Part shown: in pieces, positions 1-64,000 of the stretch | Position numbering within the stretch: the first letter of the stretch is position 1 | Layout of the letters: each line of letters opens with the position of its first letter | Origin: Rhodosorus marinus CCMP1338 | Lineage: Eukaryota > Plantae > Rhodophyta | DNA length: 64,000 bases | Reading direction: 5' to 3' | NCBI GenBank assembly: GCA_029953675.1 | Contig: JAMWBK010000011.1 | Location: 930,001-994,000, forward strand | Translations under genes and position numbers: made by a program | Notes under the pieces: generated by a model | The model's input: only the letters and a program-made list of their open reading frames with translations | The model's database searches: none | Told to the model about the DNA's origin: nothing

Positions 1-292
1 ACAAAAAGCGTGTTGATTTGTAAAGTAGAGCGTCCGAAGCTGATCGAGGACGATTCTATCCAAAGGCGTCCGTTGGTAGACTTGCTCGGGGTGGTAAAGG
101 CTGTGGCGCTGATGTAGAGTTCAAGACACAGGTGTCGTGAGGGGATACGCCGACGAAATTGTTGAGACAAAAAGTGCTTGTGAGTTTTACTTGATTTGAT
201 TATCTAGAAGTTGAAAGTATGTTCGGTTTTTGTCTATTTTTCAAATTTGCCCTTTTCTCCCCGGTGGTCAGGTTGGGTTTCCACCGCTCAAG

Positions 293-1876
293 CTAATTCT
301 GGTAGTGGTAGTTGACCTCAACGTCCACCCAACGAGAGCACCTGGATGGACTGTCACAGACCTTGACAATGTAGGGCTGGGTTCCCTGAAGGACTGGATT
401 GTTCAACTGGAATGTTCTCATCGGAAGGAGGGTATCATCCCCGCTAGTTGTGTCGTGGTCCTTGGTTGAAACGGCGAAGGATTTGAACGACCTGTAGCCG
501 AGCGAGCTGGCGTAGTTCCAGACGGGATTATGGTTTCCTCTGATAGTAGGTGTCTTCATGGTGACTGTCCTTCCGTCCACGTCAGTTGCCACAATAGTTA
601 CGTATGGATCAGAGTCACCTGCACCAAAACCGTCCTTGTCCGGAAGGTTGTGTCCTCCGAGTACCTTGAGGATGAGCTTTCCGAACGGGCGCTCGCAGTT
701 TACGCCAGTGAACCCACGCGGGCAGTTGCATACGTAGTCTGCTTCGAGATCTACGCATTCTCCTCCATTCTCGCAAGGGTTTCTTGCGCATTCATCACGG
801 TCCGCGGTCAACTCTGTCCTAAACCTTAGCACGCCCTTGTCCGTCGCTCCTGACGAGTGGTACATGACGTTTTGGGATGATCCAATTCTAACAGGGAATA
901 TTTGGCTGTAGAAGATCAAGTCGTCATCAGACCCGCTGTCGTCATCGAGGACGTGGACCCTATAGTACATCCATTCGTCAACGTTGAAATCGATCTTCTG
1001 GTTCCATTCGGGATTGTTGTTGTCACGGATCACTCTCGTCTGCTGGGTAACCTTGTGTCCGGCGGCGTTGTAAGCTTCCACTTTGACGTACGTATCTGGT
1101 CTCGACCTACCGAAGTAGATGCTAGGGTCCTTATCCGGCAATCCCTCCGCGCGCTGAATGGTGATCGAGAACCTCCCGTTAGTACCCGTTCCCGGACAGG
1201 TGTACATTCTGTTGAGCGTCAGGATGTCGCTTGAGGTCAGGTCGGTTGAGCCTCCCAACGGGTATGCGGGGTTGTACTTGTAGGTCAGAGTCCTGCGGCC
1301 GTTTCCACTCAAGAAATTGTTTCCATAGTGCATGATCGATCTGGTGTCATATCGTACACCGTAATGATCAACATCGCTCCACGACTCCTTGTCGAACTGT
1401 TTTTCGTATAGGTCGTCGTCTGTTCTCACGTTATTGAGGTGCACGTTGAGGTAGGAATCACGGTCTGGGCGGTTGTGTTCGTGGAAGAGGCCAAGAGCGT
1501 GTCCGATCTCATGTACAATCTCCGTGTAGGTGTTTTCAAAGCCATCGTCGCATCCCGATCCAAAGTTGACCGTCTGAACACCTCCCTTAAAACCAATAGT
1601 CTCCGAGAAGCATCTCGGTTCGCTAGCCTGGAATCGGATCCTGTTCCGCGCACGTGTGGACTCGATGAAATTTAGACACGTCGTTTCCTGGTACCGCTTG
1701 CTGCTTCTCTTGATATCGGTTTCCTGCCTGTACGACAGACTCGAGTCGAGCTCGTAGAACACCGTACGATGGGGCCACTTCCTGCTGTCTGATCGAACTG
1801 CTGCCGATCCACTACTAAACTCGATCACCGAGGCGATCGCAGCCATCGTCAATAGTATCTTCACCATTCCAGCCAT
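293..1876 (-). CDS. Secreted astacin (M12A) zinc metalloprotease, SP-astacin-C2-EGF-C2, copy 1 (527 aa)
   Basis: Intronless ORF. Hydrophobic signal peptide; astacin signature [19 protein letters not shown]; Met-turn SIMHY; terminal NRMYTC. Then a C2 domain ([33 protein letters not shown]), a 6-Cys EGF ([32 protein letters not shown]) and a second C2 ([23 protein letters not shown]). Confidence 0.93.
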
Positions 1877-1993
1877 TTCTGATGCTTCTATTGTTCTTTG
1901 CCTTGTTGTAGTCTCTTTGTTCTGTTCTCCTTACTATTCACTGTCTTGACATGCAATTCGAACCCACCGGTGCTGGGGTTCATCGGTTGACTC

Positions 1994-2001
1994 TATAAAT
2001 A
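1994..2001 (-). promoter_or_regulatory. Putative TATA element of astacin copy 1 (TATTTATA on the coding strand)
   Basis: Lies ~120 nt upstream of the ATG, the same spacing as the TATA-like boxes before the other three copies. Confidence 0.4.
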
Positions 2002-2689
2002 CTCACTGCACCTGATGGCAGTCCGAGAAAGATGAAGGTCATGGGGATCTATACTAGCCCAACGGGGTAAAGTTACCTCGTCTTCCAAATCGAGGGTCAC
2101 GTGCTTTCATTATTTGAAAGTCGCCGAACAAGACACGATCGGGGGGGGGGAGAAAGCGCTCCAACGGAAGCAGCCCGCCACTCACAAAACAGCAGCAATG
2201 CCATCAGGACTCTCAGCCAGAAGACAACTCCACTATTGCGCACCTCTTTTGATTCCCCTGTGCAGCCCAACCCCAAAACCTAAAACGAAAACAAGAAAAC
2301 TCCGGCGTACTCCCAGACTGTCAACCAAAGCCAAAAGCATTGTTCGACAATCCGATATCAACAAAAAATTTCGAGCCACTTGTAGTAAATCTGTATCGAA
2401 CAAATGGTCTCGCTCGTCAGCTCCTCCACGCTTTATTTACATTCACGAAAACAAACGTAAATCAGAAAAAGTGCCATTTGGCCACTTACTCATTGAACTT
2501 GTTGTAACAGCTGCAGCCCAAGATGAACACTACAGCCACAATCCGATCTCAAAAAACTAAGTTTAACCCACTCGTACTCACTGTGTGGTATCAAACAACC
2601 AGGTTTTGCTCATCAGCTCCTTCTCACGCCATCGCTACTTTATAAAAATGACGAATAACGGAAACGTCAGTCCTAATCTCATTGGGGGC

Positions 2690-2829
2690 GGGTTCAGTGT
2701 CGCTTTACGGCGATATACTTTCAGCATGGTAGCCGAGGCTCGCTACTGCCGCTTTGGCTTGCACGCTTTAGTTCCTCGCACCTAGTTCGCACTACGCCCT
2801 GCTTAGCGCTTGAAGCCGTCTTAGCAAAA
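2690..2829 (+). mobile_element. 3'-terminal remnant of the REL-type non-LTR retrotransposon family seen at 9799-10790
   Basis: Translates SVALRRYTFSMVAEARYCRFGLHALVP, versus SISLWRYSSDMLAEARHRRLGLHALLP in the 9.8-kb copy. It is followed by AGCGCTTGAAGCCGTCTTAGCAAAA, which resembles the family terminus AGCGCWTCAGGCTATGYTAGTAAA. Confidence 0.7.
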
Positions 2830-3498
2830 GCACGAATCTCATCTCAACAACTTGTGCCGAAAGGTATTTTTTTTACCACCGACCTTTGCAACTGGCAGCC
2901 CAAACGTGCGGCTTGCTTTGTTAACAATTGACATCCACGTTGTTTCTAATTGACCCACAAAGAGCTTGGCAAAGCACATTAAGAAAAGCCCATTCGTAAT
3001 CAAAAACGCTTGTGCAGATGTTCGCTTCTAAAAGCTATCAAAAAACTTCCAGTTTTCCAATAATCTACTTTCTGCAGCTTAGAACCGAAAGCGTGGACCC
3101 TTTTCAGACAGCCCGCATGCCTATTTTTTCTAATATTTTGATACAAGATTCGATGACCGTTAACATTATTTTCGTTATTCGATTTTAACTTGATTGAATT
3201 TGGCTGGGCTCCTTGGAGAATGGAATTAGCTTACATTTTCGAGTTTATTACTTATTTCTAATAAGTTCTTAGTTTGGATGTCGAAAGTTTCGCGCTGTTT
3301 TCGAGTAGTTGGGGATCGGCGAGTTTGGGCTTCTGAAGAAACTAAGGTTCAGGGTGCTGAGGGAGCAGTTAGTAGCGACAAGATTTTCTTTGTACTGTTT
3401 TAGTTGTGAACTAGCTGAAATTACAAGATGATTAGACCCGGTATATATTCGCAGAAGCCCCGAATCTAGTAGAGTAAAGATCGTTCTCTATGGGCATA

Positions 3499-5070
3499 TC
3501 AGTTGTGGTAGTTGATCTCTACGGTCACGTAGCGGTCACAGGTCTGTTGGTGGTCACAAGCTTGGACAATGTAAGGGTTTCCAGCTGGGACCGGGTTACC
3601 AAGCTGGAACGTCGTCGGTGGTAGCAGCGTGTCATCTCCGCTCAGCGTATCGTCATCCTTGGTGTACACGGTGATCGATTTGAAAGAGCGGTAGCCAAGC
3701 GAGTCCGCGTAGTTCCAGACAGGGTTGTGGTTGCCACCGATCACCGGCGTCTGCATGCTCACCGTGTTTCCGTCAATATCCCTCGCGACAATCTTCACAT
3801 ACGGATCGGACTTTCCCGCTCCGAATCCGTCCTTATCCGGCAGGTTGTGCCCTTCAAGGACCTTCAGGATCAGCTTTCCGAACGGACGTTCACAGTTGTC
3901 ACCGGTGAAGCCACGTGGACAGTTACAAATATAATCCGCCTCCAGGTCCACACATTCTCCTCCGTTCTGGCAAGGGTTCCTAGCACACTCGTCCCGGTCT
4001 GCAACCATTTCCGTTCGGAACCTCAGTACACCCTTATTCGTCTCTCCGGGTGAGTGGTACATCACATTCTGCACATTTCCAATTCTCATTGGGAACATTT
4101 GGCTGTGGAAGATTTCGTCGTCCGACCCGGTGTCCTCGTCACGAACATGCAGTCTGTAGTACATCCATTCGTCGACGTCAAAATCGAATCTCTGGTTCCA
4201 AACCGGATTATTGTTGTTATCGATCACACTGGTCTTCTGCGATATTCTCTGTCCGGAAGCATTGAAAGCCTCGATCTTGACGTAAGTATCGGGTTTCTTC
4301 CTACCAAAGTATACACTTGGATCCTTATTGGGCAGTCCCTCCGCCTTCTGAATGGTAATTGAGAACCTCCCGTTCGTACCCGTTCCGGGACAGGTGTACA
4401 TTCTGTTGAGCGTGAGTATGTCACTCCTACTGAGAGTAGTGGAGCCTCCCAAGGGATACGCAGGATTGTATTTGTACGTCATTGTCTTGCCACCGTTTCC
4501 ACTCAAAAAGTTGTTCCCGTAGTGCATAATGGATCTGGTATCGTATCGAACTCCATAGTTGTCAACATCCTTCCATGACTCCTTCTCGAACTGCTTCTTG
4601 TACCGGTCGTCATCTGTTCTCACGTTGTGCAGGTACACATTGATGTAATCGTCACGATCGGGACGGTTGTGCTCGTGGAAGAGACCAACCGCATGTCCGA
4701 TCTCATGAACAATCTTGGTGATGGTGTTTGCAAATCCGTCATCACAGCCAGGCCCAAGATTGACCTTCTGAACGCCTCCCTTGAGTCCAACACCTTCAGA
4801 AAAGCAATTCGACTCACTGCCCTGGAATCGGATCCTGTTTTTCGCGCTTGATGATTTGATAAACTTGAGGCAAGTCGCGTCTTTGTATAGGCTGAAGGCT
4901 TTCTTGATATCTGTCTTTTGTTTGTATGAAAGCGACCTGTGAAACTCGTAGTACACTTTTCGATTTGGCCACTTCTTGCCGTTAGATCTGACGGCGGCTG
5001 TTGCAGAGCAGAACTCGATAACCACCGCGATCATCACCAAAGCGATGAACATATTTACAAGTCTCGACAT
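3499..5070 (-). CDS. Secreted astacin-C2-EGF-C2 metalloprotease, copy 2
   Basis: [24 protein letters not shown], two C2 domains and one EGF. The ORF is open to 5103; the ATG at 5070 (MSRLVNMF) aligns with the paralogue starts. Confidence 0.93.
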
Positions 5071-5190
5071 TTCTCCTTTATGTTGTTTTCCTTCTCGTGC
5101 CAAATTGTATTCTAATTTCTGTTCTCCTTCTTCCTTCTCGTTGTTGTTGGTTCCTCAAGCCCATCCACCTCTCATGCAAGGCTCAGACAG

Positions 5191-5198
5191 TATATATA
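5191..5198 (-). promoter_or_regulatory. Putative TATA box of astacin copy 2 (TATATATA)
   Basis: Lies ~120 nt upstream of the ATG at 5070. Confidence 0.45.
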
Positions 5199-6687
5199 GT
5201 CACACACTCAGAGCATCTACACCCAGAACGAATGCGTTTCTCCATCAGGACCGGAGCCCACGGGACGATAGCGCAAAAGATACATGAAGTAAAAAGAAGT
5301 GTTAACACACACCACAAACCCTCGATTCAACGGAATACTTAGCCAGCAGCAATTCCGTCTAAAAACGCTTAGTTCTATACAACCGCCCCAAAAACCCCAA
5401 CTTGGCCTGAATCATCCAAATCCGATACCATTTTCTCAGAAAGCACTCCATTGCTTCACAGAGCTTATCTCCTCGTTAGAAACAATTCGGGTGCTGACGG
5501 CTCGACGGCAGTTATCGATGGAGCTCGGCGAGGATCGCCTGGAATCAGATGAGCCATTAAACCGCAACGCTCGTGCAGAGTAAAAGGCCAAAGAAAAACA
5601 TATTTTTTGATATATCGAAATTCTTGCCTACCGTCAGGTTGAGTAAGGAACCCAATGCATCTTCCCCAATGATCTTTCCTCGGCCTACTCTGGTCTGGTC
5701 TAGAAACTAAGGCTTTTCATCTGTAACGATTCGGGGGAACATGGCATTTCCTGAATCGTTTTATCAAATAGTTTTCCATGAACTCGCCTTATGGTAAGAA
5801 ATTGGAATATTCAATTTTCCGTGTTTCCTTAGAAATTGACTCATTTAGGACAAAATCTATGGTTCTGCACGGGGAAATCTGACGTAAGAAAAATGTCGTT
5901 TAGTTTGCTGTTTTCAAACATTTTCCTGTTTTTTCATGTATTTGCAATTTGTTTTTTAAGATGTGATTAGATTATTTAACAATATTATATGTTTGATTTA
6001 TAGGTAGTGGCAAGCTTTATGATCGCCCAATAGAAATCCAGTCCTTGATATGCCGAAGTATCGCTCACTTTTTTCAATGAGAAACTCCCCTCGTTTTGAT
6101 CTTTTTTGGGACTTGGTGAAAAGTTCTGAATTTCATACTTCATCGATTATCCAATGGTTGCCTATTATGTTCCCGGAATTAGTCGATCAGCGAATGATAT
6201 GAACAGAGAAGAATACCAAAGCCAATCAGCCACTATGGATGGAGTTAATTGTCGAAGTTTCTCTTCTGGGGTCCTGGTGTGTTCAGTGCTTGGTTTGGTT
6301 GATCGTTGGAGTGGATCCGCAAACTGTTCTGTTCTCCACGGGAGGCTTAATATGTATTATCTATCTACTAAAATTGAAGGCTTGCATTGATTATCCACTC
6401 CTGGGCACTCTTGGAGGTTTGTTGGAACTGGGTGCCCTCCATTCTTGTCATTGCTATTCAGAAAACTTTGCCCTTGTGACTGAATGGCGAAGCTCCTGGG
6501 GCTTTCGACTACGACGATACCAACCCTGCCACATAAAAGCAAACAAGATACCCAGTTCTTTCCCAGCTTTTGCTTTGTTTAGATGCGTGTTAACTGAAGT
6601 GTTGATTCTAGGTCATTTTTCCATAATCACAAACTGCGGCACTACGTGATAACAGGTTGTTTTGCAAAGTTTGACTCTCTATACATG

Positions 6688-8259
6688 TCAGTTGTGGTAG
6701 TTGATCTCTACGGTCACGTAGCGGTCACAGGTCTGTTGGTGGTCACAAGCTTGGACAATGTAAGGGTTTCCAGCTGGGACCGGGTTACCAAGCTGGAACG
6801 TCGTCGGTGGTAGCAGCGTGTCATCTCCGCTCAGCGTATCGTCATCCTTGGTGTACACGGTGATCGATTTGAAAGAGCGGTAGCCAAGCGAGTCCGCGTA
6901 GTTCCAGACAGGGTTGTGGTTGCCACCGATCACCGGCGTCTGCATGCTCACCGTGTTTCCGTCAATATCCCTCGCGACAATCTTCACATACGGATCGGAC
7001 TTTCCCGCTCCGAATCCGTCCTTATCCGGCAGGTTGTGCCCTTCAAGGACCTTCAGGATCAGCTTTCCGAACGGACGTTCACAGTTGTCACCGGTGAAGC
7101 CACGTGGACAGTTACAAATATAATCCGCCTCCAGGTCCACACATTCTCCTCCGTTCTGGCAAGGGTTCCTAGCACACTCGTCCCGGTCTGCAACCATTTC
7201 CGTTCGGAACCTCAGTACACCCTTATTCGTCTCTCCGGGTGAGTGGTACATCACATTCTGCACATTTCCAATTCTCATTGGGAACATTTGGCTGTGGAAG
7301 ATTTCGTCGTCCGACCCGGTGTCCTCGTCACGAACATGCAGTCTGTAGTACATCCATTCGTCGACGTCAAAATCGAATCTCTGGTTCCAAACCGGATTAT
7401 TGTTGTTATCGATCACACTGGTCTTCTGTGACATTCTCTGTCCGGAAGCATTGAAAGCCTCGATCTTGACGTACGTATCGGGTTTCTTCCTTCCAAAGTA
7501 TACGCTCGGATCCTTATTGGGCAGTCCCTCCGCCTTCTGAATGGTGATTGAGAATCTCCCGTTCGTACCCGTTCCGGGACAGGTGTACATTCTGCTGAGC
7601 GTGAGGATATCACTCCTACTGAGAGTAGTGGAGCCTCCCAAGGGATACGCAGGATTATATTTGTACGTCATTGTCTTGCCACCGTTTCCACTCAAAAAGT
7701 TGCTTCCGTAATGCATGATGGATCTGGTGTCGTATCTGACTCCATAGTTGTCGACGTCGCTCCATGATTCCTTGTTGAACTGCTTCTTGTACAAATCGTT
7801 GTCTGTTCTTACGTTGTCCAGGTGCACTTTGATATAGGTGTCACGATCGGGACGGTTGTGTTCGTGGAAAAGACCAACCGCGTGTCCGATCTCATGCACG
7901 ATCTCGGTGTAGGTGTTTTCAAATCCGTCGTCACACCCAGACCCAAAGTTCACCTTCTGCACACCGCCTTTGAATCCAGTGGTTTCCGAGAAGCACCTGT
8001 TCTCCTTCGCCTGGAATCGGATCCGGTTCTTCGCGTTTGGTGACTTAATAAACTTGAGACAAGTCGCATCCTTGTACTGCTTGATAGCTCTTTTGATGTC
8101 GGTCTTCTGTCTGTAGGAAAGCGAGCTGTGGAACTCGTAGAACACGGTGCGATTAGGCCACTTCCTCTTGCTAGATCTGATTGCTGCTGTTGCAGAGCAG
8201 AAATCGATCACCACCACAATCATCGCCAACGCGATGAACATATTTACAAGTCTCGCCAT
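6688..8259 (-). CDS. Secreted astacin-C2-EGF-C2 metalloprotease, copy 3
   Basis: Same motifs as the other copies. The start is placed at MARLVNMF (8259) by alignment with copies 2 and 4; the ORF track extension to 8427 is not conserved. Confidence 0.93.
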
Positions 8260-8369
8260 TTCAGGTTGTCTCCTCCCGTCCTTGCTGTATCGCTTGCTCC
8301 TGACTTCTAGTTTTCTTCTTGGTTGCTGTGTTGGTAGATTCCTGCAACCCCTCCACGTTATTTCACTCG

Positions 8370-8377
8370 TATTTATA
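8370..8377 (-). promoter_or_regulatory. Putative TATA box of astacin copy 3 (TATAAATA)
   Basis: Consensus TATA on the coding strand, ~110 nt upstream of the ATG. Confidence 0.5.
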
Positions 8378-9798
8378 CACGGGCAGGCCCACGCGAGGGT
8401 GCAATTAGCTGGCCATGCCATGCTCAAGGAAGTCGGAGCCCAATGCCCATTCGCCGTACAATGAAAATCAAGTTCAAGTCACTGTCCGTCTGCACATCTT
8501 TGCTTACGGAAAATCCTCATTCCAACCATAACTTCCCCTAAAAATAATAGCGTTGATCGGGTGACCTCGATTTAAGTGGGAGCCTAAAACAGCAATAGTG
8601 CCATAAAACTCACCGCCCCGTTTCTTCCCCCCCTAGTACGTTTCAGTCCGGACGCAGGTAACTGCACTGACGCCCAACCTTCAAATTGCATAAATCACCA
8701 ACTATGCTTGATAGAGCTGGTAATATTGCACCTCCTAAAAGAGTGGCGGTCTTGGAAGTGCGGACGGCAAGGCGAGGTGCTGGCTGACCTTTTCGATACA
8801 GACTAAATATCGCGTGCAGTCACGCTTGCGGAATAGCTGTGAGCACCTCGCAATAAAGCAAAGCGTAAAGCTCGGTCCTTCGAGCGCTGATACTGAAACA
8901 CTCATGGCGTGATAGCCCAAAGACGATACAGGAACTTGCACTTCCCTGTGCTTGGTCGTTTCCTGACAAAGCCTAGCTGTAACCGTCGTGATATCTAGAC
9001 TGTGGAGAATAGTCAAGGGCCAAAGTCTCAGAACAGGGCTTCCGAGTAGGTGAATTCTACCAATCATTCCCATCCAAAACCTTCAAACCCCCGCATCTGT
9101 CAAGAAGACCCTTTCGCCAATAAAGGAAACAAAGTCCTCTCTTTCCAACCCAAAAAGGAGAAGCGCCCGAGGTTGGAAAGGCAGCGTTCGATGGCTAACC
9201 AACTTTTCACGATTCCCAAACTTTTATCCAGTGCTCGACCTCCCGGTAAAATATATTCCATTTTTCCGTACGCAACTACTTACTTCCCTTATTCTGAGCT
9301 GTTTCAATGGATACTCAAAGGAGTCTGATTTTAAGGTTTTTTAATTATTTACATGTAAGAATACGTAATGATAGGATTGCAGCCCAACTCTTCTGCAGCG
9401 TAAATCGCAAGAAATCATCAATTTGGTACTTTTTTTCATTTGTGTTTGTTAACCTATGATGCAACGATTCAATTGAAAGCTCCGCAGCTATTCAGGCCGG
9501 CCGAAAACTAGAAAGCTAGGACGCGGTGCCAATCGCTGCCCATATCGGAAGCGGCCGCCAGGCCGCCAGTTTTGTTCGTAGATGCAGTTACCATGTGCCC
9601 TGCACTTAAGGTTTTCCTCTTAGAAACATCTCAATGCAATACGATCCTTTTAGAAAAGAGGCTCTTGATCAGGCCAATGGAAACGTATCCTTGTCATATT
9701 GCACGTCTAATCAACAAATCGGATTCATAGAGAGGACTAATCTCAAATTAATTCTCGTTGTTATCAAAATAATCATTGGATGATCCAATAGACGCTGG

Positions 9799-10790
9799 TT
9801 TTACTAACATAGCCTGATGCGCTGCGCAAACGTACAAGGAAAATAGGGACTAGGAAGAAGAGCATGTAAACCCAGGCGACGGTGGCGCGCCTCGGCGAGC
9901 ATGTCGCTAGAATACCGCCATAGTGAGATACTTGAGCGGCGGAGGAGCACCAGATATTCTTCAGGATATTCGGTAAAGCACTTACGTAGCCACTCCAAAC
10001 TTGACTTTTCCCGACGCCAGAGGTTTCCACAATGAAAGGCTGGAACCCGTGAGACCGGTCCTCTTCCCCGGGAAGACTGGCCATGCTCTCAGAGTACCGT
10101 CGTTCCTTCACGTGGCGAAGTACAGAAGCTGCTGCCCCCTTCCGGAGAGAGGCAGAAGCGAGATGTGTACGGGACACGGGGCAAGTGACAGCGAGGTCCA
10201 CAGATGCTAAGCGTCTGGCTGCTGCGTCCGAGATCAGAAGATCTGCAATGCAACGAGCAGAGGTGGTTGCGGAGGGTGTAATGGGCTTTACTAGCATAGC
10301 CTGAAGCGCTACGAAAGGCGTGAAAAGGAACTAAGAACTAGGGAGGGAAGCGTGCAAACCCAGGCGCCGATACTAGGGGCAGTGCCGCTTCCACCTCGAC
10401 CGTGTAGCCAACTCTTGTCAAGTGTTCGCTCAGGATGTATTTCAGGCGCGTGTGTCTCTTCCTGCGATGACCTCGCATTTGTCCGCAGGAGCCCAGAAAA
10501 TGGTACCCACATCCGTCGATACGGCTCACACGTCCTTGGCAGAAGAAAAGGTGATTAGAATGCCAAGGGGCCTGTGGCAAACCCAAGTAGATGCGTGCCG
10601 CAGTCCGGAACTGGAAGGCGTCCAGTCGTTGGCCCGGTGATGAGGGCAGAGTGGTTAGCCATAGGTGGGATATATGGCCACTGACGAGCCGCAGTGGTAG
10701 GCGGAGTAAGTGGTGAGTTGAGCAAGACTGCGTGAGCAGCACTGTGTTGGCCCCAAGTGAGGCTATGTTGCATAGGCTTAACATTTAGTA
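9799..10790 (-). mobile_element. 5'-truncated, decayed non-LTR retrotransposon with a restriction-enzyme-like (REL) endonuclease (CRE-like/R2 group)
   Basis: WLTTLP..FRTAARIYLGLP; zinc-knuckle-like C..D.CGYHFLGSC..RKRH; then ADLLI..DLAVTCP..KERRY..FQPFIVETSG (PD-(D/E)xK REL type). After a frameshift near 10005 it reads LEWLRKCF..SISLWRYSSDML and ends TAGTAAAA. No reverse transcriptase is present. Confidence 0.8.
10287..10376 (-). mobile_element. 90-bp copy of the same family's 3' end, inserted into the element with a GCCC target-site duplication
   Basis: Flanked by GGGC at 10283-10286 and 10377-10380 (plus strand) and homologous to 9799-9885. Removing 94 bp joins EAALP to ITPSATTSARCIADLLI in frame. 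Confidence 0.8.
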
Positions 10791-10902
10791 TCTTGTTCGT
10801 TAAAAGGCTGGCTTTGTTTTATGTACTAGTTGAAGTTGTGGTGTTACCGTTCCTCTGTGTTCAGCTAAGCTTTTCCTAGTTCTACATTTCTCTATTTGCA
10901 TC

Positions 10903-12477
10903 CTAGTTGTGGTAGTTGACCTGTACGTTTACCCAACGTTGGCAATTCGACGGGTTGTCGCACACTCGAGTAACGTACGGTTGAGTGCCTTGTGGGACCG
11001 GGTTTCCAAGCTCGATCGTCGTCGTAGGTAGTAGTGTGTCATCTCCGCTGAGCGTATCATCATCCCTGGTATACACGGTGATCGACTTGAACGACCGATA
11101 GCCAAGCGAGTCCGCGTAGTTCCAGACAGGGTTGTGGTTGCCACCGATCACCGGCGTCTGCATGCTCACGCTGTTTCCGTCAATATCCCTCGCGACAATC
11201 TTCACATACGGATCGGACTTTCCCGCTCCGAATCCGTCCTTATCCGGCAGGTTGTGTCCATCCACTACCGTGAGGATCAGCTTTCCGAACGGACGTTCAC
11301 AGTTGTCACCAGTGAATCCCCGCGGGCAGTTGCAGATGTAGTCCGCTTCCAGGTCCACACATTCTCCTCCGTTCTGGCAAGGGTTCCTAGCACACTCGTC
11401 CCGGTCTGCAACCATTTCCGTTCGGAACCTCAGTACACCCTTATTCGTCTCTCCGGGTGAGTGGTACATCACATTCTGCACATTTCCAATTCTCATTGGG
11501 AACATTTGGCTGTGGAAGATTTCGTCGTCCGACCCGGTGTCCTCGTCACGAACATGCAGTCTGTAGTACATCCATTCGTCGACGTCAAAATCGAATCTCT
11601 GGTTCCAAACCGGATTATTGTGGTTATCGATCACACTGGTCTTCTGCGATATTCTCTGTCCGGAAGCATTGAAAGCCTCGATCTTGACGTAAGTATCGGG
11701 TTTCTTCCTACCAAAGTATACACTTGGATCCTTATTGGGCAGTCCCTCCGCCTTCTGAATGGTGATTGCAAATCTCCCGTTCGTACCCGTTCAGGGACAG
11801 GTGTACATTCTGTTGAGCGTGAGGATATCACTCCTACTGAGAGTAGTGGAGCCTCCCAAGGGATACGCAGGATTATATTTGTACGTCATTGTCTTGCCAC
11901 CGTTTCCACTCAAGAAGTTGCTTCCGTAATGCATGATGGATCTGGTGTCGTATCTGACTCCGTAATTGTCGACGTCGCTCCATGATTCCTTGTCGAACTG
12001 CTTCTTATACAAATCGTTGTCTGTTCTTACGTTGTCCAGGTGCACTTTGATATAGGTGTCACGATCGGGACGGTTGTGTTCGTGGAAAAGACCAACCGCG
12101 TGTCCGATCTCATGCACGATCTCGGTGTAGGTGTTTTCAAATCCGTCGTCACACCCAGACCCAAAGTTCACCTTCTGCACACCGCCTTTGAATCCAGTGG
12201 TTTCCGAGAAGCACCTGTCCTCGCTCGCCTGGAATCGGATCCGGTTCTTCGCGTTTGGTGACTTGATAAACTTGAGACAAGTCGCATCCTTGTACTGCTT
12301 GATAGCTCTTTTGATATCGGTCTTCTGTCTGTAGGAGAGCGAGCTGTGGAATTCGTAAAACACGGTGCGATTGGGCCACTTCCTTTTGCCAGATCTGATT
12401 GCTGCTGTTGCAGAGCAGAACTCGATTACCGCCACAATCATCGCCAACGCGATGAACATCTTTGCAAGTCTCGCCAT
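10903..12477 (-). pseudogene. Astacin-C2-EGF-C2 copy 4, split by one in-frame TGA at 11791-11793 (may yield a 228-aa astacin-only protein)
   Basis: The two ORFs (11791-12477 and 10903-11634) are in the same frame. Paralogues have GGA (Gly) where this copy has TGA. No other lesion seen. Confidence 0.85.
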
Positions 12478-12585
12478 TTCAGGTTGTCTCCTCCCGTTCT
12501 TGTCGTATCGCTTTCGTCTGTCTTCTAGTTTGCTTCTTGGTTGGTGTCTTTGGAGGTCGTTGAAAATCCATCACACCCTCGGACC

Positions 12586-12592
12586 ATTTATA
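12586..12592 (-). promoter_or_regulatory. Putative TATA box of astacin copy 4 (TATAAAT)
   Basis: Lies ~110 nt upstream of the ATG at 12477. Confidence 0.45.
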
Positions 12593-13341
12593 CTCGCCAA
12601 CAGGGCGGAGTAGATGCGAAAACACGACGCATACAATGCTCTGTCAGGAGCTGAGAAGTGCAGCAAAATTACTTCCATTCTGGAGGTGGCCTGGCAGACA
12701 AAGACCTCTAGCGAGCCCAAGCGCGCGACAAAAGCCAACACGAAAACTCATGAAAACTGAATGAAACCGATTAGAAGAGACCTCCCAAAAAATAATAATA
12801 AATCTTTCCAAACCGTGACACCACGAAAATCCTTCTTACAGAATGAAAAGCGCTGTAAATCCATCAGGAGCCCAAAAAAACTGGTCAGACTCAAACTCCT
12901 GTATTTCCTATTGTTTTGCCGTTCTGACAGTTCCAAGGAACATAAAAATACGCCGTTAACGCCATCCCAGGTCTATCTGCTTAAAAAGAAGCTTACTGTA
13001 CGACCGCCCAAAAGAACACTGGGAAAATACGGTCTAATACAACGGCGAAAACTCTGCATTTCCAAGCAGAAAAAAACGTGCAAGTGGACTAAGAGCATAG
13101 GTCCTCATGAAACTGGAAAACCTCACTCATAGACCTGTCAGGAGTGGTTACCTTAAAGAAAGTCTAAAAGGACTCGAAAAGCACAAGACAACAACCTCCC
13201 CGTTCCTTTCTTAAGTCCGTTCTTTGGTACAATCAGAAGAGAAGTACATTTATTATAAGCAAATCTTGCGCAGATGGACAGCTCACAAGTAAACGGAATG
13301 AATTGAAATCTATATGCACTCGAGGGTACTCTTGTGGGTAA

Positions 13342-13365
13342 CGCTTCAAGTTATGCTAGTAAAAA
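13342..13365 (+). repeat. Isolated terminal motif of the retroelement family (CGCTTCAAGTTATGCTAGTAAAAA)
   Basis: Close match to the CGCTTCAGGCTATGCTAGTAAA end of the 90-bp insert. Upstream homology is not obvious. Confidence 0.5.
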
Positions 13366-14578
13366 GCACGACTCAAGGGCGGCCGATAGAGCAATTCAAC
13401 GCTCGAGCAGAAAATCAGCCCTCTACTCAAGGTTAAGATTTGCATGTATCGCTAAGAAAGGGACCCTCCACATCATAAGAATGGATTAAGAATATTCCCA
13501 AAACTGATCTTTTTTGCCAAACGACTAGTCTCAGTCCTTCATTGTATAGATGGTAAAGCTCTCCACAATAAATAATTTCAATATTTCAATACTCCTAGCG
13601 GCCCTCACTCTGTTGTGGGATTCGCTCCATGAACTCAAATGTTGCGTCAGGTTCCTATTGGAATTGAGTGATCTTGGATACGCATGGTGCAACATCGACT
13701 CCTTTCCCGCTTACATTCAGGTTGAGGTGTACTTTCATACTATCGAACGACATTTATTTTGAGTTTTTGTTATTTTCGTAGATTCTAGAACATATCATGG
13801 TTTTGATTCGCTTTCGGATCGGTACATAGAGTTTTATTGGATACAAAATTGATTGGAGTGCCGATATACCAATAGAAAACGTACCCTCAAGTTGCTAGAT
13901 TTCTGAAATATTGGGATCACTGGGGCCGTGGATTGTGAGTTTTCTGCTCGAGCGCATTTTTCTTGTTTTTGGATTATTTTGTCAATTCAAAGGCTGTACT
14001 CGTTCTCAAGTTGTTTTTACCACTGTCAGCGAAATGGTCAGCGATTTTTCGAACGAATGAATGGTTTTTAAGAATATTTCTATTTATTTAAATTTTTTGG
14101 CAGGTAGTAGCTCTATATAGAACTTGATTGGGCTCTATGGCCATATAGAACTTGGAAGAATAATAGCTATCATTTCTTTGCACATCTGTTCTGGGGCTCT
14201 TTTGGGCTGATCGGATGTGGGGAGCGTGAGGGAGTTTGGGAACTGTGTCGGGACAGTTGGAGGTGGATAATGCGCAATCAAGTCATCGATACTATAGATA
14301 CCTACTGGCGTATGGACGAAAATCTGCTCGCGGCATTGGATGATCTTCGAACTCGACAATGTTGCTTTGTAATGGTCTTCTGCTGAGCTGACCGCATTGG
14401 CAAGGTTCTCTTCTTCTCGGAGCCCCAAAACGCCCAAGCTCTTATCCTTGCGCATTTTTCAGGAGTTCTAGTAACCGATGACAGGCAATGTTAGAACATA
14501 TTTGACCATCGATCTCGTACAGACCACGTAAAGTTCCGAACCCGAACGAAGACTGTCGAGTGTGGATAGTACTTGTGT

Positions 14579-15160
14579 ATGTGTCGTGGAGATTTTGAAA
14601 CGGGAGCACCAATAGTAGTGGGTACGGACTTTATGGAGCTTAATATGACGGGATTCCCAGAAGGATGTGATAGTCAGCTACCGTCGATGGCTTCTTCGCC
14701 ATCGGTCACGATCGCCAGCCCCGATTTGCAAACTTCAACAGGGAAGAAGATCGGAAATAAACCGCGTACGTACAAGCAGGCCTCATGCCCGATTTGCAAG
14801 AAGCTTTTTTTCAGGAAGTATGAGATGAATCGCCACGTAAACGCTACGCATCTAAAGATGAGACCTTTCGAATGCGAGTTGTGTCCCAGCAAATTTTCGC
14901 GGGTATCTCATTTGAAGTCTCACACGGAGAAGATTCATCACGGGCGATTCGACAACCAAACGCCCGCTTCCAAGCAAGTGATCGAAGGCGCCGATCCACT
15001 AGGATGGATCCTGATCCAACGGCTCTTTGCAATGGGCAACAAGAAGAGGCAATTGCTGGCCTCGGAAAACTCGAAGGTGCTATCTTCAAGTCGTTCCCGA
15101 GCATTCGATCGCGTGCTATCGACAAACGCATTGATTTTTGCAGCCGATTACAACGAGTAG
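14579..15160 (+). CDS. C2H2 zinc-finger protein (two fingers)
   Basis: CPICKKLFFRKYEMNRHVNATH, linker LKMRPFE, CELCPSKFSRVSHLKSHTEKIH. Start codon uncertain (14579 or 14633). Confidence 0.85.
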   Translation: MCRGDFETGAPIVVGTDFMELNMTGFPEGCDSQLPSMASSPSVTIASPDLQTSTGKKIGNKPRTYKQASCPICKKLFFRKYEMNRHVNATHLKMRPFECELCPSKFSRVSHLKSHTEKIHHGRFDNQTPASKQVIEGADPLGWILIQRLFAMGNKKRQLLASENSKVLSSSRSRAFDRVLSTNALIFAADYNE

Positions 15161-18100
15161 TCCTTGATGAGTGCAATGACTGGTGGTGGTTTTGCTGACT
15201 CGCTTTTGTTGTTATGAATGAGGAGATAAACTATTGGATTGTTATGTTCACCGCACCGCTCAGGTTTCCGGCCCATGTCCGTTGGCCGTAACCGTGTTCT
15301 GAATTTTCAACTGCGTCTTCGTGATCATATTATAACTGGCACAATGGCCAACATAACGTCTCTATGCTGCGTTCCGGTTGTCGGAAGACCGGAGGACGGG
15401 CGATGCTCCACAGAGGAATCGACAAGCCTCAGTCCAGTTCGATGTAGCGTTTCAGAGTTTCATCCTTTTTTGTCGGCAAACAAGCCACCTAGAGCTAGTG
15501 CGCTGCGTATCCATCTGGTCATTGAGTGCTTTTGCTTACTGGATTCCGTTGGATTCCGTTGGCTCCGCAAAGTGGTCCGTGAGCATCGCGACCGGCTCGC
15601 CTCGCTGTCTACCGTTTTTATTGCAATAACGCGGCTTTGATGTTAGAGGCGGATGATCTTCGCCTTCAGCAGTCTTCTCTTTTCTTTTTCAGTCTCGGTA
15701 TAAATGCCAATAAGGCCAGTATAAACAGCTTCTTCTATCGATCCCCTCCAACGCGTGAAACATTGCGAGATTCGATGCTGATACCTGTATAGACTCACGC
15801 TGCAGAAGCCAGACCCACGTCGTTGACGGACTTCGTTCAAGTCATGTTTGGGAGCTTCTATTGCACCGATGAAAATCTTGAAAGCACGAGGGTATCCGAA
15901 CAGCGTACTGCAAAACTGCTCAGAGCAGCGATACCCACTTGTCAACTCTTATCACTCAGTCAAATTCCACGTTGAGTCTGGCAGGCTCATTCTTAAGTGG
16001 ACTCCAGTTCTTTTTACTTCAACACTAAGTTCTCAATCTACAGATACAAGCTCTACGCTATGTTCACGCCCAATTCTAAGACTGTGAACGATTCGCTCTT
16101 CAGCTTTACAAATTGATTTTTCTCACCTAAAATGTGATCAGTGCGACACACGACATCACGTATACACAAGGACCGGCAGCTTAAGCTTCGTCTTTCAGGA
16201 TTTCAGTTGCCTTGCAACAAGGACCTGCCTGTACACCATTGCGAAAGTTTTCGCGATACTGAGGATGCAGCTTATCCACCCGTATACCAGTCCTTTCTCC
16301 AGCAGCTTTCCACTCCAGAATTTTAGCACTGACGATCCATACGATTCAACGAGAATCGCAAACGTGAATGAGGCAAGCAATCTTCTGAACACCTTGTACG
16401 CCAAACCGTACCGTTGCAACGCCTGCAGGGCAATCATCTACAAACTCCACCTTCGCGTTTACCAAGACCAACTGCGCTCAACCCTTGACCACAATGCAGT
16501 CACGTAGGATTGTATTCGATGCAACATCTCGACCTGATAAGCACACAGCTCCTTATACCCAAACGGTTCACGGGAGCTCTCGCCTCTGAAGTTCGCCCTC
16601 TCCAACCCAGCATTCTGCCCGAGAGCAGCCTTCGCTCTGTATCGCCCAAAGGGAGGCATTGAGACTAGTGGACCATACAATTCTTCTTACTCTCGCCGTT
16701 GCTGAGAGTAGAATGCTTCCGGCCTATTGCATCTACCTGTAGACTTCATCACGAGCCCAAAAAGGGGCTCTACTCGATGGCCAAGTTCTGAGGGAATAGC
16801 GGCACAGCAACGCTATGAACTAATTCATCTTGAAAACAACACCAGAGGTTCCATCCCCAAAGTGTGAAACCGCGATCGCCGTTGGTCGGAAATATTCTAT
16901 GACAGAAAAGCTCTAAAACGCTCACCACGGTTTATTGAAAGCCGCCTCCTTGTCGTCTGACTCTCCTTGGTACGTTGTTCTGAAACAATCCCCCTATCCT
17001 CCGGCTCGTGGCTCCGTCCTTGGCCTCGGAGCCAATGCTTGTTCGTTGCACGCAAAGGGTGTGCCACCGCCATCCAGTCGAGGGGGCGCGGCTACCTTCG
17101 ACACGTGCGCTGCCGGCAGTCAACTCTGAGTTGGAAAACTAACTACTCAACGAATGCGATGACTAACCAATGGGAGGAGCGAACATGACCAGACTCCCCC
17201 CTCACCGCACCCGCCAACTTCGACAATCAGAACCCCAACAACGGTCAACATGCTTTCCCCCATGCCAGCGCCAATTTTCAACTTTCAAGATAGAGCTCGT
17301 GTATAAAACCTAATTAGTCCGGACTATGCTCCTATAAATCTTATGTCTCATATAGAACTATCTGTTTTATTTTTAATAAACATAACCGTCAGCCCCTTAT
17401 AGACTACTATTGAAAAATATTCAAAATTCTTTCCACTTCTCTATTTGTCTGGAATTTCATTTTCCTCTTCTCCAATCAAAACCCGGTACAGAACGTTCTG
17501 GCGCAATCCTTGCAAAGAGGGTTGGCCAGCACACATGATCAATTGTACTAAAAAACAATCCCCGATCGTGGGGGGATTGCCACTCTTCCATTTTTTGGAA
17601 ACATTCGAGACGACTTACACTACACATCGTTTTCGTCTTTGTCCATTTGTCAAAGAAACAAAACGGGCCCTTTTTTAATACTTTATGCTATGTTGCTATC
17701 AGGGATTGCGCGTTTTTGTCCTAGACAAGATCATTGGTTCGCGAAACAAATTGTATTCGAAAACTATAATTGTTGGTTGCGTTTATTAAAGATATTTAGG
17801 GTTTGAGTGGAAATTTGTTTGAAATTCATCGACTAGGAATCTATTCCGTGAATATAATTGGGTAAAAGATATGGTATTCTGATTAAAAACAGACTGGACT
17901 GCTCGCCGCCGAAAAGGAAACTCTTTTCTTTATTGTTTGGAAATGTTTTTCAAGGGAGCGCTTTTTTTAATGCTCAGATATTGTTTTTATGACTCGAGCG
18001 GCTTTCAGGTTTTTGTTTTGTTTGCTTTCGTTGGCTTGTGATGGGACCCTGACTGTGGGGACGAGGGCCTTTTTTCAGTTCTACGGAGCTGGTTGTCGGA

Positions 18101-18267
18101 GGTGGGGGGCTTTATCCTGACTACACATTAACAGCACGGGTATATAAGTATGTACAGCTGAAGATTTCTAGTGCGTTTGTTTTCTTGGCGGAGGGAGTGA
18201 TGAAACTGCGGAACTTGAAAGCCCACGTTTAGAGAACGTCTTGGTAGGAATTTTCTGTGGATTCGAT

Positions 18268-18777
18268 ATGGACAATTTGGAACTTAGTATTGACCTCGAC
18301 GGTTTATTAGGACTCGAGGAGTTGTCTGTAACTTCCTGGGTTTCAGATATGGACTCTGGCGGTCATCAGCTCGGTGGGGGGGGTACGATTTTGGGCTCAG
18401 CACCAGACTGCGGCTTGGTGGTTGAGCCAATTGATCTGGACGACAAGCTAGATGTTGCGGATCAGCTGTGGGAGGGAAAGGAAGGTGTAACCTGCTTCAG
18501 CCCTGGGATTTTTTTTTCAATCGCGACCCCGAGGCCACTGAAGGAAGTCGCAGCTGAGACCAGGCCCGTCTTGAAGAAAAAGCGCACGTACAAGGAGGCC
18601 TCGTGTCCGGTGTGTGGAACTGTGTTCTTCAGGAGGTACGAGATGGTGCGCCATCTCAAAGCGACACACTTGAACATTAGACCGCATCAATGTGGACTGT
18701 GCCCGAACACGTTCTCCAGAAAATCTCACCTGCAATCGCACATGAAGCGGATCCACCGACAGCCGACCAAGGCATAG
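18268..18777 (+). CDS. C2H2 zinc-finger protein (two fingers), paralogue of the 14.6-kb gene
   Basis: CPVCGTVFFRRYEMVRHLKATH-LNIRPHQ-CGLCPNTFSRKSHLQSHMKRIH; acidic N-terminus; TATATAAG at 18141. Confidence 0.88.
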   Translation: MDNLELSIDLDGLLGLEELSVTSWVSDMDSGGHQLGGGGTILGSAPDCGLVVEPIDLDDKLDVADQLWEGKEGVTCFSPGIFFSIATPRPLKEVAAETRPVLKKKRTYKEASCPVCGTVFFRRYEMVRHLKATHLNIRPHQCGLCPNTFSRKSHLQSHMKRIHRQPTKA

Positions 18778-18944
18778 GCTTTCACGGCAAGATTACAACG
18801 CCGAAAACTGACTTTGCATGCGAATGCTTTAAACTGTGAATAGATAACTTCTCCCAACTCGACTAGAACTGTGTACATCGGAATTCTAAAATGACGTTCG
18901 ACATGATTCGTCTGAGTGCAAACCTTCCAGCTTGGAAACCGGAA

Positions 18945-21900
18945 CGAAACAAACCTGTCACTGTTTCAGGTGCTGTAGACAGATCAGATCACTTTTATCA
19001 CAGCCAAAACTACCCTAAACAAAGACGAGCTCCAGCGAGGCTAGATGGGCCAAGCGCCAACCTCCACAGGGTTTTAGAATTACAGCAAAAATACTATCAG
19101 ACGAGTAATCGCTCATTTTTGGGCTGTGTTTGGTGCTGAGCAGGAATACCCCCGATCCGTCAAGCGCCGTAATCAGCCACGAATTCGAGGGAATGTTTCC
19201 CATTAGCCTCGTGTTGCACTTCGCCAAAGCTACGAATGTACGAACGTAGTTATAGTACACTATCTTGTTGACCTCTTGATCGTGCGATACTTCGTTTACA
19301 GTTCGAGCAAAACCGGTCAAACGAGCATCACTCACTTGGGTCCGCTGAAGGAAAACTGAGAGACCATCACGGGTACTAATGAATTCACTATAACCCGCAA
19401 CATGTCGAGCAAGAACAAGCGTGTGACGCCCAAGGAGGTCCGCTGAAATCGAGCTTCGAGAACATCATGACCGCTTTACGCGTGTTCACTAAATTCACAA
19501 CCCCAATTTATTGTAGAAAAAAATTAAACATTATTAAACACTGTCAACAATGTCAAGCACAGCTGGGGCGAAAGTGCCGGAAATAACGGGGCAAAGTCAG
19601 TCCAAGCCCATCGCGTATCAGGCAGAAAATGATGTGGACCATGCTGTAAGATTCACGTAGTAAAGGTGGAAAACTCAGTCTAACAAAACCCTACCAATCC
19701 CGCGTGGATTGAGCCACAACTACCAGCCTCCAAGCAGCGAGACAAGTGGAAACGGGCGCTTCATTCCGCACAGTGGAAGAAGGTCGTTTTCGCGCAGTCA
19801 AACCAGCAACCTCCATCCAGTGCGACTCTATGAGGACTCAGCTCGCGCCAAATGGGGACCATACGGCCCGAGCGCAGCCATCCATCTATTCCACGAAATT
19901 CATGCAGAATCAAACACTTTTGATGTTCTGCGCCAGCCTCACTTTGACGTGCTGTGCAATAACTAGAAACGACGGGTCAGCCCGACATGACCACCCATGA
20001 CGGATCCCCAGGGTGGCGGGCGAATTCTAGCAAGAGGCGATATCATGTCCATCACTACTGGGCAATGTTCCGCCTACTAATGAACAGCTGATCAAAACTT
20101 TTTCAAAAACGAAATCGCAATCCCGTCCGAGGGCGCCTTTCCAGGGCCCTCCAACTACAGGCTGGAACTTCAGCCATCCAAACGGAAACCATGCGTCGAA
20201 AACACTTCTTTCCGTATTTTTTGAATTTTTTCATCGTTTTTACAACAGAATTCTGTCCATTTTGGCATGTCCCGCTGAAACCGAAAAGAAAAAGCTCAAA
20301 CATTCAACTAAAAACAACAAAGTTAGGATTCCCCGCAATCCATTGAAACAGCTGGCTCCGAAAGCTTCTGCGGCATCTCAGTTACACCTCAATTCCCTCA
20401 AAAACAAAGACAAAACAATATTCAGACACGCTCGAAAGCAACCTAATTCCAATCAATATAATTCTTAAACTATACCTCAATATTTATCAATTCATTATTG
20501 CTCGGAAACGATGGTCTTATTGATTGTTTAGATCTTATGTCGTCTAATAGCGAAAGCTAATTTGAAGATAGTCCTCACTAATAACCAATAATAAATCACA
20601 ATAGAACTTTGCGCCGACTTAACAACGGCCGGGAAACTCTAGAAACGTCTAGGAAAAAACAAATACATACGGAACAGATCTCCATTGGCCAATGTAATAA
20701 ACACCATCAAAAACTATTTACTATTCATCCACAAATCAATTCTATCCCAAAGAACACACATTATTGATCGGCGAGCACGCCCAGATATGGGAATCTTAAT
20801 CAATTCTACCTTGAAAGCCTCTATTTTGTACTCCAAAACAAAATCTTTCACAGCCCGCATCCAGTCCAGTCGAAAACTCCTCATAATGACTGAATATCAG
20901 TCAATACAACTTGACGCTCGTGTTTTTGCGTGTGCATGGCCCTTTCCTGCCACCCCTCGCCCATCCCAAATAAATATATCCAAAAATTAGTTGTGATGTA
21001 CTTACTCTTTCCAACAAGAAAACGATCGCTTTCCCTCTGTGTTTGACCAGTAGAAACGTATGCTGCCTCTTTCTGCCGTCTTTGGGCCGGATTTCAAGAC
21101 GGCCGGGAAATAGAAAAACGGAAGAAAAACGGGGAGGACGGCTTCTTTTCGTCGAAGAAGAAAGGACAGGGTTGTGCGAAAAAGCTTTTCCTCCAAGAGG
21201 GACGTGCGAAAACGAAGGTAGGAGGAATATATGTGATTTATGTGATAAAATTCCCTCGCTAAGTGGTGGGGAGCCCGAAAAGATTTAGATCATGGCGAGG
21301 GGGTTTTGACCCTCTTTTTCTACGCACCATTGGCCTGAGTGGAATTGAGATGTTCGTGGGCCTGTTGAGAGTAAATTTGCAAGGCTTTTTTTTTGTTTAT
21401 TTTTGTGAATGGATTCAGGACCTGTTGGTTGAATCTGACAGCTTAAACTAGTTTAAGCTGTCAGGAGTACATTTGTTTTTTGGTTGTTTTGTGAGGGATT
21501 TGTCGGGTGGCTTGCATCAATATGCATGGATTGGTAGGGCTGTCGGTTTTCGGAGAGTTAGGATTGTGGAGGTTATAAGAATGGTGGCTGGTTTGGGAAT
21601 GTAGAGGGGAAAGAGTTGGATGTAGAGCAGAGAAAGGACAAGGATAAGCAGAAGAAGAGGTTCGGCCGCGTTTTGGGTGAATAGAGGTGATGGAGACAGC
21701 GGTGAACTTTGAGGATCAGGAGTATATCAGGCTGTCAGGGAAATCTTTGGTCTCTGCTGTTGCAGAAGCTTTGGAGCGAGCCTGTACTGATGAAGAGCTT
21801 GTAGAATCGACTATTCCGAAATGCTTTTTCGGCAGGAAGCAGTCGATCTCGATGGAGTCTTACGTGCAGAGGCTGTATGAGTTTATGGACTGCTCGGATG

Positions 21901-22777
21901 TGGTGTTCATTACGGCGCTAGTTTATTTGGACAGGATTGAGATCGCGAATAGGAGCAACAGATTGACACCGGAGAATGTCCACAGGCTGTTTGCGACAGC
22001 TGTGCTTCTTGCGGTCAAGTATCAGGATGATGAGATATTTGACAACTCCTACTACGCAATGGTGTTTGGATTCTCAAACCTGGCGGAGATCAACCGTTTC
22101 GAGGCGACTTTGCTGTGCTTCTTGGACTTCCGTGTGAGTGTGAGCGAGAAGGAGTACTTGTTCTACAAGACGCACCTGATCCAGTCATCCGCGCAAACTC
22201 CGACGCAATCGGAATTCGTGCTGTCAAGCGTTCCAGTGGCATCCGCGGCCTAAGGACACTACCTTTATTTCTATATATCTATATATTTGTACATGTCATT
22301 TGAACAGTTGTAAATAGCTTTCAAGCATATCTTAAGTAACTAAAACAAACCAAACAATTGAAACAACTCATACTCGCAAGCAAATCAGGGGAAATTGGTT
22401 CTACCATCGCAGCCCTCGATGTAAACAGTGGATTTGCTCCACAGAGTCTCCACGCTGACGCCTTTATAAGAAGAAACCATCTCATCGATGGCATTCGAGC
22501 AACCGGTGAGTTTTTTTTTTTGGAGCAGCAGCATGAGCAAAGCCCGAGGCTTGCTCAACGAGTCACAGTTTCAGACTGCGCAGAACGTACGAGACTCTTC
22601 AGAAACTCCACTCCGCAACCACCTCGAGGAAAACGTCACTTCTTCAGCGATACGTTGCCCAGAACCAAGGTTTGGATCGCGACCACTGGCAGGAGGTTAA
22701 CTACGCTAATTCAGTACTGAGCCATATTCGCAAGGGTACTCCGTATTTATTAGATAACGAGACGCATTAAAGATAAC
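18945..22777. repeat. Tandem segmental duplication, unit A (~3.83 kb)
   Basis: Collinear with unit B: AAACCTGTCACT at 18951 and 22783; the cyclin CDSs are offset by 3849 bp; non-coding sequence aligns throughout with many substitutions and indels. Confidence 0.9.
21690..22253 (+). CDS. P/U-type (PHO80-like) cyclin, copy A
   Basis: ISMESYVQRLYEFMDCSDVVFITALVYLDRI..NVHRLFATAVLLAVKYQDDEIFDNSYYA..LAEINRFEATLLCFLDFRV is the typical cyclin-P/U box. Confidence 0.92.
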   Translation: METAVNFEDQEYIRLSGKSLVSAVAEALERACTDEELVESTIPKCFFGRKQSISMESYVQRLYEFMDCSDVVFITALVYLDRIEIANRSNRLTPENVHRLFATAVLLAVKYQDDEIFDNSYYAMVFGFSNLAEINRFEATLLCFLDFRVSVSEKEYLFYKTHLIQSSAQTPTQSEFVLSSVPVASAA

Positions 22778-25700
22778 CAAACAAACCTGTCACTTTTTCA
22801 GATGCCGTAGACAGGGCAGATCAGTTTGTCTGATCCAAAACTACCCTAAACAGAGCGAGCTCCAGCGAGGCTAGATGGACCACTCGCCAACCTCCACAGG
22901 GTTTTAGAATTGCAGCAAAAATACTATCAGACGAGTCTTCACCTTTGGAGCTGTGCTTGGTGCTGAGCAGGAATACCCCCGATCCGTACCAGCACTGTCA
23001 TCAGCCCCCAATTCGAGGGAATGTGTCCCATTAGCTTCGTGACGCTCGCAAAAGCCACGAAAGTACGAACGTAATTCTAGTACGTGTACTAGTATATTGA
23101 TTACCGCTTGATCGTACGATACTTCGTTTACAGTTCGAGCAAACCGGTCAAGCGAGCATTGCGCAGCTGGGTCCACTGGAGGAAAGCTGAGAGGTCGTCA
23201 CGGGTGCGCTAGTGAATTCGCCTTTCACCGAGACATGTCAAGCAAGAAAGAGCAAGCGAGCAACGCCCAGTGGGGTCCGCTGAAAGCGAGTTTCAAGACC
23301 ATCAGGACCGCTTGCAAGAATTCACTAAATTCACAACCCAAATTTATTATTTAAAAACAAAGAGTTTTCGGCACTGTCAACATTGTGCCGTGCCCACACA
23401 CAGTTCGGGCGAAAGTACTGGAAATAAGGGGGCAAAGCCAGTCCAAGGCCGGTGCAAATCAGGCAGAAAACGATGTGGACCATGATGTAAGATTCACGCA
23501 ATGGTGGGAAACTCAGTCTAACGAAACCCTACCAATCTGGTTTGGATTGTTGTTGAGCTACAACTACCAGCACGTTCAAGGCGAGTCGACTTGAGAAAGG
23601 GACCATTTTATTCAAAAAAAACACGAGAGCTGCAAGCAGCCGTGGAAACAGGCGCTTCATTCGGCACAGTGGAAGAAGGTCGTTTTCTCGTTACCAAACC
23701 AGCAATTATCCTATGACTGCCCTTACGCAAAACTCGGGACCACACGGCCCGAGCGCAGCCATCAATTCCTCGAAATTGACACGGGATAGTGACTTTGAGG
23801 TGCTGTGCAAAGACTAGAAATGACGGGCAGCCCGACATGACGATCAATGATGGCCGCTCTAGGGTGGCGCGAATCCGAATATGAGGCGATATCATGTCCC
23901 ATCCCTACCGGACAAAGTTCCCCCTAGAAACGAGCAGCTCATCAAAAATATGTAACAAACGAAATCGCAATCCCGTCCGAGCACCTCTGGGCCTCCAACC
24001 TTCTGCCGGAGAACTTCGCCATCGAAACCCGAGCCACGCGTCGAAAAGATTTCTTTACTTATTTTCATCGTTTTTACAAAGAATCCCGTCCATATTGGCA
24101 TGTCCCGCAGGAACCCAAAAAACAGAGCAAATTCGACTGAAAACAACAAAGTTAGCGTTCTGAGAATCCATTGAAACAGCTGGCTTGGAGAGTTTCTTCG
24201 CATCTCAGTTACACCTCAATTCTCTCAAAAACAAACGCAAAACAATATCCAGATACACCAGGATTAGCCCAACTCCAATCAATATGATCGTTAAACTACT
24301 TCTTAATATTTATTAATTCATTATCATACGGAAACACTGTTTGCATTGGTTATTTAGATCTTATCTCATCTATTAACGAAAGATAATTTGAAGATAGTCT
24401 TCACTAATAACCAATTATAAACCTTAGCTGAACTTCACTGAACTAACCACGATGCAGGAACTCCAAAAACGTGGGCAAGGTAAAAAACACAGCACCCTAA
24501 ATACGGAACTGATCTCCATTGGCCAATTCAGCCAGCACCGGCAAAAAACTATTTGCTATTCATCCACAAATCAATTCTATCCCAAAGAACATACATTTCC
24601 CCCCCACGAGCACGTCCAGACATGGTGAATACTAACCGATTCTACCTCGAAAGCCTCCATTTTCTACTCCAAAACAAAAACAATCGCAGCCAGCATTCAG
24701 TCCAGTCGAAAACTCAACGCTAATGACTGAATGTCAGTCAAGACATCGTTTCCCGTTTGCGTGTGCATTGCGTTTCGGGTCATCCTCGATATGGCCGCAT
24801 AAATATATCCAGAAATTGGTTGCGGCGTACTTGCTCTTCCTACTAAAAAGATCGCTTTCCTTCTGCGTTTGACCAGTAGCAACGTAGGCCCCTTTCTCCT
24901 TCCCCGTTTAGGGCTGGATTGCAAGATGTCCGGAAAATAGAAAAGCCGAAGAAAAACGATGAGACGGCTTCTTCTTTTCGTTGGAGGAGAAAGGAGAGGG
25001 TTGTGCTACTTCCGCATTTCTTCATGCTGTCCGAAGCAGGGACGTGCGAAAACAAGGTAGGAGGAATATATATAATTTATGTGATAAAATTCCAACGTTA
25101 AGAGGTGGGAGCCCGTAAAGATTTGATCAAGGCGAGGGTTTTGACCCCTTTTTTCTACCCGCCATTGCTTTCTTGGAATTGAGGTGTTCGTGTAGTCGTT
25201 GAGAGCAAAATTTGCACAGCTTTTTTTTTTTGTTTATTTTTGTGAATGGATTCTGGACCTGTTGGTTGAATCTTGTTTATGCTGTCAGAAGTATATTTGT
25301 TTTTTGGTTGTTTTATGATGGATTTGTTGGGTGCTTGTTCACATTGTAGGGATGACGGGCTGTGCGTGCTGAGCGGATATGCGGATATTGGGTGAGTTGG
25401 GGATTGTGCAGGTTATAAGAGTGGTGGCTGGTGGTGTGGGAGTATAGAGGGGAGAGAGTTGGATGTGGAGCAAAGAAAGGACAAGGATAAGCAGAAGCAG
25501 AAGAAGAGGTAAAGCGGGTTTTTGGTTGAATAGAGGTGATGGAGACAACGGTGAACTTTGAGGATCAGGAATATATCAGGCTATCAGGGAAGGCCTTGGT
25601 CTCTGCTGTTGCAGAAGCTTTGGAGCGAGCCTGTACTGATGAAGAGCTTGTAGAATCGACTATTCCGAAATGCTTTTTCGGCAGGAAGCAGTCGATCTCG

Positions 25701-26945
25701 TTGGAGTCTTACGTGCAAAGGCTGTATGAGTTTATGGATTGCTCGGATGTGGTGTTCATTACGGCGCTAGTTTATTTGGACAGGATTGAGATCGCGAATA
25801 GGAACAACAGATTGACGCAGGAGAATGTCCACAGGCTGTTTGCGACAGCTGTGCTTCTTGCGGTAAAGTATCAGGATGATGAGATATTTGACAACTCCTA
25901 CTACGCAATGGTGTTTGGATTCTCAAACCTGGCGGAGATCAACCGTTTCGAGGCGACTTTGCTGTGCTTCTTGGACTTCCGTGTGAGTGTGAGTGAGAAG
26001 GAGTACTTGTTCTACAAGACGCACCTGATCCAGTCATCCGCGCAAACTCCGACTCAATCGGAATTCGTGCTGTCAAGCGTTCCAGTGGCGTCCGCGGCCT
26101 AAGGACACTATCTTTATTTCTATATATATATGAATATTTTTATATGTCATTTGAACAGTTGTAAATAGCTTTCACGCATATTTTAAGTAACTAAAACAAA
26201 CCAAACAATTGAAACAACTCATACTCGCAAGCAAATCAGCGGAAATTGGTTCTACCATCGCAGCCCTCGATGTAAGCAGTGGATTTGCTCCACAGAGTCT
26301 CCACGCTGACGCCTTGATAAGAAGAAACCATCGCATCGATGGCATTCGAGCAACCCGAGTACGTTTTTTCTTGGAGCAGCAGCTTGAGCAAAGTCTGAGG
26401 GTTGATCAACGAGTCACAGTTTCGGACTGCACAGAACGTACGAGACTCTTCAGCAACTCCACTCCGAAACCACCTTGAGCAATAAATCACTTCTTCAGTG
26501 ACACATCGCGATGAACCCAAGCTTGGGTCGATCACGACCACTGTCAGGAGGCTTCTCGAAGCTCTCTCGCTCACTCGTACTTACTTCGGACTCTTCCGAA
26601 TTACGAAACTAAAGTCCTTTCCCCTTCAAACAGTACGCAGCAGAAACATTCACAAGGCCTTTGGGCTACGTCGCCAAGTGAGGTCTGGGGAAGATCTGCA
26701 AAGCTGTCAGCACCACATCGGGTCTCCAGATATTATTCAACACCAGAGCACACGGAAGAAAACAAATGGTCTGTATTTCAGAAATCGACACGTCTTGGTA
26801 AAACTCTCCTTGTAAAACTGTCTCGGCTCAGTGATTGGTTATTATAGCACTACTTGACTCAATTAACCACGCTAATGCAGTACTGATCCATATTTGGAGG
26901 TGTACTGCGTATCTATTGGATATCGAGAAATGTTAAGGATAAAAC
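22778..26945. repeat. Tandem segmental duplication, unit B (has ~310 bp extra at 26552-26862)
   Basis: Aligns to unit A; ends in a homologue of 22700-22775 at 26863-26940. Confidence 0.88.
25539..26102 (+). CDS. P/U-type (PHO80-like) cyclin, copy B
   Basis: Same length as copy A, with five amino-acid differences. Confidence 0.92.
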   Translation: METTVNFEDQEYIRLSGKALVSAVAEALERACTDEELVESTIPKCFFGRKQSISLESYVQRLYEFMDCSDVVFITALVYLDRIEIANRNNRLTQENVHRLFATAVLLAVKYQDDEIFDNSYYAMVFGFSNLAEINRFEATLLCFLDFRVSVSEKEYLFYKTHLIQSSAQTPTQSEFVLSSVPVASAA

Positions 26946-27097
26946 GGAGATGTATTGGCTAATTAGGAGCCAAACGCAGAGGACTATATTAGACAGCTCT
27001 AGGCCGAACTGGGGGAGGTAGGAGAAGAGCAAAGCAACGAATTCTTGGTGCAAGTGACATCAGACTTTACGGGATTTTGTTCAGGGTGTCTTGGCTT

Positions 27098-27230
27098 TGG
27101 GAGTCTTTCTGCTGGCGAATGGCGAAAATTGGAGGGAGAGTCTTTCGGGTAGCGACTGCGGGAAAATTGGTGAGACAGTCTTTCGGGTAGCGACTGGCGA
27201 AAACTTGGCGGGAGAGAGTCTTTAGGGAAG
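27098..27230. repeat. Degenerate minisatellite, ~37-40-bp unit, about 3.5 copies
   Basis: The core (G/C)AGTCTTT recurs at 27101, 27138, 27176 and 27216; GAAAA(T/C)TGG follows in the first three units. Confidence 0.75.
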
Positions 27231-27872
27231 AAATGGAGGGCGCAAATTGTTGGGAGTCCTTTTTTAGTTCTTTAAGGGATTATCAATTTAAGCGTTAATA
27301 TACAGTAGACATAAAGTACAGAATTGGCGATTTATTTATTTAAGAAGAAACACATAAAGTATACAATACAGAAAATAGCTTTGTACACGCCCATTCTTTG
27401 GTAGGGGGCCGTTGTTTCATCCAACCAATCATCGATTCATCTAACCCAAGTCAATCCAATAACCGCTACGTTTCTCCCTAATCTCTCATTAAACAAGTTT
27501 TAAGAAATATAATTGGATATTAGGATATTCCATACGAGAATATAATCCAATTGTGGAGTTTAATTGGTTATCAGCTATTAATATTTACAGAATCGAACAT
27601 AAATCAATATTTATCCTTTTTAATTGGATGTATACAGTTTTGCAACATCTTTATAAACCAATGAATAATATTGAAATATTATAAATAGCTTATTTAACCA
27701 ATGAAATACTTCAGTTTAGCCAGGGGTTGTAATTTACGGAATGAGAACTTGGGAGCAAAATGTTACGGTTTGCAAGGACAGAGGCGCTGACTGTGATCGT
27801 GATGGAGCAGAGGGATGGGAGTGAGGCAAGTCATGGGAGTAGAACTCATTACTGAGGGGTTTTAAAACTAGG

Positions 27873-29234
27873 ATGGAGCCATATGGCAATGACCATCTGT
27901 TTCACGACTCTACTCTTGCCTTTTCCTCTGATGTGGAGAAGTGGCTTCGAGATCAGGGGTCGTCTGAAGGCGACCTGAGTCAGCGGCGAGACGTTTTTCG
28001 GACTCGTCTGGCGACCAAGCGATGTGTTGTTGTAGCTGGATACGAAGCATGCAGAGATGCGCTTGAGGAGAAGGAGTTTGTTGCATCTCAAGCTTACAAT
28101 GAGCTGCTTTCTGGTGTCATGGGTGAGACCACTCTCCTTACGATGGAGGAAGACGGTGAGCTGCTGAAAGCGACCAAGATGTTGCTCCACGGGACGATTT
28201 TGAAGTCAATGGATCATATCGTATTCACGTCACTGATTCCCAAACTGGAAGAGCGACTAGATAAGCTGTCAGGAAAACCCGTGAACCTGTATGAAGTCGT
28301 TCGTGACTGTATAGCGGACTCAATCGTCTCCGAGGTTATCGGACCGCACCATATCGACGAACGCCAGCAGCTAGATTTGCTCCTCAAGGACCACTTTCGC
28401 GCTGCTTCGAGGCCACCAGTGAAGCTCAAGCTGGGCAAGATTTGGATGTCAGCTTTTCAGCGCGGAATTGAGGCTCGGGATAAGCTGCTCGCAAAATTCG
28501 AGGCTGTAGTCAAGAACTTTGAACCTTCCGAGGGCGAGTCCTGTTCTGCTGATTGTTCTTCCCTGTTATGTGCGATCTTCACGGAGAACAACAATTGGAA
28601 GATGGATAACAAGACGGCACTCAGCACCAAGCACCTCGCGGGGATTCTGTTAGTGCTCAGCAACACGATTATTCCGAAAACGGTGGCGACGCTCGTCGCC
28701 TCGACCTGCGCGTCGATCACACTGGACATCTCGCTGTTCGAGAAGGCCCACAACGAGGCAAAGTCGTGCCAAGTCGACATCAAGAGCTGCGCTGGGATGC
28801 AGGAAAACTGCTCCGAAACCATACGGCTCTGCACCAAAGAAACGCTGCGACTTTGGCCCGCGCTCATCGCGGCTCCGAGAAAGTGCAACAATGACGTCAT
28901 CTTCCGAGGCTATAAGATCCCAAAAGGCCGCTATGTGATCATCATGTTGTTGGCAGGCAACCGGGACCCAGCTTCGTACGGTCCTTCGGCGAACGAGTTC
29001 TCGGTGAAGAGATGGAAGGTGACTCCCCCACCTCCGGAGCCGTTGAGCTTTGGGGGTGGACCCCGTTCCTGCTCGGGACGCGACCTTGCCGAGAAGATCA
29101 GCGTCGCCGTCATCTGCAAGCTGCTTCAGAAATACTCGTCGTGGCAGCTCAAGAAGGGCAGCAATCCTCTCGACTACAAATGGTTTCCAGTTTCTGCGCA
29201 TCGAGAACCCGTCAAATTTGTCTTCACACCTTGA
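27873..29234 (+). CDS. Cytochrome P450 with an atypical I-helix
   Basis: K-helix KETLRLWP (ExxR) and heme motif FGGGPRSCSG. The N-terminus may be incomplete (possible upstream exon). Confidence 0.92.
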   Translation: MEPYGNDHLFHDSTLAFSSDVEKWLRDQGSSEGDLSQRRDVFRTRLATKRCVVVAGYEACRDALEEKEFVASQAYNELLSGVMGETTLLTMEEDGELLKATKMLLHGTILKSMDHIVFTSLIPKLEERLDKLSGKPVNLYEVVRDCIADSIVSEVIGPHHIDERQQLDLLLKDHFRAASRPPVKLKLGKIWMSAFQRGIEARDKLLAKFEAVVKNFEPSEGESCSADCSSLLCAIFTENNNWKMDNKTALSTKHLAGILLVLSNTIIPKTVATLVASTCASITLDISLFEKAHNEAKSCQVDIKSCAGMQENCSETIRLCTKETLRLWPALIAAPRKCNNDVIFRGYKIPKGRYVIIMLLAGNRDPASYGPSANEFSVKRWKVTPPPPEPLSFGGGPRSCSGRDLAEKISVAVICKLLQKYSSWQLKKGSNPLDYKWFPVSAHREPVKFVFTP

Positions 29235-30113
29235 GCAAGTCTCTCACCGAAAGGCCAACTGGGATCGGGCCTCGCTATGTTCCAGTCTGACGGTGGTGCG
29301 TTTCAGAACTGAAAAACTGCACAGAAAATTATTCAGGCACAGCTTGTCCTTCATCCCCGTGAGGAAATAGAGCAGAGGAGTTCAATGACTTGCCAGACGG
29401 TTCAGCTTGGGTGTCGGACTACTGCGCTCCCTTCGGAAGTCAGCGGGGCTTCAAATGGACTGATCAAGGCCTCTGGTTCAGCTGAGCAGTGAAACGCTTT
29501 GTCGATATCCACACAATGTCAATAGATTCACTTCCTCTTCTGTCGTCAGGTGCGCTCCTGATGATTGATGAAGGCTTTGTAAGATACTGGTTCAGCTGAA
29601 CAGTGAGAGAGTCCGGGTCGAAGCGGTGAATCGATGACTACTGCTACGTACTGACTTGACTGAGGCGGAGTACTGAGCTCGCCATTCGGTAGTCAGCGGC
29701 GCTCTTGATGGACTGGCCGAGGCCTTCTAGCAATCTGTTGAGCTGAATAGAGGGAGACTCCATCTTTGTCTATGTCTTTGTAAATAGCTGACTACTAAAC
29801 GTACTAGCTGGACACGTTCGCAACCAGTCCGGGTTAGTACTAGAGCGCAAAATCGGGTTGACCGAGAACTGTAGTATACGGCAGGCGAGAGTTTTAGGCA
29901 GAAAGCAGTAAGGTCTTCCTGTCTGGGTTTCCTCTCTCTCTCTAGGCTAGTCCTTTGAGGCGCTGAAGATCTCTCATGTGCATATTCAGCCTTGATAACA
30001 ACTGAGTTTTTCCTTCTGGTCATTTTCAAAGTACAAGAAGACTTTTTAGAGCTCAATGATGAGCCTTGGCTCGGATTTTGCGCTAATAAATTGAGTTTAG
30101 GGAACGCGTTTTA

Positions 30114-30395
30114 TCACAGATCTTCATGAAGCGCCCTCACTCTGGCATGAACCTTTCGCAGCTTCTTGGCGGTATGTTCGAGGCTCCGCTTGGTCTCGAG
30201 CAGGTCGTCGGCTGCACCCTGCAACTCCGGCATGGAAGTCACCGTCTCAGACATCCGATCAACCACCGCTCGCAGCTCAACCACCCTGCCCATCAGCTGG
30301 CCCTGAGCGGCCTCGAGCCCAACCAAAGATTCATTCCGCGTCTCCCCAGCGCCCTTCGCAAGCTCACTTATCGATCCAGCCACAGCCTCCTCCAT
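30114..30395 (-). CDS. Small coiled-coil protein, Snapin/BLOC-1-subunit-like
   Basis: 93 aa from MEEAVAG. The heptad pattern LEAAQGQL..ELRAVVD..DDLLETKRSLEHTAKKLRKVHARVRAL recalls the Snapin/pallidin family. Confidence 0.45.
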   Translation of the reverse strand: MEEAVAGSISELAKGAGETRNESLVGLEAAQGQLMGRVVELRAVVDRMSETVTSMPELQGAADDLLETKRSLEHTAKKLRKVHARVRALHEDL

Positions 30396-31243
30396 CTCTC
30401 TCTCCCATTCAAAACAATACAACTGCTCCAAAGCAGCTTTCACTCGACCCTCCTCTCCCGCTCTTGAGAAAACCTTCAACCAGACTTTCTAAAGCATCTC
30501 AAAGAGCCCCCTCCCAAAGTCACCCTCCCAGCTTTCTCCATGCTAAAACATCCAGAGTTCGATTCCCAGGCTTTGCGACCAAACCTCCCCAGTGTCTGAC
30601 ATTCTTGAGGCTTTGTCACTTCTCTATTGATCTTGAGTTCGGTCTCGACTTTGCGACCAAACCTGCACTGGCTACTGTCCGAAGTTTCTTTGGAAGCTTT
30701 TTCACATCACCAATGACCGAGAGTTCGGCCCCGACTTTGCGAGCAAGTTTTTGACCGGTGTCTATGGCCACGCAACTGGAATATTCAACAGCAATTTCAG
30801 GCTCTTGAGAAGCTCAGCTCGCTTTCCAAAGTGTCTCAAGACTTCAAATCACTAAAGGAAGCCGGCACTCCAGTGCCGTTCAACTAGAGCTTTTTCACTA
30901 CCAAAGATCGAGAGGTCGATCCCAAACTTGTGTGAGGGGCTTCGACTGCTGCCTGAGTATTTTTTCTTTAAGAGTGCTAAGGTGCTGGCCCAGCGACTGA
31001 GCCGTAGATTGGGCTGGAGAGGTGCCTGGAAGTGCTGTTGACGACAATCAACAGTATAGAGGTCTAAAACAAACCTTTATGAGTAAATAGATTAATTAAC
31101 TTTAGTTACAGTCGTTAGTGTGCTCTTATGGGCACTTAAATAGCTTTAAATCCTAAAATCTTCACCGACCAAACCAACTCGCCCATAGGTTTTGAGCCCG
31201 GTTTGGTCGGCGGGGTATAGGTTCATCAGCCGATGCAACCATG

Positions 31244-34200
31244 TTACAGAGCGTTTGGAGTCGGTCCTTCGCTCAGAGCTTGTACATTTGCATCCTTCGC
31301 GAGGCTAAGGCTTGTAGAATAGCTCTCAATGAGGTTATCGATGGGCGTCCGTTCGGGTTTGACCCCGCGGCTGACCATCTCCATGATCGTTGCTCGTGCC
31401 TCTCCCAGAAGTCCGTCCTGAATGTACTCTTTCACCAGCGTGTGGTACGAGAGCTCCTGTGGGGTGGTCTTCCGGAGCACCTTGCTGAGTATCCTCCACA
31501 GTCCAGCAAAGTCGCGCTCCTTGATGTGGGCATCCAACACAACTGAGTAGGTTCTCGCAGACGGTTCCATCTGTCGCTCCAGCATCGTCTTCAAGTGCTC
31601 CTGAGCGCGTTGGATCCGACCAAGCCTAATTGAGGCGTCCACCCCAATCTCAAGCAACTCCCTCCCGCAGTATTGGGACGAGCGCTCCCGTGCTTCCAAA
31701 ATCTCCAGAGCTGTATCAAAGTTTGACATCTTCATGGACGTACAGGCGGCGGCTACGGCCCCTTCGATAGAGACTGGGAGGTTTTCGCGCATCATATAGT
31801 AGTACACGTTCACGACAGACTCGCCAGTGCATCTCACGATCAGCTGATTGCATGCTGATGCAGCCAAGCACAGCTTTCGCTTCTGGGCGTCAGCAAACAC
31901 GGACATAGCACTTTGAATCATACCGCAGCGTACCAGCGCTTCTACCGCGACGGTGTACAGGCTGACTGGAGGGTTCCTCAGAGCCCTGAACGCGTCCTCA
32001 AGCACTTTGCTCACGCGTTCAGCATCGCCCATTCTTCCAGCGTCAGCAACGATCGCACTGAACGTTTGCACGCCAGGTCTCACATTTGCCTCTTCCATGT
32101 GTCCGAGTACATCCATACCATTCTCCTCACTCGTCAAATAGCCCAAACGCGCGAGTTGCACAAATACTAGCTCGGATAGCGGAATTTTGAGCTTGAGGGC
32201 CTCCCGGTACAGGTTCCATGCGACCTCGCCCTCCCCGCAATCGATGTGCGCTGACATTCGCGCCGATAACAAGTTTGCGTCCTGATCGAATCCCCTGCGC
32301 TGAGCACCTTCGTAGACAAGTTCGGCGCCGGAGAGATCACCATCTCTCCCGTACGCCACGATCAAAGACGCAAACACCTCAGAGGAGAGCCTTATGTGCC
32401 TCTCCACCATCTCATTAAAAGCGTGCACAGAGGACCTCAGATTTCCCTCCTTGCCGTACGCGGAGATCAGCGCCGCATAGCTCTCATAGTTTGGCCTGAT
32501 GAGCATGCCCTGCATTTCCCCAAACTTTGCAAATGCCATTCGTGCATCTCCCGCATTGGCCGCAGCGCGAATGAGAAGGTTGTACGACACAACGTTTGGC
32601 TGCTTCCCGCTCATCTTCATCCTCTTGACGGCGAGCTCGGCCTCATTCAGTCTCCCCGCCTCGATATTGGCTCGAACAAAGGAGTTATACGTGGTCGTAG
32701 AGGGCGATACGTCCTCATCGTTCATTTGAGACATCTGCTTCAGGAGTTCGTCCACGTCCCCACCTTCGGCCAACGATCCCATCACCACGTTGAACATGAC
32801 CACATCCGGTTGCAGTCCCCGTCGGCGGGCCTCATTGAACAGTGACAAAACCTTTTCATGATCACCTAGCTTCAGGTAGCCGTCCATGAGGGTTGTGTAA
32901 GTTGCACGGTCCGGTGAGATGTTCTGCCTGTCCATATCGGCGAAAACTCCCATCGCAGCTTCCATGTCCTGCCTCTTCACGTGAGAATCTATCAGGACGT
33001 TCAGCGTCATTGCCCCAACTTCTAATCCCTTTTCTCGCATCTCAGCAAGGCATCGGCTAATCTTCCTCTTGTTGTTTGATTTGCACACGGCTGTGAAATA
33101 CGCTTGGTAGGTGGCCCAATCATAGTCAAGTCCCTCGCGGTGCATGACTGCCAAAACCTGTTCGACCTTTTTCGCTTCGCCTTGCTTGGCGTAGGCGCTG
33201 AGAAGCGCATTGTATGCGTAAACGTTGGGCTCTATGCCACGCTGTTGCATTTCCTCAAAAAGTTTTGCTGCCGTGGACACCCTCCCCGACGATCCATAAG
33301 CCGTTATCAGGGCAGCGTAACTTCGTACTGTACGTTTCACCTTATTCTTCGTCATCTCCCTCCTCAGGAACGGGATCGCATCCACCGTTTCTTCTAATGC
33401 ACAGACATCTATGAGCGATACGTACATATGCTCGTTGACACTAACGCCGTTTCCTTGCATGTAATCGTACAGTTCCAAAGCGGCTTTGTAGTTTCGGGAT
33501 TTTGCATAGCTGTCGAAAAGAGTTCCATAGCAGTGCTCATCTGGATCCATGCCGCCCTTTATCATGCGATTGAACATCATTTCCACGCCGTCATAGTCTC
33601 CCCCCTGCAAGTAAGTTTTCATCAGGGTTGCGTAGGTAACTTTGTCGTATCGAAGATTGCACGACGGCATTCGTTTCAAAACTTTCAGGGCTGAGTCAAC
33701 GTCTCCAGTCTTCGCAAATCCCTTGATGTACGTATTGAAAGTCGACAGATCTGCAAACTTCTCCTTCAGGATGTTTTCGAAGAGGTCTCTAGCCTTCTCC
33801 ATCGAACCTTTCTCCACGAGCGCGTCGAGGACCGAGTTCCATACCACGACAGATTGTTTAGCTGCGCTACCTCTCATTTCCTCCAGCACTGACAGGGCCA
33901 GCTCGATTTTCCCCACTCGGCACATCGCATTAACGAGAGATCCATAGCTGTGCGCGTCGGGTTGGAAACCCACTGCACGCATGTCTTCAAAGAATTTCAC
34001 AGCAAGCTCGTCGTCGTCCATTTTCGCAGCGACGTTGATCGCCGTGTTGAAGGAGAACAAATCCGGTTGGATACCCACGTTCACCATCTCCGAAAAAAGG
34101 CCGAGGCTGGCGTGAAAGTCCCCCCGCTTGAGCTCGGCGTGCATAAGGGTGTTGAACGTAACTCTGTCAAAGGCCACTCCCCTCTCGCTCATTTCCCCCC

Positions 34201-34618
34201 TCAGCTTGTCCAGCTGATTGTACCTCTGCTTCTTGCCCAAAGCGCTCAATAAATAATTATACATAAATACGTTAAGCTCAACCCCAAAGCGAAAGCCTCC
34301 CCTTCTGAACTCCCCGAGCGCCGAACGAAGGTCCCCTTTGCCCACGTATGCCTTCAGCAGAGCCAGAAAATGTCGCTCGTTCACACGTCTCCCTTCTGCT
34401 CTCTCCCGTTCCAGGAGCTTAACAATATCATCAGCCCTCCCCTGCCCGCTCAACGTCAAAATCTCCTTATTCAGCCCCTTACCGCTCAACCTAGCCCCTT
34501 GATCACGCACAGCCATCGCCACTGAATACCTCTGCGGGCCCCGTGCACATCCCAAAGGCCTATCATGCCTCTCCAAACCGCACGACAATCCCAACCCAAC
34601 AAACCCGAGCCCCATCAT
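31244..34618 (-). CDS. Large P-type pentatricopeptide-repeat protein (~28-29 repeats), probably organelle-targeted
   Basis: Regular 35-aa repeats (e.g. DRVTFNTLMHAELKRGDFHASLGLFSEMVNVGIQP; NVYAYNALLSAYAKQGEAKKVEQVLAVMHREGLDY). First ATG gives MMGLGFVG, transit-peptide-like. No E/DYW or SMR domain seen. Confidence 0.93.
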   Translation of the reverse strand: MMGLGFVGLGLSCGLERHDRPLGCARGPQRYSVAMAVRDQGARLSGKGLNKEILTLSGQGRADDIVKLLERERAEGRRVNERHFLALLKAYVGKGDLRSALGEFRRGGFRFGVELNVFMYNYLLSALGKKQRYNQLDKLRGEMSERGVAFDRVTFNTLMHAELKRGDFHASLGLFSEMVNVGIQPDLFSFNTAINVAAKMDDDELAVKFFEDMRAVGFQPDAHSYGSLVNAMCRVGKIELALSVLEEMRGSAAKQSVVVWNSVLDALVEKGSMEKARDLFENILKEKFADLSTFNTYIKGFAKTGDVDSALKVLKRMPSCNLRYDKVTYATLMKTYLQGGDYDGVEMMFNRMIKGGMDPDEHCYGTLFDSYAKSRNYKAALELYDYMQGNGVSVNEHMYVSLIDVCALEETVDAIPFLRREMTKNKVKRTVRSYAALITAYGSSGRVSTAAKLFEEMQQRGIEPNVYAYNALLSAYAKQGEAKKVEQVLAVMHREGLDYDWATYQAYFTAVCKSNNKRKISRCLAEMREKGLEVGAMTLNVLIDSHVKRQDMEAAMGVFADMDRQNISPDRATYTTLMDGYLKLGDHEKVLSLFNEARRRGLQPDVVMFNVVMGSLAEGGDVDELLKQMSQMNDEDVSPSTTTYNSFVRANIEAGRLNEAELAVKRMKMSGKQPNVVSYNLLIRAAANAGDARMAFAKFGEMQGMLIRPNYESYAALISAYGKEGNLRSSVHAFNEMVERHIRLSSEVFASLIVAYGRDGDLSGAELVYEGAQRRGFDQDANLLSARMSAHIDCGEGEVAWNLYREALKLKIPLSELVFVQLARLGYLTSEENGMDVLGHMEEANVRPGVQTFSAIVADAGRMGDAERVSKVLEDAFRALRNPPVSLYTVAVEALVRCGMIQSAMSVFADAQKRKLCLAASACNQLIVRCTGESVVNVYYYMMRENLPVSIEGAVAAACTSMKMSNFDTALEILEARERSSQYCGRELLEIGVDASIRLGRIQRAQEHLKTMLERQMEPSARTYSVVLDAHIKERDFAGLWRILSKVLRKTTPQELSYHTLVKEYIQDGLLGEARATIMEMVSRGVKPERTPIDNLIESYSTSLSLAKDANVQALSEGPTPNAL

Positions 34619-35900
34619 TTCCACAAAACTTCCTTCAACCACCCCCCCCCCAAAAAAAAACAACTAGACCAGGAACCTTCCCATCCCCCAAAATCCTGCC
34701 ACCGCCAACATCCGAAAACACAAAAACCCGCCAAAAGAGCTCTCACATCAATATCCTCATAAGACAAATCCTGAAACCATACACAAAACCACCCGCGTAC
34801 CTTCGCCCCCTTCCCGACCATCTCCCAACCGCTGCCAAGCCAAATCTGTCCTCATTATATACTCCTTTTCACCATTGAAAGGAACATCAGCCATAGAAAA
34901 ACAGTTCCCTTGGCCAGGGAGAAACACCATCCGATCCACCATTTCCTCACCTCGCCCAACCCAATGAAAAACAGCAATTCTCAACCCCCTTTCGTCGTCA
35001 CTTCCTGCCATCTTCGATAGTCCCACTATTTATTTTCTAAAAACAACCTGGAGAGCATTAAAGGTCACTTTCTTACGCCTTGAAAAATATGTCAACAACT
35101 TTCGTCCGCAAGTATTGAAATGCCCGATGAGCGTGGAGGGGGACGTACATCAGGGTGGTGAAAGATGACAACAGAATGGGAAGAGGAGTTTTAGGGGAGA
35201 GGATTTTGTTTTTGTTTTTAGACCCTACGATTGATTGAATGCTTACATATGGGGTGAAATTCACCAATGATGTTGGATCACGTTGAGGAAAGGCTCTGCG
35301 TGGAGAGTATTGATTTGAAGTTACCAAATAGATTTCGTATACGATTGGATAGCAGCTGAGAAGTGTTTTGACAGTTTTTGTGGAGAGGAGGTGTAGGGTT
35401 TTCTTTGACGGGTTGGAAGCGACACGCGGCTAGCAATAATTGGGTTTCTATTCTACATGGACACGCGGGATATTTTTATTTGTTTATGTGCGATCTTCGG
35501 ATACGCGGATATGTTCCCTGGCTTGTAGTTCTGAAATGTGCGCACGATGTGGATCCATCGATGGGTAAAGATAACATGACATTGAATAAAATATAATTTA
35601 TATGATAAATATTCATTCTAAAACTTGAATTTGAGACATATTTACTTCCTTGAGGATGTTTTGATATTGAAAAGACGAAATTTATGATGCTACTGGACTT
35701 CAAACGCAGATCGAAATAGTGCAATTATTACCGAACGATTCATCTGGTCAAGTTGAGCAAAGATGGGAATCGATCCACTTGATACCGTCCATTTCATTGA
35801 TTCGGCGTTTGTCAACTGACTTGCGTGCGCGGCCCTCGATGCTACTGGCTGAGCTATTCGCTGAGACTGAGGTGGATCATCTGACTGGATATACTGGAGG

Positions 35901-36690
35901 ATGATGGGATTGACAAGACTCCTGTTGATTCTGGTTGGCCTTGCTGATGTACTGCTGGCGCTTCGGTTTGATGTAGAGGATAGGTTGAAGAGGTGTATCC
36001 TAGAACCAGTACATGCCGCACAGACTTTGAGAGGATCCTACTCTGTCCTTCCGCGTGGAAGGGAAATTGTAGTTGAGGTGAGAGAAGCCGAGACTGGTCG
36101 ATTGCTGTACAGTTCCACGGGAGGGGATGAGCTGTTCGAGCTCACCGCAAAAGTTGACGGGCGGCTCGAGTTTTGTTTTCAAAATGTGACGGAGAGGACG
36201 CACACAAAGGTACGAAATGAGCAAAACTTTCAAGCGTTGAGTGTGCGATACTAGAATCGTTGTAATTGGGACTCCCAAACACAGGTTGATTTCGAGCTTG
36301 TGCTTGATGAGCAAAGCGACCATCTTGCTAGCCTTGGAGATCGAATCGCAGCTTCCACCGTGCTATCCCTGAAACTATATCAAAAGTTGGAATCCTCTCT
36401 TTCCCGGGTACAAAGCTTTGCGCACTCATTCAATCGACGTCGACTAGGCAAGCAAATCCCCGTCAAGCACTATGTATCGAAGCCATGGATTCGAACTCAC
36501 AAATACGACGCTGAACTATGAATCAGGCCTGGAACGGGTCTGGGGAAACTTGCGGCTATGGTCATGGTTGGAATTGATTTCCGTTGTCCTGGTCTTCGCT
36601 TTTCAGGCAGTTTTCTCAACTCTCAAGTTTGGAAGATCGTGCGTTCCGAAGAGGCCATCTCGATCGCCCTCTCACAGGACGAACTTATAA
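35901..36690 (+). CDS. p24/EMP24/GOLD-family cargo receptor-like protein (spliced)
   Basis: Signal peptide; GOLD-like segment (..DGRLEFCFQN); intron 36210-36284 (GTACG..CAG) joins in frame; probable second intron 36408-36447; C-terminal TM WSWLELISVVLVFAFQAVF. Confidence 0.62.
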
Positions 36691-38067
36691 GCTATGCGGA
36701 CAGCTCTCTCAAAAGCAATCAGCGACAACCCTAGTCATCGTCAACGGGTAAGCAAAGATCCGTTCGCTCGTGCTACGGGAGATGATTCTTCGTCGAAAAC
36801 TTCAACCTGACTGAACTGGCTGCTCCAAACCAGGACATCCAGGTGGTAGCAAAGAATCTGTACAACATCCTTAGACCGGTGAGATATTCTGGTGAACCCA
36901 ATTCAGGATCTCGTCAACGACGGAAAGGTCTGGAAGGCGGAATGCTGCCCACTGAGTAGAAAGCAGTCCACACTGCGTTGACCAGTGTACTCATGCCTCC
37001 TCCTCATTCCTCATACGAGCGGATCCTTTGTGAGCTGAGCGCTCCTGGCCATGAAAATGTGGCGTTACAATAGCATTCTATACTCGTTTGAATTGCTTTT
37101 TATTCGTGCCCTGCGCGTTCCTGAACACGTAGTTTGCTCGCGAGCTGCAAATCTATTGCAATCCTTCCCTGTGTTTCGCACTGGCTCGTTTGCCGTTCGG
37201 TCATCTCCCCGAGACATGGGGCAGTCCATGGCGATTCCCACTACAAGATGACTTTCTGTATGGGTTGCACAGATCATTTCATTCCTATCCTAGGTAGATG
37301 GCTGTCCATCACGGCTTCCGTTCAGGATACGTACAGCTTGCACCGGCTCGTGCACCATCTCCAAAGTAGCCGATAGTCATTCGTACTTCTCGCGTACTAC
37401 CGCACGTTCCCAGACGGAGGGAAGCGGAGAAGCCATTCACTCACGCCCCGCAGGGATTTTCCATGAGGTGAAGCTCAACTTCCTTTTCATGGCGTCGTAG
37501 ACAGGCTCAGATACCAGCGTCAACGGCTAACCACACACAAAGCAAAGTGCAACCGCTGGTTTCGTTGAGTCAACCTTGTCAAAAGGCCTATTTATCCAAA
37601 GTTGAAGCGGGGATCGGAGCAAGATCTACTATCCCATGACATCTCAGTTTAGGCTTGCCTTTCATGTGCTCATCGAAAGTAGAAGCATGCCTTCTCACCC
37701 TGAAAAGAAAAAAGCAATAGCCTGCCCCCGTCTCCGGTTAGGTGAGGGAGGTGGTTCGTGAAGAATCCTATACTGTTAGACCGCTTCTAAGGTTGCCCTT
37801 GAGCTGCCAGATCGGTGCGTCCATCGAAGCACAAGCTACCCTCGATCCGATCCTCAGATCAGAGCTTCTCTGCTTCCCCTTTGACTTTGCCAAGGCTTCG
37901 TGATGGCTTCGCGCAGCGCAGAACGAAGCAATGTCCTTGTACAGCCGAGCGGCTAGGTTTTGCTGAGACCCTTTGCGCTGGGCATCGCCTCTGGATAAAA
38001 ACCCCGGAGACCTTTGGAAAGGAAATTTTGGAGGTTTTGAGGGGCGCAAGAGAAAGAATCTGGAGCA

Positions 38068-39075
38068 ATGCTGAAGCGCGTGGTTCGAGATTTAGGTCCT
38101 GGAGCAGCTCTTCGGAGCGCCAGGGACATGGTGTCTGGATCTAGCCAGTACGGCTACCAGCACTGGCTGTTGCATCCAAAGTACCCGTACTACCTTCTCA
38201 CGGCGATGTTTCTCTTTCAGAGCTTGTTGAGCGGTGGACGAGCTCAGCCGGCTGCGCAGAATGACATGCCGCCAATCTTTGGCGCGGTCGTGTTTGTGTA
38301 CCTGGTCGGCTCGGCTTTGTTGTCGGGTGTGTGTCTCGCCGGAGCGTGGCCACTGATCATCCAGAGCGCACGAAAATACGGCATCGTGAGACTGTTCTAC
38401 CACCGATCGCCGGTGATGAGCATTGGAGTTGAGAGATGGGTGTTTTTCTTCTACCTTACGACTCTCACCAGCGTGATAGAACCGCTGTTAACCGCGGTGC
38501 AGGGAAAGCAGGCCTCACCTTCTGAGATTATCAATATTGTGGGTCCGGTAAGGATTGTCAAACGAAAGATGGCCGGTCGCTACAATACGTCCGACTCGTT
38601 TCTAATCAGTGCCCAACGTGTCTTTACGGGGTTAGATCTTCTGTGCATTCTTCAACGCATCTTGTCAGTCGCCTCAAAGCATTATGCTGCTGACAACCAT
38701 CTCGATCCGGAAGATCCTTCGAAGCGCTCTAAAGGCGTCGAACATCCCATCGGCTCCCGAGATCTACAAGGTCAGCTCCGGCGTTCTATCGGCAGCAACC
38801 GCGATCGTTGCTGCCACTCCGTTCTTCTTGAAGCATTTCGTTAGCTTCCAAATCATTACCAACAAAGGCGAATGGCTGCTTGAGTCGCAGAAGGTGAGAC
38901 TCATCGCTCGCTCCAAAGCCAGTCCTGTCTGCGCTAACAACGCCTTGGGTCGTCGTTCCGCTTCGTTGTCCAGGTTGCGAACGTCATCGTCATCGTGTTC
39001 TCGATCTTGTCCATTATCATACCCCCTGAGCTCGGGAAGAAGCCGCCCAGGCCGACAAGACAACATCAAGACTAG
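38068..39075 (+). CDS. Multi-pass membrane protein of unknown function (spliced)
   Basis: Several hydrophobic segments over linked ORFs. Acceptor at 38635 and intron GTGAGA..CCAG ending 38973 give a last exon VANVIVIVFSILSIIIPPELGKKPP. Exon structure partly inferred. Confidence 0.5.
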
Positions 39076-39359
39076 TGAACACTTTTCAAAAGCTATGTAG
39101 AAAACGTAGCTGAAGTCGAATAACGAAGTCGTCTTGGAGTTTGGACGGATGTTACTCGATCGCAATGGGATACAAGATGCTTCACCAGAAGCAAGCTTGG
39201 ACGGTACATGTTCAGTTGTATGCTTCCGCTGCTTCCGAATGGGCTGGCTACCAAGCTGGAAGTGTGTGGTGCTGGACTCCGCATCCGTTGTGGTCTTGGT
39301 TTCTTCGTTCTGGATGAAAGGCTCATGTGGTTTACATAAGAACTGATTTCTTTTCTCCT

Positions 39360-40871
39360 CTATACACTAATGAGGACGCTCCACGCGGTTTTGTCCTCGA
39401 GCTTCTCGGTCGCGAACTCAACGGTTAGAAATTTTTCGATGACGTACATTTGCGTCCTTAGGTGTGGAGTGATCTCTGTACAGGTGAACTCTCCACCCCT
39501 CCCGAGCGCCATCGGCAGCAGCATTTGGTCGGCGAGGTACTCGGACACGAGGGCGTCTGAGGACAGGTACTCTCTGATCCGCTTGCAAAGGGGGACCAAC
39601 TGAGAGCTCATATGCACCTGAAGAAATTTGGACGTTTTCGCTGCTTTAGAACAGATCAAAGATGCGGCCCGAGCTTCCGTGTTCGACCCCATCTAACCTT
39701 TCTCGGCTTGGCGAGTGAAGTGAAGCACTCCGTCACATTCTCGGAAACAATCGATGCGTTAAGGACCATTCCGGGCGAGTCGCTTTCCCACTCGTCGAGG
39801 TACACGCCCACCTCTCGCCAATCCATCGACTCCGTCAGTTCCCTCACCTGATCTTGGGCATATCTGAACCCGTGCCCGGCAAAGAGACAGACCACCTCCT
39901 TCCGCAGCACCCTTCCGCGATCGACGAGCTCTAGAAACTTGAGCTTCTCCTTCGGCGTCGGCTTCAATCGGACATGAAATCTACCACCGCCAGCAGGGAA
40001 GAACCCTAAGAGAACACATGTGACAGCAACAACAGCATCAGCGAAATCGGATGAGGTCATGGATGCCACTGGGAGCGGTGCAAGGCAAAGAAAGACAGAG
40101 ATCAAGCCGGAGGCCGTTTCATTCCACAACGCTGCCAACTTTCGCCTTCTTCAAGCTGCTTTCAGGTCTCGAAGAAATCTATATCGCACTGGCTTCTCGT
40201 CAAGTAGGTTGCGGCTGAATCTCACCCGGTCTTTGAAGCAACGCCTGGCATTCTGGTCCTAGTAACCGCAGCATAGGTAGGTAGCTGTTTTGTAGAAAGT
40301 CGAATGTTGGAGCCATTGGATTATGCGTTCCGCCTCGGAAAGTGAGGAGTGAAGGTCCGTCGAGGCACATTAGCGCTGGAAGGACGGTTTGGCAGACCAG
40401 CACGGCGCTTCCCGCCGTTGACACGGAGAACTCGTACTGGCCGGTGATGGGGTCACGCGGGTGGAACTCGAGGGTCTTGGATCCAACCTGTGCCCCGCGG
40501 GTGTTCGCCGAGCAGATCTACCCAGTAGTTTGATAGAAACGACGCTGAGATCAGTCCGGTTTTTGAAGTTTGATTGGCCATCCACTTTCTCTCCCTCGAT
40601 CGCTCACCTGCTCGGCAGCCCTGACGCATGTCAAGTGCTGCTCTCCAAGTCCGCCAACCACGCGATTTGCCCTTATCTGCTCAATTCGAAATGGCTTCCC
40701 GGTGACTGCCGAGAGTGTCAGTGCGGTGCGCACGGTCTGTCCGCCACCCTCTCCGACGCTGCCATCGAGCACGACTAGTCCACGGGTCCCAGCGAAAGGA
40801 GCGCCAGCCCTGTTTCTCACCACATGAACCGCGCTTAGCCTGGACAAAGCTCGCGTCGAGCCCATCCACAT
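39360..40871 (-). CDS. rtcA: RNA 3'-terminal phosphate cyclase, bacterial-type sequence, four exons
   Basis: [20 protein letters not shown]; [15 protein letters not shown]; GGTHNPMAP; GFFPAGGG; [19 protein letters not shown]; HLRTQ. Three GT-AG introns restore the frame (AAEQ|ICSA, QRPG|FFP, KPRK|VHMS). Confidence 0.92.
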
Positions 40872-41666
40872 CAATACTGAACTTGTCCACGGCTGTTTCA
40901 AACCATCCGCGATGCCACAAGTCGTCTCCTGCTCGAGGAAGACATTAGCAGCGATTGCTTCGGCGTCGATGAGAAGTCTTCAACGGACGACCGCGGAAGA
41001 GGCTTCAAAGTTCAAGGTAGTGGAGCCCAGACGGTGCGAACCCTCTCCACGCACGCTGGCTCCACCGACAAAAGCTTAACTCGAACTCCGGACTATCGGG
41101 GAGGATGCTCGGGATTGAACAGACTGTTTGAGCCTGGAAGCGTTCCATTAAAACGTTTCCATTAGAGAAGGCTACGGAGAAACCTCTGAGTGATATTATA
41201 CACACATTCCAGACGCTCCATCCGGCTCAGTCCCATGGGGCTGGGAACCATCTGTTTAAGATTCTCCCCAAAGGGACGATACTACAGCTGAGCGGACCTA
41301 TTTCAGCCTGGAAGCTTTCTATTAGAGCTCTCCAAGCTATTTGAAACGCTCTGAATCTAATCTAAAGGTCCTCTAAATGCTTCTACGAATCACTTTGCCT
41401 GGCCTGAAAATCTGAGCTGTCGGAAGACCTTCTTGAGGGCCGCTCCTCGATGGTGTGTAGGTGGGAAGGTGACGTGAACTGAAAGGAATTCATCTAAAAG
41501 TGAGGACGTGAGCCATTTTCTGTTTCAAAGGTTTAGTTTCATTCTATCTGTGTGTTCTCTACTCAGTTCACGAGGACTTTGGCTTCATAGGGAGCATGGA
41601 ATCGTCTCTCAATTCGTCGCTGAGCGCGGCGCTGTGAACGGCGTTCGGCGAGCTGTTGCCGAGACC

Positions 41667-44082
41667 ATGGGGCGCGGACGAATGTCGATAGCCGGACTTT
41701 TGCTGCTGATTATAGTATTCCTCTTCGCGGAATGGACAAGTGGCGCGCCTAGCAGAGAACGGTATCGATACCTGTCTTACGCGGAGATTAACGGGGGGAT
41801 GAAATTTCTGGCGGCGAGGTACAGCGATATCATTCGAGTGTATTCAGCGAATAAGGAGCACAACATTCCCTCGCCTGGGCTTTGTCGAGGGGATCATACT
41901 CAGAAACAGACAGTCCCGTGTGAAGTGCAAATTGCTGAGCTTGGAGTGAGGCCCATTGACAGATCTCGAGCTCAGGTACGAAGGGGAACAAGCCTGGTTT
42001 GTGCTCATCTGTGATGCGGCTAGGAAGGAGACGTTTTGACCCTTTTCGGGCTTTTGGTCTTTCTTCTTCCTGAAAGGTTATCATAATCGGCAGTATTCAT
42101 GGTGACGAGCGACTCGGAGCCCAGATCGCGTTCCATCTGATCAAGCTCTTGGCAGTGAAGTACAAGCAAGATCCCTGGATACAGCGGCTGCTGAGTACCC
42201 GACGTATTGTTGTCGTTCCGATGCCGAACCCGTCCGGATACGACCGCTCGATGAGGTACGAAGAGGTTGAGGGGGAGCTGGTAGATCCAAATACCGACTT
42301 TCCAATTGATCAAAGCAACCCGAGCAACTGTATGAAGTCAACTACCGCCAGGATTATCAACGAACTGTTCCAGAGTAGTCTCTTCCGGATTGCAGTGGTA
42401 AGCACCTCACCTCGAGGGCAAGAAAGGGACGGAGTTGGGAACCCATTACGTGCTCATCGCAAAACAGTTCTCTTGTTGTCTGAGCAGATCTTTCATTCGA
42501 AGAAAACGCCCTCGATCGGGTACAGCTGGGGCAGTGAGGGGCGATGTACTGAACATGCAATGAACGCTACCGACCACCCCTCCTGGGCGAGTGGAAGGAG
42601 CATATGTACAGCCGGGTACGACACACCCGACGAGCTGGCAATGAGGCTGCTCGCTCAGCATATGAGTACGTTTGCAGGAGATTTTGGCGGAGATTCGTAC
42701 AAGGTAAGGGCGTGTGAACCCGTCTGAATTTGGAACGTACGTGAGAAGGAGCATTCTCACCCCCGTTTGCAATGGGATACCTCCAGGTGGGTAGTCTCAA
42801 TGATCCCGAGCTCGATTCGTCGTTTCCGACGACCATGGTGGACTGGGCGTATGCCGGTTCGTTTACTGACAACATGACGAACTGCAAACCGTCGACCCAC
42901 GGGGGGTACCCGCTGGAGTACACGACCTACAACGACGTATCGAACCGGTGCGTTTCCTACAGCGTTGAGACTTCGAGGGAGTCATCGCCGGCTGAGAAGG
43001 ACCTGGGGGAGCCGCGTGGCCTCTACGCAAGGAAGGAATCGAACGGCAATGGGCACATTCCGAGAAACCTGAGATTGGCTTTAATGGCTATCGATGTTGC
43101 CAACCCGTACATTTTTTTCCTGAATTCTCCCGGGGCAAAGGTGAGACGCTGCTACAAAAAGTCAAGCAAGAGGTTTGGTGCGACCAGTGCTCTAAGTGAT
43201 CCGGGTCGTCATTGCACGACTGTGTTCAGGTGGACCTCACCCGAGGAGGCGTTCTTCGACTGAAGTGGAGCATTGGGGGAGCGTTTGAAGTTGCTGAGAC
43301 GTTTATTGAGTTTGAGATCGAGAGCACGAAGGAAAAGTTCACCACGAAGGTACAGTCCGGAGGTTCCATGTGGGCTCAAAACTACGGAAGAGATGGCTAC
43401 GAGAAGCGCTTCGACGTGATACAAGGTATCAACTTGATGTTCTCCGGGAGTTCAAGCACAAAGTGGGCGTACTCTGAGACGATTCGGATCTTGAAGTATA
43501 TCCCGCTTGAGGTGCAGAAGACGGGATCCGATATGCTCGTTCGAGCAGTTGCAAAGGTAGGAGACTGGCTGCCTCCCGCAATGCCCTAGTTTGACGCTGA
43601 CTAATGCTCGGTGGAGTCGTCATCGCTAGGTTGACTACTCATGGGCCAACGTTACCGAGCAAACGGTCATGGCTTCAAACGGAAGCGAGGTGGTTGTTAA
43701 GTCTTTTGGCGCGGAGTCGCATCTGGCTAGGTCTAGAGCAGATCCACATTGGCTCAAACGGTCTCTAGGGTACGAGGTGAGGGGTGACGAGTTCATCTAC
43801 TCGGACGTTGTTCGGATGAGGCTGCCGCCGAAGACTCTGAGAAACTCTCTGTACGGGTACGTGCTGGAGCTCGTGCTGTGCGCTCTGATAGTCTGCTTCG
43901 TACCACCCCTTGTGCTGGTGATGGTCTGGAGAAAGGTTCCAGCGGCCAACTACGTCCAGCGAAACATGAGGCGGGCAATGCGCACCTTTTCGAAGAAGGA
44001 TATTGCGGATGAGGCGGCACGTCTTAGAGAACAGAAGAGGACGACATCCAAAGTTGATGTCAGTAGGGCACTCCTAGGGTAG
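41667..44082 (+). CDS. M14-family zinc carboxypeptidase-like type I membrane protein (multi-exon)
   Basis: Signal peptide; IIGSIHGDERLG (HxxE) after the first intron; VVPMPNPSGY; DPNTDFP; FHS..IGYSWGS; YSVETS; C-terminal TM (VLELVLCALIVCFVPPLVLVMVW) followed by a basic tail. Confidence 0.8.
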
Positions 44083-44158
44083 CAGAGACGAGGGCATGAC
44101 GGACAAGCCAAGCCCTGTACATATTTATAGCTCCCGTTAGTGTTGATGGTACTGTGGT

Positions 44159-46741
44159 TTATGATACCAGTGGGCACCCTGTCGCCTTGGAAACAAAGGC
44201 CAACCTATCTGCTGCCTCCTCGAGCTGCTTGGAAGTGGGTTTTCCCGCTCCATGCCCCGCCTTGGTGTCCACCAGGAGAAGCAAGGGAGCCGTTTGCGAA
44301 GCCGAGGTCCCAGCTCTGTGCTGCAATTCGGCGGCATATTTATAGCTGTGCAAGGGAGCCACCCGGTCATCATGGTCTGCAGTGGTCAGTAGGATCGGAG
44401 GGTAGGGTTTGCCGCTCGCCGCCGGATCGTTCACGTTGTGGAGCGGGCTGTAGGCATAGATCGACTTGAAGTGCTCCGGGTCGTCGGGGTTTCCAAACTG
44501 CTCGTCGAATAGGGACAGCGTTTTGCTCGTGTTTGAGTATAGGGGAGTAGCTTCAAAGAACTGTACAGAATTCTCGTGTCAATTTTCTCGCTTGGGGGCT
44601 TACATCAGATGTCCAGAATCTTCCGATTCCAAACTTGTGAAATCTCAACATGTCCATCACCCCAACGGCTGCGACCGCGGCCCCGAACAGCTCTGGGCGC
44701 TGATTGATACAGGCTCCGACGAGGAGCCCGCCGTTGCTTCCGCCAAGAATCCACAGCTGCTTGGCTGTGGTCACTTTGGAAGAGACCAAATAACTCGCGG
44801 CTGCTTGAAAGTCATCAAAGCAGTTCTGTTTCTTCGCAATGATCCCCGCATTGTGCCAAGCTTCGCCGTACTCATCCCCACCTCGGATGTTGGCGATGCA
44901 CAAGACGCCGTTGAAACAACGCATCCAAATGAGATTGGTGAGAGAAAAGCTCGGCGAGATGCTTATCATGAATCCACCGTAGCCGTAGAGTTCACAAGGA
45001 GCGGGGAGAGGGACTGATTTTCTCTTCACGATGAACATGGGAATCTTCGTTCCGTCCTTGCTCTCATAGAAAACCTATTTAGGGGTCGAAAGACCAACCA
45101 CCGCCGCGTGAGCACCCGGCCGTCCACGTGTACGGGATGGTCGATGGTCCAGCATACCTGCTCCGTGGCGTACTCGCTAGGATCATGATCCGGAACATTG
45201 ACATGCTTGTACAGCTTCGGCTCACCACTTTCCTTCAAATCCACGTGGAAGATGGATCCAGGGTGGACGAACGAGGTGAAACGGAAGAAGAAGTCGCTGT
45301 CCCGTCTTCTGGAGTTTACGGTAACGCACCCTAGATCAGGAAGTTGGACGGGTCGGATGAGCGCACCATTTTGGAGATGGCGAAGCTCCAGAACATGTTT
45401 GACATCCCGCTGGTAGACGACGACCATCTTATCGCCGTCCGCCGCCTCAGCGTGCACCAGGACGTCCGATGGGTGCTCCTCCAGCACCGAGGTCCAGCTT
45501 GGCAGAACCTGTGGGTCAGAAAATTCCCGTAGATGGCCGAGGGTGAGCTCTTCAGCTCAAGTCCAGGATCTATGAAAATTCGCTCACCTCCTTTTCGACG
45601 TCAATCCGGACGATCTGGTTCCTCGGAGCGTCCCTGTTTGTACGAACGTAGAAGAGGGACTCATCATTGGCAATGTAGTGGTACTCTGCCTCAAAGTCAT
45701 CGATGAGCGCGACCACGTGCTCCGATTCGGATCCAAAGTGCTGCTCAATGTTAACCAGTTGAAGCTTCTCCTGTGGGGCACAGGACTGAGTAACGCCGAT
45801 CAGGAGGTACTTTCCATCATCAGTTGTGGTGAGCCGAAAATTCCAGTCCGGATGGTCGGGATCCTCATAGATGAGTCGGTCCTGCTCCTGTGGAGTGAGT
45901 CAAAGCAACAAGTTGGTTTTTCAGTGACCTAGTGGCGGCGCCGTAGCCGGGCGAATAGGAGATTTTGCGGGTGATGAGACCTGGGACGATCCAACTTGAT
46001 GAAAGTAAACCATCTGGTTCTTCACTTCAGCAGTGCTCGTGCCCCGCTCCTCCGCAGTTTTGTCTTCATCGACAGCAGGGTATCTGCAGTAGTAGAAGCC
46101 GCTGCCATCCTTCTTCCAGGCAATCGACGTGTAGCGTGCCCAATCGCAGCATCCTGGGATTTCCTCCTGGCTGACCAGGTCGAGCACGTGGATCGATCTC
46201 CAGTCTGAACCGCTCAGGGACACGGAGAAGGCCAGCAGGTTGCCGTCATCAGAGGGCTCAAGCTCGCCGAGAGAGGCTGTTCCGTCCTCCGAGAACTTGT
46301 TCGGATCGAGAACAACAATAGGCTCGGAATTGAGGTCATCCTGCCTGTACAGGACGTGCTAACATGAAAGACAAAGCCAAGCGCCATCCGATATCAGATT
46401 CCGCTAGCTAAATCTTCGTTTAAGCAGGATGTTAGCTGAAGACGCCTCACCTGGTTCTGCTGGCCGTCCTTCTTCATGAACAGAGTGGCATCGCTCACGT
46501 TGAAGGGACACCCGAGCTTCTCATATTCGTTCATTTTCTTCAGCTCGGAGAGCACATCGTCCCGAACATCTCCGCTGATGTAGGTCCTACTCAGTTCGTT
46601 CTCCGCATCTACCCAGGTCCTAGTCTCCTCGCTGTCCGGGTCCTCAAGCCACCGGTACGGATCCTTGACCTCCACGCCATGAAGGACTTCACTGTGCCCC
46701 TCATCCCGGCGAGCCACTGGATACGAAATCGAGCCGTTCAT
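44159..46741 (-). CDS. PREP: Prolyl oligopeptidase (S9A), multi-exon
   Basis: [20 protein letters not shown]; [13 protein letters not shown]; [11 protein letters not shown] (catalytic Ser); TADHDDRV (Asp); AGHGAGKP (His). Confidence 0.95.
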
Positions 46742-47070
46742 CCTCGGGTAACACGACTGCACACGAGCCAAGGCAATTGCACAAACAGTCGACTATCAAT
46801 GCCCCTCCTAGCCAAGGCTCCACTAGGCCTCCCTATACCTCTTCACCGAAGAGCAGTCACAGGGGATTTCGGTAGGGACGCCTCCGCAGAAAAAAATTAT
46901 AGGACTGTCGGAGAAGGATTTTTTTACTGAGCTATTTCGTTCCTCTGGACATCCAAGGCGAATACGTCTGAGGCCATTCCCGTCACACACTCAAAAGGTC
47001 AATCCAACCACAGCTACTCATAAAGTATATATAATATATAATTTATTTAAACGCGAGAATTTCCCCGCTA

Positions 47071-47143
47071 GACCTGCTGGCCCAATGGATAAGGCGTCCG
47101 CCTCCTAAGCGGAAGATTCTGGGTTCGAGTCCCAGGTAGGTTG
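47071..47143 (+). tRNA. trnR-CCU: tRNA-Arg (anticodon CCT)
   Basis: Acceptor stem GACCTGC/GTAGGTT; D-loop AATGGATAA; anticodon stem TCCGC/GCGGA with loop CTCCTAA; T arm CTGGG TTCGAGT CCCAG; no intron and no encoded CCA. Confidence 0.95.
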
Positions 47144-47861
47144 GTCTTGCGATACTACTTTTCCTTTTCCTCTACGTTTTTGGGCACACAGATGAAACAC
47201 GAGCAGATTGCGTTTTGATTGTCCCTTACAAGTGTGCAGAGGTCGGAAACTTTGTACAAAGTCCAGGACATTCTCTGTTTGAAGAATGAGCAGCCACCCC
47301 GCCGCAATAGCGAGGTTGTTGTAGTTCACTCTCGCCCTAATCGTTTTTTCTTTGCGATGGTTGTTGGGGTTGTATGGACTGCCTATTACCGTCTACTGCA
47401 ACGTTTCTGTAGAACTTGACGTTTTCTCTAATCAGCTCTTCAAATCGCAATTCCGCAGATGGTTTTCCGAGAAGGCTCCGTTGCCGGCCCCCTTGGTAGT
47501 TCTTTTCCCACCTTATAGGTCAGCATGACGCTTTGACATTATCGGCTAGAACCAGTAGCACCACAGGAGTGTACGCTAGTTCAGACAGGACTTTACGTCT
47601 ACTTTTGGTGTACGTGTCCCGCCCCAACCCGCCAATAGCAACAGAACCAGAACTTGACGATGACCAGTGCTGCTTCAACAAGCGCGAGCCAGCCGGTGAT
47701 CCAAACTCCAGCCTTAAAGCATCAGTTGTACGGTCTATGAGAGACTTTGTCTCAGTATGGCCTACGCCAAAGGCCGATGAGCGACCACAGGCGAGGACTA
47801 TGAATGTCCCCATGTTTCGGATGTTGACTTGATTGCGATTTGAACGCAACAGGATAGAGAG

Positions 47862-49158
47862 TTGCCAATGAGGGCACCTGTGCGGACCCCAGTGCCAGAG
47901 GGGATGGCTGACCTTGACCTACTAAAGACGACGTTCGAGGGACGAGCGATTGTGAACTGTCCAGATCCAACCTGTTCTTTTCGTGAATACCTGTTCCCGC
48001 CCCCGTCTGAGAAGCTTCCTCCGCTAATTCTGCACATCAGAGCGCCGGACTCGTGGGGATACGAGCACGGAAACAGACTGACCACGCTGATCGGAGCAGC
48101 ATGCGTGCTTCCCCTCCAGTATATCGAAGAGCTGATCGACTTTGGAGCGGTTTACTACTCAGACGACGAGTCGAAGAAAGCCAAGAGGGTGCCTTCTGAT
48201 GTCCCAGTCACCGGCGGGAGCTACTGCCGAGTGCACGTCAATCCGAAACGGTACATGTCTCCGAAGTGGAACAAGCTGATTCCCTAGGGTTCATTGACTT
48301 ACTGCCTGTTTTCTCACTGACGGCAGGTACTTGAACACCTATACGACAGACTGGAACTCGAGAATAGTGAGCCAGATTGCTGACCTGATCGTCATAGATA
48401 AACCCTACGGCGTCCCTTCTCAGCCGCTTGTGGACAACCTCGTGGAGTGCTCAACGTTCCAAGTTCAGCAGGCGCTCGCTCTACCGACAATTCACGTCAC
48501 GTCCCGGATCGATGTGGCGACGAGCGGCCTTCAGATCCTCGCCAAGACTTCCGTAGCTGCGGAGAGCTTCAACAAACAGGTACGATCCCGAGGCGTCCGA
48601 AAGGAATACCTCGTGTGCTGTGAGAAGGAGCTGCCCCTAGGCCCAGTTCGACATTTGTGCCGCGCGAAAAGCCACAAGAAACGGAAAGGTGGGGACTTCC
48701 TGCTTTCCCGGTACCGAGAAGGTTTCGACCCGACCGAGTGGTCCCAAGCTGTTCTTGAGATCCTCGAGAAAACCCGAGTTGAAAACAACCAGGTTCAGAA
48801 GGTAGGGGACTGTTGGCAGTACCGCGTGAGAATTATCAGCGGTCGAACACATCAGGTAAAAGGGAAACGAGAACCACCGAATCTCGAGCGGTGTTGCCAC
48901 GGACAACCTAAAACAAGCTTCCGTTCCGCTCAGATTCGTCTTCAACTAGCGGCACTATCTTCGCCTGTGATTGGAGACACTCGCTACTGGGACCTCGCCG
49001 GAGTCCTGGTCGATGATCTGGGAGCAGATGAACAGGTTACGCTCGGGCCAGATCCCGAGAGAATCTGCCTCCAAGCTGCGGAACTGGAGTTCGAGATTGA
49101 CGGACGGGCTCTCGTTGTGAAAGCAGGCCTGCCGTGGTGGGTCGCTCATGAGCCGTGA
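47862..49158 (+). CDS. RluA-family RNA pseudouridine synthase (spliced; true start uncertain)
   Basis: IVIDKPYGVPSQP; SRIDVATSGLQILAKT (catalytic Asp motif); RKEYL; ISGRTHQ..IRLQLAALSSPVIGDTRY; CLQAAELEF. Confidence 0.88.
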
Positions 49159-49317
49159 GCCATTGTCAAAACTCAACGATTGCACAAGCCGTCCCAGTCC
49201 ACCACCGGTCGCACCGCGTCAGCTGTGTTAACGGGTCACTGCTTTACAATAATTATAAGAAACCTAGGCTGTATAAAATTATGAACAAGAACCAGGATGG
49301 CGAAGGATTGCCAATCC

Positions 49318-49887
49318 TCAAACTTGATTGGAAAGCGGCTCTTCCACGTCAGCTGCTGATGTGGGTATTGCGGAAATGGTGCTGTTGTTGAACCGCTTCA
49401 AGACGGCCGAATCCGTGGGAACGCCCAGATTGACGTCGGTTTCTTCGGGTCCTACCGCGAGGTAGAAAACCGTCTCTTTCCAAGCCGCGGCTTCCTCCTC
49501 AGTTTGTTCTTCTTCTGAGCTCGACGCGACGATATTAGCGAGGTCTCTAAGATCTCTAAAGGAGGCCATCTGATTTTGAACCTCGAGCATCCCTGACCAC
49601 TGCTTTGAAAGCACAACGAATAAAACAAAGAGCTGGGCATCGGAAGACATGAATCGATTCGGTCAGGCGGATAGTCCGATAACAAGGTGGGGAGAGAGTT
49701 GACGAATGTGGCAAGAGCACTTTACCTCCAGGCAGACAGCAATAGCAATCAGGACGAAGCCGACGACGACATCTCGCTTCTCCGCGCTGCCATCAACAGC
49801 TACGAAGACTTCGTGAAGGGTCAATCCGAGGACAGCTGATGCGAGAATCAGTTGGACGATACTCAACTGTAGTCGGTTTGGAGACAA
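49318..49887 (-). CDS. Small membrane protein of unknown function (spliced; upstream exons likely)
   Basis: Two linked ORFs with TM-like segments (IVQLILASAVLGLTL; VVVGFVLIAIAVCLE; LFVLFVVL) and an acidic tail. No family recognised. Confidence 0.4.
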
Positions 49888-52051
49888 GGGATGTAAGAAG
49901 AACTCGTGTCAATTGGTGTCCTCGTGGGTATAGAAAAAAGCCTTTTCGAGGACTAAAACAAGGCCTATATCGTCAATTGATCTGAGCTCTGGCCTAAAAA
50001 GGGTGCTTCAAAAGACGCCTTACCAGCCCCCACGGCATGTTGTAAATCAAGAGAGTGGTCAAATCAATCGCACGGATGCACACCATGGTCACGTAGAATC
50101 CAACGTACGCGCTCTGAAGAACTATCGCGACGGTTGTTATTGAAATCATGTACAGCTTTGGGAGCCAAGCAACACGAGCCAGAAAAAAATAGCAAACCAG
50201 GCGTTTTCAGTTCACCGTTTCCAAGCATTCCAATCCCTGCTCCCCTAGTCTTCTTCCTCCCCCGTGGAAAGCTTTGACGATCTTACCAAGTCAAGCACGA
50301 ATAGGAGGAAAGGATACGCGGCATACCTTGGGGCACGCCGTCGTAGAAGCCCAGTAAGTACCTTGCGGTGAATCCATTCCTCAAACCCGCCAAGAGATGA
50401 CCGAACACGCTCCATTCTTTTCTGAAATAACCTGAACTAACCCAGAACCACACCAGCCTCGGCCGTTCAAGGACCCATGGGTTAAGCCCCGTTTTTGGCA
50501 GCCGGGACAAAGCCAGCTGAGTATTCAAAGGGACCAAAGCAACACCAAAAAAAACGAAAAGGCAGGCGCCCGCTCTTCCTATCCCATTCCCAAACCTCTC
50601 TCCCGAGCATCTGCAATCCCGTCCAGAGACGATCTAAACACCCCCAAAAACCCGAAAAACACCCACCCCCTCAGAAACCCAGGAAAATCCCGATGTCAGC
50701 AAAATCCTTTCCCCTAAAAACAATTCCGTTCTACTCCCCCCTAAGAAAGGTCCGCTTCCTTCAACAAAAACGTTCAGCAGAAAACAAAAACAAACAAATG
50801 CTGGAAAACAAAAAAAAACTCCCCCCCCCTCTCCACGCAGCCCTTGACTGGTAGGGTTGTCATCAAATGTCCAATAAAGGATACTGGACGTGTCTGATAA
50901 AAAGAGATACGAATATTATGGAATTAACGAAGAAAAATTGATTGTCTAGGGAACGCAAATATTTTAAAAATATGTCTGATTTAAGGTCATTTATTACTCA
51001 TTTTTTAGCCGATCAGTACTTACGGGTATGGATTTATCTTCGTTTATAGGATATTATGTGTACTAAGTTATGTACTAAATTGTTTGTTTTGGACGAAAAC
51101 GCTTCTCTGTCATTAACGAGAGAATCTCTGGCCTCCTACTAAAGTTTCTGTTCAAGACAGCGCTCTTGGCATTTCTTGGCATATTCGGGTTTGAGCGCTA
51201 CTTTGCTGTTGGGGGCGCACGTCATCAGCGCCTCCCTTGACGCTCCTCAGGGTAGATAGGCTCTGAACAACCCAGATCATCAATGTTGGCAAAAAAGCAT
51301 GACCGTCCAATGACAGATAATTCAAGTGCTTTGCCCAGTCTTGGCGACGTTGAGGAGGACGTAGCCTGTTGAGTCTTCAAACCATTGCAACCCGAGCTTA
51401 AATCCGACCGGTGACGGATCGACGTGACGGTGATGTCGGTTTGCTCCATGGATCTCTGTCCCTTGCTCTTATCGTCCCGAACCCTATCGGGCAGGACAGG
51501 GAAAACTTAGGACTTGCCTGGGACCAGAAATCTCCACCATCGTGACCGTTCTCGCTGAATTACGAAAACTAAAATGGGAGACCTCTTCCAGGGTAGGGTT
51601 TAGTAAAAACGTCTTCGTGAAGAACTCATTAGCTCTTTACATCAAACTCGCACTTCTTCGTATAGCCCGGATCGCCTTTCCCACTTACCAACACCGTCCG
51701 CATGCACAGGCTACTCTCGTGACAACGTGTCAGCAAAAAGTGTATAGACTTCTGCGCGCAGGAAAATTTAAAGGTAGATAAGTGTCATATTACTTGGGGC
51801 CAATTTTAATAAATTAAGTTCATAAATCTGTTAATTGTTGGGGTGACTATAAGATCGGTTTTGATGGAGTGTAAAGCAGTAGTATTGTCTTTGTCGAGGG
51901 CGAGGACTACGTGTTCGGGAACGGTATTAGAAGCGTAGTCGGGAGAGGAGAGAGACTGGGATTGATGAGGGGGCTTGGCTGAAGGTAGCCGAGCTTATGA
52001 TTCCCTCTGAACATACGCCTGTGAAGAGAAAGAGGGTGGGTGAGAAGAGTT

Positions 52052-52990
52052 ATGGCGTCGAAGAGGACGATTGCTGTATGGATGTCCGTTTTCCTGTGGA
52101 TAGGACTGGTGGATGCGGCGAAGAAATGTCCGCCGGGTAGGGCGAAGAGTTTTCTTATGGGATTCATGGGACATACAGGATCGACTGCGACGATGTCGAT
52201 GTTACATAAGCACAGCCACCTGGACGTTGCGTGGCCATTGGTTGAGCCGATGATGAATCACAATGCGACGACGGGATGTCTGTGGACGCGAATGTTCTTC
52301 GAGGAGCCGAGAACTACCATTCCGGGGTTCAAGCTTCGTCCGCACAAAGTTATTGACGACAAGGAGCCGTGGACGAAGCTCATTGACGACTACGAGGTGA
52401 GGTTCATTCGGATGATCCGAGAGAACCTTTTCAAAGCTGGAATCGGGCTGTATTCTGTCCGAGTTTTGGAAGACAAGGCCGCCGTGCAGGGGCTTATGAA
52501 AGGTGAGGAGGATCATTGTCAGGTTCACCCGGAGTCCTGCTACTTTGATGTGGAGAGCGTGAAGCTCCTAGCTTCCCTTATGCATACCATCCATGAAGGG
52601 AACGAATCGGTGGAGAATCTCGCACGCGAGATGAACTGGTCTTGCGTTCTGGATATCACCTACGAAGAATTCCAGAAGAATGGTGAAAAGCTGATGAAGC
52701 GCGTGGAGAACTTTCTGGGCATTCCGTACGAGGGTCACCGGCCCGATTTCCAAAAAGCCCTCTCGGACAATCCCTGTGAGGTGGTGCTGAACTATCAGGA
52801 CATCTGCGGATACTTCTACGATTGCCCTCTGTTCCGGCCGTTTGTGGAGGATGAAGATGCCGGCTGTGTGTGTGTGAACAAGAAGGGCAAGCACGACCCT
52901 GTGCTGTGTGATCATGAACTATTGAAGGAGGCGATTAGACAAGACCCGGACGAGGATCTGAAAACGATTGGAGACACTCGAACCAATTGA
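52052..52990 (+). CDS. Sulfotransferase-like protein (Stf0/NodH-type P-loop fold) with an N-terminal signal
   Basis: FLMGFMGHTGSTATMSMLHKHSHL..EP resembles the 5'-PSB region (RSGST..L..HP..E); FIRMIRENLF resembles the 3'-PB strand; LDITYEEF..VENFLGI is typical; Cys-rich C-terminus. Confidence 0.68.
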   Translation: MASKRTIAVWMSVFLWIGLVDAAKKCPPGRAKSFLMGFMGHTGSTATMSMLHKHSHLDVAWPLVEPMMNHNATTGCLWTRMFFEEPRTTIPGFKLRPHKVIDDKEPWTKLIDDYEVRFIRMIRENLFKAGIGLYSVRVLEDKAAVQGLMKGEEDHCQVHPESCYFDVESVKLLASLMHTIHEGNESVENLAREMNWSCVLDITYEEFQKNGEKLMKRVENFLGIPYEGHRPDFQKALSDNPCEVVLNYQDICGYFYDCPLFRPFVEDEDAGCVCVNKKGKHDPVLCDHELLKEAIRQDPDEDLKTIGDTRTN

Positions 52991-54101
52991 TCCAGCGTGA
53001 AGATCCTCACGCGCAGAGTCCGTGGCTGAGTGTAGTCAAACTAACAGGATTATTCTCGTGGAGCAGCAGAGATTGCTTCCGATCCCACGAATAGGATGCG
53101 AAGAAATAACAGTCTTCCCTGTAGATATTAAAAAAATCAAAAGCATTGAGCAAAAAGTTTCCAGCGGGCTCGATGTGACCAGGTACACGGGGACAAGGCG
53201 ATTCCGCAAGGCGCTGTGTCTCCCCTCTCGGCCTCTTTCTCGGTTGAAATCAAGTTTTCTTTTGTGAAAATTTTGATTCCTATGCACTAGCAATCATAAC
53301 TCTGCGGCACGTTTCCGATTTCTCAGATGCTGGCCTCTTTAAAAACTACAACGGATTTTCTGCCGTAAGTAGATCCAGAAGTTCAACGCGGACGAGAGTT
53401 GATGATAGCGTAAACACGAGAGCATATAGACAATAGATTAGTTAGCCACGCAGGGAGGAGCCAGATCAAGATTCAGTTTTAATACCGAGGAAGCTCTACG
53501 CATCCTCCTGCAACCCATCCACCATTTCGGCAGTTCTTGAATGTTTCAACCATGGATGACACGCTCATCAGCCAAGTTTAGTCAGAGTACGTGATGAGAA
53601 GCTCAAATCTGTGAGGTTTCTCCGTGAAAACCGTTTCCATTTCACCAGTTCAGTACGTAGTCCTGGCGTCCGGCTGCCTCATTCCCCCAACGCTACCTGC
53701 TTGCCATCCAGGTGGAGTGGTCCCACAAAAAAAGCTTACTGAATCGGTTGTTCTCTTCCGACGCGTTACGAAGCAGCATCGTTCATGCATTGAATCCACA
53801 TCATCAAGAACGTATCCAGACTCACAGGATTGCGAGCAACGCTATCAGACCCTTTTGCCAAGTCATACCTTTTGCCTTTGCCTTTCATCTAAACAATACA
53901 AAATTACAAGAAACATTTCACCATGTAAACAACCTTTTTTTGGCCTAATCCAAATCGAATCAAGAATTGGTCTAAACACTACTAAATTTCATTTCGCGAT
54001 TCGATCTCGATTAAAACGGAGTGTTTTAGATCATCTTTTGTTTTCCCGCTGTTGTCGTGTGGCGGTTTGAGTACTTTTCTGGGATGCAGAAGAAGACGGG
54101 G

Positions 54102-54167
54102 CCGGGGCCGGTCTTGACTTTGACGAGAGTGTGACCGGGGCCGGTCTTGACTTTGACGAGAGTGTGA
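54102..54167. repeat. Perfect 33-bp direct tandem duplication
   Basis: CCGGGGCCGGTCTTGACTTTGACGAGAGTGTGA occurs twice, 40 bp before the Sac1 ATG. Confidence 0.95.
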
Positions 54168-54206
54168 CAACCGGAACGGTGGGTTAAAGGTCTATCCAGC
54201 TCTGAA

Positions 54207-56363
54207 ATGACTAATACTCTACAGAAATACAATGTTATTAGGACCTATGATGGGGTCTATATTGATTCTCGTGTGTGCGTAGCAGATGAGGATGGTCTGG
54301 TGAAGGATGTAGGGGGGCTTGCTCCTCCTGAGAATCGTGTAACAGACCAGTTCGAGATTTTCTGTGTCTTCGGATACATTTCTGGGTAGGGTAGCTCCTC
54401 AGTTTTTCGTGAGAGTTTCATGCTTTTGGGAAGATTCAAGCGTTTTTGGCTAAGGGCGTGCGGATGTTGTGGGTTACAAAGGCTGTTGATCCTGGTGACC
54501 GGTGTAGAGAGCTTGGGCAGCCTAAACGGCCACCAAGTCTTGAAAGTCACTGAATGGAGGACTATAAACGTCACAAGCAAAGTTGAGTACTGCGAGAACG
54601 CCGTGAGGTCCTTCTTCACGCTGGATGGGATGTACTTTTCGCCCACGACAGACCTCTCCAAGAGACGATCGCCTTCCGGCTCAACGTTTTCTGAGGTTCA
54701 AAAGATGGCTTTCTGTTGGAACCATGCGGCGTCATCTTCGCTTGTCAAGGCAGGGTAAGGAGCCTCCATCCAGTTCCCGTTTGATTCATTACTGTCTTAA
54801 ACGACTTACATTGGATCCGATTCAGGTTTAGTGAATACGTCCGTCCGATGGTCTTCGGATTCGTATCGATAACCTCAGTGAGAGATATCAAACTGGCGCT
54901 CGTGTCCAGGCGCAGGACTGACCGAGCTGGCTTCCGGTTCACGACGAGGGGTATGGATTCCGATGGTGCCGTTGCGATCGCGACAGAGACTGAAGCGTTT
55001 GTTGAACGGGCTGGGGTGGTTACATCCTTCACAACAATCCGAGGATCCATACCTCTCTTTTGGATGCAGTTTCCTCTTCAAATGTACGTTGCAAAGGCAC
55101 TGTGCCGGGAGTCTGTAACTATACTCACGAGAAAGGGGTTCCACTATGCGTTTGCTTAGGAGGAAACCGAAGACGATGATTCACACTGGAAGCAGAGAAG
55201 AGAGAGCGGCGTTTTCTACTCACTTTCAGAAGCTTTCTGAGGAATACGGCTCTCGGGTGGTGATCTTGTCGACCGTCAATGATACTGGCGCGGAGGGCAT
55301 TCTGAATCTCAAGTACTCGAGGGAGGCGAGGAGGAGCGAGAACGTCCAGCTGTTCAAGCATTTCCGCTTTTTCTCAGTGAGCGACAGGAGTCTGAACATA
55401 GAGCTACTTGGCCGCGGCTTTTTGCTGAGAACATTGCGCCTGTTTCTACGTAGGGTGAGACGGCGCCAGTAACGCAGAGGCTCGACGACCTCTACAAAGA
55501 CCTCAAGGGCGTGTTGAGCGCGCAGGGACTCACTCAGAGGACAGACCATGAGATCGTGACGAGAAAGGCACAGTCTGGTGTGCTTCGGATCAACTGCATT
55601 GACTGCTGCGATCGGTCGAACGTTGCTCAGGCGCATTTGGTCAATTCCGTAATAAGAGAGTTTGTGTTGGATGATCTGAATCCCGATGAATGTGAGGAGG
55701 ATCGGCTGGAAAGAGCTCTTCGGAATATCTGATCCGTCCTTGATTCCTAAACGAGCTGATACGAATCCCACGTTTACCTCGTAGGGAACGAATTGGAGGT
55801 CGACCTGAGGGAGTTGTGGCATGAGAACGGAAAGCAGATCTCCGAGCAGTACGCAGGGGGAGCCGCGCTACAAGGCGATCTAACGCGATATGGAATGAGA
55901 ACGTTTAGCGGGCGCTGTCAGGACCTAAAGAGCCTCGTGAACCGCGACCTCAGCAACAGGTACAAGCATGGAACGCTCCAAGATGGCCTGGACCTAATCC
56001 TCGGAGTTGTCAAGGAGCATGATCCAATTCACCCGGACAGCCGGATTCGCCCGTACTTCCCCAGGATCGTGATCATCATTTTCTTGGTCGCGTTCGTGTG
56101 CAAGAATCTCAATTTATCCAGAGGACTTTCAGTGGTAAGCGAAGAGGCTCCCAAAGTCTGCAGCCACAATTCCGTTCCGAGCCAAGAACGGTGACTCACG
56201 AACCGTCTGCAAACGACAGGCTTTCAAGCTCCTGTCCGCGATGTCTTTCGGTGGTCTTCTCCTCGTCATGTCGATGCCAGAGGCATGGACGCTGAAATCA
56301 GCATTAGGCGGTACGAAAGCAAGAGTTCATCCGAATGCATCGACTTTCCTGCCTCTGGAGTGA
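54207..56363 (+). CDS. SAC1: Sac1-type phosphoinositide phosphatase (multi-exon; 3' end uncertain)
   Basis: LVSRRRTDRAGFRFTTRGMDSDGAVA..ETE; SFTTIRGSIPLFWMQ; catalytic RINCIDCCDRSNVAQ (CX5R); ENGKQISEQYAG; C-terminal hydrophobic segments. Confidence 0.9.
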
Positions 56364-56662
56364 TCCCTGCTCTTTTTTTACTGCGCCGAGCAGATGACTT
56401 TTGGGGTGGTCTAAGAAGGCCAGCTTTTGAAGTATTTTGAGACCGGAGTTGGCCGTCGCTTTATTTGTTTCTCGCCTATGGAGAGCTATACATATTGGCA
56501 CACAGGGACCATGGCGAGGCTCGTTGACTACTAAACTATGTGTACATTTGATTCCCCGTTTTCGTTCTTGCCTCGTTCGTTTTGGGAGGGTTCCACAGGC
56601 ACCGGCGTCTTCTCCTAATCTCTGGTTGCAGGTAGTCATAGCTCTGGTGGCCCTGGGGTTCG

Positions 56663-59461
56663 CTAATTCAGCTCTGGATCAGTGAGCGGTCCGCTAAACG
56701 GCAGCAGCGTACAAAAGTCAACGAGACATGCGCTGTTTCCTTTGTTGTACAAGAGGACCTCGTTCGCGATTCCGGTGGCGTCAAAGACCATTTCCTTGTA
56801 GCCCCAATCTCCATACGCAATCGGAGTGACCGGCCCGAAGGAGTTCTTGCATATCCTGTTGTCCTTGTGAAGGATCTCCATGGTTAGCGGTCCCGATCCG
56901 CGGACGTAGCAGCGCATTCTGTACCGCTCGCCTTTGCTCAGCCACACCGTCTGACTTGCGACGGTCGCTGATGGATAGAGGTACATAGCCCGTACATTTC
57001 GCAGCGGCTGGAGTCCAGAAAACTCAAGAGGGCCACTAACTGTCCATCGGAAATTCCCCTGCGGCTCAAAACTCGGGTTCTTGAGCTTCTGACCTGACCC
57101 TAGCAGTACCGCCGGAGGGTCCCACGCCGGGAGATCCGATGGTAGGTTGTAAGCCCCAGAGCCCAAGTAAGGTGGAATCCCGTCAGTTGCAGGGTAGAGG
57201 GAACAGTCATCTGCCCAGACACCACCGCTCTGAGCTGCAGGATCACCACCATCGTCTCGCTCCAGAACGATCTCGTAGTCAGCCGAAGAAAGGATCTCAA
57301 AGTCAACTTCCTGGTTCTTCCAGTCCGAGTTGTGCACATCAGAGGCATCTCCCAGATTCTCCGCATAGAGCATCGAATCCCTCCAGATCGAGAGCCGGAT
57401 GCTCCCCTTCACGTAACAGTGCAATCTGTAAATCTGGTCAGGGCTTAAAGAGACGAGCTGAACCGCCTTTGACCCCTCCTGCGTGAAGCTGAGCGCCCGC
57501 GTTCCACTGAAACTTTCAGATGCCGACGTCTCGGCTCCGTCCGAGAGCGCCCAAAGCCCGGCGTCCTCATCGAAGCTGGGGTCTTCCAAAAGTGAGTCGT
57601 ACTCAGGATCCGTCAGTGGTCCCGAGAAGGGGAACAGAGTGCAAAAGTCGACAGTGCACTCGCTATTACCGATGTTGTACAGAGATATATCCTGCGCTAT
57701 CTTCGTCGCGTCAAATATTATATCCTTGTACCCCCAATCGCCCCTTCCAATTAGCGTCACCGCCCCGAACGAGTTCTTAGATATCCTCTCTCCCTGATAA
57801 GAAACCTCCATGGTCAGTGACCCCCGTCCACGCACATAACACCTGAGCCTGTACCTCTCGTTCTGCTCCAAATACACCAACTGCGTTGCAACAGTGTTCG
57901 GGTAAACAAACATTGAGCGCTCGCCTATCAACGGGTCAACTTCAGTGAACTTGAGATCACCGCTTACAGTCCACCGCAAGTCGGATTGGTGCTCAAAGCT
58001 CGGATTCTTGGTCTCTCCTCCAGCAGCCAAAAGCTCAGCTGGCGGATCCCACGGCGAAAGATCTGCCAAGTTGTAAGCACCGGAGCCGACGTAAGGAGGG
58101 ATCCCGTCAGCTGCAGCATAGAGGGAGCACTCATCTATCCAGACCCCGTTCCTCTGGCGGCTCGGAACACCCCCATTGTCTCGCACAAAGGTCAGCTCGT
58201 ACTCGCCGGATTCTTCGATCATCACGTCGACTTCTTGATGGTTCCATTCGGAATTCGGTACCGGAAACGTATCTCCAAAGTTCTCTGCGTACAAGATCGA
58301 ATCCTTCCATAGCGTAAAGTGGATGCTCCCTGTTGAGTAGCAGTGCCACCTGTAGATATTTCCTCGGTCCAAATAGACGCGTTGAACGGCTGTTGATCCC
58401 TCCTGGGCGAGTCGAAGGCCCCGCTCTCCCGTAAATGTTCTAAATCCAAGTTTACTCGCGCCATTGGAGAACAACCACGGCTCGGTGCCTTGCTCAAAAC
58501 TAGGGTTTTGCACAAGTTGCTCATTTTCAGGATCTGTGAGCGGTCCATTGTACTCGAACATTGTGCAGAAGTCGACGATGCACTCGCTGTCCCCGTCGTT
58601 GTAGAGCAAAACGTCCATCGCGATCTTCGGGGCGACGAAGACCATATCCTTGTAGCCCCACGATCCATAGTCTATCGGCGTCACAGGCCCGTACGAGTTC
58701 CTAGACACCTTTTCTCCATTGAAGGAGACCTCCATAGTCAGCGACCCAGGCCCAGTGACATAGCAACGCATTCTATACGTATCTTCCGTGTCCAAGAAAA
58801 CGGCTTGCTTTAGGACCGTGCTTGGGTGGACAACCATGGCTCGCCTTCCTTCCAATCTGTCTTGTCCGGTCAACTGCAGAGGACCGGTGACATCCCACCG
58901 AAATTCCGAGGTCGAAAACTCAAAGCTCGGGTTTCTAATGACTCCGTTATCGCCCAAAAGCTCGGCTGGTGGATCCCACGCAGGAGTTGGCTCCGGTGGG
59001 TAGTTGACAGATACCGAGCCGACGTAGGGCGGAATGTTGGCAGCAGCGTAAAGGGAGCACTCATCTGCTCGAACCCCTGAGCTCTGGAGTCCTCGAGTAC
59101 CACCATTGTCTCTCTCGATGACAACGTCGTATTCACCCGAGGCATGGATCAGAAAGTCGAACTCTTGATTCTTCCACCGGTTGTTTGGCCCTGGAAAAGT
59201 GTTCCTGAGACTGTCACCGAAGATGGTTGAGTCATCCGATATCGAGAAGCGGATGCTCCCCCTCACATAGCAGTGCAGCCTGTACACATTGTTTTCCCTG
59301 AGGTAGACGCGTTGAACGGCCTTGGACCCTTCCCGACCGAGCCTGAGGCGATTATCTCCCGTGAAAGCCTTGGAACTGCTCTGGAATTCGGCCCCGTCCA
59401 GCAAAGACCACGCTCCGTCTTGTTCCTCGAAGCTGGGGTCCTTCAAGAGCTGCTCTGCGTT
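56663..59461 (-). repeat. Three ~930-bp intragenic tandem units, each encoding two CBM4/CBM16-like modules (A-B)
   Basis: Units 59461-58526, 58525-57602 and 57601-56663. Each reads (D/N)PSF(E/D)..CY..D(E/D)CSLY.A..IPPY.GS..WDPPA.LL..NPSFE..RCYV..YKD/EM/I.F..VDFCT....GPLTDPE. Confidence 0.92.
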
Positions 59462-61480
59462 GGGTGGAGACCTGTGCGGGTAGTCCTCGGGATTGGTTAG
59501 CGTTCCACACGGCGTACCGTCGTTTGTCCCACCGCCCAGGAGGCAGCACGCTCCGCCCTTGCATTGATCAACTTCCAAAACTACGCTGCTCAGCCAGCCG
59601 CCATCGTCAGAGTACTGCACCTTAATCTCGGGAGATGATCCCAGATCTTCCAGACGGTAGGGAATGACAAAAGTGCCAAAGTACCTGGAGTCATAGCTCC
59701 GCTTTGGGCCAGCCATTCTCTCGTCATAGTCGGCAATCGGTTCTGTGGCATCGTTTACCCACACCTTGGGCTTGGCATCGTCCTTGGGCCTTCTGGAGTG
59801 CGCGATACGGATGTATCCGACACCGTTCGAACTCTGTGGAATGCCGGTGAACTGAAATGTGTAGATCTCGTTCGAGTCAACGGGCACGGGATAGTCCCGC
59901 GCTTGGCCAGTGCTGTCCAAAATCTCGGCCATGTAGTGCCTTGACCGCTCCACCTTGCGAAGTTCACGTGCAGGTGCCGCGAAGGTAACCGCGAGAACGT
60001 GCATCGCCTCCGGCTCAATCTGAACGCTTTCTGGAACCGAGCTCAGGGTCGAGTTGCTCCACCTGACCGTTCCTGCTCGTGCGATACTCTGAGCTATGTC
60101 TTCCGCAGTCGGTTCGCCCTCCTCCAGCCAGAGCTTTCTTTCAACAACGCTCTCTACCACGCCAGATCCGAATGGAAGGTTCAGATCGACCTGGGCCGCA
60201 CCACCCTCAGTTGCCAAGTTCTGAAGGAGAATGTAGGCGCGATTCGAGTTCGCCACAGAGAGGACCTTGACATATGGATCGTCGCTGTAGGAGTAGACAA
60301 AGTCTCCTTCGACGCCTTTAAAGAGTTCTAAATAATACATGAGGTCCGTCCACTCGAGCACGTCGTCTCCTCCTCCATTCGTAAGCGACCACGGATATGG
60401 ATGCGTCAAACCGTTTCGGCTATCGGTCGGATCCAAAGTTAGAAAGTTAATAAACTTGAGGACATTGTCATGGACTCTCATTGTACTCATGAACGCCTTG
60501 AACGCGTCCGCCATTATAATAAAGTCCCTTCCTCCAGTCGGCGGACGAGATTCCAGCGTGACCTTCGAGAACCATGAGCCGTGATACGCGCCTGTCTCAG
60601 TTATCATGTACTTGATGGGCTTGCCATCGTCAGATGTCTTCGTAGTATAGGTCTCCAATAGATCGAGATTGGCGTCCTGTACGGCACCTCCCGACGAGTA
60701 GATATGCTGCGAGATGAAGTCGACACAGCCTGCACTGCGGGCAGAGTCGATAAAGTTCTTCATACGTGTTTGCCATCGACTAAAATTGGCAAGATGTGGT
60801 CTCGCGCTGTTTGCTCCCGGCCCTCCGGCGAGCATGTCAGGATTCGCCGCCTTGATATCCCTACACATTTGGCCGCAAATGTTTCCGATCCTGGTGACGA
60901 CGGAGGACTCGGACTCCCCTGGATACCGTCTGAGCATCTTGTACTCTCCCATTGGCTCATTGAAACACTCCGAGTATCGTGGCTTTGGAAATCCTTCCTG
61001 AGCGTTGAAGAATCTGCTGAAGTACTCCCCAGAGAACGCAGCGGCATCGGAGATAAGTTGATCGCTGTGCTGGAACTCGAGTAACTTTTCTGCCGTGTCG
61101 GTAGCGACTCGCTCTCCGCTCATCAATCTCTTCCTGAGCGGGTCGCAGCCCTCGCAATTAATCTGGTTAAGTCTTTGTGCTCCTTCCTCCTCGAGTCCAT
61201 CCACGCCGTCCGGGAAGCCCTGTGATCCTGAGAAAGGACCCTCATTCGATGACCTTGTAAACATAACGTCCAGGTCCACCGCGAGGTACTCCATCATAGC
61301 CTGAGCATTCTTCGGCGATGCGAGGTTTCCATGAGCGTTGACGAATCGGTGCCGATCGAACACTTGCTCTCCGTTGGTTATCAAAGTCGTTTGGAAATCA
61401 ACAGTTACAACCGCACCCTTGACACTCAGCACCAGCACCAATAACGCCAGCACCACCTTGCTCGAAGCCATCGACTTCAT
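56663..61480 (-). CDS. Secreted GH86-like beta-porphyranase/beta-agarase with six C-terminal CBM-like modules (~1600 aa, intronless)
   Basis: Signal peptide. Motifs recalled from the bacterial GH86 porphyranase BpGH86A: FDRHRFVNAH, ECFNEP (acid/base Glu, 60956-60958), WQTRMKNFID, ITETG (nucleophile Glu, 60596-60598), YYLELFKGVEG, SDDGGWLSSVVLEV. Six NPSFE-type beta-sandwich modules follow. Start at 61480 or 61471. Confidence 0.88.
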   Translation of the reverse strand: MKSMASSKVVLALLVLVLSVKGAVVTVDFQTTLITNGEQVFDRHRFVNAHGNLASPKNAQAMMEYLAVDLDVMFTRSSNEGPFSGSQGFPDGVDGLEEEGAQRLNQINCEGCDPLRKRLMSGERVATDTAEKLLEFQHSDQLISDAAAFSGEYFSRFFNAQEGFPKPRYSECFNEPMGEYKMLRRYPGESESSVVTRIGNICGQMCRDIKAANPDMLAGGPGANSARPHLANFSRWQTRMKNFIDSARSAGCVDFISQHIYSSGGAVQDANLDLLETYTTKTSDDGKPIKYMITETGAYHGSWFSKVTLESRPPTGGRDFIIMADAFKAFMSTMRVHDNVLKFINFLTLDPTDSRNGLTHPYPWSLTNGGGDDVLEWTDLMYYLELFKGVEGDFVYSYSDDPYVKVLSVANSNRAYILLQNLATEGGAAQVDLNLPFGSGVVESVVERKLWLEEGEPTAEDIAQSIARAGTVRWSNSTLSSVPESVQIEPEAMHVLAVTFAAPARELRKVERSRHYMAEILDSTGQARDYPVPVDSNEIYTFQFTGIPQSSNGVGYIRIAHSRRPKDDAKPKVWVNDATEPIADYDERMAGPKRSYDSRYFGTFVIPYRLEDLGSSPEIKVQYSDDGGWLSSVVLEVDQCKGGACCLLGGGTNDGTPCGTLTNPEDYPHRSPPNAEQLLKDPSFEEQDGAWSLLDGAEFQSSSKAFTGDNRLRLGREGSKAVQRVYLRENNVYRLHCYVRGSIRFSISDDSTIFGDSLRNTFPGPNNRWKNQEFDFLIHASGEYDVVIERDNGGTRGLQSSGVRADECSLYAAANIPPYVGSVSVNYPPEPTPAWDPPAELLGDNGVIRNPSFEFSTSEFRWDVTGPLQLTGQDRLEGRRAMVVHPSTVLKQAVFLDTEDTYRMRCYVTGPGSLTMEVSFNGEKVSRNSYGPVTPIDYGSWGYKDMVFVAPKIAMDVLLYNDGDSECIVDFCTMFEYNGPLTDPENEQLVQNPSFEQGTEPWLFSNGASKLGFRTFTGERGLRLAQEGSTAVQRVYLDRGNIYRWHCYSTGSIHFTLWKDSILYAENFGDTFPVPNSEWNHQEVDVMIEESGEYELTFVRDNGGVPSRQRNGVWIDECSLYAAADGIPPYVGSGAYNLADLSPWDPPAELLAAGGETKNPSFEHQSDLRWTVSGDLKFTEVDPLIGERSMFVYPNTVATQLVYLEQNERYRLRCYVRGRGSLTMEVSYQGERISKNSFGAVTLIGRGDWGYKDIIFDATKIAQDISLYNIGNSECTVDFCTLFPFSGPLTDPEYDSLLEDPSFDEDAGLWALSDGAETSASESFSGTRALSFTQEGSKAVQLVSLSPDQIYRLHCYVKGSIRLSIWRDSMLYAENLGDASDVHNSDWKNQEVDFEILSSADYEIVLERDDGGDPAAQSGGVWADDCSLYPATDGIPPYLGSGAYNLPSDLPAWDPPAVLLGSGQKLKNPSFEPQGNFRWTVSGPLEFSGLQPLRNVRAMYLYPSATVASQTVWLSKGERYRMRCYVRGSGPLTMEILHKDNRICKNSFGPVTPIAYGDWGYKEMVFDATGIANEVLLYNKGNSACLVDFCTLLPFSGPLTDPELN

Positions 61481-64000
61481 CCTCGGAATTAGGGGACAAC
61501 CTGTCTTCATCATTATTGTAGAATCCAATTTTTCACCTCCTCAAAGTGCTTGTCATTTTCCAATCCGGAATGCGATCTTCAAGCTAAGCGACCTTCATTC
61601 TCCTTCTGCTTCTCTACGTTCCGCTCTTCTAAGGCTGATCTTGCGCAACTCCCCTAGCTTTATAATGCCTCGACCTCATCGGAATGCGAATCTCCTCTTT
61701 GGAGGTTCTTGCGGACAATCCGCACAAGTTTAGGGAGGAGAGGGGTGGGGAGGGGAGGGGGTGAAGAGGGAACACCATATGAAAGTTCGGTTCTGTTCTG
61801 TCATTGCTGCATTTTTTTACCGCGCTTAAACCTGGATACGGTTCGACGAGCTTATTTTCTTTCCGTGTTCGGCAGTTAGGAACCTAGTAGGCGGATTCGA
61901 GTTGTGTGACATCGGCGTACAAAAACACTGTAGAGCCCTCGATACGGAACAAGAAAAACTAAAAATAACGACGATCACCTAAGAAAGAAAAAATTCAACG
62001 CCTTCCAAATATAACTCATCCGATTAGGAATAGAGTGAAAATCAATTAAATTGAAGCTTAAAAAAGCGGCCTGCCCTATCACTGTCGACTTCGGATGGGA
62101 TCCTTCTGCACACATTTGCACTGACATTAAACCATTCGTTCGACATTCTCCGTGTTTTCATACGAATCAAACTTTTTGACTCCAGACTTGAGCTGCCGTT
62201 GGCCGGGGTGCAGACGGATGAACAGTGATGGTATTTTGACGAAATGTGTGCTCTTCTTCAAGGCCTGGCAACCCCGTGCTCAATTGGTTGGTAAAACTAA
62301 CAGTAAGTGCAACGGCTGCCCGTTGAGCGATACAAAAAATCATTTTGAGTTTTGGAAATTTTTGGCCAAAAAATGCAAGTATTCCGTAGATTCATCTATT
62401 ATTAATTGAAAGTAGTGCTGCGGTTAAATACGATGAACACCACCATGGAGCCGGATGCTCATTCCCATCCGAGGTGCGCTCCGAAATCAGCATTCGCGTC
62501 AGGCTCCATTCTCGTTTTTGGAAGGCAGGGTTCACCGGGCCTTTGTTCATTCGGTTCCATTTCCTCTTCCCCCCCGTCGAGAGTGTTTGAGGTAGCCACA
62601 GAAATGGCCAACTCACATTTCTTCGAGCATCATCTTGAAGTCATTCAGCTATCCATACACCGAAAGTGTCCACCCTATCAAAATATCATCTGTGAGAAAA
62701 TCTAAGTCTCATGGAGGGGGAAGCTGCGTTGAAACCCCTACCCTCCAGCAAAGAAGAACATGCTCCCGGGGGGGGGGTAATCCATACCTATTGAGCCCCA
62801 TAACCAACACCACACCATCAAATATTTATTTATCATAATTCAATTTGTCACTCACCACAAAGAGATTTTTCACATCCAGCATCGCATAGAATAAGCCTTC
62901 ACTCCCAAATTTCCGGGGAGGAGCTCGCTCGATCGATCGGATGCAACGGATCCGGTTAAAGGCCACTTCCCACAAAACCGTTGAGGTTCTCTAAGCGAAG
63001 TCAAGTGAAAAGTGGCTACTATTCTAATAATACCAACATGACGGCCGTACTCAGTTTTTACTTAATAACCAATTACATAAAAAACAGAGAGGTCCAGTCT
63101 CACAAGTTAATTTAATAGGATTATTTGTTACTTGGTAAAAAATTAGATAGATTGATATGGATTTTAGGAAATAAACAACCAAATACCAGGGAAATGTAAA
63201 GTTCTTGTCCCGAGAGGAAAAAAAGTTATTTTATTTAGGGAGAACCACGTCAACGGCGTTAAACATCTGATGTTGTACTATTGGATAGTTAGATGATGAT
63301 GAACTATCAATTGCTTTTTGGTATTGGGTTTTTGGGCCAAATTGCCCTAAAAAATGCTCGCTTTTTTCTTCTGTCGAAATGGTTTGTTATCTATTTTATT
63401 GTATTTAAAGGATTTTTAGTGGCTATTAAAAACCCCATTTAGGGCAATTCTTGAAGGCAGGTTTTTGCAGCGATTTTGGAAAATGAACGCAGATAAATTG
63501 AGCGCATCAAAATGGGACCAGCCCACTATGGAAAAAAATAACTGCCAACTCCGATTATTTAGGAGCGCAAAGTTGAGATTGAATATTCGAATATATTTCG
63601 GACTTCCTCTTTTATTGGTTGTTCGTAGCTGAAATGCAGAATATTTATAACCGTTTTCCCGCCTATCAATTGGGTCGTTGCAACGCGTGGACAATAAGGA
63701 CATTGAAAAAACTTTATAAATTAAACATACATTTTCAGATATGTCAGATGAAAATTTGTACGTTAGTTACTTCAATGGAAGAAACCGGTGTTTCTTGTTT
63801 GCGGCATTGTACTGTACCGTGGAACACGGCTCAACCTTCTTAGCGAGGGACTAGGGGGAAGAGTTCTTCTTTTCCGAGATTTTGGTGCCAAGACCGCGCA
63901 AAAGTCCGTGGACTGTTGCGCCTAAGGTGGCGAAAATAAGTAGAAAAGGTAAGCAGCACGTTAGACGGGAGTCCTCCTTGTTATGGTGGTTTTCGAGCAG

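What the first reader, a model, noticed from the sequence alone, without database searches (positions are those of the whole stretch)
293..12477. Four-gene array of secreted astacin proteases with an unusual astacin-C2-EGF-C2 architecture
Seen: four intact or near-intact copies with full zinc-binding motifs, two Asp-rich C2 domains (DKD..D.Y..D.D..DD pattern) and a 6-Cys EGF between them. Established: astacins usually carry CUB, EGF, MAM, ShK or TSP modules; an extracellular Ca2+-binding C2 next to an EGF is best known from perforin. Inference: a family of secreted, calcium-switched proteases that dock on membranes or anionic surfaces, possibly for defence against grazers or microbes or for wall remodelling. 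I do not recall this domain order being described, least of all in an alga.
Basis: partly seen in the sequence, partly recalled or inferred. Interest (0 to 1): 0.85.

Follow-up and report, generated by a model that had tools for sequence, protein, structure and literature searches.

The report
Red-algal astacin–C2–EGF–C2 protease gene array
Four neighbouring genes of a Rhodosorus-type red alga encode secreted zinc proteases fused to two calcium-binding C2 domains and an EGF module. The design is real but not unique: it belongs to a large, almost unstudied family otherwise seen in sponges, and the algal versions lack the usual protease "safety-catch" propeptide.

Summary
Window 293-12477 carries four head-to-tail, intron-less minus-strand genes encoding signal peptide, astacin catalytic domain, C2, calcium-binding-type EGF and C2. 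Pfam E-values are 1e-44 to 1e-49 (astacin), about 1e-26 (C2) and 1e-10 (EGF). Three copies are intact. Copy 4 has one TGA exactly at the protease/C2 linker.

The genes are native to a Rhodosorus-like red alga. Their codon usage matches neighbouring genes, dN/dS is 0.06-0.20, and R. marinus transcriptome-derived proteins are 90-93% identical.

The architecture is not unique. The same or related domain orders occur in hundreds of database proteins. Every hit that carries an organism name is either Rhodosorus or a demosponge (Halichondria, Suberites "BMP-1", Geodia). I found no paper on the C2 modules, and a 2023 astacin review never uses the term 'C2 domain'; the part of its domain list that I could read does not include C2.

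The new point is that the algal clade lacks the aspartate-switch propeptide. The signal peptide abuts the canonical mature N-terminus (AAVRS).

Both C2 domains keep all five Ca2+-ligand aspartates. Their fold is closest to cPLA2 and PLC-delta1; perforin ranks only 42nd-46th.

Most likely these are zymogen-free secreted proteases tethered by Ca2+-loaded C2 domains to anionic surfaces. I rate this a new variant of a known kind, of moderate interest.

The parts
293..1876 (-). Copy 1: intact gene, 527 aa. Signal peptide 1805-1876, astacin catalytic domain 1193-1804, C2a 806-1180, cbEGF 692-802, C2b 305-682.
   Evidence: ORF; Pfam; domain coordinates. It is 92.6% identical to the R. marinus transcriptome-derived protein P0002. 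dN/dS against the other copies is about 0.06.
3499..5070 (-). Copy 2: intact gene, 523 aa counted from the ATG at 5070. The listed ORF runs on to a TTG at 5103.
   Evidence: AlphaFold2 model has pLDDT 88.4. Foldseek matches BMP1 with TM 0.92.
4999..5070 (-). Copy 2 signal peptide (aa 1-24, [24 protein letters not shown]). It is followed directly by AAVRS..KWP.
   Evidence: Mean Kyte-Doolittle hydropathy of residues 7-20 is 2.81. Alignment to mature BMP1 places BMP1 Ala1-Ala2 on A25-A26. Homologues that have a propeptide are cleaved at KR|AAVRD.
4387..4998 (-). Copy 2 astacin catalytic domain (aa 25-228). Zinc motif [19 protein letters not shown] at aa 122-140; Met-turn SIMHY; Cys 67, 89, 109 and 227.
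4003..4374 (-). Copy 2 C2a (aa 233-356). Ca2+ ligands D250, D261, D311, D313, D317/318. Loop 1 carries a VYFG..RKK insertion.
3889..3999 (-). Copy 2 calcium-binding-type EGF (aa 358-394). Six Cys, DRDEC...[10 protein letters not shown].
   Evidence: Notch1 EGF, E 1.4e-25 summed. The consensus was read directly from the sequence.
3505..3879 (-). Copy 2 C2b (aa 398-522). Ca2+ ligands D414, D422, D472, D474, D479/480. Cys505 and Cys511 precede the last strand.
6688..8259 (-). Copy 3: intact gene, 523 aa. Signal peptide 8188-8259, catalytic domain 7576-8187, C2a 7192-7563, EGF 7078-7188, C2b 6694-7068.
   Evidence: The 3' half is 100% identical at nucleotide level to copy 2, and the 5' half is 93-100% identical to copy 4.
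10903..12477 (-). Copy 4: same architecture, interrupted by one nonsense codon. Signal peptide 12406-12477, catalytic domain 11794-12405, C2a 11410-11781, EGF 11296-11406, C2b 10909-11286.
   Evidence: It is 90.5% identical to the intact R. marinus transcriptome-derived protein P0001.
11791..11793 (-). In-frame TGA in copy 4 (GGA in copies 1-3), located exactly at the catalytic-domain/C2a linker (..YTCP*TGTNG..).

Best explanation
The locus is a tandem array of four paralogous nuclear genes of a Rhodosorus-type unicellular red alga. It has been shaped by duplication and gene conversion. The genes encode secreted multidomain astacin (M12A) zinc endopeptidases.

Shown by the evidence:
- The domain order is signal peptide, catalytic domain, C2, cbEGF, C2.
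- All catalytic and structural astacin signatures are intact.
- Strong purifying selection acts on every domain.
- 90-93% identical proteins predicted from R. marinus transcriptomes exist, so close relatives are transcribed.
- The genes belong to a large astacin-C2 subfamily whose other named members are all demosponge proteins.
- The algal clade, unlike the sponge clade, has no aspartate-switch propeptide.

Inferred:
- Signal peptidase itself creates the mature N-terminus (AAVRS, which matches the post-furin N-terminus of the sponge enzymes and of BMP1). The enzyme would therefore be made without a zymogen stage and become active as soon as it is folded and zinc-loaded.
- The two type-II C2 domains bind Ca2+ through their five conserved aspartates. 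At seawater Ca2+ they would hold the protease on an anionic surface through their hydrophobic and basic loop tips.
- The Ca2+-binding EGF acts as a stiff spacer between them.

My preferred target is the alga's own surface: the outer membrane leaflet or the sulfated mucilage and its glycoproteins. The enzymes would then work as surface-tethered matrix or surface-protein processing proteases. This would parallel animal hatching enzymes, membrane-tethered meprins, and the sponge 'BMP-1' reported to process the spicule protein silintaphin-2.

If the TGA in copy 4 is real, that copy would yield an untethered protein consisting of the catalytic domain only.
For: - Architecture and motifs.
- Fold. 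BMP1 gives TM 0.92. C2b matches cPLA2 with rmsd 2.4-2.7 A over about 130 columns, and also PLC-delta1.
- Mature N-terminus: BMP1 A1-A2 aligns to A25-A26. Among 62 aligned homologues, most have a 70-250 aa pre-region with FxGD and a KR|AA site. All Rhodosorus sequences, P0033 and P0006 (full ORF read in L002) go from the signal peptide straight to A[AG][VI]RS.
- The family-specific Glu133 is present. In astacins this Glu binds the new N-terminus (established knowledge).
- Ca2+ ligands are conserved in 47-58 of 62 family members at every position, and loop tips are hydrophobic.
- Selection and nativeness: dN/dS is 0.06 (copy 1 against the others) and 0.18-0.20 (copies 2-4). GC3 is 0.62-0.65, against 0.60-0.64 in the neighbouring genes.
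- Transcription of close relatives: MMETSP/UniProt R. marinus proteins are 92.6% (copy 1) and 90.5% (copy 4) identical.
- Gene conversion: mosaic identity blocks, with similarity confined to the coding sequence.
- Family distribution.
- The split between the pro-less clade and the propeptide-bearing clade is recovered in 200/200 NJ bootstraps. It also holds separately for the protease half (187/200) and the C2-EGF-C2 half (198/200).
- Sponge precedent for a matrix-protein processing role: PMC3280542, citing Muller et al. 2011.
Against: - There are no biochemical data for any member with C2 domains, apart from the sponge paper, which I could not read.
- No dedicated signal-peptide predictor was available. 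The cleavage site could be one residue either side of T24|A25.
- A zymogen-free astacin contradicts the general statement that astacins across all phyla have a prodomain (PMC9848320). An unseen latency mechanism may therefore exist, such as an inhibitor or a C2 domain occluding the cleft.
- I could not inspect model coordinates or PAE, so N-terminus burial and the orientation of the C2 loops are unverified.
- At constant seawater Ca2+ the C2 domains cannot act as a dynamic switch.
- C2a of the algal copies lacks the Cys pair conserved in sponge C2 domains and has a loop-1 insertion, so its binding properties may differ.
- Paralogues with dead zinc sites in R. marinus CCMP1338, and P0033 (HDLGH), keep the scaffold. 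The non-catalytic part therefore has a function of its own that need not be membrane docking.
- The biological role is pure inference.
Confidence: 0.55

Rival explanations
1. This is the first reader's functional idea: an offensive or defensive weapon. The C2 domains dock the protease on foreign membranes (bacteria, grazers, parasites) in a perforin-like way, and the array has expanded under an arms race.
For: There are four tandem paralogues, with divergence concentrated in the C2b C-terminal part and the signal peptide. Extracellular EGF-C2 modules are known from perforin, and perforin C2 and full-length perforin do appear among the fold matches (ranks 42 and 46, E 1e-3). Hydrophobic loop tips suit membrane insertion.
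Against: dN/dS is well below 1 in all domains (0.05-0.30), with no sign of diversifying selection. Copies are homogenised by gene conversion rather than diversified. The C2 domains are no closer to perforin than to cPLA2, PLC-delta1 or synaptotagmins. There is no pore-forming or lytic partner domain. The only published relative (a sponge protein) is linked to endogenous matrix processing.
Confidence: 0.2
2. The C2 domains are not lipid or surface anchors. They are Ca2+-stabilised structural or protein-binding modules that recruit substrates or oligomerise, as CUB and MAM domains do in other astacins. The protease acts in solution.
For: Catalytically dead paralogues and P0033 retain the C2-EGF-C2 scaffold even where the C2a Ca2+ ligands are lost. 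In other astacins the ancillary domains mainly mediate substrate recognition (PMC9848320). Sponge relatives vary the number of C2 and EGF modules freely, as adhesive or spacer modules do.
Against: All five Ca2+ ligands are strongly conserved in both C2 domains across the active members, together with aromatic or hydrophobic loop-tip residues. The best structural matches are Ca2+-dependent membrane-binding C2 domains.
Confidence: 0.2
3. The array is not algal at all. It is contaminating sponge or other animal DNA, or a very recent transfer, mis-assembled into an algal scaffold.
For: All named non-Rhodosorus relatives are sponges. A published review regards astacins outside Holozoa as scattered and HGT-derived, and debunked the one land-plant astacin it retrieved as mite contamination (PMC9848320).
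Against: The genes sit in one contiguous window with PPR, P450, pseudouridine-synthase and GH86-like genes of identical GC3. Independent R. marinus transcriptome-derived proteins are 90-93% identical. The independent CCMP1338 genome carries paralogues of the same pro-less clade on a 3.19 Mb contig. Identity to sponge proteins is only 29-41%.
Confidence: 0.02
4. The genes are decaying or silent duplicates without current function.
For: Copy 4 carries a nonsense codon. The exact proteins are not on record in the protein collection.
Against: Three copies are fully intact. dN/dS is 0.06-0.20. Transcriptome-derived proteins 90-93% identical to copies 1 and 4 exist in another strain. Every catalytic and Ca2+-binding residue is kept.
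Confidence: 0.05

Closest known systems
Sponge astacin-C2 proteins: Suberites domuncula 'bone morphogenetic protein-1' (UniProt H8WG14; Muller et al. 2011, BBA 1810:1178), Halichondria panicea 'nas-14-like' (P0040, P0041), Geodia barretti 'nas-4' (P0239)
   Same: They share the multidomain plan: astacin catalytic domain followed directly by C2, EGF and C2. Halichondria has exactly AST-C2-EGF-C2; Suberites and Geodia have AST-C2-C2-EGF-C2. The zinc and Met-turn motifs are the same, as are the Ca2+-ligand aspartates and the mature N-terminus AA(V/I)R. Both halves of the protein support a single common origin of the architecture.
   Different: Identity is only 29-41%. The sponge proteins have a 60-250 aa propeptide with the FxGD aspartate switch and a dibasic activation site, which the algal proteins lack altogether. 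The sponge C2 domains carry a conserved Cys pair in both C2 domains, while algal C2a has none. The host is an animal rather than a red alga.
BMP1/tolloid and other classical astacins (crayfish astacin, meprins, hatching enzymes)
   Same: The catalytic-domain fold matches (TM 0.86-0.92, rmsd 2.0-2.5 A). Shared features are HExxHxxGxxHExxRxDRD, SxMHY, four conserved Cys and the spacing from the N-terminus to the WP motif.
   Different: There are no CUB, MAM, TRAF or ShK modules; C2 domains take their place. The 2023 family review never uses the term 'C2 domain', and C2 is absent from the part of its domain list that I could read. There is no prosegment, although the review states that astacins of all phyla have one.
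Perforin (MACPF-EGF-C2)
   Same: It has an extracellular EGF immediately followed by a type-II, Ca2+-dependent C2. Perforin C2 (4y1t) and full-length perforin (3nsj) are among the significant fold matches.
   Different: There is no MACPF domain. Perforin ranks only 42nd-46th, behind cPLA2, PLC-delta1, Trichomonas C2 and Munc13. By sequence, the nearest C2 domains outside the family are plant synaptotagmin/E-Syt types. The similarity is one of module combination, not of descent.
Bacterial astacin xenologues (myroilysin; Legionella LegP model NF045530)
   Same: These are astacin catalytic domains outside animals whose latency differs from the aspartate switch (PMC9848320). The LegP model matches the catalytic domain at E 1e-37.
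   Different: The LegP score of 130 bits is far below the 300-bit cut-off, so this is not a member of that family. Myroilysin still has a propeptide (a cysteine switch). None of these proteins has C2 or EGF modules.

Membership tests
Astacin family (MEROPS M12A, Pfam PF01400) | Profile match above the curated threshold | tested here: met
   PF01400 scores 150.8-166 bits against a cut-off of 22.5, covering the full model length 1-189.
Astacin family (MEROPS M12A, Pfam PF01400) | Extended zinc-binding motif HExxHxxGxxHExxRxDRD, including the catalytic Glu and the family-specific Glu | tested here: met
   HEIGHA[VL][12 protein letters not shown] is present in all four copies. H122, H126, H132, E133 and R136-D140 are invariant or nearly so in the family alignment.
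Astacin family (MEROPS M12A, Pfam PF01400) | Met-turn SxMHY with the zinc-proximal Tyr | tested here: met
   SIMHY is present in all four copies.
Astacin family (MEROPS M12A, Pfam PF01400) | Catalytic-domain fold with two conserved disulfides | tested here: met
   Foldseek matches BMP1 3edg at TM 0.92 and rmsd 2.0 A, and astacin 1ast at TM 0.88. C67, C89, C109 and C227 are nearly invariant. The disulfide pairing itself is inferred.
Astacin family (MEROPS M12A, Pfam PF01400) | N-terminal prosegment conferring latency (FxGD aspartate switch); stated for astacins of all phyla in PMC9848320 | tested here: not met
   No residues lie between the 24-aa signal segment and the canonical mature N-terminus. 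In copy 1 an in-frame stop precedes the ATG. This concerns the zymogen form, not the catalytic-domain family, so I file the proteins as astacins of a pro-less variant.
Astacin family (MEROPS M12A, Pfam PF01400) | Zinc-dependent endopeptidase activity | not testable with these tools
   This needs recombinant or native protein.
C2 domain (Pfam PF00168), Ca2+-dependent membrane-binding class | Profile match and eight-stranded beta-sandwich | tested here: met
   PF00168 scores 89-94 bits over two stretches. The AlphaFold2 model shows eight strands for C2b and seven DSSP elements for C2a, one of which (290-311) probably merges two strands. Foldseek matches cPLA2, PLC-delta1, E-Syt2 and ferlins.
C2 domain (Pfam PF00168), Ca2+-dependent membrane-binding class | Five acidic Ca2+ ligands in loops 1 and 3 | tested here: met
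   C2a has D250, D261, D311, D313 and D317/318. C2b has D414, D422, D472, D474 and D479/480. They align to the SDPYV and DxD motifs of synaptotagmin and NEDD4 and are conserved in 47-58 of 62 family members.
C2 domain (Pfam PF00168), Ca2+-dependent membrane-binding class | Ca2+-dependent binding to phospholipid or another anionic surface | not testable with these tools
   This is inferred only from the ligand set and the hydrophobic and basic loop tips.
Calcium-binding EGF (PROSITE EGF_CA type) | Six Cys plus [DEQN]-x-[DEQN]2-C ... C-x-[DN]-x4-[FY]-x-C | tested here: met
   [25 protein letters not shown] was read directly from the sequence. Pfam EGF gives E about 5e-10 and Notch1 EGF gives E 1.4e-25.
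BMP1/tolloid subfamily | CUB (and EGF) domains C-terminal to the catalytic domain | tested here: not met
   There is no CUB hit. C2 domains follow the catalytic domain instead. The 'BMP-1' name of the sponge relative is nominal.
Perforin/MACPF | MACPF pore-forming domain N-terminal to EGF-C2 | tested here: not met
   There is no MACPF hit. Perforin ranks 42nd-46th in the fold search.
Sponge-type astacin-C2 subfamily (unnamed; S. domuncula H8WG14 and relatives) | Astacin catalytic domain followed directly by C2/EGF/C2 modules, with common descent of both halves | tested here: met
   Domain census. Full-length matches of E 1e-60 to 1e-121 cover 85-98% of the query. The protease half and the C2-EGF-C2 half give congruent bipartitions.
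Sponge-type astacin-C2 subfamily (unnamed; S. domuncula H8WG14 and relatives) | Propeptide with FxGD and a dibasic activation site | tested here: not met
   The propeptide is absent from all nine members of the algal-type clade. That clade separates in 200/200 bootstraps.

The most novel reading that the evidence does not exclude
A complete multidomain extracellular protease (astacin-C2-cbEGF-C2) was exchanged long ago between the sponge or early-animal lineage and a stylonematophycean red alga. In the alga the astacin prosegment was then discarded, so that signal peptidase creates the mature N-terminus. This would be the first zymogen-free astacin clade. Spatial control would be taken over by Ca2+-dependent C2 docking: unbound in the low-Ca2+ secretory pathway and engaged only at seawater Ca2+.
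Probability: 0.2. Interest if true: 0.7.

Novelty: new variant of a known kind. Interest (0 to 1): 0.45.

Why it matters
1. It adds C2 domains to the set of ancillary modules known for astacins. It also shows that a very large astacin-C2 subfamily, with hundreds of sponge-type proteins, has gone essentially unstudied.

2. The algal clade is an apparent exception to the rule that astacins are made as zymogens. If confirmed, it gives a natural system for asking how a potent secreted metalloprotease is kept safe without a prosegment.

3. Named members come only from sponges and Rhodosorus, with both halves of the protein telling the same evolutionary story. This is a clean candidate for ancient inter-kingdom transfer of a whole multidomain extracellular protein.

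4. For red-algal biology, it points to Ca2+-dependent, surface-tethered proteolysis in the sheath of a unicellular marine alga.

None of this changes a major paradigm, and the architecture itself is already in public databases. Interest is therefore moderate rather than high.

Tried and rejected
- Literature searches found nothing on C2-bearing astacins or on red-algal astacins. Terms tried were astacin + C2 domain + EGF, astacin + Rhodosorus, astacin + red alga, and astacin + sponge + C2. A placozoan paper that matched was irrelevant.
- The Muller 2011 sponge BMP-1 paper is not held, and a follow-up search found nothing.
- I tried to name the organisms behind the unnamed hits. The listing of cluster members gave almost no names. 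Contig look-ups gave only accession codes that I could not resolve: ERZ25072258, SRR22824290/82 and GCA_012263305.1. A search for the SRR numbers in papers found nothing.
- No gene with exactly the copy 2 product is on record.
- A JGI metagenome scan with the pro-less-clade profile returned only generic astacin catalytic domains at 26-38% identity, with no close relatives. The wider nine-sequence alignment was too divergent to seed a scan.
- A viral-contig scan found no relative, so there is no hint of a giant-virus vector.
- A search with the C2-EGF-C2 tail alone found no other catalytic head attached to this module. Outside the family it hit only plant synaptotagmin/E-Syt C2 domains.
- Recent HGT is rejected on codon usage and on the 29-41% identity to sponges.
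- Intronlessness is rejected as an HGT signal, because the neighbouring genes in the window are also single ORFs.
- One bootstrap run using Biopython's distance calculator timed out and was redone with my own distance code.
- Trees are neighbour-joining only and unrooted, so the direction of any transfer is not resolved.

Full report
WHAT IS THERE

Window 293-12477 holds four head-to-tail ORFs on the minus strand:
- copy 1, 293-1876, 527 aa
- copy 2, 3499-5070, 523 aa from the ATG
- copy 3, 6688-8259, 523 aa
- copy 4, 10903-12477

tblastn with copy 2 finds exactly these four loci in the 64 kb window and nothing else.

Pfam assigns each intact copy an astacin domain at aa 33-228 (E 4.5e-44 to 1e-48), two C2 stretches (E about 1e-25 to 1e-27) and an EGF at aa 362-392 (E about 5e-10). 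My own family HMMs place the borders at catalytic domain 25-228, C2a 233-356, EGF 358-394 and C2b 398-522.

All four copies carry HEIGHA[VL][12 protein letters not shown] and SIMHY. Copy 4 differs from an intact gene by a single codon: TGA at 11791-11793 where the other copies have GGA. That codon lies precisely in the linker between the catalytic domain and C2a, so a terminated product would be signal peptide plus a complete catalytic domain.

WHOSE GENES, AND ARE THEY ALIVE

- The best database hits are two Rhodosorus marinus transcriptome-derived proteins. Copy 1 is 92.6% identical to P0002 and copy 4 is 90.5% identical to P0001. Close relatives are therefore transcribed in another strain, including an intact counterpart of the interrupted copy.
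- The rest of the window encodes a PPR protein, a P450, a pseudouridine synthase and a GH86-like protein. Their GC3 (0.60-0.64) matches that of the astacin genes (0.62-0.65). This argues against contamination or recent transfer.
- dN/dS is about 0.06 between copy 1 and the others (dS is saturated) and 0.18-0.20 among copies 2-4. Every domain lies below 0.3; only the signal peptide is higher, at 0.3-0.5.
- Identity along the genes is mosaic. Copies 2 and 3 are 100% identical at nucleotide level over the 3' half, and copies 3 and 4 are 93-100% identical over the 5' half. Similarity stops at the coding-sequence borders, apart from 73 bp upstream of copies 3 and 4.
- Taken together, this is an old tandem array whose coding regions are homogenised by gene conversion or unequal crossing-over.

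STRUCTURE

The AlphaFold2 model of copy 2 has mean pLDDT 88.4 and pTM 0.70. Foldseek matches the catalytic domain to BMP1 (3edg, TM 0.92, rmsd 2.0 A), TLL-1, hatching enzymes and crayfish astacin. It matches the tandem C2 domains to E-Syt2, ferlins, cPLA2 and synaptotagmins.

A separate EGF-C2b model (pLDDT 91.5) matches best to Trichomonas C2 proteins, PLC-delta1 and cPLA2 (rmsd 2.4-2.7 A over about 130 columns). The perforin C2 domain (4y1t) and full-length perforin (3nsj) rank 42nd and 46th.

Strand order in C2b puts Ca2+-binding loop 1 after the first strand and loop 3 after the fifth, and an extra C-terminal strand closes the sandwich. C2a has the same layout if its long 290-311 strand element is read as two strands. 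This makes both C2 domains type-II topology, like cPLA2, PLC-delta1 and perforin (inference from secondary-structure order).

By sequence, the nearest C2 domains outside the family are plant synaptotagmin/E-Syt types (E 1e-9 to 1e-13). Perforin C2 is a weak hit among many (E 1e-3). The perforin comparison therefore holds only for the combination of modules.

CALCIUM SITES

Alignments to synaptotagmin and NEDD4 C2 domains and the 62-sequence family alignment show all five canonical acidic ligands in each C2:
- C2a: D250, D261, D311, D313, D317/318
- C2b: D414, D422, D472, D474, D479/480

Each position is conserved in 47-58 of the 62 sequences. Loop tips are Trp, Phe or Leu in most members. The algal C2a has a VYFG insertion followed by RKK, and C2b has F416.

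The EGF fits the calcium-binding EGF consensus (DRDEC...[10 protein letters not shown], read directly) and resembles Notch EGF repeats. Three Ca2+-binding modules in a row are therefore predicted. Actual binding was not tested.

THE FAMILY IS LARGE AND MOSTLY PORIFERAN

I classified 123 sequences with my own domain HMMs (the best 120 homologues of copy 2 plus the three intact window copies):

| Architecture | Number of sequences |
|---|---|
| AST-C2-EGF-C2 | 31 |
| AST-C2-C2-EGF-C2 | 19 |
| AST-C2 | 18 |
| AST-C2-C2 | 10 |
| AST-C2-(EGF)n-C2 | several |

Searching with the sponge protein P0040 gives 860 proteins at E<=1e-20. Every hit that carries an organism name, apart from Rhodosorus, is a demosponge:
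- Halichondria panicea ('nas-14-like')
- Suberites domuncula H8WG14 (named bone morphogenetic protein 1; signal peptide, FEGD propeptide, AST-C2-C2-EGF-C2)
- Geodia barretti ('nas-4')

A S. domuncula BMP-1 was published as a retinoic-acid-induced protease that processes silintaphin-2 during spicule formation (Muller et al. 2011, as cited in PMC3280542). I could not read that paper. That H8WG14 is the published protein is my inference from its name and date.

The 2023 family review (PMC9848320) never uses the term 'C2 domain', and C2 is absent from the part of its domain list that I could read; the passage was cut off after MAM. It does not mention red algae. It regards astacins outside Holozoa as scattered and probably HGT-derived.

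The exact domain order is therefore common and sits in public databases, but it is effectively uncharacterised.

THE UNUSUAL FEATURE: NO PROPEPTIDE

In the 62-sequence alignment, most homologues with a complete N-terminus have a 60-250 aa pre-region. It contains the FxGD aspartate-switch motif and a dibasic site followed by AA(V/I)R, for example P0003 ...LQKR|AAVRDTSKLWP.

The window copies read ...VIEFCSAT|[12 protein letters not shown] 24-residue segment with a 14-residue hydrophobic core (mean hydropathy 2.2-2.8) is followed at once by the same mature N-terminus.

phmmer alignment to the mature BMP1 catalytic domain matches BMP1 residues 7-201 to query residues 30-228. Extrapolating back, BMP1 Ala1-Ala2 falls on A25-A26 with identical spacing to the WP motif. 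Glu133 is conserved; in astacins this residue salt-bridges the new N-terminus (established knowledge).

The gene model is safe for three reasons:
- In copy 1 an in-frame stop precedes the ATG.
- The upstream extensions of copies 2 and 3 are unrelated to each other.
- The transcriptome-derived protein P0002 starts at the same Met.

The same layout occurs in:
- P0022 and its tandem neighbour in the R. marinus CCMP1338 genome
- P0033
- P0006, whose full ORF I recovered from contig L002 (MSRGAAWVLFALIAIFTGASAT|AGIRS...)

These nine sequences form a clade separated from the propeptide-bearing, sponge-type sequences in 200/200 NJ bootstraps. The split also holds for the protease half alone (187/200) and for the C2-EGF-C2 half alone (198/200). 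The whole architecture therefore has a single origin, and the algal-type clade is a deep sister group, not nested within the sampled sponge sequences. Identity to them is 29-41%.

The review states that astacins across all phyla have a prodomain. This clade is an apparent exception.

MECHANISM

Shown: these are secretory-type, catalytically complete astacins with two ligand-complete C2 domains and a cbEGF. They are under purifying selection, and close relatives are transcribed in another strain.

Inferred:
- Signal peptidase generates the mature N-terminus, so there is no zymogen stage.
- In seawater (about 10 mM Ca2+, general knowledge) the C2 domains are Ca2+-loaded and hold the enzyme on anionic surfaces.
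- The EGF is a rigid spacer.

I favour the alga's own surface or sulfated sheath as the docking site, with matrix or surface-protein processing as the role. This is by analogy with hatching enzymes, meprins and the sponge enzyme. The evidence for that last step is weak.

It is not favoured because dN/dS is low everywhere, the copies are being homogenised rather than diversified, and the C2 domains have no special affinity to perforin.

A purely structural or substrate-recruiting role for the C2 domains is the main biochemical rival. It is encouraged by paralogues that have degenerate zinc sites yet keep the scaffold (HELGHVLGMYNS and YQLGKVLGMVET in CCMP1338, HDLGH in P0033).

ORIGIN

Named members come only from sponges and Rhodosorus. 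I found no relatives in viral contigs and no close relatives in JGI metagenomes. No other named red alga appears among the best 120 hits.

This disjunct pattern, combined with congruent histories for both protein halves, suggests an ancient transfer of the entire gene between the sponge or early-animal lineage and a red alga, or acquisition by both from a third source. The direction and date cannot be settled with unrooted NJ trees and unlabelled environmental sequences.

VERDICT

- The functional interpretation is plausible but only partly supported.
- The novelty claim is overstated.

This is a new, pro-less, algal variant of a known kind: an astacin of a large sponge-type astacin-C2 subfamily. 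I rate its interest as moderate (0.45).

Noticed in passing
window 56663-61528 (-): A 1621-aa ORF with a GH86-type catalytic region. PDB matches to beta-agarase and beta-porphyranase (5ta1, 8h97, 4aw7) give E 1e-14 to 1e-18 over aa 162-655. It also has Pfam Porphyrn_cat_1, BPA_C and CBM_4_9 domains. To my knowledge GH86 enzymes are known mainly from marine bacteria, so an agarase/porphyranase-like gene in a red-algal nuclear window may itself be worth a look.
   Followed up: partly
window 11791-11793 (-), copy 4: The only lesion in copy 4 is a GGA-to-TGA change exactly at the catalytic-domain/C2 linker. The truncated product would be a complete signal peptide plus catalytic domain. The counterpart in another strain (P0001) is intact. 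It could be a strain allele, a very recent pseudogene or a sequencing error.
   Followed up: partly
window 8260-10902 (spacer between copies 3 and 4): This spacer is about 1 kb longer than the others. It holds two minus-strand ORFs with no Pfam hit (9773-10297 and 10338-10784) and an 86-bp direct repeat at 76% identity (9797-9881 and 10284-10369). It may be the remnant of an insertion.
   Followed up: no
L005 (R. marinus CCMP1338, JAMWBK010000004.1:534124-556181), genes at 6149-8170 and 10001-12058: A tandem pair of pro-less AST-C2-EGF-C2-C2 paralogues, about 30% identical to the window copies. Their zinc sites are degenerate (YQLGKVLGMVET and HELGHVLGMYNS) and C2a has lost its Ca2+ ligands. 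They are apparent pseudo-proteases that keep the scaffold.
   Followed up: partly
L002 1991-3658; L003 and L004 (Logan SRR22824290 and SRR22824282): An unidentified organism (GC 50-54%, intron-less genes) carries two members of the pro-less clade. One has an intact zinc site (P0006; the database model is N-terminally truncated and the full ORF has a signal peptide). The other has HDLGH and a ligand-less C2a (P0033).
   Followed up: partly
window 27873-29234 (+), 31244-34663 (-), 48331-49158 (+), 52040-52990 (+): The neighbouring genes are a cytochrome P450, a 1139-aa PPR protein, a pseudouridine synthase and a weak sulfotransferase-like ORF. All appear as single uninterrupted ORFs, so intron-less genes are not unusual in this window.
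   Followed up: no

Follow-up and report, generated by a model that had tools for sequence, protein, structure and literature searches.

In the literature searched, GH86 is a marine and gut bacterial family that consumes red-algal galactans, characterised so far just in bacteria. The described enzymes closest to the gene reported here belong to two bacterial subfamilies, one around BpGH86A, the beta-porphyranase of Bacteroides plebeius (4AW7), which also includes Polaribacter, Flammeovirga and Aquimarina, and the other with BuGH86, the beta-agarase of Bacteroides uniformis (5TA0/5TA1/5TA5), and Aga86A_Wa (8H97). Related to this, a GH16 beta-porphyranase of the red alga Chondrus crispus, CcGH16-3, has been read as the product of a gene that came from bacteria long ago and was later duplicated (PMC9771727). 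Red-algal GH16 resembles the genes discussed below in being a nuclear galactan-cleaving family with marine bacterial relatives, for which a function in the matrix of the alga itself has been proposed (PMC9771727). However, fold and family are unrelated (a beta-jelly roll in GH16, a TIM barrel in GH86), GH16 galactanases occur in Florideophyceae and Bangiophyceae while algal GH86 occurs in Stylonematophyceae, and activity has been shown for red-algal GH16, whereas algal GH86 is known here from sequence and model.

No paper describing an algal GH86 family, or linking GH86 to a red alga's own genome, was found in the literature searched, and GH86 is not mentioned in the Rhodosorus marinus genome paper (PMC10250338). 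The gene studied here is located in a window of DNA of the unicellular red alga R. marinus CCMP1338, that is, the whole stretch of 64,000 nucleotides analysed, whose positions are used below. The explanation that we consider, as a whole, to be reasonably probable is that of a secreted modular GH86 galactanase, stemming from one ancient marine-bacterial transfer, belonging to an expanded family and working on the alga's own sheath. The product is predicted to be a secreted, modular, retaining endo-beta-galactanase, routed to the secretory pathway by its signal peptide and kept on the polysaccharide by a Cys-rich linker and modules arranged as (A-B)x3. The algal family would most likely derive from one transfer from a marine bacterium in the distant past, followed by duplication and by fusion with algal-specific CBM-like modules. 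The most likely substrate would be the cell-bound, galactose-rich, highly sulfated sheath polysaccharide of the alga, and the most likely role the loosening or turnover of this sheath in growth and division.

In the ORF list of the 64-kb window, the minus-strand open frame 56663..61528 is a single ORF (Table 1). Its start codon is ambiguous, with in-frame ATGs at 61513 and 61510 upstream and at 61471 downstream of the one at 61480 as alternative starts. Judged by eye, the N-terminus, MKSMASSK-VVLALLVLVLSV-KG followed by AVVTVDF, shows the n-, h- and c-regions expected for secretory signal peptides, and an equivalent hydrophobic N-terminus stands ahead of the conserved V.VDF in all algal paralogues, which agrees with the signal peptide that the earlier note had proposed.

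Table 1. Features of the GH86 gene and of its convergent neighbour in the window (positions on the 64-kb stretch; aa, residues of the GH86 protein).
Feature	Position	Strand	Details and basis
SAC1-like phosphoinositide phosphatase gene, several exons	54420..56194	+	convergent with the GH86 gene, 470 bp away; SacI-homology pieces; genomic context
Complete coding sequence of the GH86 gene	56663..61480	-	1605 codons and stop, without intron; ORF list, 5' end sequence
Predicted secretory signal peptide, aa 1-22 (MKSMASSKVVLALLVLVLSVKG)	61415..61480	-	hydrophobic core, Kyte-Doolittle window mean up to 3.35
Predicted GH86 (beta/alpha)8 barrel, aa ~23-389	60314..61414	-	AF2 secondary structure; Foldseek 5ta1, 8h97, 4aw7; phmmer alignment
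Glu175, acid/base in NEP motif (FNEPMG)	60956..60958	-	codon GAG; alignment to BuGH86 and BpGH86A; invariant column E173 of alignment A1
Glu295, nucleophile in ITETG (MITETG)	60596..60598	-	aligns with BuGH86 E322; invariant column E293 of alignments A1 and A3
First Ig-like beta-sandwich of GH86 (Pfam Porphyrn_cat_1), aa 406-519	59924..60265	-	Pfam 26.6 bits, borderline; beta strands of the model
Second beta-sandwich of GH86 (Pfam BPA_C), aa 541-637	59570..59860	-	Pfam 34.7 bits
Cys-rich linker (C640, C645, C646, C658; QCKGGACCLLGG..PCG), aa 640-672	59465..59563	-	Cys positions; conserved in algal paralogues
CBM-like module A1, aa 675-834	58979..59458	-	self-HMM scan; repeat anchors
CBM-like module B1, aa 835-985	58526..58978	-	self-HMM scan; repeat anchors
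CBM-like module A2, aa 986-1143	58052..58525	-	self-HMM scan; repeat anchors; AF2 di-module model; Foldseek
CBM-like module B2, aa 1144-1293	57602..58051	-	self-HMM scan; repeat anchors; best CBM_4_9 stretch; di-module model; Foldseek
CBM-like module A3, aa 1294-1452	57125..57601	-	self-HMM scan; repeat anchors
CBM-like module B3, aa 1453-1605	56666..57124	-	self-HMM scan; repeat anchors

When the first ~655 residues were compared with the PDB by phmmer, the similarity covered residues 146-637 and pointed to BuGH86 (5ta1, E 3.8e-18), Aga86A_Wa (8h97, 3.1e-17) and BpGH86A (4aw7, 3.6e-14). As family models, the two Pfam domains specific for GH86 were used, BPA_C, which scores above its cut-off of 26.2 bits, and Porphyrn_cat_1, which falls just under its cut-off of 27. 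The AF2 model of the module (pLDDT 92.5, pTM 0.92) predicts a (beta/alpha)8 barrel and then two Ig-like beta-sandwich domains, as in GH86. All seven of its best PDB fold matches in Foldseek belong to GH86 (TM 0.74-0.85), while the next families of clan GH-A, GH30 and GH39, reach TM values of at most 0.45 by query length. The best of these matches are BuGH86 and Aga86A_Wa (TM 0.79-0.85, E 1e-51 to 5e-46), with 18-20% identity over the structural alignment; BpGH86A shares the three-domain fold (TM 0.74/0.84), the NEP acid/base and the nucleophile Glu, at ~22-25% identity. The catalytic residues, Glu175 and Glu295, do not vary across an alignment of 50 sequences from algae and bacteria or among the 17/17 algal ones, 13 further family-invariant columns of the 50-sequence alignment are also retained, and the BuGH86 residue aligned with Glu295 is the nucleophile mutated to Q in 5ta0. 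The earlier note had claimed a GH86 module with both catalytic Glu, and it is confirmed that positions 59516-61480 on the minus strand encode the predicted signal peptide followed by the full GH86 module, its catalytic pair intact; no other GH family was indicated by HMMs, nor did a chimeric contig or widespread, already described eukaryotic orthologues come to light. The extent given to the gene needed correction, since the module is just the first 40% of a 1605-codon gene ending at 56663, and the C-terminal 950 residues with CBM-like modules had been overlooked.

Unlike BpGH86A, the algal protein starts with a predicted eukaryotic signal peptide and carries a Cys-rich linker with six CBM-like modules of an algal-specific kind, and its gene lies outside any polysaccharide utilisation locus. 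The Cys motif of the linker is also present in sequences P0001-P0004 (consensus EVDxCxxxxCC in alignment A3), and the six modules following it, predicted to be beta-sandwiches, are arranged as (A-B)x3. They open with an N-P-S-F-E...W signature and, according to the self-HMM scan, are found solely in the algal GH86 proteins of the data set. Pfam CBM_4_9 (PF02018, cut-off 25.9) gives 40 bits for the whole protein, with B2 as the best stretch. Taken singly, the modules of the window protein stay under the Pfam threshold (at most 17.7 bits, the value of B2 alone), while those of some paralogues pass on their own (P0008 40.8, P0016 33.8 and P0015 28.5 bits). In addition, the A/B modules give weak matches to the CBM16 profile (E ~0.01). 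The AF2 model of the A2-B2 di-module, which is of middling confidence (pLDDT 72.7), predicts two beta-sandwiches, and its Foldseek matches include CBM16 (2zex, 2zey) and the porphyran-binding CBM 8xmz, with TM 0.68-0.71 by target length. The likeness to CBM_4_9/CBM16-type modules and to the 8XMZ CBM consists of the N-P-S-F-E...W start and the predicted beta-sandwich. However, identity to CBM16 and 8XMZ is 12-15%, the A/B modules are known here from algal GH86 only, and their binding of carbohydrate is putative. The top Foldseek matches of the di-module were the tandem CBM-like domains of Bacillus thuringiensis pesticidal proteins, which we read as a generic likeness of tandem beta-sandwiches and not as a functional lead.

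The GH86 gene is integrated in the nuclear genome among eukaryotic genes. It is situated at ~987-991 kb of the 1.44 Mb contig JAMWBK010000011.1 (GCA_029953675.1), as established by an exact match of the window P450 ORF, and this assembly of R. marinus CCMP1338 was built from ONT and HiFi reads (PMC10250338). The neighbouring genes code for a PPR protein, P450, astacin-C2-EGF proteins, cyclins and the SAC1-like phosphatase. In the last one, the SacI-homology (Syja_N) pieces, at profile positions 14-117, 152-230 and 227-287, follow one another in profile order but lie in ORFs of different frames, which implies introns, as had been claimed for this neighbour. Its CX5R-type motif, NCIDCCDRSN in the ORF 55511-55732, is a variant, which is why the canonical SAC motif regex gave no match, and the gene was recovered by the ORF-wise Pfam scan. 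An otherwise bacterial family and a gene without intron could suggest contamination, with a GH86 gene of an associated bacterium mis-joined to algal DNA in a chimeric contig, but this explanation is effectively refuted. The gene lies deep in a long-read contig, flanked on either side by eukaryotic genes, next to the intron-bearing SAC1, and its codon usage is host-like (GC3 0.62-0.63, RSCU r 0.75, within the range of the other window ORFs). Moreover, five more GH86 loci are placed among eukaryotic genes on three Mb-sized contigs, transcripts of the orthologue and of paralogues are present in MMETSP eukaryotic transcriptomes of other strains, and no bacterial protein is more than ~30% identical. 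The true eukaryotic nuclear context assumed at the outset thus stands.

Rhodosorus holds at least six genomic GH86 loci and at least seven transcribed paralogues, with paralogues on contigs 6, 11 and 13 and further ones in transcriptomes, and one member is present in Bangiopsis (CCMP1999). The capture pictured earlier is not a single recent one, as the family is common to both genera, and for this reason any transfer would be older than the split of these Stylonematophyceae. The orthologue of the window gene is expressed, being represented by an MMETSP transcript of another strain (P0160/L005) with 83% amino acid identity over 1425 aa and an identical (A-B)x3 layout. The gene is under purifying selection, as dN/dS between the two is 0.12 in the GH86 part and 0.19 in the CBM part, at a dS of ~0.55.

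In regard to the relatives, a HMMER scan of 1.84 billion representatives retrieved 273 relatives. Among the best 150 of the 273, ~40 could be traced to a source or organism, and those that carry a name from their source are called agarase or porphyranase-domain proteins. Four members of the algal clan come from SRA assemblies. Among the matches traced to an organism, the eukaryotic ones all come from Rhodosorus or Bangiopsis, and every one outside the algal clan comes from a marine bacterium, as the bacterial character claimed for the relatives would have it. As far as seen, GH86 thus appears restricted among eukaryotes to Stylonematophyceae red algae, and other eukaryotic carriers may have been missed among the matches without a name. 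With a narrower bacterial alignment as the query, at least 182 matches were found among GTDB species genomes of at least four phyla; among the 80 listed, marine Flavobacteriia and Cytophagia make up the majority, and Verrucomicrobiota, Planctomycetota and Gammaproteobacteria account for some of the rest.

The algal sequences form one clan with 100% bootstrap in two neighbour-joining trees (Kimura distances, unrooted), and share ~25% identity with the bacterial members. In HMM comparison, all 17 of 17 score 40-90 bits more against the BpGH86A-like subfamily than against the other bacterial one, but they are more distant from each subfamily than those two are from one another. In the first sampling, the algal clan falls into a 64-member BpGH86A-like clan with Bacteroidota and Verrucomicrobiota (98% support), while in the second it lies near the junction of the two subfamilies, the split holding the clan having 82%. 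Sequence comparison suggests that the algal clan is weakly allied with the Bacteroidota-rich BpGH86A-like subfamily. The weak sister candidates, a Lentimonas MAG (0.26, first sampling) and Saccharicrinis (0.44, second sampling), were not supported, the attachment of the algal clan in the two trees shifts with taxon sampling, and no donor phylum could be named. Of the phylogeny asked for by the earlier note, monophyly of the algal clan was obtained and nesting in a particular bacterial phylum was not. Because of the distance from both subfamilies and the unstable position, nesting, and hence the direction of transfer, is not proven.

Alternatively, GH86 could have been ancestral in red algae or eukaryotes and lost elsewhere, or could have originated in red algae and passed to their bacterial consumers. 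The depth of the algal clan, the donor lineage that escapes naming and the midpoint root, which falls on the algal stem, would all fit such a course of events. However, we rejected this root as a probable long-branch effect of the algal sequences, and long algal branches are consistent with faster evolution after a transfer. Furthermore, the named eukaryotic carriers are limited to one class, while the bacterial ones span the phyla and species genomes counted above, all algal sequences lean to one bacterial subfamily, and red-algal GH16 provides a precedent in the same direction. We therefore regard a history with no transfer from bacteria to alga as quite unlikely; an ancient transfer in that direction is likely, not proven, and it is from such comparisons that we infer its direction and age.

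The algal proteins do not retain the residues that set -2/-3 subsite specificity in BpGH86A (F77, H114) and BuGH86 (T82, Q138), and the paralogues differ from one another at these positions. In the window protein, the counterparts of F77 and H114 are Ser and Thr, those of BuGH86 Q138 and of its pocket-filling Met are not kept, and S326, which forms the floor of the sulfate pocket in BpGH86A, is matched by Thr, also a small hydroxyl residue. As regards numbering, the BuGH86 residue M396, as printed (PMC5849685), could not be mapped, and the Met aligned with S326 is residue 369. Since the subsite residues fit neither the agarase nor the porphyranase type, agarose or porphyran should not be assumed as the substrate. 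Bound polysaccharides of Stylonematophyceae contain 31-87% galactose in four of five strains, including Bangiopsis, and 19% in Chroodactylon ornatum, together with 18-29% sulfate. Their IR spectra show a possible 3,6-anhydrogalactose band, and Chroodactylon is reported to have a sheath of sulfated galactan (PMC9031348). A characterisation of the polysaccharide of Rhodosorus itself was not found in the literature searched. Such cell-bound, galactose-rich and highly sulfated polysaccharide makes action on the alga's own matrix plausible, and by analogy within the class its cell-bound sulfated galactan would be the best substrate candidate.

It could also be that the secreted enzyme faces outwards and digests the galactans of other red algae, or bacterial and biofilm exopolymers, to feed, to gain space or to defend itself. 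In bacteria, GH86 enzymes serve catabolism, and the algal family, being large and fast-evolving, with subsite residues and CBM arrays that vary, looks like those shaped by diversifying ecological pressure. Nevertheless, no report of Rhodosorus feeding on polysaccharides was found in the literature searched, none of the partner genes of bacterial GH86 (e.g., GH117, GH2, sulfatases) adjoins the gene, and the class itself produces abundant bound sulfated galactan. We consider this outward role rather unlikely, and the attack on neighbours suggested earlier has no specific support; a role in the alga's own sheath is what we infer for the enzyme.

Retaining GH-A enzymes can transglycosylate, plant GH16 XTH being the usual example. 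Accordingly, the fold could have been kept in a protein that is mainly a transglycosylase re-joining galactan chains, or a non-hydrolytic galactan-binding wall protein, and the six CBM-like modules outweighing the catalytic part, as well as the remodelled negative subsites, would suit either. Preservation of both Glu and of the 13 invariant columns, and dN/dS values lowest in the catalytic module, speak against it, and we give this possibility little credence. The conserved Glu and the low dN/dS of the module fit catalysis, whether by hydrolysis or by transfer.

If the algal enzymes are active, red algae would have acquired wall-cutting enzymes from their bacterial consumers twice, as GH16 and as GH86. 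They would then offer a way into the sheath polysaccharides of Stylonematophyceae, which have hardly been studied, and a source of eukaryotic GH86 enzymes and CBM-like modules with new sulfated-galactan specificities. We tentatively put forward, as a possibility short of an even chance, that Stylonematophyceae recruited a second, unrelated bacterial galactanase family, GH86, to work on the sulfated galactan of their sheath, in an event separate from the one that gave Florideophyceae and Bangiophyceae their GH16, and that the family later grew large, gaining new subsite specificities and a new family of galactan-binding modules. Were this so, the enzymes would reveal the fine structure of the agar- or porphyran-like polymers made by early-branching red algae.

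Deposited gene models for the algal GH86 family are poor, with catalytic modules truncated or split. An exact database look-up of the window product with the four candidate start codons matched no record, so that a deposited model, if any, departs from the ORF. The orthologous transcript is collinear with the window ORF save for a stretch of 89 nt after NEPMGEY, which the L005 transcript alone contains.

By every test of family membership that could be applied, the window protein belongs to GH86. Four in-frame ATG codons (61513, 61510, 61480 and 61471) are candidate starts of its reading frame; residues are numbered here from the ATG at 61480, which gives a protein of 1605 residues. Residues 1-22 (MKSMASSK, followed by VVLALLVLVLSV and KG) form a predicted secretory signal peptide, in which a charged, a hydrophobic and a small-residue part follow one another, and the predicted mature end, AVVTVDF, aligns with the mature start of bacterial GH86 enzymes. 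The complete GH86 module occupies residues ~23-655. In a phmmer search against all PDB chains, only GH86 enzymes rose above noise (BuGH86 5ta1, 3.8e-18; Aga86A_Wa 8h97, 3.1e-17; BpGH86A 4aw7, 3.6e-14), and of the GH86-specific sandwich domains in Pfam, BPA_C scored 34.7 bits (cut-off 26.2) and Porphyrn_cat_1 26.6 bits (cut-off 27). The AlphaFold2 model of the module, built on an alignment of 50 sequences, has a mean pLDDT of 92.5 and a pTM of 0.92; its top seven PDB structure matches are GH86 (TM 0.74-0.85), followed by GH30 and GH39 at no more than 0.45 by query length. Taken together, the phmmer, Pfam and model matches therefore confirm, far above chance, the GH86 module claimed in the earlier note, which is real but makes up just 40% of the gene, its C-terminal remainder having been missed.

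In regard to catalysis, the two acidic residues are Glu175 (FNEPMG, codon 60958-60956) and Glu295 (MITETG, codon 60598-60596), the latter aligning with E322 of BuGH86, the nucleophile, which is replaced by Gln in 5ta0 (PMC5849685). Both Glu, together with 13 more columns, are invariant in 50 of 50 aligned algal and bacterial GH86 sequences, and both are retained by each of the 17 algal-clan sequences, so that the pair is intact, as had been stated from the sequence. The choice between agarose and porphyran is associated with subsites -2/-3, where BpGH86A carries F77/H114/S326 and BuGH86 T82/Q138/Met (PMC5849685). One bacterial GH86 subfamily, mostly Bacteroidota, has the porphyranase-like F/H/T at these positions, and the other the agarase-like T or N with Q. 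The window protein presents Ser at the first position and Thr at the second, both of which vary among algal paralogues, in an N-terminal alignment that is uncertain at ~25% identity. As far as can be read from the sequence, the catalytic machinery is intact and the substrate choice is not deducible. As a minor point, PMC5849685 prints "M396" for the Met that fills the sulfate pocket of BuGH86; in the PDB sequence, BpGH86A S326 is aligned with Met 369 (chain index 372), and the digits of the printed number were probably transposed.

Downstream of the catalytic part, a Cys-rich linker (C640, C645, C646 and C658) is followed by six modules of ~150 residues, which alternate between two types, A and B, in the order (A-B)x3, each starting with [ND]PSF[ED] and ending in a conserved Cys. 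Pfam CBM_4_9 reaches 40 bits for the entire protein, with individual modules under the threshold. One A-B pair was modelled as two beta-sandwiches (pLDDT 72.7), which, taken as single domains, match CBM16 and a porphyran-binding CBM in structure (TM by target length, 0.68-0.71); profile matches to CBM16 are weak (E ~0.01). Within the data set examined, A/B modules were found in algal GH86 proteins only, from one to at least six per protein. They are read as putative divergent CBM-type modules.

Through the window's P450 ORF, an exact match to contig JAMWBK010000011.1 (1,442,050 bp), the gene is placed at about 986.7-991.5 kb of that contig, in an assembly (GCA_029953675.1, R. marinus CCMP1338) of 13 large contigs obtained from ONT and PacBio HiFi reads (PMC10250338). 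The other genes in the window are eukaryotic, including C2H2 zinc-finger ORFs, a P450 and a pseudouridine synthase. The neighbouring SAC1-like gene must contain introns, since its SacI pieces lie in different frames; it is convergent with the GH86 gene, with ~470 bp from stop codon to stop codon, so the intron-bearing SAC1 previously placed beside the GH86 gene is indeed there. A contaminant or a chimeric join is not a credible source of the GH86 gene, because it sits on a long-read contig among eukaryotic genes and the intron-bearing SAC1, and its composition is typical for the window (GC 0.54, GC3 0.62-0.63, codon usage correlating with that of the other ORFs at r 0.75).

Features of the window and further GH86 loci of the Rhodosorus genome
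Feature	Location	Strand	Remarks
Uninterrupted GH86 ORF	window 61528 to 56663	-	from ORF list
SAC1-like gene	window 54420-56194	+	SacI-domain pieces in profile order, different frames
Sulfotransferase-like ORF, 316 codons	window 52040-52990	+	weak Sulfotransfer_3 match, E 3.7e-5, under Pfam cut-off
PPR protein, 1139 residues	window
Tandem duplication, ~3.85 kb	window ~20440-28100	+	best blocks 92-94% identical, one 79%
PHO80-type cyclin ORFs, 188 codons	window 21687-22253, 25536-26102	+	one per duplication copy
Four tandem astacin (M12A)-C2-EGF metalloprotease genes	window 293-12477	-	fourth split: ORFs 10903-11634, 11791-12477
Further GH86 loci	contig 6 (two), contig 13 (one), contig 11		contig 11 locus (L086, next row) ~140 kb beyond window gene
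Convergent pair of complete GH86 genes, each with a module array	L086 (contig 11) 6687-11894; 18564-12790	+; -

A second strain called "R. marinus" has an orthologue of the window gene among its MMETSP transcripts (protein P0160, transcript contig L005). The two proteins are 83% identical over 1425 residues and have the (A-B)x3 layout and the C-terminus in common. With Nei-Gojobori estimates of dS ~0.55 and dN/dS of 0.12 in the GH86 part and 0.19 in the module array, the gene is under purifying selection over its entire length, and it is transcribed in a relative. The transcript is collinear with the window ORF except for an 89-nt stretch of its own after NEPMGEY (nt ~483-571), which breaks the frame and is flanked by a 9-nt direct repeat, GGCGAATAT; it could be a retained GC...AG intron or an assembly artefact. 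Between cultures that all bear the name "Rhodosorus marinus", orthologous proteins (P0001 and P0002; the window protein and P0160) diverge by 12-18%, dS being ~0.55, and these strains probably represent more than one species.

The gene is not the lone capture that the earlier note had pictured, and GH86 genes form a multi-member algal family. When 1.84 billion representative proteins were scanned with HMMER, 273 relatives emerged, and among the matches listed (best 150 of 273) the nearest are all algal. They comprise at least seven distinct Rhodosorus transcripts and one protein from Bangiopsis sp. CCMP1999, to which the annotated Rhodosorus genome adds KAJ8900832, KAJ8904124, KAJ8904075 and KAJ8901447, and SRA assemblies a few further close relatives. 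GH86 Pfam domains are kept by all algal members. The deposited models for these genes are poor. Those of the convergent pair (P0018 and the one next to it) have an internal start and leave out the catalytic N-terminus and most of the barrel, the model of the paralogue P0010 (locus L004) has one intron that is probably spurious, and exact look-ups gave no matching record for the product of the window gene.

In NJ trees, the algal sequences (n=17) form one clan with 100% bootstrap in both samplings. Inside this clan, the protein from Bangiopsis clusters weakly with a subset of the Rhodosorus paralogues and apart from the core clade holding the window gene, which suggests that duplication started before Rhodosorus and Bangiopsis diverged. 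The attachment of the clan to the bacterial tree is unstable. With 145 unlabelled representatives, it falls within a 64-member group (98% support) including Polaribacter, Marinoscillum, Saccharicrinis, Flammeovirga, Persicobacter and a Lentimonas MAG, and with 80 named GTDB-genome loci it falls near the point where the two bacterial subfamilies meet; the midpoint root is located on the long algal stem. Subfamily HMMs favour the BpGH86A-like subfamily by 40-90 bits in 17 of 17 algal sequences, a consistent, modest signal, and algal scores against both HMMs are lower than the cross-scores of one bacterial subfamily against the other. Bacterial carriers amount to at least 182 species genomes, and the 80 listed, mostly marine and in many cases agarolytic, belong to Bacteroidota, Verrucomicrobiota, Planctomycetota and Gammaproteobacteria; bacterial and algal GH86 are 22-30% identical. 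The bacteria-to-alga transfer proposed earlier is favoured by distribution, but formal nesting in a bacterial clade is not demonstrated, as the two samplings disagree. Mainly because of this distribution, our reading is that a marine bacterium passed the gene, in a single ancient transfer, to an ancestor of Rhodosorus and Bangiopsis, where it would then have diverged rapidly, been duplicated and become fused with algal modules.

Judging from its signal peptide, the enzyme would be secreted; from family membership, the E175/E295 pair is expected to hydrolyse a beta-galactosidic bond by a retaining mechanism, and the A/B array could anchor it on polysaccharide. In Stylonematophyceae, the exopolysaccharide stays cell-bound, and the bound polysaccharide contains 31-87% galactose in four of five strains (Bangiopsis 78%, Chroodactylon ornatum 19%) and 18-29% sulfate, with an IR band that would fit 3,6-anhydrogalactose (PMC9031348); for Chroodactylon, that paper cites a previous report of a sulfated galactan sheath. 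Endogenous polysaccharide is the best candidate substrate, on data that come from other members of the class. Given the cell-bound sulfated galactan of the class, sheath loosening or turnover in growth and division is the likeliest role, with a roughly even chance of being correct. Alternatively, the enzyme may face outward, in digestion or defence, or may perform transglycosylation.

The window protein differs from characterised GH86 members in host domain, depth of divergence and negative subsites, and adds the Cys-rich linker and an algal-specific module array. In concept, its nearest precedent is the GH16 family of red algae: beta-porphyranase activity is proven for Chondrus CcGH16-3, and the family is interpreted as an ancient acquisition from bacteria that was later duplicated; GH86 goes unmentioned in that paper (PMC9771727). 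The literature searches that linked GH86 or porphyranase to Rhodosorus, to Porphyridium or to red algae (Rhodophyta) in general brought up bacterial studies only. UniProt automatically names some Rhodosorus proteins "Beta-porphyranase A C-terminal domain-containing protein", so the algal GH86 sequences are visible in databases, yet, as far as can be told, undescribed. The family is a matter for algal cell-wall and CAZyme specialists and carries no new principle.

Several further observations concern the surroundings of the gene. The 2 kb upstream (window 62001-64000) has 41.6% G+C, against a window mean of 49%, and no long ORF. The sulfotransferase-like ORF, with a hydrophobic N-terminus, lies 3.7 kb from the GH86 gene and may, judging by its weak domain match, encode a carbohydrate sulfotransferase relevant to sulfated galactan. 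The astacin-C2-EGF array represents a secreted-protease set unusual in a red alga. Finally, C2H2 zinc-finger and cyclin genes occur in the window (14573-15160 and 18241-18777, + strand) and likewise beside the paralogue P0011 on contig 6 (locus L003, 9778-10446 and 14310-14517), a shared pairing that a segmental duplication may have left behind.
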